NCBI GenBank assembly: GCA_025054955.1
Contig: JANWZE010000031.1
Location: 38,567 to 102,566 of the forward strand
Length of the DNA: 64,000 nt
Direction of reading: 5' to 3'
Origin: Blastocatellia bacterium
GTDB lineage: Bacteria > Acidobacteriota > Blastocatellia > HR10 > J050
The notes below the pieces were generated by a model, which saw only the letters and a list, made by a program, of their open reading frames with translations, made no database searches and was not told the DNA's origin. Shown here piece by piece: positions 1 to 64,000 of the stretch. How positions within the stretch are numbered: position 1 is the stretch's first letter; the number at the start of each line of letters is the position of its first letter. Made by a program: the position numbers and the translations under genes.

Positions 1-1
1 C

Positions 2-142
2 CGACAGGCGCGCCGGCTGGCCGTTGAGCGATTTAACATCGAGCGACACGTTGATACCCTGCTACAAATCTACCAACAGGCATGCGCTGCTCAGCAATCA
101 AAACGCTGGGATGCGTTAGCGACCTTTCCATATCGGCGGTGA
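2..142 (+). CDS. 3' end of an upstream gene (partial); tail ...ERFNIERHVDTLLQIYQQA resembles a GT4 glycosyltransferase C-terminus
   Basis: Frame-2 translation is open from the window edge to TGA at 140-142. The start lies outside the window. Confidence 0.3.
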   Translation, partial: RQARRLAVERFNIERHVDTLLQIYQQACAAQQSKRWDALATFPYRR

Positions 143-153
143 CTTGCTGTTGT

Positions 154-1317
154 ATGAGGCTGGCCATACTCTGTCCGGATTTTCCGCCTGAGCGCAGCGC
201 GCTGGCCGACCATACAGCGGCGCTGGCGGCGCATCTCGGTCAACAGGCTGAAGTCGCCGTCATCACCTCGCAGCGCAACAGCGGTGCTCACTCGATGGTC
301 GGTGTGCGTGTCGAGCCATGCGTCCGGTCGTGGAATCTCTTCGGGATCATTCGCGTTCAACAAGTGCTCTGCGAATTTCAACCTGATTGGTTGATCGTAC
401 AGTATGTGCCGCACATGTATGGTCGAGCCGGCATCAACCTGGCGTTGCCGTTGATGCTCTGGTGGTGGCGACTTCACGGCTATAGGATTTTTCTTTTGCT
501 TCATGAACTCTATCTGGCTTGGTCGCTCAGACCGAAGCGTATGATTGCCGGTCTGCTGCAACGACTCATGCTGATGATGTGCGTTGCGGCGGCCTGTCGG
601 GTTGGTGTTTCGACGCAGGTATGGCAGCAGAAACTCCAACGATTATTTCCGATGTGGCTCTCTCATTTTCATTACTTGCCATCGCCATCGAACATTCCGG
701 TGACGATTGTCAGCGACGCGGAGAAGAGAGCGACGCGAGCACAACTTGGACTGGCTGGCGACAGTTTCGTTGTAGGATTATTCGGTACGCTTCACGATTC
801 CGTATTGCTTTCGTATGTCAGGGAGAGTTTGTCCGCGCTTCAGGCGTGTGGTCAACGGACGCAAGTGCTCTATGTTGGCCCGGCTTCTGGAGAGCTAGCG
901 GGTTCGCTTGGCAGTTCTGAACATGGCATGAACTGGCAGGTGATATGTACGGGTTACGTTGAGCCGGCGTGGGTCTCTCGTTACTTATCGCTGATGGATG
1001 TGCTGTTGCTGCCGCTGGTGGACGGCGTCTCGAGTCGGCGATCCTCGCTCATGGCGGCGCTCAGTCATCGTCTTGCTGTTGTGACCACGTCGGGTCCGGG
1101 AACCGATCCATTGCTTACCAACTCGGCCGCGCTGACTCTGTCGCCTGTCAACGATCAGCAGGCTTTTGTCGCTAATGTCTGCATGCTGGCCACTGATCAG
1201 GCGCGGCGACGCCAACTGGCCGAGGCTGGCGAAAGGCTTTACCGGGATCATTTCAGTTGGCCGGTTGTCACACAGCGGCTCCTATCCATCATGGAGAATG
1301 CGCATGAGCGCGCCTAG
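154..1317 (+). CDS. glycosyltransferase, GT4 (group 1) family
   Basis: ORF 82..1317 with internal start MRLAILCPDFPP at 154. GT-B architecture with a C-terminal sugar-donor-binding half. The stop overlaps the next GT start (ATGAGCGCGCCTAG). Confidence 0.65.
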   Translation: MRLAILCPDFPPERSALADHTAALAAHLGQQAEVAVITSQRNSGAHSMVGVRVEPCVRSWNLFGIIRVQQVLCEFQPDWLIVQYVPHMYGRAGINLALPLMLWWWRLHGYRIFLLLHELYLAWSLRPKRMIAGLLQRLMLMMCVAAACRVGVSTQVWQQKLQRLFPMWLSHFHYLPSPSNIPVTIVSDAEKRATRAQLGLAGDSFVVGLFGTLHDSVLLSYVRESLSALQACGQRTQVLYVGPASGELAGSLGSSEHGMNWQVICTGYVEPAWVSRYLSLMDVLLLPLVDGVSSRRSSLMAALSHRLAVVTTSGPGTDPLLTNSAALTLSPVNDQQAFVANVCMLATDQARRRQLAEAGERLYRDHFSWPVVTQRLLSIMENAHERA

Positions 1318-2434
1318 GAAAATCCTGTTGGTTTTCCCTGTCGGTGAGCGTGGTGGCGCCGAGCGTGTCTTTGCGGCTATCGCGCGCCATCTGGATCGGA
1401 GGCGATTTGAGCCGGTAGCGTGGTTTTTGCGGCCCGGCTCGCTCGTGCAAGAAATTCAAGCGCTCGGTGTTCCAACATTCCTCGATCCGATCACGCGACT
1501 GAGCGATCCGGTCAATTACTGGCGAACGGTGAAAGCTGGGCGGCAGCTTATCATCAACGAGTCTATTCAACTGGTGTTAAGTTCGCTCGGATATGGTCAT
1601 CTATATGGTGGCGTAGCGGCGCTCTGCGCCAACGTTGATGCAATATGGTGGCAGCACGGCATTGCCTCGCTCACCAATTGGATTGATCAACTGGCTGCCG
1701 CCGTCCCGGCCAAACTTATCATCACGAGTTCATATATTGCAGCGCGCGCGCATGCCGACGCCTTGAGTTTGAACGGAACGCCACTGACCATCATTCATCC
1801 TGGCATTGAACCGGCGCCGGACAGAGTGTGGGATCGTCAACTGGTCTTGAAAGAATTTGGCATCGAGCCGGGAGCGACCGTCGTCGCCGCCATCAGCCGT
1901 CTCCAGCCCGGCAAAGGACAGGATGTGCTGATCCGCGCAGCTTCGCTGCTGATCGAGCGCTATCGGCAGGTCATGTTTCTAGTTGTCGGCAGCGAGCTGT
2001 TCAATAAGAGCCAGGGCTATGAATCAATGTTGAAGCGATTAGCTGTGGAGCTAGGCGTGGCCGATCATATTGTCTTCACCGGATTGCGTCATGACATTGA
2101 TCGTCTCCTGAGTGCGATTGACGTCTTCGTGCATCCGGCCACAGCGCCCGAATCATTTGGTCTGGCTGTTGTCGAAGCGATGGCCGCTGGCAAGCCGGTG
2201 ATTGTGACTGATGTCGGCGGCCCGCGCGAGACGGTCGTTGACGGCTACACCGGAATGATCATACCGCCACGCGATGTTCAGCAACTCGTCCACGCGCTCG
2301 CGGTGTTGATCGAGCGTCCCTCGTTACGAGAGGCGATGGGTCAAGCCGCGCGCGCGCACGTGCTGGAGCATTTCAGCCAGCAGACGATGATCCGAAAGGT
2401 CGAATCGGCGCTGGCGGCTGTGTTAGAGTGTTGA
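1304..2434 (+). CDS. glycosyltransferase, GT4 family
   Basis: Start taken at MSAPRKILLVFPVGERGGAERV (1304), which overlaps the upstream stop. C-terminal GT1 motifs (...FVHPATAPESFGLAVVEAMAAGKPVIVTDVGG...). Confidence 0.8.
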   Translation: MSAPRKILLVFPVGERGGAERVFAAIARHLDRRRFEPVAWFLRPGSLVQEIQALGVPTFLDPITRLSDPVNYWRTVKAGRQLIINESIQLVLSSLGYGHLYGGVAALCANVDAIWWQHGIASLTNWIDQLAAAVPAKLIITSSYIAARAHADALSLNGTPLTIIHPGIEPAPDRVWDRQLVLKEFGIEPGATVVAAISRLQPGKGQDVLIRAASLLIERYRQVMFLVVGSELFNKSQGYESMLKRLAVELGVADHIVFTGLRHDIDRLLSAIDVFVHPATAPESFGLAVVEAMAAGKPVIVTDVGGPRETVVDGYTGMIIPPRDVQQLVHALAVLIERPSLREAMGQAARAHVLEHFSQQTMIRKVESALAAVLEC

Positions 2435-2437
2435 CCA

Positions 2438-3196
2438 ATGACGGAACCGGCTGGCCCAGAATTTTATACCGGCGATTACTACCGCACGCGATGTGGCGGT
2501 CACGAGCTATTCGATTCATTCGATGGGCGTGAGCTTGAACCGATTCGCCGAAAAGCTATTGAACTAGCCCAACCGGGACCTGGGCAGCTCATCTTGGATG
2601 TCGGTTGTGGACGTGGCGAAATTGTCTTGGCCTGCGCACTACGGGGCGCGCGCGCTATCGGCATTGATTTCAGCCCGCATGCTATTGAGCTGACCCGACA
2701 TTTGCTGAACAAACTCCCGGCCGACGCCGCAGCGGCCGTTGTTCAGATGGATGCGGCTGATTTAGGATTTTGCTCCAATCAGTTCGATTCGATCCTGATG
2801 TTGGATTTCGTCGAACATGTCCCGCAAGATCGGCTGCGCCAGATCATTGCCCGTTGTCATGCCCTGTTGAAGCCGGGTGGGCGACTGATCATTCACACTG
2901 GACCGACGCAAGAATTCATTCGCTATGGACAGCACGCCAAGCGTCTGTTATACAAGCTGCTTGGGCGACCCGTTCCAGCCCTGATTACGTGGGAGGGCGA
3001 AGCGCGGCTGGCCGGTCATTGTAATTTGCATACCAAGCAGAGTCTTCGAGAAGCAATGGCAGTATTCGAGCAAAAATCGGTGCAATACCATTTTGCTATT
3101 GAGCAGGGATGGCTCAAGCGGTTGGTCCGAACAAGCGGCTTGACCCGTTATTTCGCTTTTCATTTGTGGGGCATTGGTGTTAAACGTTCATCATAA
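2438..3196 (+). CDS. class I SAM-dependent methyltransferase
   Basis: SAM-binding motif LDVGCGRGEIVLACALRGARAIGIDFS. It starts 4 nt after the upstream stop. Confidence 0.8.
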   Translation: MTEPAGPEFYTGDYYRTRCGGHELFDSFDGRELEPIRRKAIELAQPGPGQLILDVGCGRGEIVLACALRGARAIGIDFSPHAIELTRHLLNKLPADAAAAVVQMDAADLGFCSNQFDSILMLDFVEHVPQDRLRQIIARCHALLKPGGRLIIHTGPTQEFIRYGQHAKRLLYKLLGRPVPALITWEGEARLAGHCNLHTKQSLREAMAVFEQKSVQYHFAIEQGWLKRLVRTSGLTRYFAFHLWGIGVKRSS

Positions 3197-3386
3197 GTCA
3201 TCAATGGTGGTTTCATTCAGATTGTTCTGGCAGGATTAGAAAGCGCGGATTGAGAAGCAATCACACGAGACCATCAGCGGTGGTTTCATTCAGATTGTTC
3301 TGGCAGGATGAGAAAGCGCGGATTGAGAAGCAATCACACGAAACCATCAGCGGTGGTTTCATTCAAGCTGTTCTCACAGGAAGGCT
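3197..3386. repeat. tandem direct repeat, ~81-bp unit x ~2.3, beginning at the methyltransferase stop codon
   Basis: 'catca(a/g)(t/c)ggtggtttcattcagattgttctggcaggat(t/g)agaaagcgcggattgagaagcaatcacacga(g/a)ac' is repeated. The first copy includes the gene's last codons. Confidence 0.85.
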
Positions 3387-4850
3387 ATGGACATAAGGAC
3401 GTATGGACGGAGGGCGGATAAGGCGCCTGTTCTCATTGCTGGTTATCCGCGCCGACGCTCGCCTGCACTGGTTGGTCTGGGATGGCGTGATCTGTTCGTT
3501 CAGGATCAGCTCGTGCATAGCGCATTGATTGGCACGATTGTCATCGGCTTTTTCATCGCCTATATCAAGGATCGTTATCCGATTCCGCTAAGCTATTTCC
3601 TATTCGACATCGGTCTGGGTGTGACGCTGTTATTTTGGTTGACGGGAACGGATCGGCTCTCTCATCTGCGGCTGCCGCGAACGCCGCTGACGCTGCCGCT
3701 GCTGATTTTCTACATGGTGTGCTTTGTCTACATTTTCTTTCCTGATGTTCCGTTGCTGGTTAGTCTATCAGCCTTTCGCGGCTGGTGTGTATCATCGCTG
3801 GCGTTTTTCATCGGTTATGATCTCATCAAATCCGAGCGGCATGTTGAGTTCTACCTGCGTCTTGTTATTCTGCTAGGGATGATCGCCGGCGCCTACGGCA
3901 TCTACCAATATGCGGCTGGCATCGAGAGTGTGCTGAGCGACGATGTCATCGCTTCGCAGCGTCACCAGTTTGCTACCTATGTCACCGAGGAAGGTGAGTT
4001 GGAATTTCGCATTTTTTCCACGTTCGTCTCGGCAGGCGCATTCGGTACAATGATGTCATATACCAGCTTCATCGCGTTGGCGCTCGCCATCAGCGATAAG
4101 GTTTCAACGCGCCAGAAGGTGCTACTGGGATTGGCGATCCTGCCGATGTTGACCAGCCTTGTGCTAACCGGCACGCGCGCAGCGTTGCTCATGATGGTGA
4201 TTGGCGTGGTGATTCTTTACTGGTACAAGCGCCATTTCCGCATCTATGTCACGGTCATGATTCTGATCCTGATAGGCGTTCAACTCGGCATCAGCCTGAC
4301 GGAAGGGCGCGCCGCGAGCCGGTTCGCTTCGTTGACCAACCTCGACGTGTTGCTCGGGCGGCTATCCAATCCGTTCATTACTGGCTGGGAATCGCTCATG
4401 CAAGCGCCATTGGGGCATGGCCTCGGCGTCACCGGTCATGGCGTGCCGTTCTATCTGCTGCAACAGTATCCAACATTGCAGCTCATCTTTTCCGATGGTG
4501 ATTATGGACGAATCATGGTGGAAATGGGCATCGTGGGCTTGGCGCTGCTCTCGTTGATCATGCTGACGGCCATTCGAGGTGGTGTTAAATCACTGCGGAT
4601 GCTACGCACGACGCCATCACAAGATGCCGCATTGGCCATCTTCGGCAGCAGCGTGATGGTTGGCATTACAACGTTGGTTGGCTCACCATTTCTCGGCATT
4701 CCTCATGGCTTGTTGTGGTGGTTTTTCATGGGCGCGCTGTTCAAATTGCAGATAATCTGGGCTGACCGCCGACAAGGCGCGGCGATTGAGGTCGCTCGAC
4801 GCCAGGTGGCGACTGCTGCTGCACGCCGCCGTGCGAACGTAGCGCCGTGA
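3387..4850 (+). CDS. O-antigen ligase / polysaccharide polymerase-like polytopic membrane protein (Wzy/WaaL family)
   Basis: About 10-12 hydrophobic segments. Lies in a GT cluster. A loop segment ...GTRAALLMMVIGVV... and a periplasmic-loop region are typical of the O-antigen ligase family. Confidence 0.6.
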   Translation: MDIRTYGRRADKAPVLIAGYPRRRSPALVGLGWRDLFVQDQLVHSALIGTIVIGFFIAYIKDRYPIPLSYFLFDIGLGVTLLFWLTGTDRLSHLRLPRTPLTLPLLIFYMVCFVYIFFPDVPLLVSLSAFRGWCVSSLAFFIGYDLIKSERHVEFYLRLVILLGMIAGAYGIYQYAAGIESVLSDDVIASQRHQFATYVTEEGELEFRIFSTFVSAGAFGTMMSYTSFIALALAISDKVSTRQKVLLGLAILPMLTSLVLTGTRAALLMMVIGVVILYWYKRHFRIYVTVMILILIGVQLGISLTEGRAASRFASLTNLDVLLGRLSNPFITGWESLMQAPLGHGLGVTGHGVPFYLLQQYPTLQLIFSDGDYGRIMVEMGIVGLALLSLIMLTAIRGGVKSLRMLRTTPSQDAALAIFGSSVMVGITTLVGSPFLGIPHGLLWWFFMGALFKLQIIWADRRQGAAIEVARRQVATAAARRRANVAP

Positions 4851-7057
4851 TGAAAATAGCCTTCGTTGTGCATGACTATCACAAAGCCGGCGGCCACAGC
4901 CGGTATGTGGCCGAGTTGGCCGAACGCTTCGCTCGCGAGCACGACGTGCATGTATTCGCCAACCGGATCGAAGGTGATCAGCCGGCCAACATTCATTTCC
5001 ATCATGTCCCAGCGTGGCGCGCGAGCGCGTTGAGCACGATCCTGACCTTCATCCTGCCGGCGACGCTGAAACTCACCGACCCGTTCGAGATCGTTCACGC
5101 TCAAGGTTTGTCCTGTTGGCGGGCTGATGTAGTGACGGCGCACATTTGTCAGGAAGGCTGGTTTGCCGCACAGGCAGCGTATCAAGGCGGACTCACTTGG
5201 CAGCAACGCCTCTTTCGCGCGCTCGTCGGACGGATGGAACGATGGGTCTATCAGCCAGCGCATTCATCGCACGTCATTGCCATTTCCCAAGCCGTGCGCC
5301 AGGATTTACGCCAGCACTACGGTCGCACACAAAATGTGCATGTGATTCATCACGGCGTGGACGTCACACGATTTCATCCGAATCAACGAGCGCGCCATCG
5401 GGCGCATACACGCGCCGTATGGGGATTGGCCGACACAGATTTCGTCGCCCTGTACGTCGGTGATTTGCAGAAAGGCGCTGCCACAGCCATTGAAGCCATC
5501 GCTCGCGTCGAGGGCGCGCGATTGGTTTTCGTCTCCCGCTCACAAGCAGATTCCTATCGGCAACAAGCAACAGCATTGAATGCCGGCGACCGCGTCATCT
5601 TTTGTCCGCCGACCGACCAGATTGAACGAATCTACGCTGCCGCCGACGCGCTCTTATTCCCCACGTTCTACGATGCGTTCGGCATGGTCATTACGGAAGC
5701 GATGGCGATGGGCTTGCCGGTTGTCACAAGTCGGGCAGCAGGCGCCGCCGAATTGATCGAGCATGAACGGAGCGGCATCATCGTTGAAAAAGCCGATGAT
5801 GCCACATCATTCAGCGTGGCCTTGCGACGCTTGATGACTGACGTTCAGCTCAGAGAACGACTCGGCGCAAACGCTCGCCAAACGGTTGAAGCACGCACGT
5901 GGGATCACGTCGCCGAACAAACAATGGCCGTCTACCGACGAGCGTATGAGCAAAAACACTCGGCCAAACCAACAATTGCGTTTCTGATCAACGGCGGTCC
6001 AACCACCCCCTTGAGCGCGCGCGCCGAAGCGTTCACCAAGCGATTGCAGGAAGGCTATGACATTCATCTGTTGTATCGCTCCCGACGCAAAATCGGCTCG
6101 CTGTTGCGATTGACAGCAGCGTTGTTTCGTATCAAGCCGTCGCTCAGTTATGTGTTCGACATGAGCTACTCCGGCGTGCTGGCGGCGGCGCTTTACAAGC
6201 TCTGGTCAAACAATCGGGTTGTTGTTGATACAGGCGATGTCATTTATGAGCTGGCCAAATCAATGGGCACACGAAGCCGTTTAGGACTTTGGTTGACAAA
6301 GCAACTGGAGACGCTGTCGTTAAACGTGGCCGATTATCTCATTGTGCGTGGCACGCGCCATAAGCAATGGCTCCAGTCACAAGGCCTCCATCGCGTCGAG
6401 GTCATTCAAGATGGTATCGAACGGGAAGCGTTTCGACCTGTGGACGCAACGGCGCTGCGCCGGCAACTGGCGTTGGAGAATGTGTTGACCATCGGACTTG
6501 TCGGGACATCCATCTGGAACGAGCGATGGGATATGGGCTACGGCTGGGAGCTGGTTGAGGCGCTGCGGCTGCTCAAAGGCGAGCCGGTGAAAGGCATTTT
6601 GATCGGCGATGGCGACGGCATTGCGCGACTGAAGGCACGTTGCCGGGAGTATGGCCTCGAAGACAATATGCTGTTTCTTGGTTATGTGCCGCACGAGCAA
6701 TTGCCGCTCTACCTCAACCTGATTGATGTGTGCATTTCTACGCAGACGAACGATCTGGTTGGTCAGGTGAGAACGACCGGCAAACTGCCACTCTATCTAG
6801 CCGCCGGACGATTCATTCTGGCGACCCGCGTGGGCGAGGCTGCGCTCGTGTTGGACGAGGACATGCTCGTGGATTATGAAGGCGTCAAAGATAGAGAGTA
6901 TCCGCAACGGCTCGCCCAGCGCATCCGCGCCATTGTGCGCGACCGCGCCCAGCTTGAACGCGGCGAGCGCAACCGGCGCGTGGCGGCTGAGTATTTCGAT
7001 TATGATGTGTTGGCTGAGCGGCTCAAAAACGTGATCTCCGGCTTGATAGGAGTATGA
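4847..7057 (+). CDS. two-domain glycosyltransferase (N-terminal GT4 domain plus a second GT-B-like domain)
   Basis: 736 aa. Residues 1-370 are a classic GT4 (MMKIAFVVHDYHKAGGHSRY ... FPTFYDAFGMVITEAMAMGLPVV). Residues ~375-736 form a second Rossmann-like GT-B domain. The gene overlaps the upstream stop. Confidence 0.7.
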   Translation: MMKIAFVVHDYHKAGGHSRYVAELAERFAREHDVHVFANRIEGDQPANIHFHHVPAWRASALSTILTFILPATLKLTDPFEIVHAQGLSCWRADVVTAHICQEGWFAAQAAYQGGLTWQQRLFRALVGRMERWVYQPAHSSHVIAISQAVRQDLRQHYGRTQNVHVIHHGVDVTRFHPNQRARHRAHTRAVWGLADTDFVALYVGDLQKGAATAIEAIARVEGARLVFVSRSQADSYRQQATALNAGDRVIFCPPTDQIERIYAAADALLFPTFYDAFGMVITEAMAMGLPVVTSRAAGAAELIEHERSGIIVEKADDATSFSVALRRLMTDVQLRERLGANARQTVEARTWDHVAEQTMAVYRRAYEQKHSAKPTIAFLINGGPTTPLSARAEAFTKRLQEGYDIHLLYRSRRKIGSLLRLTAALFRIKPSLSYVFDMSYSGVLAAALYKLWSNNRVVVDTGDVIYELAKSMGTRSRLGLWLTKQLETLSLNVADYLIVRGTRHKQWLQSQGLHRVEVIQDGIEREAFRPVDATALRRQLALENVLTIGLVGTSIWNERWDMGYGWELVEALRLLKGEPVKGILIGDGDGIARLKARCREYGLEDNMLFLGYVPHEQLPLYLNLIDVCISTQTNDLVGQVRTTGKLPLYLAAGRFILATRVGEAALVLDEDMLVDYEGVKDREYPQRLAQRIRAIVRDRAQLERGERNRRVAAEYFDYDVLAERLKNVISGLIGV

Positions 7058-7061
7058 TGTT

Positions 7062-8159
7062 GTGCGCGTGTGCTTGTTTCCAGATTTGCCGATTGAAAAT
7101 TGGAAGAGCATGGACCTTTACGCAAACAAGCTCACCGCCGGACTACGCGCCGTTGCCAATGACGGAGAATTCGAGCTCGTCGCTGTCAAACCGTCGCCGC
7201 GACATCATCGGTATATCGCTCGGTATGTCGTCTATCCTCAAAGGGCGAAATCGTATCGAGCTGACGTTTACCACGTGCTCGATCATTCTTACGGTCATCT
7301 GGTAGGCGCGCTTGACGCAACGCGAACTGTCGTGACCGTGCATGATGTCTACCCGCTGCGTCTCGTCAATGAGCGCGCCGACTCGTGGCGCGAGCGGCTC
7401 CGCAACCGATTGCTGCGTTGGGTTATGACCCAGATGCAGCGAGCTGGCTGGCTCATTGCTGATTCGCATTTCACCAAACGAGAGTTGCTTGAACTGACGG
7501 ATTTCCCCGAAGCGCGCATCAGCGTTGTTCATCTCGGCGTCGAGGAAGCGTTTTTCCAACCGGTGAGCCTGGACGCGCGGCAGCAGTTCCGGCACGCCTT
7601 GCGTGTGCCTGAACAAGCACCCTTGCTGTTGCACGTGGGCAGTTGCGATCCACGAAAAAACATTCCGACGTTGCTGCGCGGGTTCAAGCAGTGGCTGAGT
7701 GAGTCACACGTTGATGGTCATCTTCTTCAAATTGGCGGACGGTTCACGGACGATCATCGCCGGCTGATCGCCGCATTGGATATTGCGTCGCGCGTCCACC
7801 AACGACCGCAGGTTTCACTGGATGACCTTCGCTGCGCTTATCAAGCTGCCGATGTATTACTGCTCCCGTCAACATACGAGGGATTCGGCCTGACGGTGTT
7901 GGAAGCGATGGCGTCAGCCACGCCGGTCATTGCGTCCCATGTTGGTCCTCTACCGGAAGTGCTGGGCGATGCAGGCCTGCTGGTTGCGCCGATCAATCCG
8001 ATGACGTTGGCCGAAGCTGTGGCCAGAGTTCTCGATGACGCGACATTGAGAAAGCAGCTCATTGAGCGAGGCCGCTTGCGGGCCATGGCGTTTACGTGGA
8101 CTGAGACAGCGCGCCAGACGCTGGCCGTTTACCAACGCATCCATGCAGAGCACGCGTGA
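7062..8159 (+). CDS. glycosyltransferase, GT4 family
   Basis: C-terminal motif ...LLPSTYEGFGLTVLEAMASATPVIAS.... Confidence 0.8.
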   Translation: MRVCLFPDLPIENWKSMDLYANKLTAGLRAVANDGEFELVAVKPSPRHHRYIARYVVYPQRAKSYRADVYHVLDHSYGHLVGALDATRTVVTVHDVYPLRLVNERADSWRERLRNRLLRWVMTQMQRAGWLIADSHFTKRELLELTDFPEARISVVHLGVEEAFFQPVSLDARQQFRHALRVPEQAPLLLHVGSCDPRKNIPTLLRGFKQWLSESHVDGHLLQIGGRFTDDHRRLIAALDIASRVHQRPQVSLDDLRCAYQAADVLLLPSTYEGFGLTVLEAMASATPVIASHVGPLPEVLGDAGLLVAPINPMTLAEAVARVLDDATLRKQLIERGRLRAMAFTWTETARQTLAVYQRIHAEHA

Positions 8160-9331
8160 TTAGGATTTTGTTTCTCAATTCATCATCGCAACTGGGCGGC
8201 GCCGAATGGGTGCTGCACGACGTGGTCACCCATCTGGATGCAAAGCGATTCACGTCATTGGTGGTTCTGCCAAAGCCGGGGCCGCTCCTTGATAAACTGC
8301 GCGACGCCGGCATTGACGTTCGACTTATGAGCCCATTCGAGCCGTTGCTTGGACTGGGTCGCTACAGTCGCTGGATGGAGATCGGGCGCATGCTGCCTGC
8401 CTTCGCCCGCGCTCTGACCGGGCTGTTTCACCTCAAGCGGATCATCGAACAAGAAAGGATTGACATCGTTCATGCACACGGCATCAAGATGCATTTTCTG
8501 AGTGGCGCGCTTCGTCTTGTGATTAACACGCCGCTGATATGGCATCTTCACGATTTCGTGCGTCAGCGCCGTTTTTACCCGCTGTATGTGCGGTTGGCCG
8601 AGGCATGCCCGTCATTGATCATTGTCAACTCGCATGCGGTCGCTGCTGACTTGGGTCGAATGCGGAACATTGCTGTCGTCCACAACGGCGTTGACATTGA
8701 TAGTTTTTCGCCGGTCGAGAGGCAGCGCGATGGTTCTCTGCGCGTCGGCATCATCGGCATGCTCGCGCCGTGGAAAGGGCATCATGTATTCCTCGACGCA
8801 GCTCGGCTGGTCAGTCGGCAAGTAGATCAGGTGACCTTCTGGATCATCGGCGACGAGATTTACGATACCGCCGGCCATCGAGGCTACCGACAACAGCTTG
8901 AGGAGTGGGTAAGGGTCAACAACCTTGAGCAGTATGTGAGGTTCACTGGCTTTCGCTCGGATGTCGCCCGCGTCATCAATACACTCGACGTCGTCGTCCA
9001 CGCCTCAATTGAGCCGGAGCCGTTCGGCCGTGTCTTGATTGAAGCGATGGCGTGTGGTAAACCGGTGATCGCCTCGAATGCAGGCGGAGTGCCAGAAATT
9101 GTTGAGCATGAAGTGACCGGCTTGTTGACTAGGCCGCGCGATGCCCAACAACTGGCGGGTATGATCATGAGATTGTTGCAGGACGAATCAGAGCGCAAGC
9201 GATTCGGATTGGCAGGCCGTCGGCGTGTCGAGCAGCATTTTTCGTTACAGCGGCAGGTTCATCGGATTGAAGCGATCTATGAATCGTTGATGAGTGGACG
9301 GTGGTCAGTGGGCAATGAAGAGGAAAGGTGA
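8156..9331 (+). CDS. glycosyltransferase, GT4 family
   Basis: MIRILFLNSSSQLGGAEWVL... and ...HASIEPEPFGRVLIEAMACGKPVIASNAGG.... 4-nt overlap with the upstream gene. Confidence 0.8.
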   Translation: MIRILFLNSSSQLGGAEWVLHDVVTHLDAKRFTSLVVLPKPGPLLDKLRDAGIDVRLMSPFEPLLGLGRYSRWMEIGRMLPAFARALTGLFHLKRIIEQERIDIVHAHGIKMHFLSGALRLVINTPLIWHLHDFVRQRRFYPLYVRLAEACPSLIIVNSHAVAADLGRMRNIAVVHNGVDIDSFSPVERQRDGSLRVGIIGMLAPWKGHHVFLDAARLVSRQVDQVTFWIIGDEIYDTAGHRGYRQQLEEWVRVNNLEQYVRFTGFRSDVARVINTLDVVVHASIEPEPFGRVLIEAMACGKPVIASNAGGVPEIVEHEVTGLLTRPRDAQQLAGMIMRLLQDESERKRFGLAGRRRVEQHFSLQRQVHRIEAIYESLMSGRWSVGNEEER

Positions 9332-9540
9332 TCGGTGGTTGTGGCCAGTGGTCAGTGGACAGGGGACAGTGGTTAGTAGACATTGAACAGGAGAAGTGGA
9401 CAGTGTTTGGTGGCTAGTGGTCAGTGGACCGGAGCTAGTTATTTCAATTAGCTCCTGGCTTCTGGCTCCTGATTTCTGGCTTCTGGCTTCTGACTCCTGG
9501 CTTCTGACTCCTGGCTTCTGACTTCTGACTCCTTCAACCT
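9332..9540. repeat. composite short-period repeat region: a 'cagtggacag'-type block, a 7-bp-stem palindrome (ggagcta...tagctcc), then ~9 copies of a 13-14-bp unit 'cctggcttctgact'
   Basis: Read directly from the sequence. The antisense ORF 9448..9633 is only the translation of this repeat. Confidence 0.85.
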
Positions 9541-10674
9541 ATGAAAGTATTGCAAGTCGGAAAATTCTATCCCCCTCATCCTGGCGGCATGGAAACGGTG
9601 TTGATGAACATCTGTCAGGCGATCAAGGATCATGTTGAGTTACGTGTGCTGGTCGCCAATTCTCAGGCACGAACTGTGCGTGAAATGGTGGATGGTGTAG
9701 ATGTGTTGCGTGCGGCCAGTTGGGGCACGGTGGCGGCGACTTCGGTGTGTCCGACGTTTCTCTACTATTTGAAGACAATCAAAGCGGACATCGTTCATCT
9801 TCATGAACTGAATCCGCTGGCGACGGTGGCGTATCAGGTTGTCAAGCCGTCAGGCAAGCTGATCGTATCGTTTCACAGTGAATGGGTGCGACAAAGAGTA
9901 TTGGGGCGCGTTTACGCTCCATGGCAGCAACGGATGCTGCGGCTGGCTGATCGCATCGTGGTGAGTTCGCCGCCGGCGATTGAACATTGGCCGGCATTAG
10001 CGACTGTGCGTGAGAAGTGCGTTGTCGTGCCATTTGGGATTGATGTGAGCTACTTGCAAGATGCTGGCCGGTCTATGGTGGCGGCGCGAGCGATACGGCG
10101 TCAATATGGCGCCCCGTTGCTGTTATTCGTCGGGCGCGTGGTCTATTACAAAGGGTTGGATGTGTTACTCAAAGCGATGCGCGAAATACCAGCTCGGTTA
10201 CTGATCGTTGGCGATGGTCCGTTGAGGCCACAGTTTGAACAGCTCGTCGAGCGGGATGGGTTGAGAAGCAAAATTGTATGGCTGGGTGAGCGCCCGTTGG
10301 AAGAGTTGGCCGCGTTTTATCATGCCTGCGACATCTTTGTTTTGCCTTCAACACACAAGAGCGAAGCGTTCGGCATGGTGCAGCTTGAAGCGATGGCCTG
10401 TGGCAAGCCGGTGGTCAGCACGAATTTGCAGTCCGGTGTGCCGTGGGTCAATCAGGACGGCGAGACAGGTCTTGTTGTCCCGCCCAATGATGTGGGCGCG
10501 TTGGTTCGAGCGATTCAGACGTTGCTCACGGATCAGGCTCTGCGATTGAGATTGGGTGATGGTGGCCGTCGTCGCGTTGCGCGTGAGTTCACGCGCGAGC
10601 GTATGGGTCAGCGTTTGCTGGCGCTTTACCGGAGCGTGTGCGATGCTCCGCCGGCCCGGATCAACTCAGAGTGA
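9541..10674 (+). CDS. glycosyltransferase, GT4 family
   Basis: MKVLQVGKFYPPHPGGMETV... and ...VLPSTHKSEAFGMVQLEAMACGKPVVSTN.... Confidence 0.8.
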   Translation: MKVLQVGKFYPPHPGGMETVLMNICQAIKDHVELRVLVANSQARTVREMVDGVDVLRAASWGTVAATSVCPTFLYYLKTIKADIVHLHELNPLATVAYQVVKPSGKLIVSFHSEWVRQRVLGRVYAPWQQRMLRLADRIVVSSPPAIEHWPALATVREKCVVVPFGIDVSYLQDAGRSMVAARAIRRQYGAPLLLFVGRVVYYKGLDVLLKAMREIPARLLIVGDGPLRPQFEQLVERDGLRSKIVWLGERPLEELAAFYHACDIFVLPSTHKSEAFGMVQLEAMACGKPVVSTNLQSGVPWVNQDGETGLVVPPNDVGALVRAIQTLLTDQALRLRLGDGGRRRVAREFTRERMGQRLLALYRSVCDAPPARINSE

Positions 10675-10935
10675 TGAACTCGCACGGGCGTGAGTGCGAG
10701 GTGGTTGAGTGCATCTTTTGGGTCGGACAGCAAGGGGACGAGGCATGAGGCCTAGACAAATCCACGAGAGGAATTGTTCATGTTGCCGGTCGCGCCGCCC
10801 AGAAACGATGAGAATGGATCACAGGCGGGACCGTCTGTGCCACATTCTCGGAGGAACGATGTGCTTGCAATGTTTTTTCCCCATAGCCTCACTGCGCGAC
10901 AGGTTTTCTTGGGCAAAAATATTCTTTCCGATGAC

Positions 10936-10995
10936 GTGGATTGCTGTGCCGGTCTGCGAGAGCGAGGATTGCTGCGTCGGTCTGCGACAGCCTGG
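10936..10995. repeat. two tandem ~27-bp direct repeats (ggattgctg(t/c)g(c/t)cggtctgcga(g/c)agc) upstream of the nuo promoter
   Basis: Seen directly. Possible operator or regulator-binding site. Confidence 0.6.
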
Positions 10996-11057
10996 ATTGC
11001 CAACCGGATCAATCATTCTCGTCCTCATCGTGAATTCCTGTGCGACATGCCCTTTTC

Positions 11058-11087
11058 TTGACAATTTCAAAACCTTGGCACTATATT
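11058..11087 (+). promoter_or_regulatory. candidate sigma-70 promoter for the nuo operon (TTGACA-18-TATATT)
   Basis: ttgaca at 11058-63 and tatatt at 11082-87, about 48 nt upstream of the nuoA ATG. Confidence 0.4.
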
Positions 11088-11135
11088 CCCGCTTCAAATA
11101 GAGACGGCGAGTCATTCAGTGTTATGTGAACGATC

Positions 11136-11516
11136 ATGTCGGAAACCGCACAGTACATTCCGGTCTTGATCCTGCTGATTTTCACGTTGCTCATTGGCGG
11201 TGTGATGTTGTTGTTGCCTAGGTTGATTGCCCGTCGTCGCCCGACGCCGGAAAAGAATATGGCGTATGAGTGTGGCAAAGACCCCATTGGCTCGCCGCGC
11301 GAACGTTTTAGTATTGCGTTTTATCTGGTTGCCATGATTTTCATCTTGTTTGATATTGAGGCAATTTTCCTCATTCCGTGGGCAGTGGTGTTTCATGATC
11401 TGGCTGCGGAGTTTTCCAAGGCATTCGTTTTCGTTGAGATGATGATTTTCATTGCCATCTTATTGGTTGGTTACGTCTACGTGTGGAAGAAAGGCACGTT
11501 TGATTGGAATCGGTGA
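11136..11516 (+). CDS. nuoA: NADH-quinone oxidoreductase subunit A
   Basis: Small 3-TM protein. Conserved ...YECGKDPIGSPRERFSIAFYLVAMIFILFDIE.... Confidence 0.9.
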   Translation: MSETAQYIPVLILLIFTLLIGGVMLLLPRLIARRRPTPEKNMAYECGKDPIGSPRERFSIAFYLVAMIFILFDIEAIFLIPWAVVFHDLAAEFSKAFVFVEMMIFIAILLVGYVYVWKKGTFDWNR

Positions 11517-11600
11517 TCGTTATGATGGATGACAGGCGCATGGCCATCCATGTTTCATCGTAAACCTCCAACGTTTGATTGGAATTGGTGATCGTTATGA
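11497..11600. repeat. duplication of the 29-bp 3' end of nuoA (cgtttgattggaat(c/t)ggtgatcgttatga), repeated 75 bp downstream and overlapping the nuoB start
   Basis: Copies at 11497-11525 and 11572-11600. Confidence 0.85.
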
Positions 11601-12172
11601 ATGAGAACTGGCTCGACGCACAACGACGCGAGGCGCAAGCCAAGAGCGGTTTATCGGGCGTGTTGACGGCCAAATTCGACGAGTTGATTGGCTGGGCGCG
11701 CAAATCGAGCATGTGGCCGATGCAATTTGGATTGGCTTGTTGCGCCATCGAGATGATGGGGATGATCTCGGCGCGCAATGACATTTCACGGTTCGGCGCT
11801 GAGGTGTTTCGCGGTTCGCCGCGCCAATCCGACGTGATGATCGTGGCCGGGCGCGTCTCGCAGAAGATGGCGCCGGTGGTCAAACGACTCTATGAGCAGA
11901 TGGCTGAACCGCGATGGGTCATTTCGATGGGTGTGTGTGCCTCGACGGGTGGCATGTTTGATAATTACGCGCTGGTGCAGGGCGTGGATAAGATCATTCC
12001 TGTGGACATTTATGTACCGGGCTGCCCGCCCCGGCCGGAGATGTTGTTGTATGCCATGATGAAGCTACAAGAAAAAATTGAGCGGCAGCGACTGCACGAA
12101 CAGATGGCGGAGAAACCCAAACGGGTGCTACCCAAGGAGCCAATCTTCCCAGATAAAGCCTATATGAAATAG
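11597..12172 (+). CDS. nuoB: NADH-quinone oxidoreductase subunit B
   Basis: ...CCAIEMM...[10 protein letters not shown]...PGCPP... motifs carrying the N2 Fe-S cluster ligands. Start set at MNENWLD. Confidence 0.9.
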
Positions 12173-12233
12173 ATGAAGGCCCGAGCCGTGGTTGTGTTTC
12201 AGCAGATGTCGCGCGGCATTCATCATTCGGGTT

Positions 12234-12698
12234 ATGAACAATCAGGCACAGTTGAGTATACTGCAAGCCCGATTCGCAACAGAGATTGTCGAATCAAAGG
12301 AGCAGTGGAACGAATTGACGGTGGTCGTCAAACCGGACGCCATTGTGCGCGTGAGCCAGTTTTTGCGCGACGAGCCGGCGCTCGCTTACGATTTTCTCGC
12401 TACGGTTACCGGCGTGGACCTCGGCGTGGATGCCGATCCTCGGTTTGAAGTCGTCTATCACCTCTACTCCTACACGCACCGCCACCGCTTGCGCGTCAAA
12501 GTGCGAGTCAATGAAGATGAATCGGTGCCGACAGTGACGTCGGTGTGGAAATCAGCCGATTGGTATGAACGCGAGGTCTATGATCTATTCGGTATCCGCT
12601 TTGACGGACATCCGAATTTGAAACGCATCATGATGCCGGATGATTACGAAGGGCATCCGCTGCGCAAAGATTTCCCACTGCGCGGCTACACGAGGTAA
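12234..12698 (+). CDS. nuoC: NADH-quinone oxidoreductase subunit C
   Basis: ...YERE(V)YDLFGI.FDGHP.L.RI... motif. Start set at MNNQAQL. Confidence 0.85.
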
Positions 12699-12701
12699 GT
12701 C

Positions 12702-13907
12702 ATGACGGAAGCGTTGCTCGAGGTGAAAGCCAGTCCACTGGACTCTGAAATGGTGATCAACATGGGGCCGCAGCACCCCTCGACGCACGGCGTGCTGCGC
12801 GTGATCCTGACGCTGGATGGCGAGCGCGTGGTCAAAGCGGATCAGGAAATCGGCTACCTGCACACCGGCATGGAGAAGCTGGCCGAGTACAAAAAATACA
12901 ATCACGTGATCACCATCACCGACCGGATGGATTACCTGAACTCAACAGGCAACAATTTGGGCTTCGTGCTGGCGGTGGAGAAAATGTTGGAGCTAGAGAT
13001 TCCGCCGCGCGCGCAAGCCGTTCGCGTCATCATGACAGAATTGCAACGTCTGGCCAGCCACGCCATCTGGATCGCCACACACGGGCTCGAGCTGGGCGCG
13101 ATGAGTTTCTTCTTTTACGGCTTCCGCGTTCGCGAGATGGTGTTGCAACTGATTGAAGCGGCCTGTGGCGGCCGCATGATGCCGAGTTACTTCCGCGTGG
13201 GCGGTCTGGCGCGAGACATTCCTGACGGCTGGACGCAACGGGTGCTTGATCTGTGTGACACGTTCGAGCGGGAGACAGTGCCGGAAATTCACACGTTGTT
13301 GACGACCAATCCGATCTTTCGCGCGCGCACCGAAGGTCTGGGCTACATCAGCGCAGAGGAAGCAATCAATTGGGGCATCAGCGGGCCGGCACTGCGCGGC
13401 AGCGGTCTGGCTCACGATTTGCGCCGGGCCAGCCCCTACTCCGGCTATGAGAACTACGATTTTGATATTCCCACTCGCCGTGAAGGGGACGTCTATGCCC
13501 GCTACCTGGTGCGCGTGGATGAAATGAAGGAATCGGTCAAGATCATTCGTCAAGCCGTGCAAAAGTTGCCGTCCGGTCCCGTCAAAGCCAATGCGCCGCG
13601 CATTGTGTTGCCCGATCGTCACCTGATGAAGACGCAGATGGATGCACTCATCTATCACTTTCTCATCACCTGCGACGGATTTCCGGTGCCGGCAGGCGAA
13701 GTCTACATGCCGGTCGAGAGTCCGCGCGGCGAGCTTGGATTTTACATCGTCAGCGACGGTGGCCCAAAACCCTATCGCATGCACGTGCGCACGCCGTCGT
13801 TCGGCAACTTGCAGGCGCTGCCACGCTTGATCGAAGGCCACCTGGTGGCTGACGTCGTCGCCATTATTGCCAGTATTGATATTGTGCTGGGAGATGTGGA
13901 TCGCTGA
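12702..13907 (+). CDS. nuoD: NADH-quinone oxidoreductase subunit D
   Basis: 401 aa. ...MVINMGPQHPSTHGVLRV... and a C-terminal ...RTPSFGNLQALP... typical of the 49-kDa subunit. Confidence 0.95.
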   Translation: MTEALLEVKASPLDSEMVINMGPQHPSTHGVLRVILTLDGERVVKADQEIGYLHTGMEKLAEYKKYNHVITITDRMDYLNSTGNNLGFVLAVEKMLELEIPPRAQAVRVIMTELQRLASHAIWIATHGLELGAMSFFFYGFRVREMVLQLIEAACGGRMMPSYFRVGGLARDIPDGWTQRVLDLCDTFERETVPEIHTLLTTNPIFRARTEGLGYISAEEAINWGISGPALRGSGLAHDLRRASPYSGYENYDFDIPTRREGDVYARYLVRVDEMKESVKIIRQAVQKLPSGPVKANAPRIVLPDRHLMKTQMDALIYHFLITCDGFPVPAGEVYMPVESPRGELGFYIVSDGGPKPYRMHVRTPSFGNLQALPRLIEGHLVADVVAIIASIDIVLGDVDR

Positions 13908-13917
13908 GGAGCCAAGC

Positions 13918-14382
13918 ATGTTTTCGCAACAAGCAGAAAAGAGAATTGATGAATTGTTAGCCAAGTACCCGCAGAAGCGCTCGGCCTTGCTGCCGATTCT
14001 CTATGTCGCTCAAGCTGAGAACGGCTATTTGAGCGATGACGTGATGGAGTACGTCGCCCAACGTATGGGATTGACCTATCTGGACGTGCTCTCCACAGCC
14101 AGCTTCTATACGATGTTTTATCGCCGGCCGGTGGGCAAATACGTGGTTCAATTGTGCACCAATGTTTCTTGCTGGTTGATGGGTTCGGACCACATTGAGA
14201 AGTGCATCGAGCGCAAACTCGGTATTCGTTTGGGCGAAACGACGCCCGATGGCAAATTCACGTTCGTCGAAGTTGAATGCATAGGCGCGTGCGGTGGGGC
14301 GCCGGCCATGCAAGTCAATTTTGACTATCACGAGAATCTGACACCCGACAAGGTGGATCAGATTTTGGACGCGCTGCCCTAG
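13918..14382 (+). CDS. nuoE: NADH-quinone oxidoreductase subunit E (24-kDa, 2Fe-2S)
   Basis: Four Cys (C..C...C..C). RBS GAGGAG 7 nt upstream of the ATG at 13918. Confidence 0.9.
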   Translation: MFSQQAEKRIDELLAKYPQKRSALLPILYVAQAENGYLSDDVMEYVAQRMGLTYLDVLSTASFYTMFYRRPVGKYVVQLCTNVSCWLMGSDHIEKCIERKLGIRLGETTPDGKFTFVEVECIGACGGAPAMQVNFDYHENLTPDKVDQILDALP

Positions 14383-14473
14383 CAGCGCGTCTGTCGCCGC
14401 GACATCGCCGATAGACGCAACGGCGAAAGCGTGGCGTCAGTTCGTGTGATGTGGCGGTTGGATGTGTTTGGTT

Positions 14474-15736
14474 ATGGAAAAAGTGCTCAGTGCCAGATTC
14501 GATATTCCCAATTCACACACGCTGGATGTCTACCTGCAGCACGGTGGATATAGGGCGCTCCAGAAAGCGCTCACCGAGATGACGCCGGAGCAAATCACCG
14601 AGGAGGTCAAGAAATCGGCATTGCGCGGGCGCGGCGGCGCTGGCTTTTCGACCGGCTTGAAGTGGAGCTTTGTGCCGAAGGATAGCCCGAAGCCAATCTA
14701 TCTGGTCGTCAACGCCGACGAAAGTGAACCGGGAACGTTCAAGGACCGGCCGATCATGGAGAAAGACCCACACGCGCTGCTGGAAGGCATGATGATTGCC
14801 GCCTATGCCATCAGCTCGCATCTGGCGTTCATCTACATTCGCGGGGAGTACTGGTATTTGAAGGAGCGGCTCGAGCAGGCCATCGAGGAGGCGCGCGCCC
14901 GTGGATACGTTGGCAAGAACATCCTGGGCACCGGCTTCGATTGCGACGTGATCGTTCATCCGGGCGCCGGCGCGTACATCTGTGGCGAAGAGACGGCGTT
15001 GCTGGAATCATTGGAAGGCAAGCGCGGTTATCCGCGCATCAAGCCGCCGTTTCCCGCGCTGGTCGGTTTATACGGCTGTCCGACAGTCGTCAACAATGTC
15101 GAGACGATTGCTTCGGTTCCGCCGATTATCGTCAACGGCGGCGATTGGTTCCGACGCTTAGGCACCGAGAAAAGCGGTGGCACACGCTTGTTCGCGGTCA
15201 GTGGACACGTCGAGCGACCCGGCGTCTATGAGCGCCCGCTTGGCTATCCGCTCAAGCAATTGATCGAAGATTGTGGCGGCGTGCGCGGCGGCAGAAAACT
15301 GAAAGCTGTTATTCCCGGCGGCACATCAGCGCCGATTCTCACAGCCGAGGAGGCCGAAACCATCACGCTGGACTTTGAGGCCCTGGCCGCGATCGGTTCC
15401 ATGCTCGGCAGCGGCGGCGTGATCGTCATGGATGAGACGACCGACATCGTGCAAGCCACCTATCGTTCCATCAAATTTTACGAACATGAATCCTGTGGCT
15501 GGTGTGTGCCCTGCCGCGAAGGCACGAATTGGTTGGTAAAAATTTTCCGACGCTTGCTGCGCGGCGGCGGCACCGAGCGGGACATTGACATGTTGATCGA
15601 GCTTTCCGACAACATGTTTGGTCGCACACATTGTCCGCTGGGCGATGCCGCTGCATGGGCGGTAGCGCCGGCGGTCAAGAAATTCCGCGCCGAGTTTGAG
15701 CGCTACGTTCAACGGCGAGTCAGCGTCGCCGTATGA
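14474..15736 (+). CDS. nuoF: NADH-quinone oxidoreductase subunit F (51-kDa, FMN/NADH-binding, 4Fe-4S)
   Basis: GRGGAGFSTG FMN motif and CGWCVPCREGT cluster motif. Confidence 0.95.
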   Translation: MEKVLSARFDIPNSHTLDVYLQHGGYRALQKALTEMTPEQITEEVKKSALRGRGGAGFSTGLKWSFVPKDSPKPIYLVVNADESEPGTFKDRPIMEKDPHALLEGMMIAAYAISSHLAFIYIRGEYWYLKERLEQAIEEARARGYVGKNILGTGFDCDVIVHPGAGAYICGEETALLESLEGKRGYPRIKPPFPALVGLYGCPTVVNNVETIASVPPIIVNGGDWFRRLGTEKSGGTRLFAVSGHVERPGVYERPLGYPLKQLIEDCGGVRGGRKLKAVIPGGTSAPILTAEEAETITLDFEALAAIGSMLGSGGVIVMDETTDIVQATYRSIKFYEHESCGWCVPCREGTNWLVKIFRRLLRGGGTERDIDMLIELSDNMFGRTHCPLGDAAAWAVAPAVKKFRAEFERYVQRRVSVAV

Positions 15737-15749
15737 GGAATCAGGGGTC

Positions 15750-17939
15750 ATGACAGAGTTGGTGAAAGTGACCATTGATGGTCGAGAGTTCACAGCGCCC
15801 AAGGGAGAGTACCTGTTAGAAGTTTGCGAAACGAACGGCATTTATGTGCCGAACTTCTGCTATTATCACAAACTGCAACCGCAGGCCGCTTGCCGCATGT
15901 GTTTGGTGCGGATTGAGCGCATGCCGAAACTGCAAACAGCCTGCACTGTGCGCGTGCAAGACGGCATGATCGTGACGACACAATCGGATGAAATCAAGCA
16001 AGCGCAGCAAGGCATGGTTGATTTCATCCTGTCAAATCACCCGCTGGATTGCCCCATGTGCGACAAGGGCGGCGAGTGCGAATTGCAGTACATGAGCTTC
16101 ACCTTCGGCAATCTGTTCGCTCGCATGATGGAGACAAAGAACCATCAGGACGAGCGAGCGCTCAGCCCGTTCATTTATCTGGACCCGCAGCGGTGCATTC
16201 TCTGTTATCGTTGCATTCGCACCTGCGATGAGTGGGTTGGCGACCATGCGCTCGGCGTGCTGGGACGCGGCGCGCGTTCGGTCATCATCGGCAATAAGCG
16301 AGATGGGACGCTCGAATGCGAGCAGTGCGGCAATTGCGTTGAGGTCTGTCCGGTCGGGGCATTGACCAGCGCCAATTTCCGCTTCAAAGCGCGTCCATGG
16401 GATATTGAGGACACGATCACGACCTGCACCTACTGCGCTGACGGCTGCCAGTTGAAATTGAGCGTGCGTGAAGGCAAAATCGTACGCGCTTGGGCCAAAG
16501 ACATGACCGGCATCAATCACGAATTCCTGTGTATCAAGGGACGCTACGGAAATGAATTTGCTAATAGCCCGGACCGTATTCGCACGCCGCTGATTCGTCG
16601 CAACGGCCAGTTGGAACCGGCCGGCTGGGACGAAGCTATCGCGCTCGTTGCTGCCCGATTGAAAGAAATCAAAACCAAGTACGGCGCGGATAGTATTGCC
16701 TGCATCGGCTCGCCACGATTGACTAATGAAGTGCTCTACGTGTTCAACAAGTTTGCGCGTGAGGTGATTGGCGCTTCCCGTGTCAGCTTGGTGGCCGACG
16801 ACTGGCGCCCGTTCTTCAAGCATCTGAGCTCACCATTGGCAACGCAGGAAGAGATTCGCACAGGGCGAAAAACCCTGCTGCTCATTGGCGGTAATCCACC
16901 CGAATACAACCCGCTGACTGCCTACAGCCTGCGGTTTGCCGTCAGAGAGAATGGGTCACGACTGATCTATGCCAACGCGCGACCGCTGCGGCGCATGCAA
17001 CACGCGGCAGAGTTCTTGCATATCCGGTCTGGCTCAGAACCGGCGCTCATCTTGGCGCTGCTTGATGAGACGCAGTTGGAAACGGCCGCAGCCTGCACCA
17101 ATCTCAGCATCGAGCAGCTACGCGGCCTGCGCCATACGCTCGAACAAAGCCAGGATGTCGTGTTCCTAATCGGACCGGAGGTTCGCGGCGCGGCGATGGA
17201 AGCAGCAGCGATGCTTGGCCAACGATGGTCAACGGATGGCCGTCAGGTACGTTTGCTGCCGCTCTTGCGATTTAACAATTCGCTCGGCGCACTCGATATG
17301 GGACTCACCGACGACTTGCCAGCGCCGGAAGATGTCGGGCCAAGCATCAAGGCGCTCTATCTGGTCGGCGCGGAGCTGATCCGCTATGGCGGCGCTCAGT
17401 GGTGCGATGCGTTGGAACGAGCCGAATTTGTCGTCATGCACCAGTTATTCATGACGCCATCATGCGAACGCGCCGATGTGGTGCTGCCGGCGATGAGCTT
17501 CGCCGAAATTGACGGCACGTTTACCAACGACGGCGGTCAGGTGCAACGCGTGCGTCGCGCGCTGGATGCGCCCGGCGAACGTCGGCCCGATTGGATGATT
17601 ATTCGTCTGGTCGCCAAATGCATGGGTCAGGATATGGATTTGAAGAGTTCGGCCCCAGCGCTGTTCAAAGACATGGCCGAACAGATTCCGGGCTATGAAG
17701 GCATCACCTACGCGTTGCTTGGTCAACAGGGAGCTGTGCAAACGCAACGACCAATGGCTCACGGCATCAATATTGAAAAGATTATGAGCCGACTCAAAGC
17801 GCAAGTCGAGGCAGTGGATCGGACCCGCGCAATGATCAACGAGCCGCCGCCGCTTGGCGAAGGATTATTCGAGCGCGGTTCGCTGGTGGAACACGTGCCG
17901 TTGCTGGCCAAGGTGTTTGGGTGGAATGGGCAGGAGTAG
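15750..17939 (+). CDS. nuoG: NADH-quinone oxidoreductase subunit G (75-kDa)
   Basis: N-terminal 2Fe-2S and 4Fe-4S Cys clusters (CYYH..C..C; HPLDCPMCDKGGECELQ) plus a molybdopterin-like domain. Start set at MTELVKV, which overlaps the nuoF end. Confidence 0.9.
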   Translation: MTELVKVTIDGREFTAPKGEYLLEVCETNGIYVPNFCYYHKLQPQAACRMCLVRIERMPKLQTACTVRVQDGMIVTTQSDEIKQAQQGMVDFILSNHPLDCPMCDKGGECELQYMSFTFGNLFARMMETKNHQDERALSPFIYLDPQRCILCYRCIRTCDEWVGDHALGVLGRGARSVIIGNKRDGTLECEQCGNCVEVCPVGALTSANFRFKARPWDIEDTITTCTYCADGCQLKLSVREGKIVRAWAKDMTGINHEFLCIKGRYGNEFANSPDRIRTPLIRRNGQLEPAGWDEAIALVAARLKEIKTKYGADSIACIGSPRLTNEVLYVFNKFAREVIGASRVSLVADDWRPFFKHLSSPLATQEEIRTGRKTLLLIGGNPPEYNPLTAYSLRFAVRENGSRLIYANARPLRRMQHAAEFLHIRSGSEPALILALLDETQLETAAACTNLSIEQLRGLRHTLEQSQDVVFLIGPEVRGAAMEAAAMLGQRWSTDGRQVRLLPLLRFNNSLGALDMGLTDDLPAPEDVGPSIKALYLVGAELIRYGGAQWCDALERAEFVVMHQLFMTPSCERADVVLPAMSFAEIDGTFTNDGGQVQRVRRALDAPGERRPDWMIIRLVAKCMGQDMDLKSSAPALFKDMAEQIPGYEGITYALLGQQGAVQTQRPMAHGINIEKIMSRLKAQVEAVDRTRAMINEPPPLGEGLFERGSLVEHVPLLAKVFGWNGQE

Positions 17940-18065
17940 TGGACTGTGGAGAGCGGACGGTGGACAGCACGCGTCACCTCTCCACTGGTCACTGAATGGG
18001 AGAGTGGACGGTGGACAGCGCTCATCAACTGTCCACTGACCACTGAATTCGTGGTGGGAAAGAAC
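17940..18065. repeat. 'GTGGACAG'-type short-period repeat block with an imperfect palindrome, directly after the nuoG stop (family B)
   Basis: gtggactgtggagagcggacggtggacagc...cagcgctcatcaactgtccactgaccactgaa. The tail is shared with the 23838-23880 block. Confidence 0.8.
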
Positions 18066-18069
18066 ATCA

Positions 18070-19083
18070 ATGAACATAGCCATTGAAGCAACGCTCAAGA
18101 TCGTCGTGGCGCTCTTTGTGATCATGACGACGTTAGCCTACCTGGTGCTGATTGAGCGGAAGGTGTTGGCCTGGATTCAGTATCGCGTGGGACCGAATCG
18201 CGTTGGGCCGTGGGGATTGTTACAACCGCTGGCCGATTTGCTCAAGTTTCTGGCCAAAGAAGACGTCACGCCGGATACGCCCAACAAAATTCTATTCACG
18301 CTCGCGCCATTGCTGTCGTTTGTGCCGGCGATGATGACGCTCGCCGTTATTCCGTTTGGCGGCTCGATGACGCTCTTTGGGCAGGAAATCGGATTGTACA
18401 TTACCACACTCAATGTCGGCGTGTTATACATCTTGGCGTTGGGCAGCTTGGAAGTCTATGGCGTGGTGCTGGCCGGATGGGCATCCAACAGCAAATATGC
18501 CCTGCTGGGCGGATTGCGGTCAGCCGCGCAGATGATCAGCTACGAGCTGGCCTTGACGCTGTCTGTCGTCGGTGTGTTGATTCAAGCTGGCACGCTCGAT
18601 CTGCAACAGATTGTGCAACAACAAGCGGGAACCTACCTGGGATTCATTCCCAGATGGTACGTGTTCTGGTATCAGCCGCTCGGTTTTCTGATTTTCTTTA
18701 TCGCAGCAGTGGCCGAGACCAATCGCGTGCCGTTCGATTTGCCCGAAGCGGAAACCGAACTGGTCGCCGGTTATCATACCGAATACAGTTCCATCAAGTT
18801 TGCTATTTTCTTTGTCGCCGAGTATGCCGCGATGTTTGCTGTTTCATCCCTAGCGACGACGCTGTTTCTGGGTGGATGGAACGGGCCAGGCGCTGATCGC
18901 GTGCCGTTGCTCGGTGTTGTCTATTTTGCCCTCAAGGTGGGGGCGTTGTTGTTTGTGTACATCTGGTTGCGGGGTACGCTGCCGCGCTTCCGCTATGACC
19001 AGTTGATGCGATTCGGTTGGAAATTTCTTGTGCCGATGGCAATGCTCAACATCGTCATCTCGGCGGTGCTGGCGTTGTGGTAG
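18070..19083 (+). CDS. nuoH: NADH-quinone oxidoreductase subunit H
   Basis: About 8 TM segments. ...ERKVLAWIQYRVGPNRVGPWGLLQPLAD.... Confidence 0.95.
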   Translation: MNIAIEATLKIVVALFVIMTTLAYLVLIERKVLAWIQYRVGPNRVGPWGLLQPLADLLKFLAKEDVTPDTPNKILFTLAPLLSFVPAMMTLAVIPFGGSMTLFGQEIGLYITTLNVGVLYILALGSLEVYGVVLAGWASNSKYALLGGLRSAAQMISYELALTLSVVGVLIQAGTLDLQQIVQQQAGTYLGFIPRWYVFWYQPLGFLIFFIAAVAETNRVPFDLPEAETELVAGYHTEYSSIKFAIFFVAEYAAMFAVSSLATTLFLGGWNGPGADRVPLLGVVYFALKVGALLFVYIWLRGTLPRFRYDQLMRFGWKFLVPMAMLNIVISAVLALW

Positions 19084-19170
19084 TCGTTGATTGGCAGTGG
19101 CCAGTCGTTGCTCGTTAGCGCCTTTGGCTTGACCAGCATCGGACGACAAGCGGCGGACAGCGGGATTGAT

Positions 19171-19728
19171 ATGGAACAGACGCTTTTCATCGTGTTTGCC
19201 GGGATTGCCGTCGTGGCGGCGCTCAACGTCTTGCTGCGACGTAATCCGCTGCATAGCGCCTTATCATTGCTTGCCGTAATGGCAGCGTTGACAGGATTGT
19301 ACATATTGCTCAATGCTCATTTCATCGCCGTTGTGCAGGTCATCATTTACGCCGGCGCCATGTTGGTCCTCTTCCTGTTCGTCATCATGTTGCTTAATGT
19401 GCGAACGGAAGAGACACGGATAGATCGTTGGCCGGTGATGAAATGGTTGGCAATTCCCTTTGCCATCGGATTAGCCGGACAGATCGTGTATGTCCTGCGG
19501 TTGTTTGAGGCGAATCCAGTGCCGGTCGGCAACGATATTGGATTGACTGAGTCTGTTGGCAAAGCGATATTCACCAGGGGATTATTGCCGTTTGAACTCA
19601 CTTCAATCCTGATCTTGGTTGCGATCATCGGAGCGATGGTGTTGGCGCAAAGGGATCGCGGATCACGGACCACGAATCACGGAGCACGGATCACGGACCA
19701 CGAATCACGGACCACGGAAAGAGGTTGA
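19171..19728 (+). CDS. nuoJ: NADH-quinone oxidoreductase subunit J, with an unusual C-terminal repeat tail
   Basis: NuoJ-like TM core. It follows nuoH directly with no nuoI between them. The C-terminus DRGSRTTNHGARITDHESRTTERG is encoded by a tandem 'cacgga(c/g)cacgaat' repeat. The start may lie upstream (ORF opens at 19087). Confidence 0.8.
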   Translation: MEQTLFIVFAGIAVVAALNVLLRRNPLHSALSLLAVMAALTGLYILLNAHFIAVVQVIIYAGAMLVLFLFVIMLLNVRTEETRIDRWPVMKWLAIPFAIGLAGQIVYVLRLFEANPVPVGNDIGLTESVGKAIFTRGLLPFELTSILILVAIIGAMVLAQRDRGSRTTNHGARITDHESRTTERG

Positions 19729-19729
19729 T

Positions 19730-20032
19730 ATGATTCCAATGTCATGGTACTTAGCATTGGCCGCTGTGCTGTTTACAATTGGCGCTGTTGGCGTGGTCGT
19801 CAAGCGCAATGTCATTTCCATGATGATTGCCATTGAGTTGATGCTCAATTCGGCGAATCTGACACTGGTGACATTCTCCAGTTACTTTGGCGAGCTGAGC
19901 GGACAGGTGTTAGTTTTCTTCGTCATGGTCGTGGCCGCGGCAGAAGCGGCTGTCGGATTGGCGATTGTCGTGTTGTTATTCCGCAATCGTCAAACGATCA
20001 ACGTTGATGAAGCCAGCATGTTGAAGTTGTGA
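19730..20032 (+). CDS. nuoK: NADH-quinone oxidoreductase subunit K
   Basis: 100-aa 3-TM protein MIPMSWYLALAAVLFTIGAVGVVVKRN.... Confidence 0.9.
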   Translation: MIPMSWYLALAAVLFTIGAVGVVVKRNVISMMIAIELMLNSANLTLVTFSSYFGELSGQVLVFFVMVVAAAEAAVGLAIVVLLFRNRQTINVDEASMLKL

Positions 20033-20183
20033 TGGGGATCAGAAGTCTAGGTAAAGGATGTTGTATTCAACGTTGATGAAGCGAGCCTGTTGAAGTTGTG
20101 ATGGGGGTGAGAAATCTAAAACACATTGCATTCAACGTTGATGAAGCCAGTCTTGTTGAAACCTGTGATGCGATGAGAAGCCC
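20000..20183. repeat. three tandem ~65-bp copies of the nuoK 3' end (caacgttgatgaagc(c/g)ag...ttgaag(t/a)tgtgatgggg)
   Basis: Copy 1 is the true gene end and stop. Copies 2 and 3 fill the nuoK-nuoL spacer. Confidence 0.85.
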
Positions 20184-22151
20184 ATGTTAAAACTCGTTGT
20201 CTTCAGTCCACTGGTTGGCGCGGCGCTCATCGGCCTGTTTGGTCGCCGGTGGAGCGAGCGCCTGATTAGTTTGATCGGTTGCGCCTCGGTCGGCGTCTCG
20301 ATGATGGCGGCTTTTCATGTTTTCTTTGCCCGATTGCGATTCTTGCCTGAAGGCGAACGGATCATCCTCGAATCGGTCTACTCCTGGATTGTGTCTGGGC
20401 CATTGAAAGCCGAGTTCGGTTTTCAACTGGATGAATTGTCTGGCATCTATATTCTGTTTGTAACGTTCGTTGGCTTCTGGATTCATGTTTTCGCCGTCGG
20501 CTACATGCGTGGGGAGCCGGGATATTATCGCTTCTTCTGCTTCATGAATCTGTTCATGTTCATGATGCTGACGCTCGTGCTGGCCAATAATTTCTTGCTC
20601 ATGTTCGTTGGCTGGGAAGGCGTCGGACTATGCTCATATTTGCTCATCGGATTTTATTTCAAGCGCGGCTATGCGGCTGATGCGGCGAAGAAAGCGTTCA
20701 TCGTGAATCGGATTGGCGATGTTGGCTACGTGTTGGGCGTATTGCTGGTGTTCGCCCACTTTAAGACGATTGATTACTATCAGGTCATGATTGCTGCCAA
20801 ACAGATGCCGGTTGAGCCGCTGGGCACAATAGGCCTGTTGACGGCGATCAGTTTGTTATTTTTCCTTGGCTGCACCGGCAAGAGCGCGCAGATTCCGCTT
20901 TATGTTTGGTTGCCCGATGCGATGGCCGGCCCGACGCCGGTTTCTGCATTGATTCATGCGGCGACGATGGTCACAGCGGGCGTCTATCTGGTAGCGCGGG
21001 CCAGTTTCATCTTCGCGCAAGCGCCGACGGCGCTGGCAGTCGTCGCTGTGATCGGCGCGGTGACCGCCTTGTTTGCTGCGACAATTGCACTGGGTCAGGA
21101 CAACATCAAAAAGGTGCTGGCTTACTCAACTATCTCACAGCTTGGTTATATGTTCATGGCGTGCGGTGTCGGCGCATTTGTGGCCGGCATCTTTCATGTG
21201 GTGACGCACGCATTTTTCAAGGCGCTGCTGTTCTTGGGGGCGGGCAGCGTGATCCTGGCCTTGCACCATGAAGAGGACATGCGCCGGATGGGTGGATTGC
21301 AGCAGCGGTTGCCGGTAACCTACCGAACGTTCGTGATCGGGTGGTTGGCGTTGGCCGGCATCTTTCCTCTGTCAGGCTTCTTCAGCAAGGATGAAATTCT
21401 CTGGCGCACGTGGGCGACGCCGGTGTTGCCCGACCCGTGGGGCAAGCTGCTTTGGTTGCTGGGATTCCTCACGGCGATGCTCACAGCAGTTTACATGACG
21501 CGCCTCATGGTGATGACGTTTTACAGTGAGGCGCGTTTTGGCGCTTCAGCCAGTCATCATGGGGAGCATCATCCGCATGAAGCGCCACGTGAATCGCCTG
21601 CCGTCATGACCGTGCCGTTGATCGTGCTGGCCATCCTGTCAGTGGTCGGCGGGTGGATGGGCATTTCCGAAGGCTTGACCGGCGGCAAGATTCCAAATTG
21701 GTTTGAGCACTTCTTGCAGCCGGCCGTGGCGCCGTCGCCGGTCCATCCCAGTCACAGTCTAGCTGCTGTTGAACATCCGAGCCATGCGCTGGAAATTGGA
21801 CTGGCTGTGATGACTGTGGCGCTGGCGCTCATCGCGATTGTGTTGGCCTACCGCGCTTATCAACGGAAGCCGCTCTGGACGCCGCCAGCGGTGTTGGTCA
21901 ATAAGTATTGGGTTGATGAAATCTACGACCGGTTGGTGGTTCGACCAATCAAAACCGCGTCCACGCATCTGTTCTGGCAATTGATGGACGTCAAGGTGAT
22001 TGACGGCGCCGTCAACGGCACAGCCGAGCTAGTCCGCTGGTTTGGGCGCGGCCTGCGGCACATGCAAACAGGATTAGTGCGCTCGTATGTGGTGATGATT
22101 TTCTTGGGGGCTGTCGTGGTGATCGGTTATTTTGTGTTCGGTGGGAGATGA
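20184..22151 (+). CDS. nuoL: NADH-quinone oxidoreductase subunit L
   Basis: 655-aa antiporter-like subunit with a long C-terminal amphipathic extension. Confidence 0.95.
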   Translation: MLKLVVFSPLVGAALIGLFGRRWSERLISLIGCASVGVSMMAAFHVFFARLRFLPEGERIILESVYSWIVSGPLKAEFGFQLDELSGIYILFVTFVGFWIHVFAVGYMRGEPGYYRFFCFMNLFMFMMLTLVLANNFLLMFVGWEGVGLCSYLLIGFYFKRGYAADAAKKAFIVNRIGDVGYVLGVLLVFAHFKTIDYYQVMIAAKQMPVEPLGTIGLLTAISLLFFLGCTGKSAQIPLYVWLPDAMAGPTPVSALIHAATMVTAGVYLVARASFIFAQAPTALAVVAVIGAVTALFAATIALGQDNIKKVLAYSTISQLGYMFMACGVGAFVAGIFHVVTHAFFKALLFLGAGSVILALHHEEDMRRMGGLQQRLPVTYRTFVIGWLALAGIFPLSGFFSKDEILWRTWATPVLPDPWGKLLWLLGFLTAMLTAVYMTRLMVMTFYSEARFGASASHHGEHHPHEAPRESPAVMTVPLIVLAILSVVGGWMGISEGLTGGKIPNWFEHFLQPAVAPSPVHPSHSLAAVEHPSHALEIGLAVMTVALALIAIVLAYRAYQRKPLWTPPAVLVNKYWVDEIYDRLVVRPIKTASTHLFWQLMDVKVIDGAVNGTAELVRWFGRGLRHMQTGLVRSYVVMIFLGAVVVIGYFVFGGR

Positions 22152-22152
22152 C

Positions 22153-23730
22153 ATGGACGTTCTACTGGATCATCCGTTGACCTTGGTCGTGTTTTTGCCT
22201 ACAGTCGGCGCGGCGCTATTGTTGCTCTACAGCTTGTGGAGCGGCAAAGACGATGATGTCGTGCGATTCATCGCCTTTGTGTTTTCTTTGCTGACATTCA
22301 TCATGTCGCTGCCGCTGGTAGTTGGATTCAACCCGCGACTGAGTGGCATGCAGTTCACTGAGCGAGTGCCATGGATCAACAGTTTTGGCCTAAACGTGGA
22401 GTATCACCTCGGTCTGGATGGATTGAGTCTGTGGTTAGTGGTGTTGACGACAGTTCTGACCGTTGTCTCGGTGCTGGCCAGTTGGCAGTCAATTCAGCGA
22501 CATGTCAGCGAGTTCTTCATCTTCCTCTTGTTGTTGGAAACAGGCATTCTCGGCGTATTTGTTGCGCTCGACATGTTTCTTTTTTACTTGTTTTGGGAAG
22601 TGATGCTTGTGCCGATGTACTTTCTGATCGGCGTGTGGGGCGGCGAGCAGCGCATCTATGCGGCCATCAAGTTCATCATTTACACGATGGCTGGCTCGGT
22701 GCTGATGCTAGTGGCGATGCTGGCTCTCTACTATTTGAACGGGCAAGCAACCGGGCAGTATACGTTCGATCTCGTCCAGATCACCAAGAACCTGCAGCAA
22801 GGCGTCTTGACGTTGGACCCACAGGTTCAAATGTGGTTGTTCCTCGGTTTTGCCATTGCTTTCATGATCAAGGTTCCGCTCTTCCCATTGCATACATGGT
22901 TACCGGATGCGCACGTTGAAGCGCCGACGGCCGGTTCGATCATGCTGGCTGGCGTCTTGCTGAAGATGGGTACGTATGGCTTGTTGCGATTCAATCTGCC
23001 GATGTTTCCTCAAGCGACAGCCGAATGGACGACGCCGATTTGCATTCTCGCTGTCATTGGCATCATCTATGGCGCGTTGGTCGCTATGGTGCAGCCCGAC
23101 ATGAAAAAGCTCGTCGCCTATTCGTCAGTCAGTCACATGGGTTTCGTCGTGCTCGGCACATTTGCCCAGACGGAGCAAGCATTGCACGGCGCCATTTTTC
23201 AGATGCTCAGTCACGGCGTTGCCACGGGCGCATTGTTTTTGCTGGTTGGTATTATTTACGACCGGCGTCACACGCGGTTGATTGCTGATTTTGGCGGCAT
23301 CGCTAACGTCATGCCGGTTTACACGGGGATGTTTGGCATCATCATGCTGGCCTCGGTCGGGTTGCCAATGTTAAGTGGGTTTGTCGGCGAGTTTCTCGTC
23401 CTGGTTGGTACATACACGTCTAAGATCGCCTATGCTCGCTGGTTCACCGTCCTGGCCGCTCTGGGCGTGATTCTCTCTGCTGTATATCTGCTGTGGTTGT
23501 TCCAACGGGTTTTCATGGGCGAGATCACCAATCCGGAGAACGCTGCATTGGCGGATGTGAACGCACGCGAAAAAATGGCGATGATGCCGCTGGTGGTGCT
23601 GGTGATTGTGTTAGGCGTCGTGCCAAATTGGTTTTTGCGGAAGATGGACCCGGCTGTGCGAGCGGTGATGCCGGCGGCTGTGACAGCGGTGGAGAGTGGG
23701 CATGCTCAGTGGACAGTGGGCGGTGAGTAG
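22153..23730 (+). CDS. nuoM: NADH-quinone oxidoreductase subunit M
   Basis: Antiporter-like subunit. Start MDVLLDH placed immediately after the nuoL stop. Confidence 0.9.
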   Translation: MDVLLDHPLTLVVFLPTVGAALLLLYSLWSGKDDDVVRFIAFVFSLLTFIMSLPLVVGFNPRLSGMQFTERVPWINSFGLNVEYHLGLDGLSLWLVVLTTVLTVVSVLASWQSIQRHVSEFFIFLLLLETGILGVFVALDMFLFYLFWEVMLVPMYFLIGVWGGEQRIYAAIKFIIYTMAGSVLMLVAMLALYYLNGQATGQYTFDLVQITKNLQQGVLTLDPQVQMWLFLGFAIAFMIKVPLFPLHTWLPDAHVEAPTAGSIMLAGVLLKMGTYGLLRFNLPMFPQATAEWTTPICILAVIGIIYGALVAMVQPDMKKLVAYSSVSHMGFVVLGTFAQTEQALHGAIFQMLSHGVATGALFLLVGIIYDRRHTRLIADFGGIANVMPVYTGMFGIIMLASVGLPMLSGFVGEFLVLVGTYTSKIAYARWFTVLAALGVILSAVYLLWLFQRVFMGEITNPENAALADVNAREKMAMMPLVVLVIVLGVVPNWFLRKMDPAVRAVMPAAVTAVESGHAQWTVGGE

Positions 23731-23935
23731 TGGAGAGTGAGAGCGGTTTGCAAATGAGTTTATCCTGGGGGGCACGCACGTGCATCAGCCCGCAAGATGC
23801 AGGCCCCAGGCTAACGGCAATGGAAAATCGCTCTAGAGTGGACAGTCCACAGCACTCATCAACTGACCATTGATACAAACCGCCGACCACCGGCCACGAA
23901 TCACTGGCGTACTTGGGATTTCAGATTTTTAGTTT
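23690..23935. repeat. composite repeat: family-B 'gtggacag/gtggagag' blocks flanking a ~90-bp family-A structured element (23745-23836)
   Basis: Left B part 23690-23744, A element 23745-23836, right B part 23838-23880. The arrangement suggests A inserted into B. Confidence 0.7.
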
Positions 23936-25429
23936 ATGGGCATCGAAAGTTTGGCAATCAACTATCGCGTCATTCTGCCAGAGATCATCCTGGCGGCTAC
24001 TGGCATCGTGCTGATGTTGGTAGACGCCTTCGCGCCAAACGAGCGAAAAATACGCGCAGGCGTGATTTCATTGGTAGGATTGGCTGCTGCGTTGCTGGTT
24101 ACATGGCAGCTTCGAGATATACCGCCGCAGACAGCGTTCGCCGGCATGGTCATCGTAGATGGGTTTCGGGTGCTGTTCACGTTGATCGTCGTTATCGGCG
24201 CCATGCTGTCTGTATTGTTAGCGTGGAACTTCCTGGATGAAGAGCGCATTCAACCGACTGAGTACTATGCGCTCATTATGTTCTGCGCTGTTGGGATGGC
24301 GTTTTTGGCCAGCAGTCATGATCTGATCATGGTCTTTCTGGGGATGGAGACAGTCACCATCTCTACGTACGTCTTGGCCGGATACCGCCGCGACGATGTG
24401 CGCTCGACCGAAGCGGCGCTGAAATACTTCATTCTCGGCGCATTCTCATCTGCCTTTTTGATCTACGGGATCGCGTTGATTTACGGGGCGACGCGGACGA
24501 CGAACCTGGCCGGCATTCAGGCAGCCTTAAATGGGGCGATGGGCGAACCAGAACGGGCGTTGATGCTGGCTGGAGCGGCGATGTTACTCATTGGATTTGG
24601 ATTCAAGGTGACAACGGTGCCGTTCCACATCTGGACGCCAGATGTCTACGAAGGATCGCCGACGCCGGTGACGGCATTCCTTTCAGCAGCCACCAAAGCA
24701 GCCGGATTCGCGGCTTTCTTGCGCGTCTTTTCGCTCGTCTTTGGATTGCCGTTCACGCCCGACAGTGCGGGCAGCATGTTGCAAAGTCATTGGGTGTCGG
24801 CTTTGTCCGTCATGTCTATTCTCACCATGACGATTGCCAATCTGATTGCCATCACGCAGACCAATATCAAACGCATGCTGGCATATTCATCCATCGCTCA
24901 CGCTGGGTACGTGCTGATGGGACTTGTCGCGCGCGATTGGAAAGCGGTGGCGTTCTACATGCTGGCCTATACGATCATGAATCTGGGGGCCTTCGCCGTC
25001 GTTGCGCTCATCGCTCGACGTCATGACGAAAAGGTCTTGATCGAAGATTATCACGGATTAGGATTTCGCCAACCGGGATTGAGCTTTCCGCTCACTGTGT
25101 TCCTCATCAGCTTGACAGGCATCCCCGGCACAGCCGGATTCGTTGGCAAATTCTGGTTGTTCAAGTCGGCCTGGGAAGCGGGCTTTCCTGTGCTCGTGAT
25201 CGCGGCCGTCATCAATACGGTGGTCGCGGCTTACTACTACCTGTACGTTGTCATTGTCATGTTCTTCCGCGAGCCCAAGCGCGACATTGAATCGGTGCCG
25301 CTTCCCCGGGTGTTTGCGTTGACGCTGGCTCTGACCGTGTTTGGCACGTTTTATCTGGGGTTGCTGCCTGAGCGCGTCTTTCAATTCCTCAACGCCGCGC
25401 AAACCGCCGTGGCCGGACTGATCAGATAA
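23936..25429 (+). CDS. nuoN: NADH-quinone oxidoreductase subunit N
   Basis: 497-aa antiporter-like subunit. Last gene of the operon. Confidence 0.9.
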   Translation: MGIESLAINYRVILPEIILAATGIVLMLVDAFAPNERKIRAGVISLVGLAAALLVTWQLRDIPPQTAFAGMVIVDGFRVLFTLIVVIGAMLSVLLAWNFLDEERIQPTEYYALIMFCAVGMAFLASSHDLIMVFLGMETVTISTYVLAGYRRDDVRSTEAALKYFILGAFSSAFLIYGIALIYGATRTTNLAGIQAALNGAMGEPERALMLAGAAMLLIGFGFKVTTVPFHIWTPDVYEGSPTPVTAFLSAATKAAGFAAFLRVFSLVFGLPFTPDSAGSMLQSHWVSALSVMSILTMTIANLIAITQTNIKRMLAYSSIAHAGYVLMGLVARDWKAVAFYMLAYTIMNLGAFAVVALIARRHDEKVLIEDYHGLGFRQPGLSFPLTVFLISLTGIPGTAGFVGKFWLFKSAWEAGFPVLVIAAVINTVVAAYYYLYVVIVMFFREPKRDIESVPLPRVFALTLALTVFGTFYLGLLPERVFQFLNAAQTAVAGLIR

Positions 25430-25587
25430 AATCGGCGACACGAGGACCTACAAACGAGCATAGGTTGCGATGCTGAGCGAGCAGACGAAAGCGAATTTTG
25501 AGTGGATTGGCTCCCTCTTGGCTGAGCGGCGGCTTGCTCCAATTCAAAGAGCGCGGCTCCACCTTCGATCACGCTAGGAATTCGCCT

Positions 25588-26148
25588 CTAGGAATTCGCT
25601 TTGAGCACGCCGACGTAGGGTAAATTGCGGTATCGCTCGCCGCAATCCAAACCAAAGCCCACAACAAACGCATCAGGAATGTCAAATCCCTTGTAGGCTA
25701 TGTCAACTTCGACAATGCGCCGCGACGGTTTATTGAGCAGGACGGCGACGCATACCGAGTTCACGCCGCGCGTTCGCATGTTGTTCAGCAGATAATTCAG
25801 CGTCAGCCCAGTGTCCAGAATGTCCTCGACGACAATCACGTCGCGGCCTGCTGGACTCGTGTCAAGGTCCTTAATCAATCGAACCTCGCCCGATGTTTCT
25901 GTCGCCGCGCCATAACTGGACACCGCGATGAAATCAATCGTGACAGGCAAATCAATCGTTCTGGCCAGTTCCGACATAAAGACCACCGCGCCTTTCAGCA
26001 CACAAATCAGGTGTGGCGTTCGACCTGCATAATCGCGCGTGATGGCCGCGCCCATTTCCTTGATTTTTTCTCGAATGGTGATTTCGTCAATGAGCACTTC
26101 AACGGCTGGATTATGGAACTCTGAGTGATGAGCAACCCCAACGGACAT
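25588..26148 (-). CDS. hpt: hypoxanthine(-guanine) phosphoribosyltransferase
   Basis: PRPP-binding motif VIVVEDILDTGLT and ...LICVLKGAVVFMSELAR.... Start set at MSVGVAHHSEF, shorter than the ORF (to 26262). Confidence 0.85.
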   Translation of the reverse strand: MSVGVAHHSEFHNPAVEVLIDEITIREKIKEMGAAITRDYAGRTPHLICVLKGAVVFMSELARTIDLPVTIDFIAVSSYGAATETSGEVRLIKDLDTSPAGRDVIVVEDILDTGLTLNYLLNNMRTRGVNSVCVAVLLNKPSRRIVEVDIAYKGFDIPDAFVVGFGLDCGERYRNLPYVGVLKANS

Positions 26149-26243
26149 ACGCCGCTCTCCTTCCTGTGAGTGAGTTGAATAAACGGGGGCAAAATATATG
26201 AACCCCATGCTGTCTCTGTCAAACTTCTTCGGGCCGGCGATAG

Positions 26244-26283
26244 AAAAAAGCCGCCAGAGCAAGAGCGGATACCCTGGCGGCTT
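26244..26283 (-). terminator. Rho-independent terminator after the TonB-dependent receptor gene
   Basis: Minus-strand RNA is (a)gccgccag-[17-nt loop]-ctggcggc followed by uuuuuuc. It lies 70 bp downstream of the receptor stop. Confidence 0.7.
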
Positions 26284-26355
26284 CCGATGAAAATTACCTA
26301 AGCCGAAGTTCGTTCACGTCCTCAGCAGGACGAAACAAACTGCGGCAGAACCAGT

Positions 26356-29300
26356 TTAGAAAATGTAGCGCAACCCAAGTGTCACGCGACGGCGACCACC
26401 ATCCGTTCCCCACTGGTTGAGGAAATTGCCGGAATTGATACGCGCTTCAGGAATACCGAAATTGCGCGTGTTGGTGGTGTTGTACATCTCGACACGGAAC
26501 TGAATCCGCTGCGACTCGGTGATGTTGGTGTTCTTGAAAATACCGAGGTCCCAGTTGGTGATGCCATCGGCGCGCAGCACATTGCGACCAACGTTGCCCA
26601 ACCGCTCGCCGCGAGCTGGATCAACTTGACGGAACAAGCTCTGACCGCCGGCCCGAACAATCTCTTCAATGCTCATCGAAGAAAGGTCCAGCCCCGTGTT
26701 GAGATTGGCGCGGATGGCGTTGCCGACGAGTCCGTCAATGCCGGCCAGCGCGCCCGTTGGGTCCGCACCGTTCAATGCCGTGAATGGAGCGCCCGATTGC
26801 AGCGTCACAAATGAGTTGACTTGCCAACCGCCGAGAATGTGGCCAATCAGACCCTGCTGCTCACGGAAGAACGGCAATTCATAAACGAAGTTGGCCGAGA
26901 AACGATGCGGACGATCATAGGTCGAGCGACCACGGTCAGCGCGACGATTGAACGAGTCTTGCGACACGGCCACTTCGCCATTGACCGACGGATTGAAAAT
27001 TTCCGATGCGTCGTCAATGTAAGCGCTCCACGTGTAGTGCGCGCCCGCGCTGAAACCGCGAGACAAGCGCTTTTCAAGACTGACCTGCATCGAGTGGTAA
27101 ATGGACGAAGATGCGTTGGCGCGCAAACGTCGCACGCCCTCGTTCGGGTTGACGCGGACCAACGGTTGGCTAGCCGACGTACGCGGCAGCGCCGGATTGC
27201 CGTCAATCGTTTGGAACAGAGCTGTGCCCTTCGTGCCAACGTAGCCGACACTCAGCACAACGTCCGTCGTCAACTCGCGCTGAATCTGCAAGCTGTACTG
27301 ATCGGCGTATGGCGAGCGGAAGTCGGCTGCCACAATCGTCCGGGTTAGCGCGTCAGGATTCGCCACCGTAGGCGTCAACGTCGGCAGCACAACAAATGCA
27401 TTGGCCAGATTCGACCGGTTGATGGCTGCCACGAATGGGAATGAGCTGGCGACGTTCAGCGCAATGTTGATAAACGCATAATCGTTGGTGCGAGCATAGC
27501 CGCCACGCACAACCAGCTTGTCACCTCCGGTGAAGAAGCCCAGAATGCCGTCTTCGCTCGTTCGCGGATTCCAATTGAATCCGAAGCGAGGTTGCCAATT
27601 ATTGGTATCGCGCTTGGGTACAGGCTTCAAGGCATATCGTTGATCGCCACCGGCTGCTGCAATGATTCGCTGATTGACCGGCAACAGGCTCAGCAACGAC
27701 TCGCCCGGCGTCTCATATCGCAATCCATACGTCAGTGAGAAATTCGGGCGGACCCGCCACTCGTCCTGGAAGAACGCGAAGTAGTCGTACCACTTGTAGT
27801 ATTGAATCGCTTCGCCGCCTGGCAATGGTTTGTTGATGTTAGCTGCCTCAGCCACGTCATCCACGAAGGCCTGCAGCGTGGGGTAGCGCAATAGACCGCG
27901 GATCGTGGGGAAGAAGAAGCTCTTCACATCAATCCGGCGGAAGTCAATGCCTGCTTTGAGCGCATGGCCACCGGCCGTATAGGAAATTGTTTCCTGAATC
28001 TGATAGGTGTTGTTGTAACGGAACTGCGGCAGATTGACTGCCAACCCGATGGCGGTTCGGCTCGCTGCCGCATTGAATCCGGTCAAACCCAGTTGTGGAA
28101 TTTCAATTGAAGGAATTTGTTCCGACGATGGGTCGGATGCGCTGGTAATCGTGCCCAGCCGTTGATAAGAGACGCGGAATTCATTGAGCAGTCGCGGCGT
28201 GAACACACTGTTGAAATATGCCGTCGCAGCCTGCTGTCGAGCTTGGTTGGCCGTTGTTAATCCAGGTGGATTGGCCTGACCAGCACCGTCAGACTCCTGA
28301 TCGTTCCACAGGTAGCGAGCGCCGATTCGATGCTTCGCGTTGAAATGATGATCGCCGCGGACAGAGAACTGAGAATTATTGAGCTTGAAGCCCGTTGCGT
28401 TGCTCAATGTTCCCACAGGGATTTGCACTGTCTGCCCGCCAACGGTCAATGGAATGCTGCGGTTAAGCGGCGCTTGGGCTGCTGGCAGGAATCGCAGCAG
28501 GGCTTGCACCTGTGGCCGATTGCCGGCCAGTTGCTGAAGCAACCGACGGCCCTCTTCTGTTGGAACGCCATTGATGGTGCTGCCCGAGCCAAGCTGCCGA
28601 TCCGTCCAACCCTGGATCGAACCGAAAAAGAACGACTTGTCTTTGACAATTGGTCCACCGACCGTGCCGCCAAACTGATTCTCAATCCGGAACGGCGCAT
28701 CACTGAAGCGCGGGCGACCGCCAACTAGCACCTTGTCCAGATTGTTTCGCGAATTCAATTTGTTGGAATTGTGAAACCAGAAGGCCGACCCGTGCAGCTC
28801 GTTGGTGCCTTGCTTGGTGATGATGTTCATGACTGAACCGGCTGCGCGGCCGTACTCAGCCAGGAACTGATTGGTGATGAGTCGAATCTCTTGAATGAGG
28901 TCGGGATTGTTCAGTGGCTGCTGCAGCCCCGTGATTGACGGATCATTACTATCTTGTCCGTCAATCATGAAATTGTTCGAGCGCGTGCGCATGCCATTGA
29001 CCGAGAAACTAACGCCGCCAGTGGTGAATTGCGAATTACCAGCGGAAAGCTGGCTAACGCCGGCCACCGATAGTGCCACCGTCAGCACATTGCGATCAGG
29101 CGCCAGCGGCAGTTCCGAGATACGACGTGTATCAAACTGCACGCCGACTTCTGCGTTGGTGCGGTTCAGCAGCGGCGCGTCGCCTGTCACCGTGATAACT
29201 TCTTGTACGCCGGCCGGCTTCAACGTGACCTCAACCACCGCTTCTTGATTCAAAGCCAACGTAATGGGTGATTGAACATACCGAGCAAACCCAGTCTGTT

Positions 29301-29547
29301 CAACTGTCAACTCGTAGGTCCCCACGGGTAGGCCGGGAAACCGATAACGACCGTCACTATCTGTGGTTGCCGAACGCGACGTATTGGTTTGCATGTTGCG
29401 CACCGTCACGTTGGCACCCGTGATGACGGCCTTTTGCTCATCCATTACCGTTCCAGAAATGGTTCCGGTCGTAGATTGAGCTAGCCCATGTGTGCTCACT
29501 GCTGTGAATATCAGCAGAAGCATTAGAATTTGTTTCGTAGGTCTCAT
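26356..29547 (-). CDS. TonB-dependent outer-membrane receptor with N-terminal carboxypeptidase-regulatory-like (CarbopepD_reg) domain
   Basis: Signal peptide, then a ~80-aa Ig-like TGTISGTV...GTYELTV domain, plug and barrel. C-terminal ...LGLRYIF ends in Phe. RBS GGAGGAAG before the ATG at 29547. Confidence 0.8.
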   Translation of the reverse strand: MRPTKQILMLLLIFTAVSTHGLAQSTTGTISGTVMDEQKAVITGANVTVRNMQTNTSRSATTDSDGRYRFPGLPVGTYELTVEQTGFARYVQSPITLALNQEAVVEVTLKPAGVQEVITVTGDAPLLNRTNAEVGVQFDTRRISELPLAPDRNVLTVALSVAGVSQLSAGNSQFTTGGVSFSVNGMRTRSNNFMIDGQDSNDPSITGLQQPLNNPDLIQEIRLITNQFLAEYGRAAGSVMNIITKQGTNELHGSAFWFHNSNKLNSRNNLDKVLVGGRPRFSDAPFRIENQFGGTVGGPIVKDKSFFFGSIQGWTDRQLGSGSTINGVPTEEGRRLLQQLAGNRPQVQALLRFLPAAQAPLNRSIPLTVGGQTVQIPVGTLSNATGFKLNNSQFSVRGDHHFNAKHRIGARYLWNDQESDGAGQANPPGLTTANQARQQAATAYFNSVFTPRLLNEFRVSYQRLGTITSASDPSSEQIPSIEIPQLGLTGFNAAASRTAIGLAVNLPQFRYNNTYQIQETISYTAGGHALKAGIDFRRIDVKSFFFPTIRGLLRYPTLQAFVDDVAEAANINKPLPGGEAIQYYKWYDYFAFFQDEWRVRPNFSLTYGLRYETPGESLLSLLPVNQRIIAAAGGDQRYALKPVPKRDTNNWQPRFGFNWNPRTSEDGILGFFTGGDKLVVRGGYARTNDYAFINIALNVASSFPFVAAINRSNLANAFVVLPTLTPTVANPDALTRTIVAADFRSPYADQYSLQIQRELTTDVVLSVGYVGTKGTALFQTIDGNPALPRTSASQPLVRVNPNEGVRRLRANASSSIYHSMQVSLEKRLSRGFSAGAHYTWSAYIDDASEIFNPSVNGEVAVSQDSFNRRADRGRSTYDRPHRFSANFVYELPFFREQQGLIGHILGGWQVNSFVTLQSGAPFTALNGADPTGALAGIDGLVGNAIRANLNTGLDLSSMSIEEIVRAGGQSLFRQVDPARGERLGNVGRNVLRADGITNWDLGIFKNTNITESQRIQFRVEMYNTTNTRNFGIPEARINSGNFLNQWGTDGGRRRVTLGLRYIF

Positions 29548-29677
29548 AGCTTCCTCCAAGTTTGATAAGAAAATGCCGAAGTACAAGCGATGTTGCCAGC
29601 AATCCGCATGCCACCGGCAGGGTAAACCTATAATCCTTGAAAGAGCAATGAGTTAATTTTTATCGCCGACTGACATT

Positions 29678-29715
29678 ATCCATTTTTTTGGAAATCTGTG
29701 ACCAAAAAAATGGAT
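29678..29715. promoter_or_regulatory. perfect 14-bp-stem inverted repeat (atccatttttttgg-N10-ccaaaaaaatggat) in the receptor's 5' region
   Basis: Seen directly. The A/T tracts in both arms would make it a bidirectional terminator-like or operator-like structure. Confidence 0.5.
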
Positions 29716-29789
29716 GCCTGCGCCCGATCAATAAGCAACCGTCTCCTTGATTTCAATCGGCTTCTGCGTACCGAGAATGTTCTATAGCG

Positions 29790-29867
29790 ACAATTGCCTT
29801 TACCCGGGGAGCACCCGCCTCATGTACGCTTGAGTGGGCGCTCCTAGGGTAGGGCAAACCGCTCTAG
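29790..29867. repeat. degenerate copy of the structured family-A repeat
   Basis: cccggggagcacccgcctcatgtacgcttgagtgggcgctcctagggtagggcaaaccgctctag, compare with the copies at 23745 and 43231. Confidence 0.5.
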
Positions 29868-30144
29868 TACAGGAGACACGTTCATGGAGGCAAAAGCATG
29901 GCGGGAGCCGAACTGAGTGAAGGGGAATGTCCGATCTTGGCTCGATATTGGTAGAATACCTCCCGCCGCACAGTTAGTGGAGTGTGCAGCGGATTTATCG
30001 TCTTATGGTCACCAGCCTGAAGTCATGCTCGGCACTGGAGCCACAACTCCAGAGGGCTGCTGCAGCCACCCATCTATCTTTCAGGGCTATTATGTAGTGG
30101 CACCCACAGGTGCGAGTGGCTGATTCAGTCATCAGGCGGTTTTG

Positions 30145-30525
30145 TTAGAAGCCGCCAAACAGTTCAAATGAAAACAGGTCAAAAAGCCACTGAAACACGC
30201 GCCACGATGACTGGTAAGACCAATAATGAGTGCCATAGGAGGAATATGAATTGGCCTGAACACCCGCGACGGAACCACGACCAAAACCGGAGCCACCCAT
30301 GATACTGCCACTCACGCTGACATGCCCGATCGTCCCACTGCTGGAGCTAGCACCGCCAACAACTCCACTACCGCCACCGGGTCGGCCGGTGTGACCCTCT
30401 CTGGAGGCTTGTGAACTTATGCGAATGTCTCCACCGGGTCGGCCTGTATGGCCCTCTCGTGCAAAAACTGGAACCGTAGCCAAGAATAAAATGAAGAGTG
30501 CGAAAAGCGTCAATGTTTTCTTCAT
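30145..30525 (-). CDS. small secreted Gly/Ser-rich repeat protein (hypothetical)
   Basis: RBS GGAGGAAAGC before MKKTLTLFALFILFLATVPVFA (signal peptide). Internal repeat REGHTGRPGG x2. Confidence 0.5.
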   Translation of the reverse strand: MKKTLTLFALFILFLATVPVFAREGHTGRPGGDIRISSQASREGHTGRPGGGSGVVGGASSSSGTIGHVSVSGSIMGGSGFGRGSVAGVQANSYSSYGTHYWSYQSSWRVFQWLFDLFSFELFGGF

Positions 30526-30626
30526 GCTTTCCTCCGTTCCGCTATCAAAAACACGGTTACTTAGTATGATTGCGCAGCCAAGACGTTGCTTGGTTGCAAT
30601 CATTGTCTGACGATATAAAATTGGAA

Positions 30627-32066
30627 TCAAACATTATATTTCCTTCTCAACATAGTGATATAAGCCTTGGTGACCCCAAGTAACTCAGCAGCGCGCACCT
30701 GACTTCCATTAGCGCGTTGCAACGCTTCCGTCAGTAAAAACTTACCCAGTGACTCATGGGCTTCTCGCCACGTCGGCAGAAAGCTGCTTTTGATAACAAA
30801 AACGCCGCCGGCTGTCTTGATTTTCTCTTCCTTGAGCAGGTTCTCGATTCGCTCGATCTGCGTCTTGATATAGGCATCTGTATAGCCGTTTAGCAAGTTC
30901 TTCGCTCGATGAAGATATTCATAAGCCACAACTCCCTCACCCTTGCGAGCGTAGACCTCAGCCAAATACGTGCAGCTTTCGCATTCGAGCATTTTACTTT
31001 TGAGCTGAATAGCAAGCCGCAAGGCCTCGTCGAGCTTTTCCTTGCTTTCGTCCAGCGCGCCTTGAGTAGCCAACACACGACCCAGTGTGATGAGCGCGAA
31101 CGCTTTCTCCTGGTCATTTTTGGCTAAGTCAGCCAGTTGAATAGCTGAGTAAAGGACCTGACGAGCTTCCTCCAAGCGCCCTTGCTCAAGATGTAATACG
31201 CCCATCAGCTCAAGCGTCATGGACTCGCCAGCAATATCAGTGGCCCGACGACGGAGTTCCAGGCTCTCTTGAAGCAGGTCTGCGGCTGCTTTGTACTTAC
31301 CAAGGCGAATATAGGTGTAGGCTAAGTTGTTTGTAGCATGGCCGAGGTCATCAAAGACCGCGCTTTCTGAAAAGTAATGAATCGCTTTTTGAAACAGCTC
31401 CGCCGCCTCATCATACCGTCCCTTTGCACGCAACAAGATGGCGTAACTATTCAACACACCTGCATAGTATCGCCCATCTTCGGTCTTTTTGAGCAGTTTT
31501 ATGGCTTTGTTGTAAAACGATTCGGCCTGACTTAACTCACCTAACTGGTGATGAATGACTCCCAGGTTGAACGAAATGATCCCGGTAATGAAGTCTGTGT
31601 CTATGTCTGTCTGTGACTCGATAACGTCTAGTGCTTCGTCCAGATGTTTTTTAGCAAGCTCATATTGACCCTGGCGACGGTAAATCCTGCCCAACACAGA
31701 GAGCGCACGAGCTTGACCAAACCTATCGCCCTTAATCCGGTAGATGCCCAGCACATTCTGTAATTGCTTCTCGGCCGCTTCATACTCACCCCGCCAGTAC
31801 AATAATTCTGTTTTGGCCAACCCAAATTCAGCCGTGTCTTTCAGGTTTGTCTCGTCGTCAATCTTGTCTTCAGACGATTGGAGCACCTCTTCCGCTTCTT
31901 CAAGCCGCCCTTGATAGATCAGAATGTGCGCCTTGATAGCCGAAGCTCGCAGTTCACTCGTATCAGGGATACGCTCGATGAGCTTCGCTGCTTGCTTGTA
32001 ATTCCCACGTAGTACTAAATCCTCAACTTGGGAGATGTCTGTGGTGTGCAAAATGGATTTTGTCAT
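30627..32066 (-). CDS. TPR-repeat regulator with C-terminal Fis-type helix-turn-helix
   Basis: About 8-10 TPR-like repeats. C-terminus ...EALQRANGSQVRAAELLGVTKAYITMLRRKYNV matches an HTH_8/Fis motif. GC content is lower than the surroundings. Confidence 0.7.
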   Translation of the reverse strand: MTKSILHTTDISQVEDLVLRGNYKQAAKLIERIPDTSELRASAIKAHILIYQGRLEEAEEVLQSSEDKIDDETNLKDTAEFGLAKTELLYWRGEYEAAEKQLQNVLGIYRIKGDRFGQARALSVLGRIYRRQGQYELAKKHLDEALDVIESQTDIDTDFITGIISFNLGVIHHQLGELSQAESFYNKAIKLLKKTEDGRYYAGVLNSYAILLRAKGRYDEAAELFQKAIHYFSESAVFDDLGHATNNLAYTYIRLGKYKAAADLLQESLELRRRATDIAGESMTLELMGVLHLEQGRLEEARQVLYSAIQLADLAKNDQEKAFALITLGRVLATQGALDESKEKLDEALRLAIQLKSKMLECESCTYLAEVYARKGEGVVAYEYLHRAKNLLNGYTDAYIKTQIERIENLLKEEKIKTAGGVFVIKSSFLPTWREAHESLGKFLLTEALQRANGSQVRAAELLGVTKAYITMLRRKYNV

Positions 32067-32243
32067 AATTGCCTTCCTTGTTTACGAGTATCAATTCTTA
32101 CCATAGTCAACATGAGTATACCAAAATGATGATTAATAGTCAATTCAAAAAATTATCTAGTTTCGATTACTGCAACTAATTCACTCAATAACAAAGAATT
32201 ATAAAATTTTCAATAAAAAAGTTCACAATAATAAATTTTCTTC

Positions 32244-32271
32244 TTGACAAATAGATTTATCATGCTATACT
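32244..32271 (+). promoter_or_regulatory. near-consensus sigma-70 promoter (TTGACA-16-TATACT) ahead of the peptide array, inside a <35% GC tract
   Basis: ttgaca at 32244-49 and tatact at 32266-71. The first peptide ATG is at 32313. Confidence 0.55.
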
Positions 32272-32312
32272 AATGACGTGTTTGACAATTATGAACTCAT
32301 AAGGAGTGAACG

Positions 32313-32426
32313 ATGAAAAACATTCGACAACAACTCGGACAGATTGATCCAATTACCTTGGCTTTGGCTCTCTTGCTGGCGCTTGGCACGTTCTTTAGCG
32401 GTGCTTGTCCCATTCCAACGCAGTAA
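32313..32426 (+). CDS. small peptide 1 of a tandem paralogous array (37 aa, MKNIRQQLGQIDPITLALALLLALGTFFSGACPIPTQ)
   Basis: Own RBS AAGGAG 6 nt upstream. Conserved core QLGQIDPITL(L/A)LALLLALGT-GACPI is shared with peptides 2-5. Confidence 0.6.
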   Translation: MKNIRQQLGQIDPITLALALLLALGTFFSGACPIPTQ

Positions 32427-32466
32427 GGAGTCTCTTTCTATCCAAAAATATAAAAGGAGAACGACA

Positions 32467-32568
32467 ATGAACAGAATCAAGCAGCAATTTGGTCAGATTG
32501 ACCCGATCACTTTACTGTTAGCTTTGCTCCTGGCCCTGGGCACAGGTGCTTGCCCTATTAGGTTTTAG
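32467..32568 (+). CDS. small peptide 2 (33 aa, MNRIKQQFGQIDPITLLLALLLALGTGACPIRF)
   Basis: RBS AAGGAGA. Paralog of peptide 1. Confidence 0.6.
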   Translation: MNRIKQQFGQIDPITLLLALLLALGTGACPIRF

Positions 32569-32610
32569 CAATTGAGATTTCTCTTAACTTCATATCAAGG
32601 AGTGATGATT

Positions 32611-32712
32611 ATGAATAAGATCAAACAGCAACTCGGACAGATTGACCCCATCACCCTATTGCTGGCTTTATTGTTGGCGCTGGGCACGGGTGCTTGCCCG
32701 ATTAGCTTTTAG
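32611..32712 (+). CDS. small peptide 3 (33 aa, MNKIKQQLGQIDPITLLLALLLALGTGACPISF)
   Basis: RBS AAGGAG 8 nt upstream. Paralog. Confidence 0.6.
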   Translation: MNKIKQQLGQIDPITLLLALLLALGTGACPISF

Positions 32713-32767
32713 TCGTAATTCAGGTTTTTCTTACTTTCAAAATATCAAATAAAAAAGGAGAAATGAC

Positions 32768-32875
32768 ATGAATAAGATCAAACAGCAACTCGGACAGATT
32801 GACCCCATCACCCTATTGCTGGCTTTGTTGTTGGCGCTGGGCACAGGCGCTTGCCCTATTGCGCTGGGTCGCTAA
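32768..32875 (+). CDS. small peptide 4 (35 aa, MNKIKQQLGQIDPITLLLALLLALGTGACPIALGR)
   Basis: RBS AAAAGGAGA. Paralog. Confidence 0.6.
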   Translation: MNKIKQQLGQIDPITLLLALLLALGTGACPIALGR

Positions 32876-32911
32876 TCACGACGCATCAGCCTGCAAATCA
32901 GGAGACGAAAC

Positions 32912-33013
32912 ATGAAAGCGATTACGCGACAGCTCGGACAAATAGATCCCGTTACCATTTTGATAGCCCTGTTGCTTGCACTAAGCGCGGGAACTTGTTC
33001 AATCGTACCCTGA
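32912..33013 (+). CDS. small peptide 5 (33 aa, MKAITRQLGQIDPVTILIALLLALSAGTCSIVP), most divergent copy
   Basis: RBS CAGGAGA. Paralog. Confidence 0.55.
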   Translation: MKAITRQLGQIDPVTILIALLLALSAGTCSIVP

Positions 33014-33036
33014 CCAGCTTTCAGGTCAACATCGGG

Positions 33037-33077
33037 ACCAAGCTGAGCATTTACCAAACCATCACGCTCAGCTTGGT
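33037..33077 (+). terminator. perfect 12-bp-stem hairpin (accaagctgagc-N17-gctcagcttggt) between the peptide array and the ECF sigma gene
   Basis: Seen directly. Followed by a weak T-rich stretch 'tcctgttat', so it may be a terminator or attenuator that allows read-through. Confidence 0.5.
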
Positions 33078-33108
33078 TCCTGTTATGGAGAGTTATGGAG
33101 GATCAGCT

Positions 33109-33708
33109 ATGGCTGCACAAATGGTTGCAAGATTGACGGATTTTCAGTTAGCTCGAGCTTCAGCCGCTGGGGATCATCGGGCTTTTGAAATGCTTTACTG
33201 CCAGCATCACCGACGGGTTTACAGTCTGTGCTTGAGGATGCTGAGGAACCACGAAGAGGCGGAGGATGTGACCCAAGAGGTTTTTCTCCAGGTCTATCGT
33301 AAGATCAATAGTTTTCAGGGCAATTCGGCTTTCACCACCTGGCTTCACCGATTGACAGTTAACATGGTGCTCATGTATTTACGGCGCAAACAGAAGGGGC
33401 ATAGGCAGGAAGAGACGTTGGAAGCAAACCAAATGGCCGATCCACTGGAGAATCGCAAACAGGTTGGGCATCCTGATTTTCCCATTGAGGCAGTTGATTT
33501 GCAGAACGCGATCAATGATCTACCAAATGGCTACCGCCAGGTCTTTATCCTGCATGATATCGAAGGATATGAGCACAATGAGATTAGTCAATTACTGGGC
33601 ATTAGCGTCGGAACGGCGAAATCTCAACTGCACAAAGCTCGGTTGAAACTGCGACAAGCGCTGCGAGCTACCCACCCGCAACAACTCGTGACGGCGACCG
33701 TTCAATAA
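33109..33708 (+). CDS. ECF-type (sigma-70 family) RNA polymerase sigma factor
   Basis: Region 2 (...DVTQEVFLQVYRKINSFQGNSAFTTWLHRLTVNMVLMYLRRK) and region 4 HTH (...NEISQLLGISVGTAKSQLHKARLKLR). Start set at MAAQMVARL with RBS GGAGGA, with 33085 as an alternative. No anti-sigma gene follows. Confidence 0.8.
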   Translation: MAAQMVARLTDFQLARASAAGDHRAFEMLYCQHHRRVYSLCLRMLRNHEEAEDVTQEVFLQVYRKINSFQGNSAFTTWLHRLTVNMVLMYLRRKQKGHRQEETLEANQMADPLENRKQVGHPDFPIEAVDLQNAINDLPNGYRQVFILHDIEGYEHNEISQLLGISVGTAKSQLHKARLKLRQALRATHPQQLVTATVQ

Positions 33709-33710
33709 CT

Positions 33711-35066
33711 TTATTCAGTGTCAGTTTCAATCGGTTCTTTCTGAGGGCTACTGCGCAAGCCATATTTTTCCAACCGGTACTGTAGCGTGCGAAACGAAAT
33801 GCCCAGCAGTTTAGCGGCCTGCGTGATGTTTCCATCCGTGCGCTGCATAGCTTGGACGATCAGCGAGCGTTCGACTTCGTCCAGGACCACGCCGTCGGGC
33901 GGCAACTTAAAGATCGCGGCGCTTCGCTCTTGTTGATGTTGGCGTAATTCCGGGGGCAAATCGTCCTGACCGATCTGGTCGCTTTCACACAGTAAGATGG
34001 CGCGCTCAATCACTGATTCAAGTTGACGCACATTGCCCGGCCAACCATAGTTCATGAGCGCCTCCATCGCCGAGCGTGTCAGGCCGCTGATCCGTCGGTG
34101 AGCGGCTCGGGCATGCTTAGCCAGAAACAGATTGACCAACACCGGGATGTCCTCACGACGTTCCCGCAACGGCGGCACGTCAATCGAAAGCACATTGATG
34201 CGATAGAATAAGTCCTCGCGAAACCGACCATCTTGCACCATTGCGTCTAAATCCCGATTGGTGGCCGTCAGGACGCGAACGTCAACTTTGACCGGTCGCG
34301 TGCCGCCGACGCGCATGATTTCTTTCTCTTGCAGCGCTCGCAGTAGCTTGGCTTGCATGCTTGTGTTGAGCTCAGCAATTTCGTCTAAGAACAGTGTCCC
34401 TTGATCGGCGACCTCAAACAGGCCTTTTTTCTGCGCGTGGGCGCCGGTGAAGCTGCCTTTTTCGTGGCCGAACAATTCGGACTCCATCAGGTTCTCATTG
34501 ATAGCCGCGCAGTTGACTGCCTGAAAAATCTGGTTTGACCGTTGACTAGCTTTGTGGATCGCGCGTGCGATGCGCTCTTTACCGACGCCAGACTCGCCGC
34601 GAATGAGCACCGTTGAAGATGAATTGGCCACTTTTAAGATCATTTTTTTGACGCGCTCCATGGCTGCTGAGGCGCTGACGATCTCTTCGTCAATCGCGTC
34701 CAATTGCTTAAGCGCCTCTTGGATCGTTTTCAGCAGTGTGTCACGCTCCAGTGGTTTTTCCAGGTAGTCATAGGCGCCTAGCTTAATAGCTTCCTTAGCC
34801 GAATCAATCGAGCCATGGGCTGTCATCATGATGACGCAGGTGGATGAGTCCTGCGTCAGAAGCTCCTTCAGAAGCTGCAAGCCATCCATGCCTGGCATTT
34901 TCAGATCGGTGAGCACTAAATCGAAATGCTCATGTGCGACAAGCTGCATAGCCTGATGGCCGCTTGCGGCTGTGCTGACCTGATGTCCCTCTTCAGCGAG
35001 GATCAGTTGCAGAATATCGCGTTGAAGCTTTTCATCATCTACAACCAAAATCTTTCTGCTACGCAT
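33711..35066 (-). CDS. sigma-54-dependent response regulator (NtrC family: REC + AAA+ + Fis HTH)
   Basis: Receiver DLVLTDLKMPGMDG, Walker A GESGVGKE, GAFTGA motif (GSFTGA) and C-terminal HTH. Confidence 0.9.
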   Translation of the reverse strand: MRSRKILVVDDEKLQRDILQLILAEEGHQVSTAASGHQAMQLVAHEHFDLVLTDLKMPGMDGLQLLKELLTQDSSTCVIMMTAHGSIDSAKEAIKLGAYDYLEKPLERDTLLKTIQEALKQLDAIDEEIVSASAAMERVKKMILKVANSSSTVLIRGESGVGKERIARAIHKASQRSNQIFQAVNCAAINENLMESELFGHEKGSFTGAHAQKKGLFEVADQGTLFLDEIAELNTSMQAKLLRALQEKEIMRVGGTRPVKVDVRVLTATNRDLDAMVQDGRFREDLFYRINVLSIDVPPLRERREDIPVLVNLFLAKHARAAHRRISGLTRSAMEALMNYGWPGNVRQLESVIERAILLCESDQIGQDDLPPELRQHQQERSAAIFKLPPDGVVLDEVERSLIVQAMQRTDGNITQAAKLLGISFRTLQYRLEKYGLRSSPQKEPIETDTE

Positions 35067-35086
35067 GAGGCCGTCTCCTTAGTAGT

Positions 35087-36589
35087 TCATCCGTGCTGTT
35101 GGTTGGCATTTGTGTCAGAGGCCGGCGTTGGGGTATGCAAGCGTGGTAGCGTGATCGTAAACGACGAGCCTTGATCAAGCTGGCTGTGAACGCTAATAGT
35201 CCCGCCGTGGTCTTGCACCAATTTTTTAGTCACAGCCAGCCCCAGGCCAATGCCGGTCTCCTTCGTTGAGTAGTACGGCTCAAAGATTTTGTCCAGTTGC
35301 TCAGGGGCAATGCCAACGCCTGTATCGCTCACCGTGATTTGCACATCCTGATCAGAGGAAGCCAGGGTGATCCTCAATTGACCGCCTGTCGGCATAGCTT
35401 GAATGGCGTTCATCACCAAATTGGAGAGACAAATCTTCAGTAACTGCTCATCTGCCTGAATCTCTGGCACATCACCGTTGCATTCAACGAGCAAATGAAT
35501 TTTCTGTTCTTTTGCTTGCAGTTGCAATGGGGAAACGACATCGTTGAGCAATTGGGACAGGTTAACCGATTGAGGTGACAGTTTTGTTGGTTTGCCATAA
35601 TTGAGGAAGTCAGTCACAAGTTGGTTTAATCGCGCTATCTGGCTTTTAATTGAATCCAGTAAATTGTCGAACATGGATTGATCGGCCTCGGCGCTTGGGC
35701 GGAAACGGCTGCGTACATGGTCAATGCTGAGGTTGATGAAGTTCAGCGGATTGCGGATTTCGTGAGCGATGCCGGACGCCAAGCGTCCGATGGCGGCTGC
35801 TTGTTCAACCTCGCGCAGACGTTCTTCAAGCTGCCGATTGCGCTTTAAGCCATGAACCATTTCATTGAACGTGGCTGCCAGGCTACCGATCTCGTCGCGA
35901 TGTCTGACTTGGAGTTGCACATCAAGGTCGCCTTGGGCCACGCGGCGTTCAGCTTTGAGCAAATCGTCAATCGGACGAGTGAATCGCCTCACTAACCAGA
36001 TTAACAGGCAGGCGGTCACGCTCATCATGCCGATCATCGCCCACAGCCGGTTACGCGAGTTTTGTGTCAACACGTTGGAAATCCCTTCCCACGACAGCAG
36101 CACATGGATTCGCTCTTGTTGGGTAGCATTACCATTGCCTGTAGTGATGGGGAAATTGTAATAACGGACTTCGCCGGGCGCTGTCTGTTGGGCTTGCTGG
36201 AAGAGTTCGTTGTAGCTGATCTGGTGCTCTGGATCGGGTAACGGACCGGCGCTGACCAGCTCTTTGCCGAAGACGGCCGGGTTGGTACTGTCCTTGATCA
36301 CGCGACGATGGTCGGTGATGAAGATAAGCAAGACGATTGGCCGAAATCGCGGTTGCATGGGATGTTGCTCAATGTATTCGGAGAGCCACAGTGGTGTGGG
36401 AATGGAGGCTAATGAAACCTGCACAGCCTCAGCTAACGCGCCGACGTGCTCGTCCACTTTATCGTGAATTTCTGCCTCAGCTTTCACGTTGAGCTGATAC
36501 AGCAAAAAGGTTGTTAATCCGACCATCGTCACCAGCAACAGCGTGACTTGCAGCATGAAGCTCATGTAGCGACCATCTTTCCTTTGCAT
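35087..36589 (-). CDS. sensor histidine kinase (membrane anchor, periplasmic-like domain, HAMP, HisKA, HATPase)
   Basis: H-box AAIGRLASGIAHEIRNPL and G-boxes DTGVGI / GLGLAV. Cognate partner of the adjacent response regulator. Confidence 0.85.
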   Translation of the reverse strand: MQRKDGRYMSFMLQVTLLLVTMVGLTTFLLYQLNVKAEAEIHDKVDEHVGALAEAVQVSLASIPTPLWLSEYIEQHPMQPRFRPIVLLIFITDHRRVIKDSTNPAVFGKELVSAGPLPDPEHQISYNELFQQAQQTAPGEVRYYNFPITTGNGNATQQERIHVLLSWEGISNVLTQNSRNRLWAMIGMMSVTACLLIWLVRRFTRPIDDLLKAERRVAQGDLDVQLQVRHRDEIGSLAATFNEMVHGLKRNRQLEERLREVEQAAAIGRLASGIAHEIRNPLNFINLSIDHVRSRFRPSAEADQSMFDNLLDSIKSQIARLNQLVTDFLNYGKPTKLSPQSVNLSQLLNDVVSPLQLQAKEQKIHLLVECNGDVPEIQADEQLLKICLSNLVMNAIQAMPTGGQLRITLASSDQDVQITVSDTGVGIAPEQLDKIFEPYYSTKETGIGLGLAVTKKLVQDHGGTISVHSQLDQGSSFTITLPRLHTPTPASDTNANQQHG

Positions 36590-36790
36590 ATCGTCACCTC
36601 ATGACCAGCGAAATTGATCGCTTCGTCCAATGCGCTCATCCAGGATGGACCTGGCTGAGCCCCTCAGTGGTGGCAACAAGATGATTGTCTCCGGCATCAT
36701 GACAGTGTTATATTAACTTACGGCGAGTCGGCGTTGAAGTGCTGTGGCAAAAAGTGAATAACGGTATATTGCGATGACGGGAGCGAAGAG

Positions 36791-38032
36791 ATGATGAACA
36801 GAAAGATACGTGCGCTGACATTAGGTTTGACATTTCTTGTCACATCTTTGGGGTGGCCCTCCAGCGGGCTCAGTTACGCCAGCTCTGCGGCTGTCCTCGG
36901 CCAACGCAAAGCGTATCGGAGCGGCGTCAAGGCTCGCAAAGCCTCCTTGCAATCGAAACGTAAGACGTCGCAAGCAAGACAGCGATCAGCCGGCACGCGC
37001 TGGCGTCGGGCACGGCGCCGGCGTGGCCCGACGATGGCTGAGATACTGGCGGCCAGAGCCCGTGCTCTGCGACTGCAATCGCAAATGGCTATCGCTCAAG
37101 ATGACGTGCGCGGTGAAGACCCTGAGGTACGTCAAGCTGTCCTCAATGCCCTTGGCGATCAGGCGGGAACGGTGGTGGTGATGGATGCGCAAACAGGCCG
37201 AGTTTATAGCATCGTCAACCAGGAGTGGGCGATTCGCCAAGGGTTCACTCCCTGCTCGACGATCAAACCTTTTGTGGCTCTTGCTGCCTTGAAGGAGAAT
37301 CTGATTCGGCCCACATTCCCTGCTGGTCAAGCCTCGCTGTCGTTGAGCTTGCTTGATGCCCTCTCACGTTCGGACAACATCTACTTTCAGCGAATCGGCG
37401 CGAGCCTCGGCGCTGAGCGCCTGCGGCGCTACGCAACCGACTTTGGACTGGGACAACTGACAGGCATCAATTTGCCTGGTGAGATTGCTGGCCGTATCCC
37501 TGACGGCCCTGTTGTAGGGACAGCATCAAGTCATGGCACCGGCTTTGCCGTCACGGCGATTCAGTTGGCCGTCTTCACGGCAGCTATCGCCAATTATGGA
37601 GCGGTGTACAGGCCTCAAGTGGTGATTGATGATATGCAAGCGCAGCCTGCTGGTGATCAGCATGGCGAAAGCCACGGCGATTTGGCGTCCGGGGGCCCGA
37701 CGGTTGCTTTCAAGCCGATTTTGCATCGCCATCTGAATATCAGTGAGGTCGAGCGCTTGAACCTGCTGGCTGGGATGACCGGCGCCGTCGAATTTGGTAC
37801 AGCCCGCCGGTCATACGACCCGACAATTCAGGTAGCTGGCAAGACCGGCAGTTGTACTGGCGACGCCGGCGTTCGTCTCGGCCTGTTCGCTTCGTTTGCG
37901 ACCGTCGAGCGACCGAGGCTCGTGGTGGTGGTCATAACGCAGGGAATCAATGAACGGGGTTCTTCAGCAGCGCAGATTGCTGGTCATATCTACCAGCAAC
38001 TTGCCGACCGATTCCAATTACGACATCCGTAA
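36791..38032 (+). CDS. penicillin-binding / beta-lactamase-fold transpeptidase-domain protein with Arg/Lys-rich N-terminal region
   Basis: All three active-site motifs present: STIK (SxxK), SDN (SxN) and KTGS (KTG). Signal peptide plus a low-complexity basic segment. Confidence 0.65.
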   Translation: MMNRKIRALTLGLTFLVTSLGWPSSGLSYASSAAVLGQRKAYRSGVKARKASLQSKRKTSQARQRSAGTRWRRARRRRGPTMAEILAARARALRLQSQMAIAQDDVRGEDPEVRQAVLNALGDQAGTVVVMDAQTGRVYSIVNQEWAIRQGFTPCSTIKPFVALAALKENLIRPTFPAGQASLSLSLLDALSRSDNIYFQRIGASLGAERLRRYATDFGLGQLTGINLPGEIAGRIPDGPVVGTASSHGTGFAVTAIQLAVFTAAIANYGAVYRPQVVIDDMQAQPAGDQHGESHGDLASGGPTVAFKPILHRHLNISEVERLNLLAGMTGAVEFGTARRSYDPTIQVAGKTGSCTGDAGVRLGLFASFATVERPRLVVVVITQGINERGSSAAQIAGHIYQQLADRFQLRHP

Positions 38033-39136
38033 TCATAGGTTGTTGCTAGCGCTGGCGGGCAGCGCGGCATGTCCTTGATAACAGCACGGACCCGGAGGAA
38101 TCCGTTTGCCATGCGGACAGTGCGTCGGGTGACCAAGGAAGGCGCATATACTATTGGTCATTTCCGGGCTTAAAATGTGCTCGAACACACAGGCTTCAGC
38201 TTCAGCCTGTTGATCCGGCATGCTGAGCGTGTTTGAGAAAAGCGTCTCAGCGAGCCGATGTCGTCGAATCAAGCTCCGAGCGCGTGCCTCGCCTTCCGAG
38301 GTGAGAAAGATGTCGTTGCCGTTGAGCGTGAACAACCGATTCATCCGCTCCGCATTGATATAGGCCTCACCGAACCGTCCGAGTGTTTTGATCACTGCAT
38401 CGCGTGTCAACTGACCGTCTTCTCTGAGCACCCAGAGTTGCTCCATGATTTCGTCAATGTTCTCCTCGACTTTTTCCGGCGTCAGATCAAAACCGATGAC
38501 GCGGCCATGATCCAGTTGAATCTGCCGATCCGCTTTCTGACCGATGCGGACATCGTGTGTGACCAGCACAATGGTATGGCCTTCGTGATGCAGTTCGCTC
38601 AACAGGTCCATGACAAGGCGTTCGTTCTCTTCATCAAGATTGCCCGTTGGCTCATCGGCCAGCAGCAAAGGCGGCTCATTGATCAGCGCCCGAGCGATGC
38701 ATACGCGCTGTTGTTCACCTCCGGAGAGCTCGCAAGGCCGATGGGTCAAGCGGTGGCCTAGGCCAACTCGCGCGAGCGCTTCGGCAGCTTCTTTCTCATC
38801 AACCATACTGTGGTAGTACTGAGCCAGCATGACGTTTTCCAGGGCTGTCAGATAAGGGATCAAGTGGAATTGTTGAAAAATCAGGCCGACATGTTCACGA
38901 CGGAATTCAGTCAATTGCGCGCCGGACAATTGCGTCACATCGTGGCCGGCAATCACCAGTCGTCCTTCGTCTGGTGTATCCAGGCAACCGAGCAAATTCA
39001 ACAGTGTCGTTTTACCTGAACCCGATGGCCCCATCACGGATACCCACTCGCCTTGCTCGATACGCATATCCACGTGATCAAGCGCGCGAACCGGGCCGTA
39101 GTCTTTGGTTAATTTTTCCGCCGTGATGAATGACAT
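38033..39136 (-). CDS. ABC transporter ATP-binding protein (LolD/MacB-type) fused to a C-terminal DtxR-like metalloregulator domain
   Basis: Walker [10 protein letters not shown], signature LSGGEQQR, Walker B LLLADEP. Residues ~225-367 align to the DtxR HTH plus metal-binding/dimerisation region (…[13 protein letters not shown]…[25 protein letters not shown]…) and end in a Cys-rich tail [13 protein letters not shown]. Confidence 0.75.
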
Positions 39137-39140
39137 AATT

Positions 39141-40283
39141 TCACTCTCCTTTCAACGCCGAGGCCGGCTCGATCGTGAGCGCCCGCTTGAGCGGCGCGTA
39201 TGCTGCCAGCCAACACACAATCAGAGCAAGCGCCAGTGTCAATGGAATCGTCTCTGGCCGAGGTGAGACGCCGGTCTGGAATAGACGCAGGCCAATGAGC
39301 CGTGACCCGATCACGCCGATAGCAAAGCCCGCCAACCCGCCAACCAACGCCAACACCGACGCCTCACTCAACAACAGTCCCAAAATCTGACGCGGTTGCG
39401 CGCCCAACGCTTTCATCAAACCAATTTCACGATGACGTTCCATCACAAGCGCCATCATCGTCGTCATCACGCACAACGCTGAAGTGATCAGGATGATAGC
39501 CGTCAGCACGAACATCACCCATTTGACTTTGCTCAGCACCTGAGCTTCGGATTGCGCGACTTGTCTGAGCGGACGCGCTTCAACGCCTGTAATCCGTTGT
39601 TCAATTTCTCGCGCTGTGGCTTGAACCTGTTGAAGGCCACCCATGACACTCAATGCCAAGAGTGAAATCTGAGCCTTCAGGCCGGTTGCGTGTTGGAGCG
39701 TCGAGAGGCTCATGAATACTTGCTCATCTTCGGATTCACCGGTCGTAACAATGCCCGTGATTCGTAGCAGGCCTTTCCAGCTCCCATCGCCGATGGCCAA
39801 CTGAATGCGATCGCCGACTTGCAATCCCAATCGCTGGGCCAGTTGCGAGCCAATCATGCCTGCATCAGTATTGTCATCGCGAGCCCATTCTCCTTGAACG
39901 TGCCAATATGGGCTGACTTGGCGAACGCTGTTGAATCGGACCCCAGCAACGATGACTGCCTCGTTGCTGGGGTCGGCCTGAATTGTCCCCGTTGCGTAAA
40001 GATAGGGCGCTGAACCAATCACCTTATCAGTGCCGCTGAGGCGTTCCACTTCCACCCACGACTCGCTCAAATGGCTTTCAGGGAACCGGGGGATCACAAC
40101 CAGGTTCGCTCCGTAGGTTCTGAGCTCTCGGTTCATTTTGCGCTCCACATCGAACGTCAAATTGAGCAGCGTCGCTGCCGCCGCCGTTCCCACCATGACA
40201 GCCAGTAAAGCCAGCGCCACTTTGACGCCCCGTCGCACCAGCGATTGTTTGAGCATCTGCCAAAAAAGTTGCTGCTGATTCAT
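39141..40283 (-). CDS. FtsX/MacB-family ABC transporter permease
   Basis: N-terminal TM, large periplasmic domain, C-terminal 3-TM FtsX domain (...GLMKALGAQPRQILGLLLSEA...). Start set at MNQQQLFWQ, 16 nt after the upstream gene's stop. Confidence 0.75.
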   Translation of the reverse strand: MNQQQLFWQMLKQSLVRRGVKVALALLAVMVGTAAAATLLNLTFDVERKMNRELRTYGANLVVIPRFPESHLSESWVEVERLSGTDKVIGSAPYLYATGTIQADPSNEAVIVAGVRFNSVRQVSPYWHVQGEWARDDNTDAGMIGSQLAQRLGLQVGDRIQLAIGDGSWKGLLRITGIVTTGESEDEQVFMSLSTLQHATGLKAQISLLALSVMGGLQQVQATAREIEQRITGVEARPLRQVAQSEAQVLSKVKWVMFVLTAIILITSALCVMTTMMALVMERHREIGLMKALGAQPRQILGLLLSEASVLALVGGLAGFAIGVIGSRLIGLRLFQTGVSPRPETIPLTLALALIVCWLAAYAPLKRALTIEPASALKGE

Positions 40284-40299
40284 ACGCCTTCGTGTATCG

Positions 40300-41577
40300 T
40301 CATGTATTGCGCAAAATTTCAACCGGACGGAAACCAAGCAATTGTCTTGCCGGCACAGCGCACCCAATCAGCGCAATGGCTACTGCCACGCCCAATGCCA
40401 GTGGTAATATGATCGGCTTAAGAGCGACGCTTGAACCGAAAACCACGCTGCCAACCAGCTTGGCTAGTATGATCCCTAAGCCGCAGCCCATGAACCCGCC
40501 GATCAATCCCATCAACGACGCCTCTGTAAGAAACAGAACAACCACCTGTGCGTTGGTCGAGCCAATGGCTTTCATCAATCCAATCTCGGTTCGTCGCTCC
40601 AGCACCGTTGTCATCATAGTGCTCATCACAGCCAGCGCCGATGCCACCAATGCCAGTGCAGCAACCAGTATCATCATGAGTTTCATTTTCTGCAGAATTC
40701 GAGCTTCGGATTCAACAACCCGCTGAATCGGTTTGACGTCAGCCATCGGGAACACCTCACGCAGATTGTGGGCAATCGAACTGACGAATGGCGTACACAT
40801 CCACCGCTCGAATTCTTCTGGCGGCAACCGGTGCGGGTCAGTCCCGAGGCGTTCATAGACTTTGCTTTCCGGTGTCGTGAGCGCGCTGACCAATACGCGC
40901 TCGATTTGTCCTTCACGCCGGGTGAGCTTCTGTACAGCAGCAAGCGTGGTGAAAATTTGATCGTCTTCCGCTCCGCCGGTTGTCAGGACACCGGTGACAT
41001 AAAACGAATCCTGCTGGTTGCCAACTTTGATCTCAAGCGTCTGGCCAGGCTGAATCTGTAATGCCTTGGCTACCGCTTGGCCAACCAGGGCCTGTTGAGG
41101 CGCGTTGGTTTCATCAACCCACTGACCCTCCACATGCCAAAGCGGATTGAGCGTCTTCATGCCGGTTTCCATGGCCCCGCCCTCGAAGCGAACCGGCTGA
41201 TGAAACCAAGTTCCGACCAATTTGACCGCCCGACCACGCACCGAGGCCCACTCGTCCAATATCGGAGCGAATGCCAAAATGTTGTGTCGCCAGAAGACCT
41301 CTTTGATTCTCGGCAGATGGCTTTCAGGCAATGCGCCTTCGGGTTTAAGCCGGCTCAAATCCTCGCCACCAATCTCTAACGGCAGAGCCGTCCCTTTGGG
41401 CACAATCAGCAAGTTGGCTCCAAACGCTTTCAGCTCACGATTGACCTTATCCTCCACATCCAGTGTGATGTTGAGTAGAACGACGATCACACTTGTGCCC
41501 AGCATCAGCGCCAACGTCGCAATCAATTTGCTACGTCGCTGTCGGCGGAACGATTGTGCGACCACACGAAAAAACAT
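40300..41577 (-). CDS. FtsX/MacB-family ABC transporter permease
   Basis: Same architecture (...GLMKAIGSTNAQVVVLFLTEA...). Paralog of the downstream permease. Confidence 0.75.
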   Translation of the reverse strand: MFFRVVAQSFRRQRRSKLIATLALMLGTSVIVVLLNITLDVEDKVNRELKAFGANLLIVPKGTALPLEIGGEDLSRLKPEGALPESHLPRIKEVFWRHNILAFAPILDEWASVRGRAVKLVGTWFHQPVRFEGGAMETGMKTLNPLWHVEGQWVDETNAPQQALVGQAVAKALQIQPGQTLEIKVGNQQDSFYVTGVLTTGGAEDDQIFTTLAAVQKLTRREGQIERVLVSALTTPESKVYERLGTDPHRLPPEEFERWMCTPFVSSIAHNLREVFPMADVKPIQRVVESEARILQKMKLMMILVAALALVASALAVMSTMMTTVLERRTEIGLMKAIGSTNAQVVVLFLTEASLMGLIGGFMGCGLGIILAKLVGSVVFGSSVALKPIILPLALGVAVAIALIGCAVPARQLLGFRPVEILRNT

Positions 41578-41605
41578 CAGGCGTACTCCTGATTTTTACT
41601 TCTCG

Positions 41606-43027
41606 TTAACGAGCGTACATCTCTGGGTTCTTCTCGAATGCCTTAGCGCATTCCGGCATTTTGCAAAAATAGTAAGTCCGCCCATTGTGCTGAACCTGCT
41701 TGCCCACATCAGCCATGCGCAGCTTCATCTGGCAAACAGGATCAAGAAGTTCGACCGGCTCGCTGTTGCCGAATCGTCCAACTTCCTTCATCACATCGCT
41801 GGCAGCGACCACTAACCAATCTCCATTAACGTGAGACGCCAGTGGAATGGGATTGCAGCCGCCGGTTTCGCCGATCGTCGGCGCATGAATATCTGCCGCG
41901 CAGTTGAGGCAGACGATCGCCCGGTCCTCCTGAACATATCCGTAAGCGCCGCAAATTTCGCAGGCGTCAAATGCCGTGCGGATTTTACCCTCGTCTGTCT
42001 TGAGCGCCAAAAAGCGAACCGTCGTCCCATTGACCGGCAAGCCGAAGCGATGAAGCTGGCCGTCATTGACCTCAGCGATAGGAATTTTGATCAGACCATT
42101 GTCGGCTTGCACGAGCTTCGGTGGACTAATCGTTCTCGAGCGCGTCGAGTAAGCATAATTGACTGTCAACACGGTGACGATCAAAACGCCAACCGTCGCC
42201 GTGATCAGTCGCCACCGCTTTTCCCGATTGAGCTGGGCCAATTGTTTGCGTGCTTCGGCCCCGTGAAGTTCAGCCGCCATGCTCAGGCGTTGTCGCGCTT
42301 GTTGACTGGGAACGAGTGTCATGATCAGTGGCAGCGCAATGATCGTCAAGATGAACAGCACATCGTGCTTGACAAGTGGTCCAATCAGGCTCATTTGGCG
42401 CGGCCCCAGAGGAATGACGCCGGCTTCCGCCAACTCGTGCAGACCACCGATTACAAGCTGCACGGCAAAGACCAGCAGCACAATACCTGTTACCTTGAAG
42501 AACCGGCCTAGATCAATGCGTACCGCTCCTTTGAATATGGCAATGCCCAGCGTCACGGCCAAACCAAGACCTATTATTCCGCCAAGCCAGCTAAGCAGCG
42601 CGTCGGTTGTCAAATTGACTGCGCTCAGAAATAGGATCGTCTCGATGCCTTCGCGAAAGATCATGACAAAAGTGAATCCAACAAGTCCCCACGAGTAGCC
42701 GGCAGCAGCTCCCTCGACAATTGTGCCGACGCGCTGCTCAATCTCTCCTTTTAATCTATGAGCCGTGCGCCACATCCAAATGATCATACTGCTGACAAAC
42801 ACAGCAGCCACCAGCATGGCAACGCCTTCAAATAACTCAGCGTTGAACTGAATGCGACTGAGACTCCACGCCCCGATGAGGCTAGCCAGCACAGCCAAGC
42901 TTAACCCCAAATAGACCGAGCGCGTTAAATCACTTCGCTCAATTTTGCGCAGGTAGGCCAGAATGATCCCAATAATGAGGGCGGCTTCAACGCCTTCACG
43001 CAACATGATGACGAGTGCTTGAAACAT
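41606..43027 (-). CDS. FTR1-family high-affinity iron permease fused to a Cys-rich periplasmic domain and a C-terminal YHS domain
   Basis: Two REXXE motifs (MLREGVEAAL, IFREGIETILF) in a 7-TM core. Then DACEICGAYGY...CLNCAADIH...GGCNP. Then the YHS-like DPVCQMKL...GRTYYFCKMPECAKAFEKNPEMY. Start set at MFQALVIML. Confidence 0.75.
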   Translation of the reverse strand: MFQALVIMLREGVEAALIIGIILAYLRKIERSDLTRSVYLGLSLAVLASLIGAWSLSRIQFNAELFEGVAMLVAAVFVSSMIIWMWRTAHRLKGEIEQRVGTIVEGAAAGYSWGLVGFTFVMIFREGIETILFLSAVNLTTDALLSWLGGIIGLGLAVTLGIAIFKGAVRIDLGRFFKVTGIVLLVFAVQLVIGGLHELAEAGVIPLGPRQMSLIGPLVKHDVLFILTIIALPLIMTLVPSQQARQRLSMAAELHGAEARKQLAQLNREKRWRLITATVGVLIVTVLTVNYAYSTRSRTISPPKLVQADNGLIKIPIAEVNDGQLHRFGLPVNGTTVRFLALKTDEGKIRTAFDACEICGAYGYVQEDRAIVCLNCAADIHAPTIGETGGCNPIPLASHVNGDWLVVAASDVMKEVGRFGNSEPVELLDPVCQMKLRMADVGKQVQHNGRTYYFCKMPECAKAFEKNPEMYAR

Positions 43028-43102
43028 AGGAATGGATCCTAATTTGAAAATGGTTTTCAATTTCGAGCAGAAGAGATTAACGACAGAAGGGGAAAAAGTC
43101 AA

Positions 43103-43390
43103 CGAGCAAGGCCAGCGCGTTCAGCAACGTTTCATCCGCACGCATGTTTCGACGTGTATTAGTAGAGATGAGCAGGGCTAGATTGCGTTCAGTGACGTTT
43201 CATCCGCGCGCGTATCTGGACACGAGCTAGAGCGATTTGCGAATGAGTTTATCCTGGGGCGCGCACTTCCAGCATGCATGAGCCCGCAAGATGCGGGCGC
43301 TCCCCGGGTAAAGGCAAATGAAAATCGCTTTAGTGAGAAGGATGAGCGCGGCACAGGGTCGCGTTCAGTGACGTTTCATCCGCGCGCGTA
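43103..43390. repeat. repeat cluster: three copies of a ~35-bp unit derived from the GT2 gene 3' end (gcgttcag(t/c)(g/a)acgtttcatccgc(g/a)cgc(g/a)t(a/g)t) flanking a ~100-bp family-A structured element (43231-43333)
   Basis: Unit copies at about 43126, 43185 and 43357. The 43357 copy contains the gene's stop and last codons. Confidence 0.8.
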
Positions 43391-44867
43391 TCTCGACTGT
43401 CCGCAGCCAATCCTTATAGGCGTCATATTGATTCATCGTGGTTAAAGGCAAGGCTCGGTCTGTATTCTCTTCCCAGCGCCGGACCAAATAAAGCGATTCA
43501 TAGATGCGTCCGATTTCATACTCTCGACTGATGCGCAGCCCGACGGCATAATCTTCGCCATAGCTCGTATTGGGAAACTTGATCTGTCGTAGCACAGGCA
43601 CATAAAACGCGCGAGGCGCGCCCAGACCAAGAACCCGTAACGCATTATTGCGACCGTTCTCCTGCGTCCATTCCCGATGATCAATCAACCCGGGGGGGGT
43701 CTCTTCGAGGTTGAAGTTGACGGTCGTGTACGAGCCAATGACCATCGCATATCGAGGCGCGGCCGTTGGCGATTCCCAGAATTTGTCAACCATCGTTTGT
43801 AGGGTATGTGTGTCACGATACAAATCATCCGAATCAAGCTGGACAGCAATTAACCCGCACTCCGGTGAATCAATCGCTTCATTCCAGCAACCACCAATAC
43901 CGAGATCGGTTCGTTGAGGAATCTTGTGAATCAAATTCTTATGCTGTCGAGCCGAGTTTTTGACGATGTCTGTTGTGCCGTCAGTCGAGTGGTTATCCAC
44001 CACGATGACGTTATAAGCGAACGAGGTTTCCTGGCTCAGGGCGCTATTGATAGCATCGGCAATCGTTTTCTCTCGATTACGCACTGGAATGACGATGCTT
44101 GCCATCACGGGAAAAGCGGTTTCGGTCGCCGGCGGTGATTGAAAGACCGGCTCCAAAAACGCGCCGATACGACGTAGATGGGCAGTAGCAATTCGCTCCA
44201 TCTCCAGTTGGTAATCGCGGTTATTGGGGTCAACATAACGATGGACAGGCTCCAGATCGGCTTGCTCGTCAATGGCCACCGGGCAGCGCGTGTAGAGCGG
44301 TTCCGGAACGCGGACAATGGCTGAATCAATTGAGATTTTCAGCCGAAGATCGTACACGCCGCCCCAGCGGATCGTTGCTTCAATGCGCCCGTGCTGCCGT
44401 CGCGCCCGGTCTGCTGCTTGTTTTGAGATCAGCAACAGCGAACCAAAATCAAAGGTGTCGCGGATGCTGCCCAGTTGATAATCAATGGTCGGGTGTTCGG
44501 TCACCTGACCGTGATTCCGCTCTCTAAAATCGGCATATATGATTCCGGCCTGTGTATCATCCATCACGGCGAGCAACCGTTCGATGGCTTGCTGACTGAT
44601 GTCCACCTCGTGACCGGGTAAAAGAAGCAACAGATGCTCAGTCGTGACAGCATCGAGGGCGCGCTCGATGCAATCACCGGAGAACCAGGAATCGGCCTGA
44701 AGGAATTGCACGCCGTCAGGCGGCGCTTGTAGCGGTGGGGTTTCCCGATGTAACACCACGGTGCGCTCGATCAGCGGATTCTGCGTGAACAGTTCGAGCT
44801 GGCGAGCAAACCCAGAAGCGCCAGCGTGATCAGAGAAATCAGGTATGATAGCTGTCAACGGTTTCAT
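43365..44867 (-). CDS. glycosyltransferase family 2 protein (two-domain; GT2 catalytic domain in the C-terminal half)
   Basis: ...MASIVIPVRNREKTIADAINSALSQETSFAYNVIVVDNHSTDGT... with a DxD-like QLDSDD. Confidence 0.7.
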   Translation of the reverse strand: MKPLTAIIPDFSDHAGASGFARQLELFTQNPLIERTVVLHRETPPLQAPPDGVQFLQADSWFSGDCIERALDAVTTEHLLLLLPGHEVDISQQAIERLLAVMDDTQAGIIYADFRERNHGQVTEHPTIDYQLGSIRDTFDFGSLLLISKQAADRARRQHGRIEATIRWGGVYDLRLKISIDSAIVRVPEPLYTRCPVAIDEQADLEPVHRYVDPNNRDYQLEMERIATAHLRRIGAFLEPVFQSPPATETAFPVMASIVIPVRNREKTIADAINSALSQETSFAYNVIVVDNHSTDGTTDIVKNSARQHKNLIHKIPQRTDLGIGGCWNEAIDSPECGLIAVQLDSDDLYRDTHTLQTMVDKFWESPTAAPRYAMVIGSYTTVNFNLEETPPGLIDHREWTQENGRNNALRVLGLGAPRAFYVPVLRQIKFPNTSYGEDYAVGLRISREYEIGRIYESLYLVRRWEENTDRALPLTTMNQYDAYKDWLRTVEIRARMKRH

Positions 44868-45117
44868 CTTGTCGTTACGTCCTTGCAGTTTTCACTGAAT
44901 CAGCGATTGTACACAGCCTTGGGTGTGTATTCAAAATTTTTTGCTGATGGCTCACGTCGGACCGTCAATCTAGCTGGTGAGAAATGCATCAGTTGATTGT
45001 GAAGATGCTCCAATCGGTTCTCTCTTCGTTTACTGGCATCCCATGCTGGTCATGCCGGCGTTACTGATGTAGCGCAGATGAGCGCATCTTTGTCCCAGGT
45101 GCGTATCGTGCAAAATC

Positions 45118-46068
45118 CTATTGATAAAGGTCTGGTTCTCCGGTCGGTCGTGTATGCCACCGCTTATGAACCCACAGCCACTGATCTGGATGACGACGGA
45201 TGATCTGTTCGATGACCTGGTTGAACCGGGTGGTATTAAGTTGAATATCGCGCTGTGCATCGTCCGTTGTTTGCAGTGGCACGGGTGGCTCAAAATGCAG
45301 TCGGTGCTTTTTCCGTTGCTCGTCCCAGATGAGGTAGCCGGGGACGACCGGCGCGCCGGTGCGCCGTGCCAGCATGGCCATGATCGGAGATGTACAGGCT
45401 GGGCGTCCGAAAAAGTCGCAAAAAATGCCTTCGTGAGGTTGTGTATTCAAATCGAGCAGGATGCCAACCGTTGCGCCGCGCCTGAGAGCTTGCAAGACAT
45501 GCCTGACTGAGTCTGTTTTGTTCACGACGAGGACTCCGCTTGATCGGCGATAGCGTTCGATCAAGCGATCCAGCCGAGGATTGTCTAGCCGTCGCGCCAG
45601 AACATACATGGGATAGCCGAACAGCGCGTGGGCAAACGAGCTCAGCTCCCATGCGCCGATATGAGCCGTCAGTATCAGCACGCCGCGTGCTTGTGCTGAC
45701 GCCTGTTGATAGTGTTCGAGGCCGTCATATTCGACAATCTCAGAGACGTTCGCCGGAGTCAGTTTTGGAAATTGACTGAACTCACCTAGCAAGCGTCCGA
45801 GGTTACGAAAGGCGCCGCGCAGGACTCGGTCGCGTTCCGCTTGGCTCATATCTGGAAAGGCCAGTTCTAGGTTACGTCGTCCCACTCGCCGCAGCCTTCT
45901 CCACACGTGACCGGTCAATTGCCCGATGACGCATCCGGCTGTAAGCGCCCATGAACGGGGCAGCATGCCCAGGCCTTTCAACACCGCAAAAGCAATGATG
46001 AATTCAAGCCAATCGCGGATGAGGCTGCGTGCTTTCATGTTCTGATGCAGCGGGCGGCAAACTACCAC
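45118..46068 (-). CDS. lipid A biosynthesis (Kdo)-lipid IVA acyltransferase-like protein (HtrB/MsbB/LpxL lysophospholipid acyltransferase family)
   Basis: Family-typical ...LILTAHIGAWE... with the HX4E-type catalytic region (HIGAWE) and overall length. An alternative start MKARSL lies at 46038. Confidence 0.7.
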   Translation of the reverse strand: MVVCRPLHQNMKARSLIRDWLEFIIAFAVLKGLGMLPRSWALTAGCVIGQLTGHVWRRLRRVGRRNLELAFPDMSQAERDRVLRGAFRNLGRLLGEFSQFPKLTPANVSEIVEYDGLEHYQQASAQARGVLILTAHIGAWELSSFAHALFGYPMYVLARRLDNPRLDRLIERYRRSSGVLVVNKTDSVRHVLQALRRGATVGILLDLNTQPHEGIFCDFFGRPACTSPIMAMLARRTGAPVVPGYLIWDEQRKKHRLHFEPPVPLQTTDDAQRDIQLNTTRFNQVIEQIIRRHPDQWLWVHKRWHTRPTGEPDLYQ

Positions 46069-46437
46069 AGCTAAAATTCGGCTGTCAATTTGCTCAAGCC
46101 AGGTCAGTGCGCACGTTTTGGGTTACCACACTGACAATCCAGTGTGGTGTGATTGGTCGAGCGAATTCGGCGATGACGCCCGATTGGTTGGTAAATTTTT
46201 CTCCTCCAACTCATTGTTCATGATGGTGAGTTGCCCAGCTTTCATGGCATGGCAGTTGCTCAATCTTGGTTGCGAAGGACAGTAACACGTCAAAGAAGCG
46301 TTGAGACAATCGGGGGGCTGCACGGTCAAACCGGCGGCGCTCAACGCTTCTTTGTTTTTTCTCTGGTTGCAAGCCGTGACAAGTTCCTAAGCCGAGCCTG
46401 TTGGCCATAGCGGAGAGGCAACCGAGGCACGCCGCAG

Positions 46438-46543
46438 CCGTGACAATCATACGCCAAGCATCACCGGTATACGGTGGCTCGGGCAATGGCATTTGCTGTA
46501 GACGAATCGGGTGACAATCATACGCCAAGCATCAGCGGTATGC
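46438..46543. repeat. two direct copies (~33 bp, gtgacaatcatacgccaagcatca(c/g)cggtat(a/g)cg), the second containing the 3' end and stop of the 46532..47650 gene
   Basis: Seen directly. The copies are spaced ~73 bp apart. Confidence 0.8.
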
Positions 46544-47650
46544 GACTCTCATCTGCGACGGTCGTTGTTGAACCGCTATCACATCGAACGAAAGGCGGCC
46601 GAGCAACCGACCCTGCGTTGTTTTCACTTCCACGCGCCACTTGCCCGGTCCAATGTTTCGCTTGAGCGAGTAACCGCGATAGCCGCCCTCGCGACCGCCT
46701 ACAATCGGGTAGCTATGTTGGCCTCGGATGGTCCACCGGCCGTTTGCGTCTTTTTGTTGCCATTCGTGCACAACCTGCTCGTTCAATTGCGTCGGCGCGA
46801 ACACGGCTGTGAAGCAGTAAACGGTATCACCCGTGGCGTAGTGGAAATCGCGTTCATCCTGTTTCCAAAATTGCCACCAACTTGGCTGACGATATGTCAC
46901 CTCGTACTTGTCGCCGAGGCGCTTGACGCTGCGATAGATGCCGCCATCTTTCAGCGCGAGCGGCACAGGCGGCATCCAGTTTAAGAAATAGAAGCAGACA
47001 AGCGCGGCGAAAATCACCAACGGGAGTTGAGCAGCATGTAGCATCTGGTTGCGCCATCGCTTGCCATGAATGAGCGCCAGGATGGCGGCCAGCGGCGCAA
47101 AGCTCACAAGGCCGCTTGTGATGAACAGGCCGTCGCTCATGGTACGGGTTACCACCGGCAGGAAAAATGTGAAAAAAGCGAAGCAGCAAAAGTAATAGAT
47201 CGCCGTGAGCAGCGTGAGATTGCGGAGCCGATGCGAAAAGAATTCGTTCGCCAACATCAATCCCACAAGCAGGAGGACGAAGATCAGGGATTTTCCCACG
47301 CCAGCGCTTTTGAAATAAAAGACCACATAGCTGGAAAGCAAGCCACCCAAGAAAAAGTGGGTAGCAGCGGTGATCAGGTCCAGCCGACGGATGACCCAAG
47401 CGCGGGTGAGGTATCCTTGCTCGACGCGACCGATGATGACGATAAGCAAGCCGGCGGCCAAGGCGTAGCCGAGCAGGATCAGATTGTCAGACCATTTGTC
47501 AATCCGTGTGAGCGTAAGCGTATCCCAGAGGAATCCGGCGATGAACGCTCCCAACGGGATGTATTTCTCATAGCGCTGATACCAGTATTTAAGCAGTTGG
47601 TGGCGATGTGCGATGGTTGGTGGCGTGCGCGCGATATGCTCGTCGGACAT
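46532..47650 (-). CDS. polytopic membrane protein with C-terminal soluble beta-rich domain (hypothetical; DUF2914-like impression)
   Basis: About 8 hydrophobic helices followed by a ~130-aa hydrophilic domain. No catalytic motif recognised. Confidence 0.45.
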   Translation of the reverse strand: MSDEHIARTPPTIAHRHQLLKYWYQRYEKYIPLGAFIAGFLWDTLTLTRIDKWSDNLILLGYALAAGLLIVIIGRVEQGYLTRAWVIRRLDLITAATHFFLGGLLSSYVVFYFKSAGVGKSLIFVLLLVGLMLANEFFSHRLRNLTLLTAIYYFCCFAFFTFFLPVVTRTMSDGLFITSGLVSFAPLAAILALIHGKRWRNQMLHAAQLPLVIFAALVCFYFLNWMPPVPLALKDGGIYRSVKRLGDKYEVTYRQPSWWQFWKQDERDFHYATGDTVYCFTAVFAPTQLNEQVVHEWQQKDANGRWTIRGQHSYPIVGGREGGYRGYSLKRNIGPGKWRVEVKTTQGRLLGRLSFDVIAVQQRPSQMRVAYR

Positions 47651-47805
47651 AGTCGTTGTGGTTATAAAGCCATTGTCATTTCGCTCGTTTTCGACGGGCT
47701 GCTGGTGAGCCTGTTTGGACGCGCAAAGCGGCGGTGTTTCTGTCGCGCTATGTCGAGACTGAATGCTAACGCCGACCTCAACAGCAAGTCGTATGTGAGA
47801 TGATC

Positions 47806-47969
47806 GTGCCGGTTCATGTTTCTCTTTGTGTCGTGTGCCGAATTAGTGCGTTAGCTCATAGTTCTCTTCATTCGGCAGGTCGTATGCAAGGTTATTGCGT
47901 TGGTTCATGGATCGCTTCGTGTGGTGCGCAAGGTTATTGTGTTGGTTCATGGCTCTCTTCGTTCGGCAG
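47806..47969. repeat. tandem partial duplications (~40-bp unit x ~3) of the adenosine deaminase gene 3' end
   Basis: gcaaggttattg(c/t)gttggttcatgg(a/c)tc(g/t)cttcgt... is repeated. The last copy encodes ...LPNEESHEPTQ*. Confidence 0.8.
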
Positions 47970-48995
47970 ATGAATTTTGCGCAATTGCATGAACTCGGAC
48001 TTGAACGCCGCTTCCATGTCGGTTCGCTCAGAAGCTGGCAGTAGTGAAGCTCGCACGCCGTTTAATACCAATTGTTCCAATTGATCGGCGCCCATCTGAA
48101 ATGTACGGGCGATTGCCAGGTACTCATCCGTCAGCGTTGTATTGAACAATGGCGGATCGTCGGAGTTGAGTGTAACAAATAATCCTTCGGCCAACAGCCG
48201 CGGGAGCGGATGATCGGCCAGCGTCGGCACAACATGCAAACAGACGTTACTGGTGACGCAGACATCGAGGGGAATTTGCCGCTCGCGCAGTTCTGCGACC
48301 AGCGCAGTGTCTTCCAGGCAGCGCACGCCGTGTTGAATCCGGTCGGCGTGCAATGCGCGGAGCGCCCCCCAGATGCTTTCCGGCCCGACCGTTTCGCCAG
48401 CGTGCGGCACGCTGGCCAGACCGGCACGTCGCGCGCGGTCAAAGGCTTTTTGGAATCGTTCCGGTGGATGTCCGACTTCGGGGCCGCCCAGCCCGAGCGC
48501 CACAACGCCGTCGCCCATTCCACTGATTGCCCAGTCGGCCACGAGTACCCCTTCAGTGGGCGCGATCATGCGGGGGATGTCAATGATGAATCCTGCACGG
48601 ACGCCATGCTCGGCAGCAGCCCAGGCGCGCGCGCGATTGAGCGCAGCCAGTTGATCGCGGAAAGGAATTTTCTTGAAATGATAGTGCAAGTAGGCCGTAT
48701 AGGTGACTTCGCTATAACGAATGTTTTGCGCGGCCTGACCAGCAAGAAATTCCCGAGCGATCAATTCAATATCGTCGGGCGTCCGAATGCATGAACAAAT
48801 CGTCAAATAGGCGCGGACGAAATTGTCAAAGTCGCTAAACGTATACCATTGGCGCAGTCCTTCAACCGTCTGCGCCGGCAACTGAACGCCGTGACGTTGC
48901 GCCAGCGTCAGTAACGTGGCCGGTTGGATCGAGCCTTCCAGATGGACGTGCAGCTCGACCTTAGGCATCGCGCGAATGAATGTTTCAAGAGACAT
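47934..48995 (-). CDS. add: adenosine deaminase
   Basis: Metal-binding HVHLEGS start motif, ...SLNSDDP..., catalytic His/Asp positions. Start set at MSLETFIRAMPKVELHVHLEG. Its stop is 10 bp from the M2 peptidase gene. Confidence 0.8.
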   Translation of the reverse strand: MSLETFIRAMPKVELHVHLEGSIQPATLLTLAQRHGVQLPAQTVEGLRQWYTFSDFDNFVRAYLTICSCIRTPDDIELIAREFLAGQAAQNIRYSEVTYTAYLHYHFKKIPFRDQLAALNRARAWAAAEHGVRAGFIIDIPRMIAPTEGVLVADWAISGMGDGVVALGLGGPEVGHPPERFQKAFDRARRAGLASVPHAGETVGPESIWGALRALHADRIQHGVRCLEDTALVAELRERQIPLDVCVTSNVCLHVVPTLADHPLPRLLAEGLFVTLNSDDPPLFNTTLTDEYLAIARTFQMGADQLEQLVLNGVRASLLPASERTDMEAAFKSEFMQLRKIHLPNEESHEPTQ

Positions 48996-49005
48996 CGTAC
49001 ACGCT

Positions 49006-50883
<1,878 letters not shown>

Positions 50884-50920
50884 AGAGCCTCCTCAAGGAT
50901 CAATGATTCGATCTTCACGT

Positions 50921-51070
50921 CTCCGTTTTCTCGCATCAGTTTTGAACTGTCCCAGATGGCGTGTCCGCCTGGGCATTCGACACATTCGATATTCCAGTTT
51001 CAAGTCCCCGCTTTCTCCCGTCAGTTTTGAACTGTTCCAATCGCATGTCCACCGGTGCATTCGATATTTT
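50921..51070. repeat. two tandem ~75-bp direct repeats in the 5' leader of the M2 peptidase gene
   Basis: cc(g/c)(t/c)tttctc(g/c)c(a/g)tcagttttgaactgt(c/t)cca... is repeated. Confidence 0.8.
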
Positions 51071-51081
51071 AGGATGTTGCC

Positions 51082-52161
51082 TCACACATTGAACAGGAAA
51101 TGACAGACGTCGCCATCCTGAATAATGTAGTGCTTGCCTTCCACCTTAAGCGTGCCGCGTTTTCTTGCTTCAGCCAGGCTGCCGGCGGCGACCAGGTCTT
51201 CAAAGCGCACGACTTCGGCCCGAATGAAGCCGCGCTGCATATCCGAGTGAACCACGCCCGCCGCGTCAACCGCTGATGTCCCTTGGCGAATTGGCCAGGC
51301 ACGCACTTCTTCAGGGCCAATTGTTATGAAGCTGATCAGTCCAAGCAGCTTGTATGATTGAGCAATGACCCGATCACGCGCCGGTTGGCGAATTCCTAGA
51401 TCATCCATGAAGACGCGGGCTTCGGCGTCCTCCATCTGCGCCAGTTCGGCTTCAAGCTTACCGCAGAAGGCGATCACATCGCTCTTCCGATGCGGGTAAT
51501 CAAACTGTGGCGGACACTGGATTTGATCCTCGCCGATGTTGATGACAATGAGCGCGGGTTTCGCCGTCAAAAATTGGTAACCCCGCAGCAGCCATTCATC
51601 GTCCGGCGTCAGGTCAACGTCACGGATCAGCGTTCCAGCCTCCAGCGCCGTTTTGAGCCGTTGCAACAGCTCACGCTCGTGGATGCGCTTCTCTCGATCC
51701 TTGGCGATCTTCTGGATGTCCGTTTCCAATCGTTCCAGTCGTCGCTCGATGATGCTCAAGTCGGAAAATGCTAACTCCAGATCAAGCGCCGCCACGTCGC
51801 GGGCAACATCCAATGAGCCTGATGGATGGGGAACTGTTACGTCTTCAAACGCGCGCACCACGTACAGCAGCGCATCGGCAGTGGCTAAATAATTGAGCAG
51901 AGCCGGCGGCAGCCCGCGGCTTTTGTGGGACTCGCCGCCCAGCCCAGCTATATCCACGTATTGCACGTCGGCGTAGGTGATTTTCTTGGGATGGTACATC
52001 TCGGCCAGGACTTCCAGTCGCGGGTCTGGCACCTTGACCATCATCACATTCGGTTCAAGCCGTCCTGACGCATAAGCAGACGTCTCGGCCCTGCCGCGCG
52101 TCAGCGCATTAAACACGGTGGTTTTGCCGCTGTTTGGCAATCCGATGAGGGTGACTTTCAT
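51082..52161 (-). CDS. ychF: redox-regulated ATPase YchF (Obg-family GTPase with TGS domain)
   Basis: G1 GLPNSGKTT, coiled-coil insert, C-terminal TGS domain ...EGKHYIIQDGDVCHFLFNV. Confidence 0.85.
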   Translation of the reverse strand: MKVTLIGLPNSGKTTVFNALTRGRAETSAYASGRLEPNVMMVKVPDPRLEVLAEMYHPKKITYADVQYVDIAGLGGESHKSRGLPPALLNYLATADALLYVVRAFEDVTVPHPSGSLDVARDVAALDLELAFSDLSIIERRLERLETDIQKIAKDREKRIHERELLQRLKTALEAGTLIRDVDLTPDDEWLLRGYQFLTAKPALIVINIGEDQIQCPPQFDYPHRKSDVIAFCGKLEAELAQMEDAEARVFMDDLGIRQPARDRVIAQSYKLLGLISFITIGPEEVRAWPIRQGTSAVDAAGVVHSDMQRGFIRAEVVRFEDLVAAGSLAEARKRGTLKVEGKHYIIQDGDVCHFLFNV

Positions 52162-52329
52162 AGCCGCCTCATATCGAGGCAGCTAGTATATCTGGCGCTC
52201 ATTAAAAAAGAAACCGCAGAGCATGCGCAGAACGCTAAGCAAACAGCGTCATTGCGCTGCGCCCGCTCTGCGGTTCGTTTCCCGACGGAGTGCATCAATC
52301 GCCCATGTTCGTATGCACGCCATGCGCGA

Positions 52330-52425
52330 TAAAAATCCGGGAGCGCACGCTTCCGGCGTGCCGAGCTGTCCGCTCCAACAAGCATGCAAGATGCATGCGC
52401 TCCCAGGGGGATGGCAGGGAAGGTT
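52330..52425. repeat. deleted or variant copy of the family-A structured repeat
   Basis: ccgggagcgcacgc...agcatgcaagatgcatgcgctcccaggggg preserves the outer stem gggagcgca/tgcgctccc. Confidence 0.45.
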
Positions 52426-53012
52426 TACTTGACCTTGATCGGCACGCGAACTTCCGTGGTGATCCATTTGAAGATCATGTGCGCTCCGTCATTCACCTTC
52501 TCAAACGCGATGGTGAACGGATCAACTTCCTTCTCAAGCTTGGTAACAGGAGCTGTGACGACCACCACATCATTGGCGGCAAGGTAGCCTTCCTCGAACT
52601 TCTTCGTCTCAGGGTTATAGCGGGCTGTGCCTGACAGGCCAAGCGCTTTGTTAAAGTGAATGGTCCACTTCTCAGGGCCAGGGGTCGTGAAGAGCGAATA
52701 GGTGCCGGCTGGCAATTTCTTATCGCCAATCATGACGTCGCGAGTGACAGTGATCTCAGTCGCTTCATTAGCGCCGGTGCGCCAGATTTCGCCAAACGGA
52801 ACCAATGCTCCTGACTCTTTCGTGCCAAAAATGTTCGTGCGGTCCCGCTTGTACGGACGGCTGTACACGACGCGGATATAAGTATCGCCCAGCATGATGC
52901 GCGACATGCTCATCGGGCTAGGACGTTTGGCCGGATCATCTTGCGCTGCCAGTGGCACGGCAGCGAACAATACGCCGATGACCAAGCTCATGCTCATCAT
53001 TCTTTTCATCAT
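52425..53012 (-). CDS. secreted DUF2911-like hypothetical protein
   Basis: Signal peptide MMKRMMSMSLVIGVLFAAVPLAAQ. Family assignment rests on recollection of the motif ...WRTGANEATEIT..., so it is uncertain. Confidence 0.45.
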   Translation of the reverse strand: MMKRMMSMSLVIGVLFAAVPLAAQDDPAKRPSPMSMSRIMLGDTYIRVVYSRPYKRDRTNIFGTKESGALVPFGEIWRTGANEATEITVTRDVMIGDKKLPAGTYSLFTTPGPEKWTIHFNKALGLSGTARYNPETKKFEEGYLAANDVVVVTAPVTKLEKEVDPFTIAFEKVNDGAHMIFKWITTEVRVPIKVK

Positions 53013-53199
53013 GGTGCCTCCTCAATGTTTGAGTTTGAGTTCAACGATAGGCTGGTAGTTAAGCATACCGGCGGACGACACAGCAAGCCGATGACCCAAC
53101 GCATGGCCTGATTTACAGTGTTTTACAATCGGCGCATCGCGCGCTCTATGCGCTCACGAGAGTTGGCCGATCCGGCAGCGTGTTGCATAATTCACGCCT

Positions 53200-53574
53200 A
53201 TGAGTAACGAGAAGCTCGCTCAATTCGCCGGTCAATCTTATCTCAATCTGGAGACGTATCGCAAAACGGGCGTGCCTGTGCGGACGCCGATGTGGTTTGC
53301 CGAGCAGGACGGCTTGCTGTATGTCTACACCTCATCAACAGCCGGCAAGGTGAAACGAATTCGTAACAATTCAGCCGTGCGGGTTGTGCCCTGTGATGTC
53401 CGCGGCAACCCAAAGGGAACGTGGGTCGAGGCCAAAGCCCGGCTGGTCGGCCACTCGGAGCGGCAACGCGGCTTGCAGTTGCTCAATCGCAAATACGGTT
53501 GGCAGAAAACAGTCATTGATTTCTTCTCCAGCTTGCGAGGACGCACGCCGGTCGTTATTGCGATTGAGATTTGA
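53200..53574 (+). CDS. pyridoxamine 5'-phosphate oxidase-family (PPOX class, putative F420/FMN-binding) protein
   Basis: 124 aa. ...YLNLETYRKTGVPVRTPMWFAEQDGLLYVYT... split-barrel signature. Confidence 0.6.
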   Translation: MSNEKLAQFAGQSYLNLETYRKTGVPVRTPMWFAEQDGLLYVYTSSTAGKVKRIRNNSAVRVVPCDVRGNPKGTWVEAKARLVGHSERQRGLQLLNRKYGWQKTVIDFFSSLRGRTPVVIAIEI

Positions 53575-53635
53575 CAGACAGGCGCCGGACGCGCCATCAT
53601 ACCCCGCCTGTAAATTGCTTCAAGGAGATATGGAT

Positions 53636-54028
53636 ATGAAACGAATCACCATCGTGTCAGCGTTGCTGTTAACGCTCGGTTGCTTACTGCTTACTTCGGC
53701 AGAAGCGAGCCAAAAGCCTAAAAAGGCTGTTGCCAAGCGCGCTACCCTGAAGGTTGTCAAGCCGAATTTGGTTTGCATGGTGAACAACACCGTCTTTTCC
53801 CGCGAGCAGATTCCGGTTGAAGTTGACGGCAAAACCTACTACGGATGCTGCGAGATGTGCAAAAGCCGATTGGCCAATGATGAAGCGGTGCGGTACGCCG
53901 TTGATCCTGTGACCAACAAAAAGATTGACAAAGCCACCGCCGTGATCGGCGCCAAAGCTGATGGCAGCGTGCTTTATTTTGAGAGCGAAAAAACGTTGAA
54001 GCAGTACAGTGCCGGCGGCGCTCAGTGA
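53636..54028 (+). CDS. secreted YHS/TRASH-domain (metal-binding) protein
   Basis: RBS AAGGAG 8 nt upstream of MKRITIV. Signal peptide. ...GKTYYGCCEMCKSRLANDEAVRY... is YHS-like. Confidence 0.6.
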   Translation: MKRITIVSALLLTLGCLLLTSAEASQKPKKAVAKRATLKVVKPNLVCMVNNTVFSREQIPVEVDGKTYYGCCEMCKSRLANDEAVRYAVDPVTNKKIDKATAVIGAKADGSVLYFESEKTLKQYSAGGAQ

Positions 54029-54155
54029 GCGATCTTTTGCTCGACGCGCAAGCCGTGCATAGTGCAGACCAAGTAACGCCGGGTCACCACTGATCCATTG
54101 CTTGCAGCCAAGGGAATCGCTCCTATGCAATAGCACGCCACGAAGAAAAGGGGAG

Positions 54156-54190
54156 CGCAGGCGGAAACGCCTGTGCCACATACTCAAGAG
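54156..54190 (+). repeat. family-C motif copy (gcgcaggcggaaacgcctgtgccacatactcaagag)
   Basis: Shares the 'cacaggc-N6-gcctgtgccacat(t/a)ctcaa' core with three other intergenic sites. Confidence 0.6.
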
Positions 54191-54290
54191 ATGTGGGTGA
54201 GAAAGTTGCACAATCCAAAACCAACGACGGCACGTTACAGCTTGACCCTTGGTTCATGATCGTGACGAACCGAGCGCTTTTGCAGTGATG

Positions 54291-54410
54291 TTTGGCTTAC
54301 TCATTCGTATCGAACATGCCCACTGAGCGGCTTGGCTTGCTCGTTCGTATCAAACATGCCCACTGAGCGGCTTGGCTTGCTCATTCGTATCGAACATGCC
54401 TACTGAGCGG
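54291..54410. repeat. three tandem 40-bp repeats containing the aguB 5' end (…cttggcttgctc(a/g)ttcgtatc(g/a)aacatgcc(c/t)actgagcgg)
   Basis: Period exactly 40 bp, three copies. The third copy carries the presumed ATG at 54396. Confidence 0.85.
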
Positions 54411-55295
54411 AGATTCACCATTGGCCTTGTGCAGATGGCCATGTCGGCTGAGCCGGCAGAGAACCTGGCGCGCGCGCTGGAACATGTTCGCGCGGCAGCC
54501 CGGTTGGGCGCGCAGGTCGTTTGCCTGCCCGAACTATTCCGCTCGCGCTACTTCTGTCAGCACGAGGACGCGGCGTGGTTTGACTTAGCCGAACCCATTC
54601 CCGGACCAACCACTGAGGCGCTCTCCGCAGTGGCTCAGCAAGAGGCTGTGGTTGTGATTGCGTCAGTGTTTGAGCGGCGCGCGCCGGGCCTCTACCACAA
54701 CAGCGCGGCTATCATTGACGCTGATGGCCAGCTTGTTGGCCTTTATCGCAAGATGCACATTCCTGACGATCCGGCCTATTATGAAAAATTCTATTTCACG
54801 CCTGGCGACCTCGGTTTCCGTGCGTTTGAAACGCGCGTCGGGCGGCTCGGCGCGTTGATCTGTTGGGATCAGTGGTATCCAGAGGGCGCGCGCTTGACGG
54901 CGCTTCGTGGCGCCAGTGTGCTGTTTTACCCGACAGCCATTGGGTGGCATCCGCATGAGAAAGAGCAGTACGGCGCGGTGCAGCGCGATTCGTGGCGCAC
55001 CATTCAGCGCGGCCATGCGATTGCCAACGGCGTGTACGTGGCGGCCGTCAATCGTGTGGGACATGAAATCCCTCCAACAGGTGGGGCAGGCATCGAGTTT
55101 TGGGGCAGCTCATTCATTGCCGACCCGCAAGGCGTGATCATTGCTGAAGCCTCCACCGACAAGGAAGAAATTCTGCTCGGTGATGTTGACCCGGAACGCA
55201 TCGAAGATGTGCGGCGCAACTGGCCATTCCTGCGCGACCGGCGGATTGATGCGTATGTCGGGCTGGACCGGCGCTATCTCGAAGAGGAGCGGTGA
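54396..55295 (+). CDS. aguB: N-carbamoylputrescine amidase (carbon-nitrogen hydrolase family)
   Basis: Nitrilase-superfamily Glu-Lys-Cys triad (E50 of ...VCLPELF..., K in ...YRKMHIP..., C in ...LICWDQWYPE...). Strong similarity to plant and bacterial N-carbamoylputrescine amidases. Adjacent to aguA. The start is uncertain because it sits inside the repeat. Confidence 0.8.
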   Translation: MPTERRFTIGLVQMAMSAEPAENLARALEHVRAAARLGAQVVCLPELFRSRYFCQHEDAAWFDLAEPIPGPTTEALSAVAQQEAVVVIASVFERRAPGLYHNSAAIIDADGQLVGLYRKMHIPDDPAYYEKFYFTPGDLGFRAFETRVGRLGALICWDQWYPEGARLTALRGASVLFYPTAIGWHPHEKEQYGAVQRDSWRTIQRGHAIANGVYVAAVNRVGHEIPPTGGAGIEFWGSSFIADPQGVIIAEASTDKEEILLGDVDPERIEDVRRNWPFLRDRRIDAYVGLDRRYLEEER

Positions 55296-55329
55296 TGGGG
55301 CAGAGCGCCTGTGGACCTGCGGAGGAGTC

Positions 55330-56412
55330 GTGACGCAGCAGCTCATCAGCCGACCGACGCCGGCCTCGCTCGGTTTTCAGATGCCTGCTGAGTGGGAGCC
55401 GCACGAAGCCACGTGGATTGCCTGGCCGCATAATCGCACGGATTGGCCGGGCAAATTGGCGGCGATTCAGTGGGTCTACGGCGAGATCGTCCGCAAACTA
55501 GCGCCTGGCGAACTCATTCGCATTTTAGTCAACTCGGCAGCGCATGAAGCGCAGGCGCGCCGATTACTGGCTCGCGTGGGCGTTGATCCAACTCGCGTCG
55601 AATTCTTTCGCATTCCTACTAATCGCTCGTGGACGCGCGATTATGGTCCGTGGTTTGTGCGCAAGGCAGGCCGTCGCCGAGAAGCGGCCGTCATACGATT
55701 TCGCTTCAATGGCTGGGCGCGTTATCGCAATTGGCAAAGAGATGATCGGGTGGCTGAACGCGCGGCGCGCGTGCTTGGTTACCGGTTGTTCTCGGCGAAG
55801 GTCAACGGACGGCTCTTCGTGCTGGAGGGCGGCAGCATTGACGTCAATGGACACGGCACCGTGATGACAACGGAAGAGTGCTTGCTTGATCCCGTTGTGC
55901 AAGTGCGCAATCCAGGAGTGACGCGCCAGCAGACGGACGCTGCATTGAAAGCGTTTCTCGGTGTGACCAATGTGCTCTGGTTGGGCAAGGGCATTGCTGG
56001 CGACGATACGCACGGTCACATTGACGATCTCTGCCGGTTTGTTGGCCCGCGCACGGTGGTCCTGTGTCGTGAAACAAATCCGAAGGACGCTAATTACCGT
56101 CCGCTGGAAGAAAACCGCGAACGGCTTGAAGGCATGCGACTGGAAGATGGCTCGAAAATAGAGATTGTTCCGCTGCCGATGCCCGCGCCTCTGTATTTCG
56201 CTGGCCGACGATTGCCGGCCAGTTATGCCAATTTCTATATTGCGAACGCTGCCGTGCTTGTGCCGACGTTCAACGATCCGAATGATCGCATCGCGCTTGG
56301 CACGCTAGCCGAATTATTCTCTGATCGTCCGGTGATTGGCATTCATGCTGTTGACCTCGTATGGGGCTTTGGCACGCTCCATTGCCTCACGCAGCAGCAG
56401 CCCCGTTTGTGA
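55330..56412 (+). CDS. aguA: agmatine deiminase
   Basis: MPAEWEPHEATWIAWPH signature and the C-terminal catalytic Cys region ...GTLHCLTQQ. GTG start preceded by GGAGGAG. Confidence 0.85.
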   Translation: MTQQLISRPTPASLGFQMPAEWEPHEATWIAWPHNRTDWPGKLAAIQWVYGEIVRKLAPGELIRILVNSAAHEAQARRLLARVGVDPTRVEFFRIPTNRSWTRDYGPWFVRKAGRRREAAVIRFRFNGWARYRNWQRDDRVAERAARVLGYRLFSAKVNGRLFVLEGGSIDVNGHGTVMTTEECLLDPVVQVRNPGVTRQQTDAALKAFLGVTNVLWLGKGIAGDDTHGHIDDLCRFVGPRTVVLCRETNPKDANYRPLEENRERLEGMRLEDGSKIEIVPLPMPAPLYFAGRRLPASYANFYIANAAVLVPTFNDPNDRIALGTLAELFSDRPVIGIHAVDLVWGFGTLHCLTQQQPRL

Positions 56413-56416
56413 TCGC

Positions 56417-56518
56417 GCCACGCAGGCTCCTTGCTTGCATACAAGCCCGACTGCCCCCTTGTCAACGAGCGACCACGCTTTGCAATCATGCCACGCAGGG
56501 CCACTGCTTGCACAGGGC
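56417..56518. repeat. two ~32-bp direct repeats (gccacgcagg(c/g)(t/c)c(c/a)(t/c)tgcttgca(t/c)a) between aguA and the S9 peptidase gene
   Basis: Seen directly. Confidence 0.6.
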
Positions 56519-56580
56519 AGCGGTCACGCCGTATGATGATGCTGCTTAATTTTGATTCTGATTCAACAAGGAGACGACCC

Positions 56581-58548
56581 ATGAAATATCGTTGCCTTTT
56601 GCTCGCTCTACTGGTGCTGGTCAGTGTGAGTGTGCCGACGCAGGCTGAGCGCCGGGAACTGGGCAACCTCATCATTGACGGCGTGCCGGAGATTCCCAAA
56701 GCCATTGCCGAGCGCATGGAGCAGTACCAGAACGTGCGCTCTGCCTCATTTCTTGATTGGAATCCGTCTGGTCCGGGGATGTTGATCTCGACGCGGTTTG
56801 GTGAAACGAGTCAGATTCACTATGTTGAGCAGCCGGGCGGCGCGCGCCGGCAGCTCACGTTCTTCAAGGAACCGGTGACCGATGCCCGTTACTATCCGGG
56901 GTTGGATCGGCGCGGCTTTCTGTTCAGCATGGATCGAGGCGGCGCTGAGTTCTTTCAATTCTATTTTTTCGATCTCGACACAGGTCGCGTGACGTTGCTC
57001 ACTGATGGTCAATCCCGAAATACAGGAGCGCGCTGGTCGCCTGATGGCAAATGGATCGCCTTCTCCAGCAACTTACGCAATGGTCGCGATACCGACATTC
57101 GCTTGATGCGGTTTGATCAGCCGGGCGTTTCTGAGGTGCTCGTCGAAGCCAAAGGCAGCTATGAGGTGCTGGATTGGTCGCCTGATCAGAGCCGGCTGCT
57201 CGTGCGACGCAACGTGTCAGTCAATGAATCCTATCTGTATTGGTGTGACCTTGCCACCAAGAAGCTGACGCAAATCAATCCACAAAAAGCGGCCACTGCC
57301 TATGGCTCGGCGCGATGGAGTCGAGATGGTCAAGGGGTGTACTACACCTCGGATGAAGATAGCGAATTTCAGCGGCTCACCTACTATGAGCTGGCCACCA
57401 AGAAGAAAACAGTGCTCACGGAGAATCTGCCCTGGGATGTGCAAGGTTTTGAGCTATCGCCAGACGGGCGGCGCTTGGCGTTTGTGCTGAACGCCGGCGG
57501 CATCAGTCAACTGCATGTGATCAATCCCAAGACCCGCCGGCCGCTCACAATGCCGGACGTGCCGATAGGCGTCATCGGAGGATTGGAATTTTCCAAAGAC
57601 GGCAATGAATTAGGCTTCACGCTCGACTCAGCGCAGTCGCCGGGCGATGCTTATTCGATTCGGCTCACCACGCGCAAGCTGGTGCGCTGGACGTTCAGCG
57701 AAACGGGCGGGCTGAATCCTGAGCATTTCGTTTCGCCGCAACTGATCCACTATCCGACATTCGATACAGTCAACGGGCAGCCACGCCTGATTCCGGCATT
57801 CTATTACAGACCGCGCCATATCACCGGCAAAGCGCCCGTCGTCATCTCGATTCACGGCGGGCCGGAAGCGCAGGAGCGCCCCAGCTTCAATTCGACCTAT
57901 CAGTACCTCGTCAACGAACTCGGCATTGCTGTGCTGGCGCCGAACGTGCGCGGCTCGTCCGGATATGGAAAAACCTATTTGACGCTCGATAACGGCATGT
58001 TGCGCGAGAACGCAGTGAAAGACATCGGGGCGTTGCTCGATTGGATTGCCCAGCAACCTGAACTGGATGCCGAGCGTGTCGGCGTGATGGGCGGTTCCTA
58101 TGGCGGGTACATGGTGCTAGCCAGCATGACACACTATAACGATCGCATCCGCGCGGGCGTTGACGTGGTCGGCATCAGTAATTTCGTCACATTTTTGGAA
58201 AGCACGCAGGAATATCGCCGCGATCTACGTCGCGTCGAATACGGCGACGAACGCGACCCGAAGATGCGCGAGTTTCTCTTGCGGATTTCACCGCTGACGA
58301 ATGCGCACAAGATCACCAAACCGTTGTTCGTCGTGCAGGGACTAAATGACCCGCGCGTGCCGTACACCGAATCGGAGCAGATGGTCAAAACGATTCGCCA
58401 AAACGGCGGACAGGTGTGGTATCTGGCTGCCAAAGATGAAGGACACGGATTTCGCAAGAAATTCAATCGCGATTTCTACTTGAACGCCATGTCGCTGTTT
58501 TGGGAAGAATTTTTGCTGAGCGGAAAACCAATGGTGGTCACCAAGTGA
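56581..58548 (+). CDS. S9-family serine peptidase (prolyl oligopeptidase / dipeptidyl aminopeptidase type) with N-terminal beta-propeller
   Basis: Signal peptide MKYRCLLLALLVL. Catalytic GGSYGGYM (GxSxGG), and Asp/His in ...QGLNDPRVP... / ...EGHGF.... Propeller repeats (…WSPDGKWIAFSS…). Confidence 0.85.
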   Translation: MKYRCLLLALLVLVSVSVPTQAERRELGNLIIDGVPEIPKAIAERMEQYQNVRSASFLDWNPSGPGMLISTRFGETSQIHYVEQPGGARRQLTFFKEPVTDARYYPGLDRRGFLFSMDRGGAEFFQFYFFDLDTGRVTLLTDGQSRNTGARWSPDGKWIAFSSNLRNGRDTDIRLMRFDQPGVSEVLVEAKGSYEVLDWSPDQSRLLVRRNVSVNESYLYWCDLATKKLTQINPQKAATAYGSARWSRDGQGVYYTSDEDSEFQRLTYYELATKKKTVLTENLPWDVQGFELSPDGRRLAFVLNAGGISQLHVINPKTRRPLTMPDVPIGVIGGLEFSKDGNELGFTLDSAQSPGDAYSIRLTTRKLVRWTFSETGGLNPEHFVSPQLIHYPTFDTVNGQPRLIPAFYYRPRHITGKAPVVISIHGGPEAQERPSFNSTYQYLVNELGIAVLAPNVRGSSGYGKTYLTLDNGMLRENAVKDIGALLDWIAQQPELDAERVGVMGGSYGGYMVLASMTHYNDRIRAGVDVVGISNFVTFLESTQEYRRDLRRVEYGDERDPKMREFLLRISPLTNAHKITKPLFVVQGLNDPRVPYTESEQMVKTIRQNGGQVWYLAAKDEGHGFRKKFNRDFYLNAMSLFWEEFLLSGKPMVVTK

Positions 58549-59859
58549 ATCAACAAGCAAGCGCAAGAACGATGAAACGCGTAGCAGTAGCACGAAGCCG
58601 CTCGCCGATTCGGTTTGCGCAGGTGATGTCGCAGCCTCGGTAGACGAAGAGATTGGGCGATTGAAGGTAAGGGATTGAGGCGGACTCGGATTGAGTGTGG
58701 AACGACGACCTTGCAGGTACTCCGGGATGGTGGTGGCGTAGATCATGATGTAGCGGCCATCGGGCAGGCGAGCCACAGCGGGGTCCTTAACGCCCAAGGC
58801 TTCGAGGCTGGAGGAGGGGTCAGGCAATAATCTCGCTCCGGCGTCCACCCTCCATGTCACACCGTCAGTGGTAAAGATTGAGTAGATGGCCATGGGCGGG
58901 ATAGCAGGCGGTGGAGGCGGTTGGGCAGCTACGCGAAAACCGTAGAAGCGGTAGCCACCATCTACAGCTAGGCCGTTGGCCATGATCATGTTGCCGGTGG
59001 AGAAGTCGGCTTGGCGAGTGAAGTTCAGGCCGTCGGTGGAGGTAGCATACCAGTTGGCGCCGGGTGTACTGACCTGCCCACCGGCAAACAGGTGCCAGGA
59101 GTTACCAATCAGTATCACAGACGGGTCTAAGACGGCCCTCCCTTGCACGGTCAGGCGGAAGCCGGGTTCCAGTTGAAAGGTGAACCCGTCATCGGAGATG
59201 GCGGAAAAGGTGCGAGGACTGTTGCCGGGGCCGGCCGGCGCGGTCGTGAAGTAAAGTCTCCACTTTCCATCGGGTGTCCGGATGATGTCTGGGTCTACTG
59301 GGTCGGGCTGGCCTGGTGTCAAACCGGCGATGGTCACCCGACGGTAGTTCCACGTCTGGCCGCCGTCCGGTGAGAGCGCGACGACGACCTTGTTGCGGAC
59401 GGCCTGAGGACACCAGGTCACGTAGTAGAGGCGCAACACGCCATCATCGTCCACGATGGCGTCGGGAACGTCAGCCTGATCACTCACAATGCGATTGGCG
59501 CGGGTCCAGGTCAGGCCATCGTCAGAGTAGGCAATCATCAGCCGGTTGGCCCAAGGACCTTGTCGGCCCTCCGGGCCAGGCGGCGGGATGCCATAGCCGG
59601 TGCAGGGCGTGAAGTCGTTGGTGGCCGGCATCGCCGTTTGGAACGCTGCACGCTCCCAGTTTGCTTCAGCTCGGTTCGAGGGCGTGGCTTGAGCATAGTT
59701 GTTTGCCGAGGTAAGGGCGCGCAACTTCTCGCTGCCCAAACCTTCGTTGGGCATACGCTCATTATGGCCATTCACTTCACGCATGCTGACAATTGGAGCA
59801 CGCATTCCTAATAAGACAATCACAACAACAAGACAGCCAATTCGTGTAAGTCTGTTCAT
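58342..59859 (-). CDS. secreted BNR/Asp-box repeat protein (sialidase-like beta-propeller fold); 3' end uncertain
   Basis: RBS GGAGGAG before MNRLTRIG. Asp-boxes SDDGLTWT, SPDGGQTW, TTDGVTWR. The ORF runs 207 bp antisense into the S9 peptidase gene, so its true C-terminus is unclear. Confidence 0.55.
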   Translation of the reverse strand: MNRLTRIGCLVVVIVLLGMRAPIVSMREVNGHNERMPNEGLGSEKLRALTSANNYAQATPSNRAEANWERAAFQTAMPATNDFTPCTGYGIPPPGPEGRQGPWANRLMIAYSDDGLTWTRANRIVSDQADVPDAIVDDDGVLRLYYVTWCPQAVRNKVVVALSPDGGQTWNYRRVTIAGLTPGQPDPVDPDIIRTPDGKWRLYFTTAPAGPGNSPRTFSAISDDGFTFQLEPGFRLTVQGRAVLDPSVILIGNSWHLFAGGQVSTPGANWYATSTDGLNFTRQADFSTGNMIMANGLAVDGGYRFYGFRVAAQPPPPPAIPPMAIYSIFTTDGVTWRVDAGARLLPDPSSSLEALGVKDPAVARLPDGRYIMIYATTIPEYLQGRRSTLNPSPPQSLTFNRPISSSTEAATSPAQTESASGFVLLLRVSSFLRLLVDSLGDHHWFSAQQKFFPKQRHGVQVEIAIEFLAKSVSFIFGSQIPHLSAVLANRFDHLLRFGVRHARVI

Positions 59860-59911
59860 GATCTCCTCCGTCAAAAAAGTCACAGATTGCTCGGATTCCC
59901 ACTGATTTTTC

Positions 59912-59950
59912 TCCTTTGAGCATGTGGCACAGGCATTCGCGCCTGTGCTC
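59912..59950 (-). repeat. family-C motif copy (reverse orientation) in the BNR gene leader
   Basis: Reverse complement reads gagcacaggcgcgaatgcctgtgccacatgctcaaagg. Confidence 0.6.
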
Positions 59951-60206
59951 TATTTTCATGCTTCTTGGCGAGCCTCAGCTCATGAACGATTCCTCGGTGA
60001 AGACCAACGTTGGGCGTGTCCCTCCTTAGTGTCTTTCTCATAACTGTGTTGCCCGAAATGTTGAGACACTGGAGAGTAGGCGTGAGTTTGAAAAAATTTT
60101 CACCGTTGTGAGAATGGGGATCCCCGGACGGGAGAAGCGATGAAAATCCGGCCACGGATGAATACAGATGGACACCGTGTGATGAGACGATCCATGTTGA
60201 TGTGTA

Positions 60207-60270
60207 TCCATCCGTGGTGATTTTCCGGGGAATTGCCCATGATCGCTGAGCACGCCACGAACGATGACAA
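60207..60270 (+). repeat. family-D repeat copy (…g(a/t)ttttccg(a/g)gg(a)attgcccatga(t/g)cgctgagcacgccacgaacga…)
   Basis: Second copy at 63478-63540. Confidence 0.7.
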
Positions 60271-60424
60271 TGGAACAGATCAGTCTGATATAGTTTTACC
60301 CCATGCGCAAATCCACATGAGCCTTCTTGGCTTTTTGCATTCGCTTTGCTACACACTCCAAGAGCATTCAACCTGTTGCTCTCTGCTAGCTTGGGCATTA
60401 AACTAACAATCCGCCGATACGGTT

Positions 60425-61411
60425 ATGTACATGAGGCACACACAACAACCAGCGAGCGCAATGACGCACGATGAGCCAGCCTATCGCCGGCTTTATGAAT
60501 CGGGCGAGCTCCAAGCGCGTGTGGAACGAGCGCGGGCGTTGCTGGAGTCCTGTCGGGCCTGCCCACGCGATTGCAAGGTGAACCGCTTGGAAGACAAAAC
60601 GGCCGCTTGTCATACGGGTCGCTATGCCATCGTCAGTAGCTACTTTCCTCATTTCGGCGAAGAGGATTGCCTGCGCGGTTGGAACGGCTCAGGTACGATT
60701 TTCTTCTCGATGTGCAATCTGCGGTGCGTCTTTTGTCAAAACTACGACATCAGCCAACTCGGACAGGGGCGTGAAGCGCGGCCTCAGCAGTTGGCAGCGA
60801 TGATGCTTGAGCTGCAAGCGCGGGGCTGCCACAACATCAACTTTGTCACGCCCGAGCACGTGGTGCCGCAAATTCTGGAAGCGTTACCGCTGGCTATCGA
60901 GCGCGGCTTACGGTTGCCGCTCGTTTATAACACGAGTGCCTACGACTCACTGGAAAGCTTACAGTTGATGGATGGCGTCATAGATATCTACATGCCCGAT
61001 TTCAAGTTCTGGGACTCTGCCTTGTCGCTGCGCTACCTGAAAGCTAAAGACTACCCTGAAGTGGCCCGTCGCGCGATCAAAGAGATGCACCGTCAAGTCG
61101 GCGACCTTGTGTTGGACGAACACGGATTGGCTCGGCGTGGTCTGCTGGTGCGTCATCTGGTGATGCCTGGCGAGCTGGCCGGGACGCGCCAGATCATGCG
61201 GTTCATCGCGCAGGAGATTTCGCCTGCCACCTACGTCAATATCATGGGGCAGTACTATCCGGCAGGCAAAGTGAGCAGAGAAAAATACACTGAGATTAAT
61301 CGGCGCATCACACCGGAGGAATACGAAGCCGCCTTGCAAGCAGCGTATGAAGAGGGCATACGCCGACTTGATCAACGACCACTCAGGCAACTGTATTGGC
61401 AGTCAGTGTAA
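60425..61411 (+). CDS. radical SAM protein, PflA/PflX-like activase family
   Basis: CNLRCVFCQN (CxxxCxxC with the activase-typical Cx2RCx(Y/F)CxN spacing). Extra N-terminal Cys cluster CRACPRDCKVN. Confidence 0.7.
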   Translation: MYMRHTQQPASAMTHDEPAYRRLYESGELQARVERARALLESCRACPRDCKVNRLEDKTAACHTGRYAIVSSYFPHFGEEDCLRGWNGSGTIFFSMCNLRCVFCQNYDISQLGQGREARPQQLAAMMLELQARGCHNINFVTPEHVVPQILEALPLAIERGLRLPLVYNTSAYDSLESLQLMDGVIDIYMPDFKFWDSALSLRYLKAKDYPEVARRAIKEMHRQVGDLVLDEHGLARRGLLVRHLVMPGELAGTRQIMRFIAQEISPATYVNIMGQYYPAGKVSREKYTEINRRITPEEYEAALQAAYEEGIRRLDQRPLRQLYWQSV

Positions 61412-61418
61412 GCACACA

Positions 61419-61910
61419 ATGCTCGATTACGATCTGATTATCCCCAACCTGTTTGTCGGCGCGCACCCTAGAGGCGGCGCAGAGATTGAATATCTGCGGC
61501 GCGGCCCCCAGATTACGGCTGTGCTGAACCTACAAACTGACGACGATCTTCGCGCCTGGAAGTGCGATTGGCCGACGTTGATCGAACACTATCTGAGGTG
61601 TGGGATACAGGTTCGGCGCGTTCCGATCCGCGACTTCGATGTCGTTGACTTGGGCCGGCAACTGCCCGAAGGTGTCCATGTCTTGAGTCAACTGTTACAG
61701 GCTGGCCATACCGTCTACGTTCACTGCACCGCCGGCGTGTGGCGCGCGCCGACGCTCGTCATTGCATACCTGCACTGGTGTCAAGGGTGGCCTCTGGACG
61801 AGGCGTTTGCCCATGTCAAGCGACAACGTCCCTGCTCACCCAGCCTGGAGGCGCTGCGCACCGCAACGCGTGAGTTTCTGGCCGATCGTCAGGTTCAACG
61901 ACGAGTCTAA
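61419..61910 (+). CDS. dual-specificity / tyrosine protein phosphatase-like protein
   Basis: CX5R P-loop VHCTAGVWRAPT. Start set at MLDYDLIIPNLFVGAHP. Confidence 0.7.
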   Translation: MLDYDLIIPNLFVGAHPRGGAEIEYLRRGPQITAVLNLQTDDDLRAWKCDWPTLIEHYLRCGIQVRRVPIRDFDVVDLGRQLPEGVHVLSQLLQAGHTVYVHCTAGVWRAPTLVIAYLHWCQGWPLDEAFAHVKRQRPCSPSLEALRTATREFLADRQVQRRV

Positions 61911-61923
61911 GGTGAGCCGCAGG

Positions 61924-63153
61924 ATGCTACCGGGCGAAGAGATTCTTCATGAAGTGAACTACCGATCGCTGATCGAGCAACTGCGCCGATTTTCCACGCT
62001 CAAACAACTCTACCGATCCGATGCCTACCGCGCTCACCAACAGGCGCTCTTTTGGGTGCTCAGCGTGCCTCAGCCCTATTTGCTGCAGACGGCGCGGCCA
62101 CGCCTGCATGATTTTGTGCGTGTCGTCCAGTGGAATATCGAAAAAGGCAAAAACTTTGAAGGATTGGTCGAGACGTTTTCGGCTCACCCGATACTGCGCT
62201 ACGCCGATCTGATCCTGTTGAACGAGGTTGATTATGGCATGGCCCGCTCCGGACAGCGGCACGTCGCGCGCGAGCTGGGCCAATGGCTCGGCATGCACGT
62301 CGCCTTTGCGCCGGCCCATCTGGAATTAACCAAAGGCGTCGGCGATGACCGGAGCGCCGAGGGCGATAATCAAACGGCCTTACAGGGTAACGCAATTTTG
62401 TCCCGCTATCCGATGGATCAACTTCGCATCATTGACCTGCCCACGCAATTTGAGCCGTTTGAGTTTGAAGAGAAGCGATTCGGACGACGGATTGCATTGG
62501 TCGCTGAAGTGTTCATCAACCGAGAGAAACTCACCGTCGTCAGCACGCACTTAGAAGTTCGCGCCACACCGCGCGGGCGCGCCAAGCAAATGGCCGCATT
62601 GCTTGCCAGACTCGATCACGTCGAAGGACCGGTGTTGATCGGCGGCGATTTCAACACGGCGATATTTTCCCGTGGAAATCGGTGGCGCACGTTTCAGAGC
62701 ATCGCTCGATTGCTCTGGGCTGAGCCGGCGCAGCTCAAAGACGATTTGTTACACCCTGACAAGGATCACCGAGAACCTTTGTTTGATTTGCTACGACGAC
62801 ACGGATTTTCGTTTGAAGCGTTCAATACGCGCGAGGCAACGCACCGTGCCTCGTTGAGCGAGTTGGAAGAAAATGATCATCTGCCCGCGCTGCTGAGAAA
62901 CTGGGTGATACGTAAACTGCGTCAGTACGATTTCCGGCTCGACTTCAAGCTCGATTGGATCGCTGGGCGTCAGATCAGTCCGTTGACCGCCGATCAACTG
63001 ACCGATTCGCATTCTGGCATTGCCAGCATCAGCCCGCAAACCATTAAACATTTGACCTACCAAGGCCGGAAGATCGCCGATCACGACCCGATTGTAGTGG
63101 ACATCCGGCTGACCGAAGTCCAACGCCATGCACAGGAATCGCTCATGAGCTGA
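61924..63153 (+). CDS. endonuclease/exonuclease/phosphatase (EEP) family protein
   Basis: ...DLILLNEVD... and C-terminal ...DHDPIVVDI... are EEP catalytic motifs. Confidence 0.7.
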   Translation: MLPGEEILHEVNYRSLIEQLRRFSTLKQLYRSDAYRAHQQALFWVLSVPQPYLLQTARPRLHDFVRVVQWNIEKGKNFEGLVETFSAHPILRYADLILLNEVDYGMARSGQRHVARELGQWLGMHVAFAPAHLELTKGVGDDRSAEGDNQTALQGNAILSRYPMDQLRIIDLPTQFEPFEFEEKRFGRRIALVAEVFINREKLTVVSTHLEVRATPRGRAKQMAALLARLDHVEGPVLIGGDFNTAIFSRGNRWRTFQSIARLLWAEPAQLKDDLLHPDKDHREPLFDLLRRHGFSFEAFNTREATHRASLSELEENDHLPALLRNWVIRKLRQYDFRLDFKLDWIAGRQISPLTADQLTDSHSGIASISPQTIKHLTYQGRKIADHDPIVVDIRLTEVQRHAQESLMS

Positions 63154-63177
63154 CGCGCGCCACGAAGGATAAAAATG

Positions 63178-63217
63178 GAGCACACAGGCAGGAATGCCTG
63201 TGCCACATTCTCAAAGG
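63178..63217 (+). repeat. family-C motif copy immediately after the EEP gene stop
   Basis: gagcacacaggcaggaatgcctgtgccacattctcaaagg. Confidence 0.6.
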
Positions 63218-63477
63218 GGCGATCTCAGGAAGCGGCGTCGTTAGACGCCGCAAGCGGGTAGCCAGACGTGAAACGTCTGGCTGGGCGCCATACCCAATCC
63301 CTCACGCCCTGAAGGGGCGCTAGCAGTTCCCCCATTGGGTCGTTCATGCAGTTGAACCGCTCGCCGTGGGCACGCACGTCTTGGCGCGTCTCCAACGCGC
63401 CACGATTGTTCGGCCTGCTGTTCCAGACGTTGCACGTCTGGCTACCTGCTGTTTGTGCCTCCAGCGCAAGCCGCCCT

Positions 63478-63540
63478 CGGACGTTTTCCGAGGAATTGCC
63501 CATGAGCGCTGAGCACGCCACGAACGAGGAAAATACAATT
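63478..63540 (+). repeat. family-D repeat copy
   Basis: gacgttttccgaggaattgcccatgagcgctgagcacgccacgaacgaggaaaat. Confidence 0.7.
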
Positions 63541-63599
63541 CTTTCGTGAAGTTGGTGTGTTTCGTGGGCTATCTTCAAGGGAATCGTCCCCATGCGATT

Positions 63600-63690
63600 G
63601 CACACCGCGAAGAACCTGGGAGCGCCCGCAGCTTGCGGGCTCAACAGGCACGCCCGGAGGCATGCGCTCCCAGCGATTTCACTGGAGGAT
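63600..63690. repeat. variant copy of the structured family-A repeat (outer stem ctgggagcgc...gcgctcccag; inner hairpin cccgcagcttgcggg)
   Basis: Seen directly. Internal order differs from the other copies. Confidence 0.5.
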
Positions 63691-63774
63691 TGAGGCGGCT
63701 GTGGCGACGTACTGGGATATACCTGGTTTGTTGGCTTGTCCTCTTTTTGTACGGGTGGGTATACTTGCCAACCG

Positions 63775-64000
63775 CATGGCTGAGCGAGGGTCGAAGGTTA
63801 CGAACGGAGATCGAGTTTGGCGAGCAAGTATTTTCGTCGTCGGACTGATCTGGTTCAACAGTGGGCTATCGGTTGGCGGAGCATGGCTACAAGACTGCTC
63901 ATCTGAGGCTGTGGCGACGGGTAGGTGTTTTATGGTGCGTGCAGAAGATTGTATTGAACGAGCGGTGAAGCCGTTCGATGAGGTTTGCTCGGAAATCGGC
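63775..64000 (+). CDS. possible 5' part of a gene running off the window edge (MAERGSKVTNGDRVWRASIFVVGLIWF...)
   Basis: Frame open from ATG 63775 to the end of the window. It sits in a repeat-dense region and no homology is recognised. Confidence 0.15.

Follow-up and report, generated by a model that had tools for sequence, protein, structure and literature searches.

A compact four-gene cassette in a Blastocatellia bacterium, related to the FetMP-FetABCDEF iron-uptake system of Campylobacter

Judged by sequence, four minus-strand genes of a Blastocatellia bacterium, g1 to g4, make up a small cassette that is kin to FetMP-FetABCDEF, the iron-uptake system of Campylobacter. The locus is not a one-off but a widespread conserved cassette, and the recurrence of its gene order, found in 70 of the 70 related loci with enough downstream sequence, is more than chance. 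On balance, we think it probable that the cassette is a self-contained, iron-repressed importer of the Fet/Sif lineage, cut to four genes, whose ATPase is feedback gated by cytosolic metal. Since the permease is fused to a Cys-rich periplasmic module and the ATPase bears a metal sensor, the cassette seems not to depend on P19, the customary iron-binding partner. The interpretation given in the original prediction, made on the same 64-kb stretch of DNA (here, the window), is partly supported; its kinship to the Campylobacter cj1658-1663 system holds, with orthologues of FetB, FetC, and FetD in a system now called FetMP-FetABCDEF.

Gene layout and domain composition

The ORF list and Pfam searches confirmed the predicted set of four collinear genes, all in the same direction at 38033-43027, encoding an FTR1 protein with DUF2318 and YHS domains, two FtsX/MacB permeases, and an ATPase-DtxR fusion; FTR1, DUF2318, YHS, FtsX, and MacB_PCD were all recovered by Pfam. 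Overlaps or very short spacers had been expected, and only the second part stood: with ATG starts the intergenic spacers are 28, 16, and 4 nt (g1-g2, g2-g3, and g3-g4), so that the gaps are very short and no genes overlap. The ORF of g1 could reach an upstream TTG at 43102; the ATG was preferred because all homologues begin at MF(E/Q)..LREG. The neighbours of the cassette in the window bear no relation to iron.

41606..43027, minus strand: g1, FTR1 permease with FetA-type periplasmic module (473 aa from ATG)
40300..41577, minus strand: g2, FetB orthologue, FtsX/MacB-type permease (425 aa)
39141..40283, minus strand: g3, FetC orthologue, second FtsX/MacB-type permease (380 aa from ATG)
38033..39136, minus strand: g4, ABC ATPase with DtxR-like domain (367 aa)

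Within g1, the two REXXE motifs, the Cys strings, and the YHS domain listed in the original prediction are all present in the sequence, and the following parts were distinguished.

42305..43027, minus strand: FTR1 membrane domain, residues 1-241, 7 TM (Pfam FTR1; TM from hydropathy and model helices)
42986-43000, minus strand: first REXXE motif, REGVE, residues 10-14
42641-42655, minus strand: second REXXE motif, REGIE, residues 125-129
42152..42304, minus strand: K/R-rich cytoplasmic linker (residues 242-273, 8 K+R) and TM8 (274-292), from hydropathy and charge count
41771..42070, minus strand: DUF2318/FtrD-like Cys5 domain, residues 320-419, predicted periplasmic
41612..41743, minus strand: YHS/TRASH-type domain (PF04945), residues 429-472, Cys triad C432/C455/C460

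Pfam matches FTR1 at residues 1-202 (142 bits), PF10080 at 320-419 (98 bits), and PF04945 at 429-472 (34.5 bits). The Pfam name of PF10080 is "FtrD-like". Both REXXE motifs keep their R, E, G, and E in 85 of 85 g1 orthologues, and over 209 aa the protein shares 38% identity with EfeU of Paracoccus (E 1e-37); to judge from these matches, the N-terminal domain is a bona fide FTR1/EfeU-type permease. Against the Fet cluster on an E. coli plasmid, our canonical reference for comparison, the N-terminal part matches FetM (30% identity, 1e-13) and the C-terminal part matches FetA (1e-32). Profile comparison with hhalign aligned g1 197-472 with FetA 172-453 (E 4e-40), a homology which indicates that g1 consists of an FTR1 domain and the C-terminal half of FetA.

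The AlphaFold model of g1 (pLDDT 79.6) has one long helix at 257-294 covering the linker/TM8 region, and TM8 is predicted from hydropathy and the model to bring the chain back to the periplasm. With seven TM helices, a K/R-rich loop, and then TM8, a layout also found in canonical FetA, the DUF2318 domain is predicted to sit in the periplasm. Its motif, CxxC-x13-CxxC-x14-C (C356/359/373/376/391), keeps all five Cys in 85 of 85 orthologues. The predicted model has a Rieske-ferredoxin-like fold, with weak Foldseek E-values (0.03-0.7); Rieske [2Fe-2S] ferredoxins, in contrast, use CxH...CxxH ligands and are without sequence similarity to this domain (9-14% identity). Just as possible as a Rieske-type centre would be a mononuclear site holding Fe or Zn, or redox-active disulfides of the kind suggested for FetA (PMC10783030).

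The YHS Cys triad is kept in 12 of 12 YHS-bearing orthologues, and the YHS of E. coli FetA is without it. A copper-dependent system had been suggested as one option; a central role of copper through YHS is unlikely, since YHS is present in only 11 of 70 complete cassettes and 12 of 85 orthologues (it is missing from about 73).

Both g2 and g3 match MacB_PCD and FtsX in Pfam, and hydropathy gives each four TM helices, with periplasmic loops of 262 and 211 aa, respectively. Compared with the E. coli plasmid cluster, g2 is 41% identical to FetB over its full length (E 1e-97, better than its match to FetC), g3 shares 36% identity with FetC (E 3e-68), and g4 shares 61% with FetD (E 4e-87), which points to one-to-one orthology of g2, g3, and g4 with FetB, FetC, and FetD. 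The 29% identity between g2 and g3 is at the level of that between C. jejuni FetB and FetC (28%; PMC10783030).

The ATPase sensor domain and the region upstream of g1

38495..39136, minus strand: g4 residues 1-214, FetD-type ABC ATPase (ABC_tran)
38033..38494, minus strand: g4 residues 215-367, DtxR/IdeR-like metal-binding and dimerisation module (Fe_dep_repr_C)
43074..43102, minus strand: putative sigma-70-type promoter, TTGACT (43102-43097), 17-nt spacer, TAATCT (43079-43074)
43045..43064, minus strand: Fur-box-like palindromic operator GAAATTGAAAACCATTTTC, with the 15-mer core TGAAAACCATTTTCA at 43059-43045

In g4, Pfam places ABC_tran at residues 19-164 and Fe_dep_repr_C at 279-347 (91 bits), and the nearest solved structures to the ATPase are the nucleotide-binding domains of MJ0796, MacB, and LolD (E 1e-54 to 1e-50). 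No SH3/FeoA domain was found in the C-terminal module, which aligns to IdeR residues 15-136 (E 2e-13); the equivalents of the IdeR ligands are H293, E297, E312 (IdeR H98), C316, E319, and H320, conserved in 64, 66, 45 (as E), 57, 63, and 63, respectively, of 66 fused homologues. The fusion occurs in 62 of 70 related loci, and the eight cassettes without it indicate that the core mechanism does not require it. Free-standing PF02742+FeoA proteins some 215-240 aa long are collinear with the module, which has an extra motif, CAFLGHPxxCPHG...GxCC, in common with a free-standing subfamily. The nearest free-standing relatives are labelled at source "DtxR family Mn-dependent transcriptional regulator", and the metal sensed by g4 could thus be Mn.

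The TTGACT/TAATCT pair is the putative promoter of g1. A consensus promoter scan made no call at this position, as TAATCT matches TATAAT at only three of six positions; a TTGACT-17-TAGTCT arrangement lies upstream of the g1 orthologues in two related loci (L001 and L007). The operator lies between the putative -10 and g1, 18 nt ahead of the ATG; it is the sole match to TGAAAATNATTTTCA at ≤2 mismatches in the window (0.24 expected by chance) and agrees at 14 of 19 positions with GATAATGATAATCATTATC, the classical E. coli Fur box. In 51 of 84 related loci the 15-mer precedes the g1 orthologue, in most cases by 24-180 nt (67 matches in 1.24 Mb). From its sequence the element is Fur-box-like, and a regulator other than Fur could bind it.

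It is conceivable, but unlikely, that the C terminus of g4 has kept the role of a DNA-binding repressor, and that a membrane-tethered ATPase-repressor, as a one-component transporter-regulator, autoregulates the operon through the palindrome with no allosteric gating. This would fit with several observations: (i) the collinearity of the fused segment with free-standing regulators takes in the whole of the latter, N-terminal "DExLExLWxLRExG" domain included, and the alignment of the segment to IdeR starts at residue 15; (ii) one locus (L008) encodes a free-standing member of the subfamily beside a cassette with an unfused ATPase; and (iii) among the loci examined, the AT-rich palindrome is found mostly in fusion-bearing lineages, although lineage and fusion status are confounded in this sample. 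On the other hand, g4 has no Pfam match to the Fe_dep_repress HTH domain, and the fused family does not keep the IdeR DNA contacts S37, P39, T40, and Q43, which are substituted or deleted. In addition, the palindrome is like a Fur box and unlike a DtxR/IdeR box, its 15-mer also precedes the fur gene in L008, and a domain tied beneath a membrane ABC complex by a linker some 10 residues long would be in a poor position to bind an operator.

Distribution, proposed mechanism, and alternatives

The cassette is conserved in Acidobacteriota, Nitrospirota, Planctomycetota, Verrucomicrobiota, and Chlamydiota and is common in soil Acidobacteria; the B, C, and D genes are all present in each of the 70 loci, and four phylogenetically distant contigs annotated with Pfam have the identical four genes between unrelated flanks. 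A Fur-family gene lies directly upstream of and co-oriented with the cassette in seven loci, and in L008 fur is followed by feoB, a DtxR/FeoA gene, a gene for an outer-membrane channel, and the cassette, in this order. In another locus (L011) there is a second set, consisting of a DUF2318-only protein, FtsX, and an ATPase. No description of the four-gene cassette was found in the literature searched.

We infer the metal specificity, the DUF2318 cofactor, the contact between g1 and g2/g3, and the effect of metal on the ATPase. Iron would pass the inner membrane via the REXXE pathway of g1, and the tethered DUF2318 domain, with its all-Cys ligands, may be the metal or electron hand-off partner of the FTR1 domain, standing for the partner that other FTR1 permeases get from Fet3p, EfeO/EfeB, P19, or FtrB. 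It could either hand over iron directly or hold a redox centre by which transport is coupled to the conversion between Fe(II) and Fe(III). The FetB-FetC heterodimer and two FetD subunits would act like the type VII machines MacB, LolCDE, and FtsEX, in which cytoplasmic ATP hydrolysis drives movement of periplasmic domains; this movement would act on the DUF2318/FTR1 module, with no substrate carried across the membrane by g2-g3-g4. Two DtxR-like domains beneath the ATPase dimer may bind cytosolic Fe2+ (or Mn2+) and, when metal is replete, stop the ATPase, while the Fur-box-like operator would add transcriptional repression. Such gating would be analogous to the MetN/ModC case: MetN, ModC, and MalK have regulatory C-terminal domains, and trans-inhibition of transport operates in MetNI and ModBC. 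PMC4245157 is a review of trans-inhibition in these two transporters. Our literature search found no paper joining DtxR with trans-inhibition.

That the cassette handles another metal (Mn2+, Cu+, Zn2+, or Pb2+), or serves detoxification or efflux and not iron uptake, seems improbable. Several features could be read in this way: the free-standing relatives of the sensor are named Mn-dependent; g1 carries a YHS/TRASH domain with a Cys triad, typical of copper-handling proteins; the FTR1 family also includes PbrT; and the nearest structures to g4 are MacB and LolD, MacB-type ABC systems being usually exporters or extractors. Against this stand the invariant REXXE motifs and the similarity of g1 to EfeU, the linkage of fur and feoB to the cassette, the Fur-box-like operator, and the lack of YHS in most orthologues. 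The orthologous genes also show iron-limitation phenotypes, the C. jejuni fetA, fetB, fetC, and fetD mutants each being iron limited for growth (PMC10783030) and B. breve sif mutants being sensitive to ferrous-iron chelation (PMC5449479).

The predicted absence of P19/FtrA was borne out, no P19/FtrA/EfeO-like gene adjoining the cassette or lying anywhere in the window. Separate FetM, P19, thioredoxin, or FMN partners were likewise not found in the window; P19, EfeO, EfeB, and FMN_bind had no matches in the 85 loci or the window, and a P19 (one E. coli query) or second FTR1 occurred within ±8 kb in 0 of 70 related loci. A distant or unlinked partner elsewhere in the genome is possible, the P19 search having extended to ±8 kb from each cassette and to the window. 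FetM and P19 do accompany FetABCD in 33 of 33 canonical clusters of the Liu et al. survey (PMC6083913). Nonetheless, we hold it very unlikely that the cassette is an incomplete, FetABCD-like accessory part needing P19/FetM, EfeO, or a cupredoxin encoded elsewhere: g1 holds its own intact and strongly constrained FTR1 domain, none of P19, EfeO, EfeB, and a second FTR1 is linked to the cassette in 70 of 70 loci from several phyla, and the four genes remain together while their flanks vary among lineages.

Highly improbable, too, is a g2-g4 unit working as an independent exporter (e.g., of a chelator, peptide, or reductant), co-transcribed with but mechanically uncoupled from g1: MacB-family systems do export diverse substrates, yet the g1-g2-g3-g4 order is strict, with 4- to 28-nt spacers, no membrane-fusion or outer-membrane partner is linked, and the second set in L011 couples a DUF2318-only protein with FtsX and ATPase. 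In favour of such an exporter, Richardson-Sanchez et al. propose that FetBCD gives reducing power via FetA and does not transport iron (PMC10783030); against it, DUF2318 proteins map almost always to such clusters (Liu et al., PMC6083913).

Comparison with known systems

In the C. jejuni FetMP-FetABCDEF system (cj1658-1665; with homologues on the enterobacterial plasmid and in Yersinia), which is Fur regulated and needed under iron limitation, the order FetB-FetC-FetD is the same as g2-g3-g4, and FetA has the layout of g1, with eight TM helices, a periplasmic DUF2318 with the identical Cys5 motif, and then YHS. The Cys-rich and YHS modules had been taken as a replacement for P19; they are instead the modules that FetA (Cj1660) has in the periplasm. 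FetA is a separate protein with eight TM helices whose gene accompanies that of P19 (PMC10783030), and the modules so coexist with P19. The homology between FetA and g1 spans the C-terminal 275 residues of g1; the N-terminal 175 residues of FetA are without REXXE and detectable FTR1 similarity, whereas the g1 membrane domain is a true FTR1 domain with REXXE. The canonical system has a separate FetM (a 628-aa FTR1 protein), P19/FetP, and FetE/F thioredoxins, all three missing from the cassette, and its FetD (231 aa) is without the DtxR-like domain of g4.

B. breve BfeUO-SifABCDE, iron induced and required under ferrous-iron chelation, shares with the cassette, by description, an FTR1 permease, an 8-TM SifA, the FtsX pair SifB/SifC, and the ATPase SifD (PMC5449479). 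It differs in its two operons, in a permease that stands by itself, and in having the lipoprotein BfeO and SifE, which binds FMN; no fusions are reported.

EfeUOB, FtrABCD, and yeast Fet3p-Ftr1p have an EfeU/Ftr1-type permease, the type to which the N-terminal domain of g1, with both its REXXE motifs, also belongs. Permeation in these systems is coupled to a partner in the periplasm that is redox active or binds metal, the Ftr1p/FtrC permeases requiring an oxidase partner (PMC11966278). These partners are separate and soluble (EfeO cupredoxin/M75, EfeB peroxidase, P19, FtrB, or a multicopper oxidase), and the systems have no ABC ATPase, whereas the cassette has a tethered Cys5 domain of predicted Rieske fold and a type VII ABC machine. 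FtrABCD of Bordetella had been cited as partnered with FtsX-like ABC components, but the Bordetella/Brucella system has four components, none of them described as FtsX/ABC (PMC11966278).

The type VII ABC systems (MacB, LolCDE, FtsEX, and BceAB), to some of which the g4 ATPase is nearest, share with g2 and g3 the FtsX fold, in which a large periplasmic domain separates the first two of four TM helices, and LolC/LolE form a heterodimeric permease pair resembling g2/g3. The g4 Fe_dep_repr_C domain keeps five of six IdeR domain-2 ligands; DtxR, IdeR, and MntR are free DNA-binding proteins, whereas the g4 domain is fused and without a Pfam HTH match or SH3/FeoA, and it takes the C-terminal position on the ATPase that the regulatory domains of MetN, ModC, and MalK have. 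In contrast to the type VII systems, the cassette is without a linked adaptor or outer-membrane partner, is linked to an uptake permease, and has a metal-sensor domain on its ATPase.

Gene layout and surroundings of the cassette

The original prediction of four collinear minus-strand genes was correct. Two REXXE motifs were found, as were the CxxC-x13-CxxC-x14-C string and the Cys triad of the YHS domain, and the Pfam annotation proposed with the prediction assigned FTR1, DUF2318, YHS, FtsX and MacB_PCD. The genes, referred to here as the cassette, are as follows:

41606-43027, minus strand: g1, 473 aa; Pfam FTR1 (residues 1-202), FtrD-like/DUF2318 (PF10080, 320-419) and YHS (PF04945, 429-472)
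40300-41577, minus strand: g2, 425 aa; Pfam MacB_PCD and FtsX
39141-40283, minus strand: g3, 380 aa; Pfam MacB_PCD and FtsX
38033-39136, minus strand: g4, 367 aa; Pfam ABC_tran and Fe_dep_repr_C (279-347)

The intergenic spacers from g1 through g4 measure 28, 16 and 4 nt, and a protein identical to g1 is known from a MAG of Blastocatellia (Acidobacteriota). At the g1-g2 junction, the sequence ATCAGGAGTACGCCTGAT with a T-run after it (41576-41593) resembles a terminator hairpin and covers the RBS and start codon of g2; this candidate was dropped, since it is not kept in two related loci (L001 and L007) and the scan yielded matches at chance level.

At its downstream end, g4 is convergent with a PBP-transpeptidase gene (36791-38032, plus strand), and the two stop codons touch with zero spacer (TAA|TCA, 38030-38035), which leaves no space for terminators between the two transcription units. 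On the upstream side, a 37-nt unit, GCGTTCAGTGACGTTTCATCCGCGCGCGTATCTSGAC (plus strand), occurs in three direct copies at 43117-43153 (81%), 43185-43221 and 43361-43397 (97%). The last copy overlaps the GT2 glycosyltransferase gene that lies upstream (43365-44867, minus strand) at its closing codons and stop, and the spacer upstream of g1 thus holds two additional copies of the 3' end of that gene.

The neighbors of the cassette in the window are unrelated to iron: the GT2 glycosyltransferase, a lipid A acyltransferase, a DUF2914 protein, an adenosine deaminase, the PBP transpeptidase, and the regulatory genes of the following region:

32851-36589: ECF sigma factor (plus strand), sigma-54-dependent response regulator and HAMP histidine kinase (both minus strand), on the far side of the convergent PBP gene

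No evidence was found in the window for a link between the cassette and this two-component system or the ECF sigma factor; both lie beyond the convergent gene, and the flanks vary among related loci.

Permease, FetA modules and ABC engine

The N-terminal part of g1 (residues 1-202) scored 142.3 bits against PF03239, the FTR1/OFeT family (cutoff, 25.3), and is 38% identical to Paracoccus EfeU (E = 1e-37). The REXXE pair lies in TM1 (REGVE, residues 10-14) and TM4 (REGIE, 125-129), and the R, E, G and E of both motifs are invariant in 85 of 85 g1 orthologues, as are the five DUF2318 cysteines together with H197, E198 and E201. Against the EfeU equivalog model NF041756, on the other hand, g1 reached 172.8 bits, below the cutoff of 255; on these profile scores, g1 is a member of the FTR1 family outside the EfeU equivalog. 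In public annotations, g1-like proteins appear only as "Fe-S-containing protein," "DUF2318 domain-containing protein" or "FTR1 family protein."

By hydropathy and in its AlphaFold model (pLDDT, 79.6; pTM, 0.67), g1 is predicted to have seven TM helices, then a K/R-rich loop at 242-273 (8 K+R), TM8 at 274-292 and a soluble part of 181 residues. We oriented this layout by the accepted topology of Ftr1p, N-out/C-in; given that orientation, the DUF2318 and YHS domains are predicted to be periplasmic, matching the prediction for FetA. Structural inferences here and below are based on predicted models. With such a model as the query, the top Foldseek matches of the Cys-rich domain were all Rieske domains, at weak E values. 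Its ligand motif is CxxC-x13-CxxC-x14-C in place of the Rieske CxH...CxxH, and because the motif is all-Cys, the DUF2318 domain of g1 is to be read as having a predicted Rieske-like fold and not as a Rieske protein; this provides a concrete structural hypothesis for DUF2318.

The Campylobacter cluster cited by the original prediction currently bears the name fetMP-fetABCDEF, in which FetM is the FTR1 permease; FetP is P19; FetA (Cj1660) combines 8 TM helices with DUF2318 and YHS domains in the periplasm; FetB and FetC, both of them required, are FtsX permeases that share 28% identity; FetD is the ATPase; and FetE and FetF are thioredoxins (Richardson-Sanchez et al., PMC10783030). We compared the window with a complete, Pfam-annotated cluster of the canonical type, carried on an E. 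coli plasmid (L006). FetB matched g2 (41% identity, E = 1e-97) with a higher score than g3, FetC matched g3 (36%, E = 3e-68) with a higher score than g2, and FetD matched residues 1-222 of g4 (61%, E = 4e-87), while g1 was matched by FetM in its N-terminal part (30%, E = 1e-13) and by FetA in its C-terminal part (27%, E = 1e-32). With hhalign, the C-terminal 275 residues of g1 (197-472) aligned with FetA 172-453 (E = 4e-40), and g1 carries the FetA domain pair PF10080 and PF04945 with an identical CxxC-x13-CxxC-x14/15-C motif. Its N-terminal membrane part, however, is FTR1 and not FetA-like: the REXXE motif is absent from the N-terminal 175 residues of FetA, and hhalign detected no similarity between g1 1-200 and FetA 1-175 (E = 0.3). 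The AlphaFold models of the two proteins have an eight-helix layout in common, and a PDB fold search with the TM domain returned generic helical-bundle matches, none of them annotated as FTR1 family. Were the FetA N terminus a degenerate FTR1, the fused form would be ancestral; we claim neither. On these alignments and motifs, g1 consists of a genuine FTR1 permease to which the C-terminal half of FetA is attached.

Both g2 and g3 have MacB/LolC topology by Pfam and hydropathy, each having 4 TM helices, of which TM1 and TM2 are separated by a periplasmic loop of 211 to 262 residues, and the nucleotide-binding domain (NBD) of g4 is closest to MJ0796, MacB and LolD; g2 to g4 therefore possess the FtsX domain, MacB-like periplasmic domain and MacB/LolD-like NBD that define type VII ABC systems (MacB/LolCDE/FtsEX). 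In a Deferrimicrobium MAG (L011), the main cassette is followed some 2 kb further downstream by a second, smaller gene set (14823-17255), which encodes an ABC ATPase, a single FtsX permease and a 169-aa protein with DUF2318 as its only domain (PF10080, 98 bits), so that the association of DUF2318, FtsX and ATPase occurs without an FTR1 domain too.

The absence of P19 beside the cassette, as stated in the original prediction, held throughout the 64-kb window: the L006 P19 query gave a best E value of 1.4, the TlpA-like thioredoxin and FMN-binding queries gave nothing (E > 0.5), and searches within the window for a second FTR1, EfeO, EfeB and Fur were all negative. Neither P19 nor a second FTR1 was found within ±8 kb at any of 70 related loci, and P19, EfeO, EfeB and FMN_bind had no match in 85 related loci, in which a TlpA-like protein was matched once. 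These searches bear on the rival explanation that the cassette depends on an unlinked partner, the absence of P19 having been tested by one query and near the cassette only.

DtxR-like extension, candidate operator and distribution

The C terminus of g4 scored 91.1 bits against PF02742 (cutoff, 27), and residues 215-367 align with residues 15-136 of IdeR/DtxR (E = 2e-13). The equivalents of the IdeR ligands are largely kept among 66 fused homologues (H79 in 64, E83 in 66, C102 in 57, E105 in 63 and H106 in 63), and that of H98 is Glu in 45. Its nearest relatives stand alone, as proteins of about 215 to 240 aa that combine Fe_dep_repr_C with a FeoA/SH3 domain and are collinear with the fused segment; unlike these, g4 has no FeoA domain. 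A representative-library search with the DtxR-like part likewise gave free-standing proteins, of about 215 to 250 aa, as the nearest relatives. A further motif, CAFLGHPxxCPHGxPIPPGxCC, is an invariant feature of the fused domain and of the PF02742+FeoA subfamily of free-standing proteins, is absent from IdeR, and may form an extra metal or Fe-S site:

about 38081-38146, minus strand: Cys/His-rich motif, g4 residues about 331-352, after the canonical DtxR ligands

A DNA-binding role for the fused domain is another rival explanation. The fused segment shares a divergent helical N-domain with its free-standing relatives and may retain residual DNA binding; the winged-helix domain PF01325 had no Pfam match in g4, and the IdeR DNA-contact positions S37, P39, T40 and Q43 are not conserved in the fused family. 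The fusion of ATPase and DtxR-like domain suggests a posttranslational metal-sensing brake on the ABC engine.

Upstream of g1, a candidate operator was identified:

43064 to 43046, minus strand: palindrome GAAATTGAAAACCATTTTC, 18 nt upstream of the g1 ATG

The palindrome agrees at 14 of 19 positions with the classical Fur box consensus. With up to 2 mismatches allowed, TGAAAATNATTTTCA is matched in the window solely by the 15-mer core of the palindrome, a single match that is not significant on its own (0.24 expected; 20% of shuffles yield a match). The 15-mer recurs upstream of the g1 orthologue, mostly by 24 to 180 nt, at 51 of 84 related loci, with 67 matches in total in 1.24 Mb, and at seven loci a Fur family gene lies immediately upstream in the same orientation. 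In a Nitrospirota MAG (L008), Fur-box-like 15-mers occur at a distance of 25 nt ahead of fur and in the interval from the regulator gene to g1. Ahead of the palindrome, TTGACT-17-TAATCT, read by eye and not called by a sigma-70 consensus scan, is a putative promoter with the counterpart TTGACT-17-TAGTCT in L001 and L007. These observations provide in silico support for, and not proof of, iron-responsive repression of the cassette.

The 120 best g1 matches in the protein database all combine FTR1 and DUF2318, YHS being variably present. Among GTDB species representatives, a scan revealed at least 80 loci, the majority in Acidobacteriota and others in Nitrospirota, Planctomycetota, Desulfobacterota/Myxococcota, Omnitrophota, Chlamydiota and TA06, and a Verrucomicrobiae locus with the cassette was found separately. 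All of the related loci are MAG or single-cell contigs, and the 80 listed are the best scoring and mostly from Terriglobia, so that counts among them are not phylogenetically independent. Among the 70 loci with at least 3.6 kb of downstream sequence, orthologues of FetB, FetC and FetD are present in order in 70, an arrangement to be set against the rival explanation of the MacB-like engine as an independent exporter; the FetD-DtxR fusion is found in 62 and YHS in 11, and flanking genes vary among lineages. At a Terriglobia locus (L053), the DtxR-like part is its own ORF yet begins with the NBD C-terminal sequence IELHHGKI…, probably owing to a frameshift or assembly error in a fused gene, in which case the fusion count would be 63/70. 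The Nitrospirota locus L008 contains an iron island (3722-12744) that encodes, in this order, fur, feoB, a free-standing DtxR-like/FeoA protein of the subfamily above, an outer-membrane channel (Phenol_MetA_deg family) and the cassette, whose ATPase is unfused. Overall, the cassette appears to be a major, uncharacterized way of acquiring iron among Acidobacteriota and further phyla abundant in soil and sediment. The literature searched, mostly outside subscription journals, contained no description of either a DtxR-type domain on an ABC ATPase or a fused, P19-less cassette, an absence that is weak evidence.

Proposed mechanism and comparison with FetMP-FetABCDEF

The analysis shows the domain content of the cassette, its orthology to FetA-D, an intact permease, a predicted periplasmic location of the Cys5 module, metal ligands conserved on the ATPase extension, a lack of linked P19-type partners and a conserved candidate operator. 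The mechanistic reading that we favor is inferred, and we regard it as reasonably probable overall. It comprises the following steps: (i) iron would pass through g1 via its REXXE pathway; (ii) the tethered Cys5 domain of predicted Rieske fold would take over the transfer of electrons or metal for which FTR1 permeases otherwise depend on separate partners, as in the oxidase-permease paradigm (PMC11966278); (iii) FetB/FetC with FetD₂ would form a putative type VII mechanotransducer acting on the periplasmic module; (iv) a DtxR-like dimer beneath the NBDs would sense cytosolic Fe2+ (or Mn2+) and inhibit the ATPase, by analogy with MetN and ModC; and (v) Fur would repress transcription. The largest share of its uncertainty concerns the cofactor, the part played by the ABC engine and the step of trans-inhibition. 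Besides the rival explanations named above, the handling of a metal other than iron is a further rival.

A bolder joint reading, which we put forward as speculative and rather unlikely, is that the cassette embodies the oxidase-permease principle in a form that needs neither copper nor P19, ABC driven and DtxR braked, with FetA acting on an FTR1 permease. Here, the Fe(II)/Fe(III) step would fall to a periplasmic all-Cys Fe-S (or Fe(Cys)4) center of Rieske fold tethered to the permease, the MacB-type engine would power or gate that center from the cytoplasm, and the DtxR-like domain would be an unrecognized class of ABC trans-inhibition with direct readout of cytosolic Fe2+. If it were true, Rosetta-stone logic would assign roles to FetA, as acting on the FTR1 permease, and to FetBCD in Campylobacter, Yersinia and E. 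coli. Each of these genes is needed under iron limitation in Campylobacter, Yersinia and pathogenic E. coli, and their roles have long been unknown.

The original prediction had taken the Cys-rich and YHS modules as a stand-in for P19. This did not stand: the apparently extra modules are those of FetA, which coexist with P19 in the known system, and so they did not originate as a P19 substitute. Rather, the fusion of the FetA module to an intact FTR1 domain, without P19, FetM or thioredoxins, argues (i) that the minimal unit is FTR1, DUF2318 and FetBCD and (ii) that DUF2318 acts directly on the permease. Compared with FetMP-FetABCDEF, the cassette has no separate FetM, no P19 and no thioredoxin or FMN partner, and its FetD carries an added domain, whereas the FTR1 family features and the FetA modules are present, as are the FetB-FetC pair and FetD with their order kept; with three defining features missing and one domain added, the cassette is thus a variant of FetMP-FetABCDEF and not a member of it.

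Follow-up and report, generated by a model that had tools for sequence, protein, structure and literature searches.

The closest described counterparts of the repeat analyzed here are the REP/RAYT systems, in which repetitive extragenic palindromes (REPs) go together with REP-associated tyrosine transposases (RAYTs, which are HUH/Y1 enzymes). They reportedly include the REPs of E. coli with TnpA-REP and the REPIN-RAYT systems of Pseudomonas. To our knowledge, a REP family is, in most described cases, restricted to one species or one genus. The REPs of E. coli are also found in BIMEs, i.e., mosaics in which REPs alternate in inverted orientation and are combined with conserved extra-palindromic motifs. 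Two other modular repeats are of relevance, namely the mycobacterial MIRU, with start- and Shine-Dalgarno-like signals beside the following gene, and the pneumococcal BOX, with a variable middle module.

The repeat resembles each of these systems in part. As in the REP/RAYT systems, it contains a short hairpin that is rich in GC and that has, on one strand, a GTRG foot immediately 5′ of its stem, and it occurs in many, mainly extragenic copies; in other genomes, inverted doublets of the hairpin bracket a RAYT gene. In contrast to those systems, the window, i.e., the whole 64,000-nucleotide stretch of Blastocatellia DNA that was analyzed, contains neither a RAYT gene nor inverted doublets, the copies lie inside a larger conserved unit, and a nearly identical hairpin sequence is found in several phyla. 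The likeness to BIMEs lies in the mosaic of REPs and conserved linker motifs, and in the clustering of several hairpins between genes; region 63180-63640 is such a BIME-like cluster, with 7 of the 34 perfect hairpins (at least 7 bp) of the window. However, the window unit has its two hairpins in head-to-tail arrangement, each of them with CCAC as a 3′ foot, and it adds a pseudo-RBS/ATG and a Shine-Dalgarno-like tail. With MIRU and BOX it shares the modular build of 40-100 nt and the tandem arrays between co-directional genes, but there is no sequence similarity, and the mini-ORF is not conserved in the window unit. Lastly, IS200/IS605-derived PATEs, for which IS608 is the model, likewise have no terminal inverted repeats and two subterminal hairpins on the same strand, and the unit has similar motifs ahead of its left end and at its right end (nnAG), which is what one would expect of target and right-end cleavage sites. 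The unit differs from PATEs in that no transposase is linked to it and in that its two hairpins are different in sequence. The geometry in the unit-bearing loci is compatible with the IS200/IS605 type, and these loci contain no empty/filled site with exact borders and no linked transposase.

We conclude, with a probability of roughly 0.7, that the motif is a REP of the GTAG/GTGG-tagged, RAYT-linked superfamily, and that it fills a slot in a lineage-specific modular unit. The kind of hairpin is already known; the unit that provides its context is lineage-specific and undescribed.

Four hairpin copies in the window

The pattern CACAGGC-N6-GCCTGTG, with at most one mismatch, has four matches in the window (55% GC), at 10820-10839 (+), 54156-54175 (+), 59928-59947 (element on the - strand) and 63183-63202 (+). 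Shuffled sequences give an expectation of 0.02 matches, and none of 100 shuffles reaches four. The tail GCCTGTGCCACATNCTCAAAGG, with up to three mismatches, marks the same four sites (expected, 0). As single-stranded DNA, all four copies fold into a stem of 8-9 bp with a tetraloop, with DNA dG values between -5.7 and -10.7 kcal/mol. These results bear out the original prediction that four copies exist at these coordinates, that they are too conserved for chance and that they form hairpins. The stem had also been described as constant, which it is not, as it reads GTCTGTG in copy 10820 (at 10833) and CGCAGGC in copy 54156; and the supposed 6-nt loop is really a closing pair plus the tetraloop, which extends the stem to 8-9 bp.

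Both of these stem changes result in a G-T/G-U pair on the CCAC-3′ strand. In three of the four copies, substitutions preserve pairing (as G-T/G-U) only on that strand, which is the gene-sense strand and differs from the canonical, GTGG-5′ strand of REPs; the complementary strand of the three imperfect copies folds more weakly. This restriction of wobble pairing to the sense strand hints at selection on the transcript.

All four copies are intergenic, and the gene contexts initially assigned to them were roughly right. Copy 63183 begins 30 nt past the stop codon of the EEP gene, copy 54156 is 128 nt past ORF 53384-54028, and copy 10820 is 146 nt past the GT4 gene and ~295 nt ahead of nuoA; copy 59928 (-) is ~70 nt ahead of the ATG of the BNR-like gene. 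Three copies are downstream of a co-oriented gene.

According to a working definition, a REP consists of GTAG or GTGG, 0-2 nt 5′ of a hairpin of 7-20 bp, whose stem is fully paired basally over at least 7 bp and whose loop has 2-5 nt (PMC6006769). The first ~28 nt of the motif read (G)CACAGGC-loop-GCCTGTG+CCAC, that is, GTGG + CACAGGC...GCCTGTG on the other strand, with a GTGG foot. CCAC follows immediately 3′ of the stem in all four window copies, and the 8-9 bp stem and the tetraloop are likewise found in all four, two of them with one G-T pair (CCAC strand). In copy 4 (63181..63206, +; dG -9.4 kcal/mol, z -3.2), the CCAC foot (GTGG on the - strand) comes after CACACAGGCA-GGAA-TGCCTGTG; copy 3 with its CCAC foot spans 59924..59949 (-; dG -10.0 kcal/mol). 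Copy 2 (54156-54179, +; dG -10.7 kcal/mol) and copy 1 (10820-10843, +) each include a G-U pair, the latter within an outer stem GAGAATG/CATTCTC. The repeat is multi-copy and mainly extragenic, in the window (4/4) and elsewhere (see below). A RAYT gene flanked by the same REPs is seen in four other genomes, and there is none in the window.

Other classes of repeats fit less well. None of the four window copies has an inverted second copy within ~200 nt with which it would form the long hairpin of a REPIN; all are singlets. The unit alignments contain no TIR of the kind found in MITEs; the ends of the unit are direct repeats, TTTTCnnAG...ATTYTCnnAG. Rfam searches gave no match over the window at gathering thresholds, and nothing relevant at E<=1 in 59700-64000 and eight related loci. 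There are no tRNA or tmRNA genes. Literature searches for these sequences returned nothing relevant, and Nunvar 2010 has no entry for the taxa concerned.

GTGG-tagged REPs are described for Opitutus terrae by Di Nocera et al. 2013 (PMC3733652). There, the GTAG-19 and GTAG-20 families have a GTGG tag like the window REP, and the intragenic GTAG-19 peptides GTGVPPV and HGRHARAT would back-translate to CAC(A/G)GGCG...CGCC(T/C)GTG(CCAC), i.e., the window stem. The loop of these families differs from that of the window REP, and their identity with it would follow from the back-translated peptides.

The same hairpin in other phyla

One genome per prokaryotic species (596 Gb in total) was scanned with the pattern RCAGGC-N6-GYCTGTGCCACAT. 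The scan returned more than 120 loci, a lower bound, versus ~17 chance matches expected from an arithmetic estimate. The first 80 of the loci listed include 44 from Acidobacteriota, 10 from Planctomycetota, 7 from Verrucomicrobiota and 3 from Calothrix; some of the remaining, scattered loci of the 80 are probably chance matches. Several MAGs contribute at least seven loci each among the matches listed, and Opitutaceae loci are among the direct matches. The REP core has an unusually wide taxonomic spread.

Among the matches listed, the information content is zero outside positions -2..+24, and the flanks are therefore unrelated. Position -1, which is free in the pattern, is C in 115 of the 124 copies listed. 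The loop-closing pair, also free, is A-T in 77 of these 124 copies, G-C in 17, T-A in 15 and C-G in 2, with only 8 non-pairs; that is, it covaries and behaves as part of the stem. The CCAC/GTGG foot is fixed by the search pattern, and this set provides no independent test of it. Because the pattern also biases other positions, the strand test for wobbles across phyla is restricted to the unconstrained closing pair, where five wobbles fit the top strand versus one, too few to conclude.

In terms of gene context, 72 of the 124 copies listed (58%) are outside greedy ORFs, even though ORFs cover 87% of the sequence and non-coding DNA only 13%. Convergent gene ends are preferred over divergent ones among the matches listed (20 vs 8), which also have no orientation bias relative to genes (16 vs 14). 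Neither T nor A tracts flank these matches. Some copies elsewhere are in-frame inside ORFs, and 14 of the 124 copies listed, in other genomes, form inverted doublets.

Linkage to RAYT genes

Four loci of other genomes (L011, L077, L078 and L089) have ORFs in which both motifs of Y1 transposases, HUH and Y, are present. These ORFs score above the Pfam cut-off for Y1_Tnp; in NCBIfam, they match best to 'REP-associated tyrosine transposase', at 58-80 bits versus a cut-off of 80, and their homologues are named RayT by public sources. In L078, inverted doublets of exactly the CACAGGC hairpin stand on either side of the RAYT ORF, and in the other three loci hairpin copies are found beside or within the RAYT ORF. 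A search by regex and tblastn found no RAYT gene in the 64-kb window, and there is none in ~87 kb of unit-bearing relatives. A near-identical REP hairpin and one RAYT clade are common to Acidobacteriota, PVC phyla and some Cyanobacteria, a spread that bears on the question of whether REP-RAYT pairs are old inhabitants of their genomes or are transferred horizontally.

The suggestion that the motif may be a protein-binding site or a structural module points in the right direction, because a REP hairpin is the substrate of the RAYT nuclease, but it missed the REP family that extends over several phyla. A motif of this sort can resemble a regulator site; because we read it as a REP, we recommend masking it, or annotating it as a repeat, over using it to look for a regulon.

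A separate observation concerns L011 (672-4856), which is from a Verrucomicrobia MAG. There, the RAYT domain is in-frame in an ORF of 1395 aa, whose product resembles a restriction-modification/methyltransferase protein and which contains REP-encoded peptides, GMPVP and GTGIPAC, at several points. In this locus REPs and RAYT appear to be carried within coding sequence.

A modular unit around the hairpin

The extent of ~38 nt originally given for the motif proved too short. Alignments with flanks indicate that the sequence is conserved also over 55-60 nt upstream of each hairpin, so that the complete unit has ~95-100 nt, with a 5′ module of 58 nt. The unit consists of TTTTCnnAG, GGAATCGCYCATG, a small covarying hairpin (hairpin 1) with CCACGAA, an A-rich arm GATGAAAAT, a slot, a U-rich arm ATTYTC, and nnAGGAG. 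The last ~10 nt of the motif (ATTCTCAAAGG) are the 3′ edge of this unit. Accordingly, the tail, first written as 'CCACATTCTCAAAGG' or 'CCACAT(t/a/g)CTCAAAGG', comprises the REP foot, the U-rich arm and the junction motif, and its end was wrongly assigned to the palindromic element, being instead the Shine-Dalgarno-like junction of the unit. In relatives, a junction motif of the type aTTTTCnnAGGAG is found both at the end of the units and ahead of each of them.

A covariance model built from the 5′ module, referred to as R1, finds exactly eight module copies in the window, four of which have the REP in the slot. Unit 4 begins with a 5′ module at 63121..63178 (+; R1 59.6 bits, E 1e-13) made of the junction, GGAATCGCTCATG, a degenerate hairpin 1, CCACGAA and GATAAAAAT; the EEP stop codon (63151-63153, +) is within this module. 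Its tail (63207..63217, +) is ATTCTCAAAGG, a U-rich arm plus a purine, Shine-Dalgarno-like junction motif. Unit 3 (59913..60007, -; 57.6 bits), with its 5′ module at 59950-60007 followed by the REP and the tail, is located ~55 nt upstream of the Shine-Dalgarno sequence and ATG (59859) of the BNR-like gene. Unit 2 spans 54099..54190 (+; 47.8 bits; 5′ module 54099-54156, tail ATACTCAAGAG) and unit 1 spans 10756..10854 (+; 33.5 bits; type-II 5′ module 10756-10817, tail CGGAGG).

The other four modules, at 52297, 60215, 63478 and 63566, have no CACAGGC hairpin. One (60215..60273, +; 56.4 bits) is upstream of a radical-SAM gene, and another (63478..63536, +; 57.0 bits) is in tandem with a unit at 63566..63690 (+; 45.6 bits) that has a long hairpin, GGGAGCGC...GCGCTCCC, in the slot and the tail GATTTCACTGGAGGA. 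The last is part of a degenerate unit with a GGGAGCGC...GCGCTCCC hairpin (52297..52405, +; 20.4 bits), which is antisense to both neighboring genes. Seven of the eight modules are co-oriented with the adjacent gene, and one window unit overlaps the 3′ end of a gene.

The modules at 60215-60273 and 63478-63536, ~300 bp from two of the hairpin copies, are near-identical copies of the same 58-nt module, and they are probably what the original prediction called family D, a repeat combined with the hairpins (family C) in a composite element. Each family C copy is directly preceded by its own diverged, D-like 58-nt module, and therefore C and D are not neighbors in a larger element. A larger element does exist, but in it the module adjoins each hairpin, and the 300-bp arrangement falls away. 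It had also been considered that the motif might simply belong to a longer repeat already classed as an IS or a MITE and be free of positional bias. Of this, the longer unit is real; it is not a catalogued IS or MITE, and a positional bias is present.

Hairpin 1 occurs with the pairs GTGC/GCAC, GAGC/GCTC, GGGC/GCCC, GAAC/GTTC and GGCACC/GGTGCC. In the alignment, 93% of the cells are paired and there are seven double changes, which none of 500 shuffles equals. In the minimum-energy folds of ~18 of 22 relatives, the A-rich and U-rich arms are paired with one another, and the arms show compensatory changes, with GAGAAT/ATTCTC (in window copy 10756 and in L143) versus GAAAAT/ATTTTC. No copy of the module is present in 0.71 Mb of REP-bearing loci from other taxa, and thus the REP and the unit are independent entities that meet in this lineage. 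The module was also considered as a small protein (ATG...; MCxxTPRRMKM in relatives). This reading was rejected, given indels of 1-2 nt and substitutions that are not synonymous; as a mini-ORF, three of the four window copies stop after three codons.

Relatives of the unit and their turnover

In a metagenome scan, the hairpin plus tail (CAGGCN6GYCTGTGCCACATNCTCRRRRG) had no matches. The scan with the 5′ module gave 116 loci, ~25 of which are true relatives; the rest are chance matches, mostly coding. The intact order in the relatives is aTTTTCnnAG, GGAATCGCCCATG, hairpin 1 (4-6 bp, 4-nt loop), CCACGAA and gGATGAAAAT, followed by a variable GC-rich hairpin and by (c)tATTTTCnnAGGAGG, 5-9 nt before an ATG. 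Among the relatives, the tail ATTTTCnnAGGAG is found at this distance from the ATG of real genes, namely those for Cas_NE0113, CHAT-TPR and a Cys/Met PLP enzyme. Units are in tandem in L186, L188, L208 and L229, as they are in the window (63478 + 63566).

The content of the slot varies. It is a CACAGGC-type REP in L143 and a CACAGAC variant in L171; many loci have a double-footed type, GTAG-CGCAAGCTGGCAGCTTGCG-CCAC, and others have longer hairpins such as GGGAGCGC...GCGCTCCC. The family GGGAGCGC...(inner hairpins)...GCGCTCCC is also seen in the window at 52341-52405, at 63618-63672 and near 43282, as well as in L166 and L242. In L242, a 90% relative, this hairpin is in the slot at the orthologous site where the window has the REP.

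The EEP protein is 100% identical to an NCBI entry from a Blastocatellia (Acidobacteriota) MAG, which speaks against a planctomycete such as Rhodopirellula, an origin that the GC content and the style of the repeats might have suggested. The last part of the EEP gene (ORF 61762-63153), namely a C-terminal extension of 14 codons and the stop codon (63110-63153), is encoded by the repeat unit. In relatives at 67-70% identity, the protein stops at ...DIQL(V/A), and the module is lacking. The module is common to the window and L238 (83% aa identity), and adds 14-20 codons and the stop codon; L238 has another hairpin in the slot and a repeat-encoded EEP extension that differs from that of the window. 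On the 3′ side of the GT4 gene, the 90% relatives L242 and L243 have two units. The first is absent from the window, and the second is a type-II module common to the window and L242/L243, in which a GGGAGCG-type hairpin replaces the REP. Units are thus gained, lost and tandem-duplicated as blocks, and the content of the slot is exchanged, between genomes that are 83-90% related, i.e., on a short time scale. In these orthologous comparisons the flanks align poorly and the unit borders are not exact. RAYT action, recombination between units, or both, may be the cause of this turnover.

We also observed that gene order breaks after GT4 between window 10675-11135 and L242 5135-5545, with nuoA following in the window versus the Cys/Met PLP enzyme in L242. 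The breakpoint is within repeat units, which suggests that the units mediate rearrangements. More generally, several REP families of Blastocatellia-like genomes are found within a modular unit that ends in the Shine-Dalgarno region of diverse genes and rewrites the 3′ ends of genes.

Alternative explanations

To consider the hairpin and the unit as parts of a transcript leads to a different explanation, in which the whole unit is a cis-acting RNA leader, in 5′-UTR or intercistronic position, with a pseudo-RBS + ATG mini-ORF, hairpin 1 and an A/U-closed hairpin 2. It would tune the translation or the stability of the next gene, and the REP-like stem would be one of several interchangeable GC-rich stems. 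The position of the tail just before the ATG of the three genes named above in relatives, the co-orientation of seven of the eight window modules, the covariation of hairpin 1, the maintenance of the A-arm/U-arm stem while the inner hairpin varies, and the wobble pairs that fit the sense strand only are all consistent with this explanation. Nevertheless, we regard it as quite improbable. There is no Rfam match even at E<=1, the genes behind the units are functionally unrelated, and the frame of the mini-ORF is broken by indels of 1-2 nt and by the early stops in the window copies. The Shine-Dalgarno sequence is not sequestered in the predicted folds, no REP-bearing unit of the window abuts a start codon, one unit overlaps a gene 3′ end, and one is antisense to both neighbors. 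The gain and loss of units between 83-90% related genomes is also more like that of a selfish repeat than of a fixed regulator. Another transcript-level explanation is that the A-arm, the GC hairpin and the U-arm are mainly an intrinsic, bidirectional terminator between genes. The shape, GATGAAAAT - GC-rich stem - (CCAC)tATTTTC, is typical, two of the four REP hairpins head the ranking of a terminator scan, and three copies are, as noted, downstream of a co-oriented gene. However, both of these hits belong to the antisense strand of the unit; read in the sense direction, the tail CCACATTCTCAAAGG lacks a sufficient T-run (at least 5 T in 8), and terminator-like sites in the region are not more frequent than in shuffles (16 vs 12.5 +/- 3.4). 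In relatives, moreover, the hairpin is 2-3 nt before the Shine-Dalgarno sequence and ATG of the next gene, and efficient termination would silence that gene, because there is no room for a promoter. Taken together with the REP matches listed across phyla, which are without a flanking T or A tract, these data make a terminator highly doubtful.

A third explanation assigns the function to double-stranded DNA, with CACAGGC-N6-GCCTGTG as the operator of a dimeric regulator or another protein site, e.g., a sigma-54 promoter. An inverted repeat in intergenic DNA, perfect or nearly so, is what such a site would look like, and TGGCAC on the reverse strand is a candidate for the -24/-12 elements. Yet the covariation of the closing pair (A-T, G-C, T-A) preserves pairing and not sequence, the contexts are unrelated in many phyla and include in-frame positions inside ORFs, and the element brackets RAYT genes; an operator is therefore extremely improbable. 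As for promoters specifically, a sigma-54 promoter (TGGCAC-N5-TTGC; GG-N10-GC) was rejected, as the spacing does not fit and TGGCACAGGCATTCC has CC or CG in place of GC. The reverse strand reads TGGCACAGGCATTCC/TTCGC/GGTCC, with the GC of the -12 element missing or shifted and variable loop bases in its place. An ECF promoter was ruled out on spacing by direct inspection. Lastly, the unit itself might be a small mobile or self-duplicating element that targets Shine-Dalgarno sequences, with two foot-tagged hairpin ends and captured REPs, which we consider unlikely. In this model the two head-to-tail, foot-tagged hairpins would be the left and right ends, in the single-strand manner of IS200/IS605, and REPs of different families would have been captured as an exchangeable right-end hairpin. 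Insertion would occur at the 5′ edge of Shine-Dalgarno sequences and would re-create the target, hence the tandem arrays, and it would donate to host genes a stem-loop proximal to the Shine-Dalgarno sequence and sometimes a C-terminal extension or a stop codon. If the unit were mobile, it would offer a simple case, found in nature, of a repeat that remodels operon junctions and the regions of translation initiation.

Proposed mechanism

For the reading that we prefer, a REP within a modular unit, a mechanism can be proposed from what is known of the family. The REP palindrome would extrude as a hairpin in single-stranded DNA; a RAYT would bind this hairpin and its GTGG foot, and would nick and rejoin DNA nearby, thereby spreading or maintaining the copies. 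Mobilization of the REP by a RAYT in this genome is inferred by analogy, and a simple scenario of this kind is weakened here because neither the window nor the ~87 kb of unit-bearing loci contains a RAYT, and because the wobble pairs favor the sense strand. Because the copies are singlets in slots, passive spread with the unit, or recombination, may apply instead of RAYT insertion. From the anatomy of the unit, its transcript would form a GC-rich stem-loop, closed by the A/U arms, beside the Shine-Dalgarno sequence. As a likely by-product, this stem-loop could protect mRNA 3′ ends, cause termination or attenuation, or influence translation initiation at the adjacent Shine-Dalgarno sequence.

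Neighboring features

Other elements are found near the units. A canonical, GTAG-tagged REP of another family forms an inverted pair at 63258-63282 and 63423-63445 (GTAG+CCAGACG-TGAAA-CGTCTGG and CCAGACG-TTGCA-CGTCTGG+CTAC). Towards the end of the window, the non-coding stretch 63735-63900 is conserved with L238 (~3010-3200), the 83% relative, and begins with a promoter-like sequence, TTGTCC-18-TATACT (63736-63765). This stretch has no Rfam match, and may be an unannotated RNA or leader that is cut by the end of the window. Directly 5′ of the module at 60215, a long imperfect hairpin, AAAATCCGGCCACGGATG ... CATCCGTGGTGATTTTCCGG, spans 60144-60232; it is similar to the hairpin in the slot of L229, and it looks like what is left of an upstream unit. 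Lastly, a 40-nt tandem repeat (54292-54410; 3.0 copies, 92% matches) is located just upstream of a CN_hydrolase gene, ~100 nt downstream of REP unit 2.
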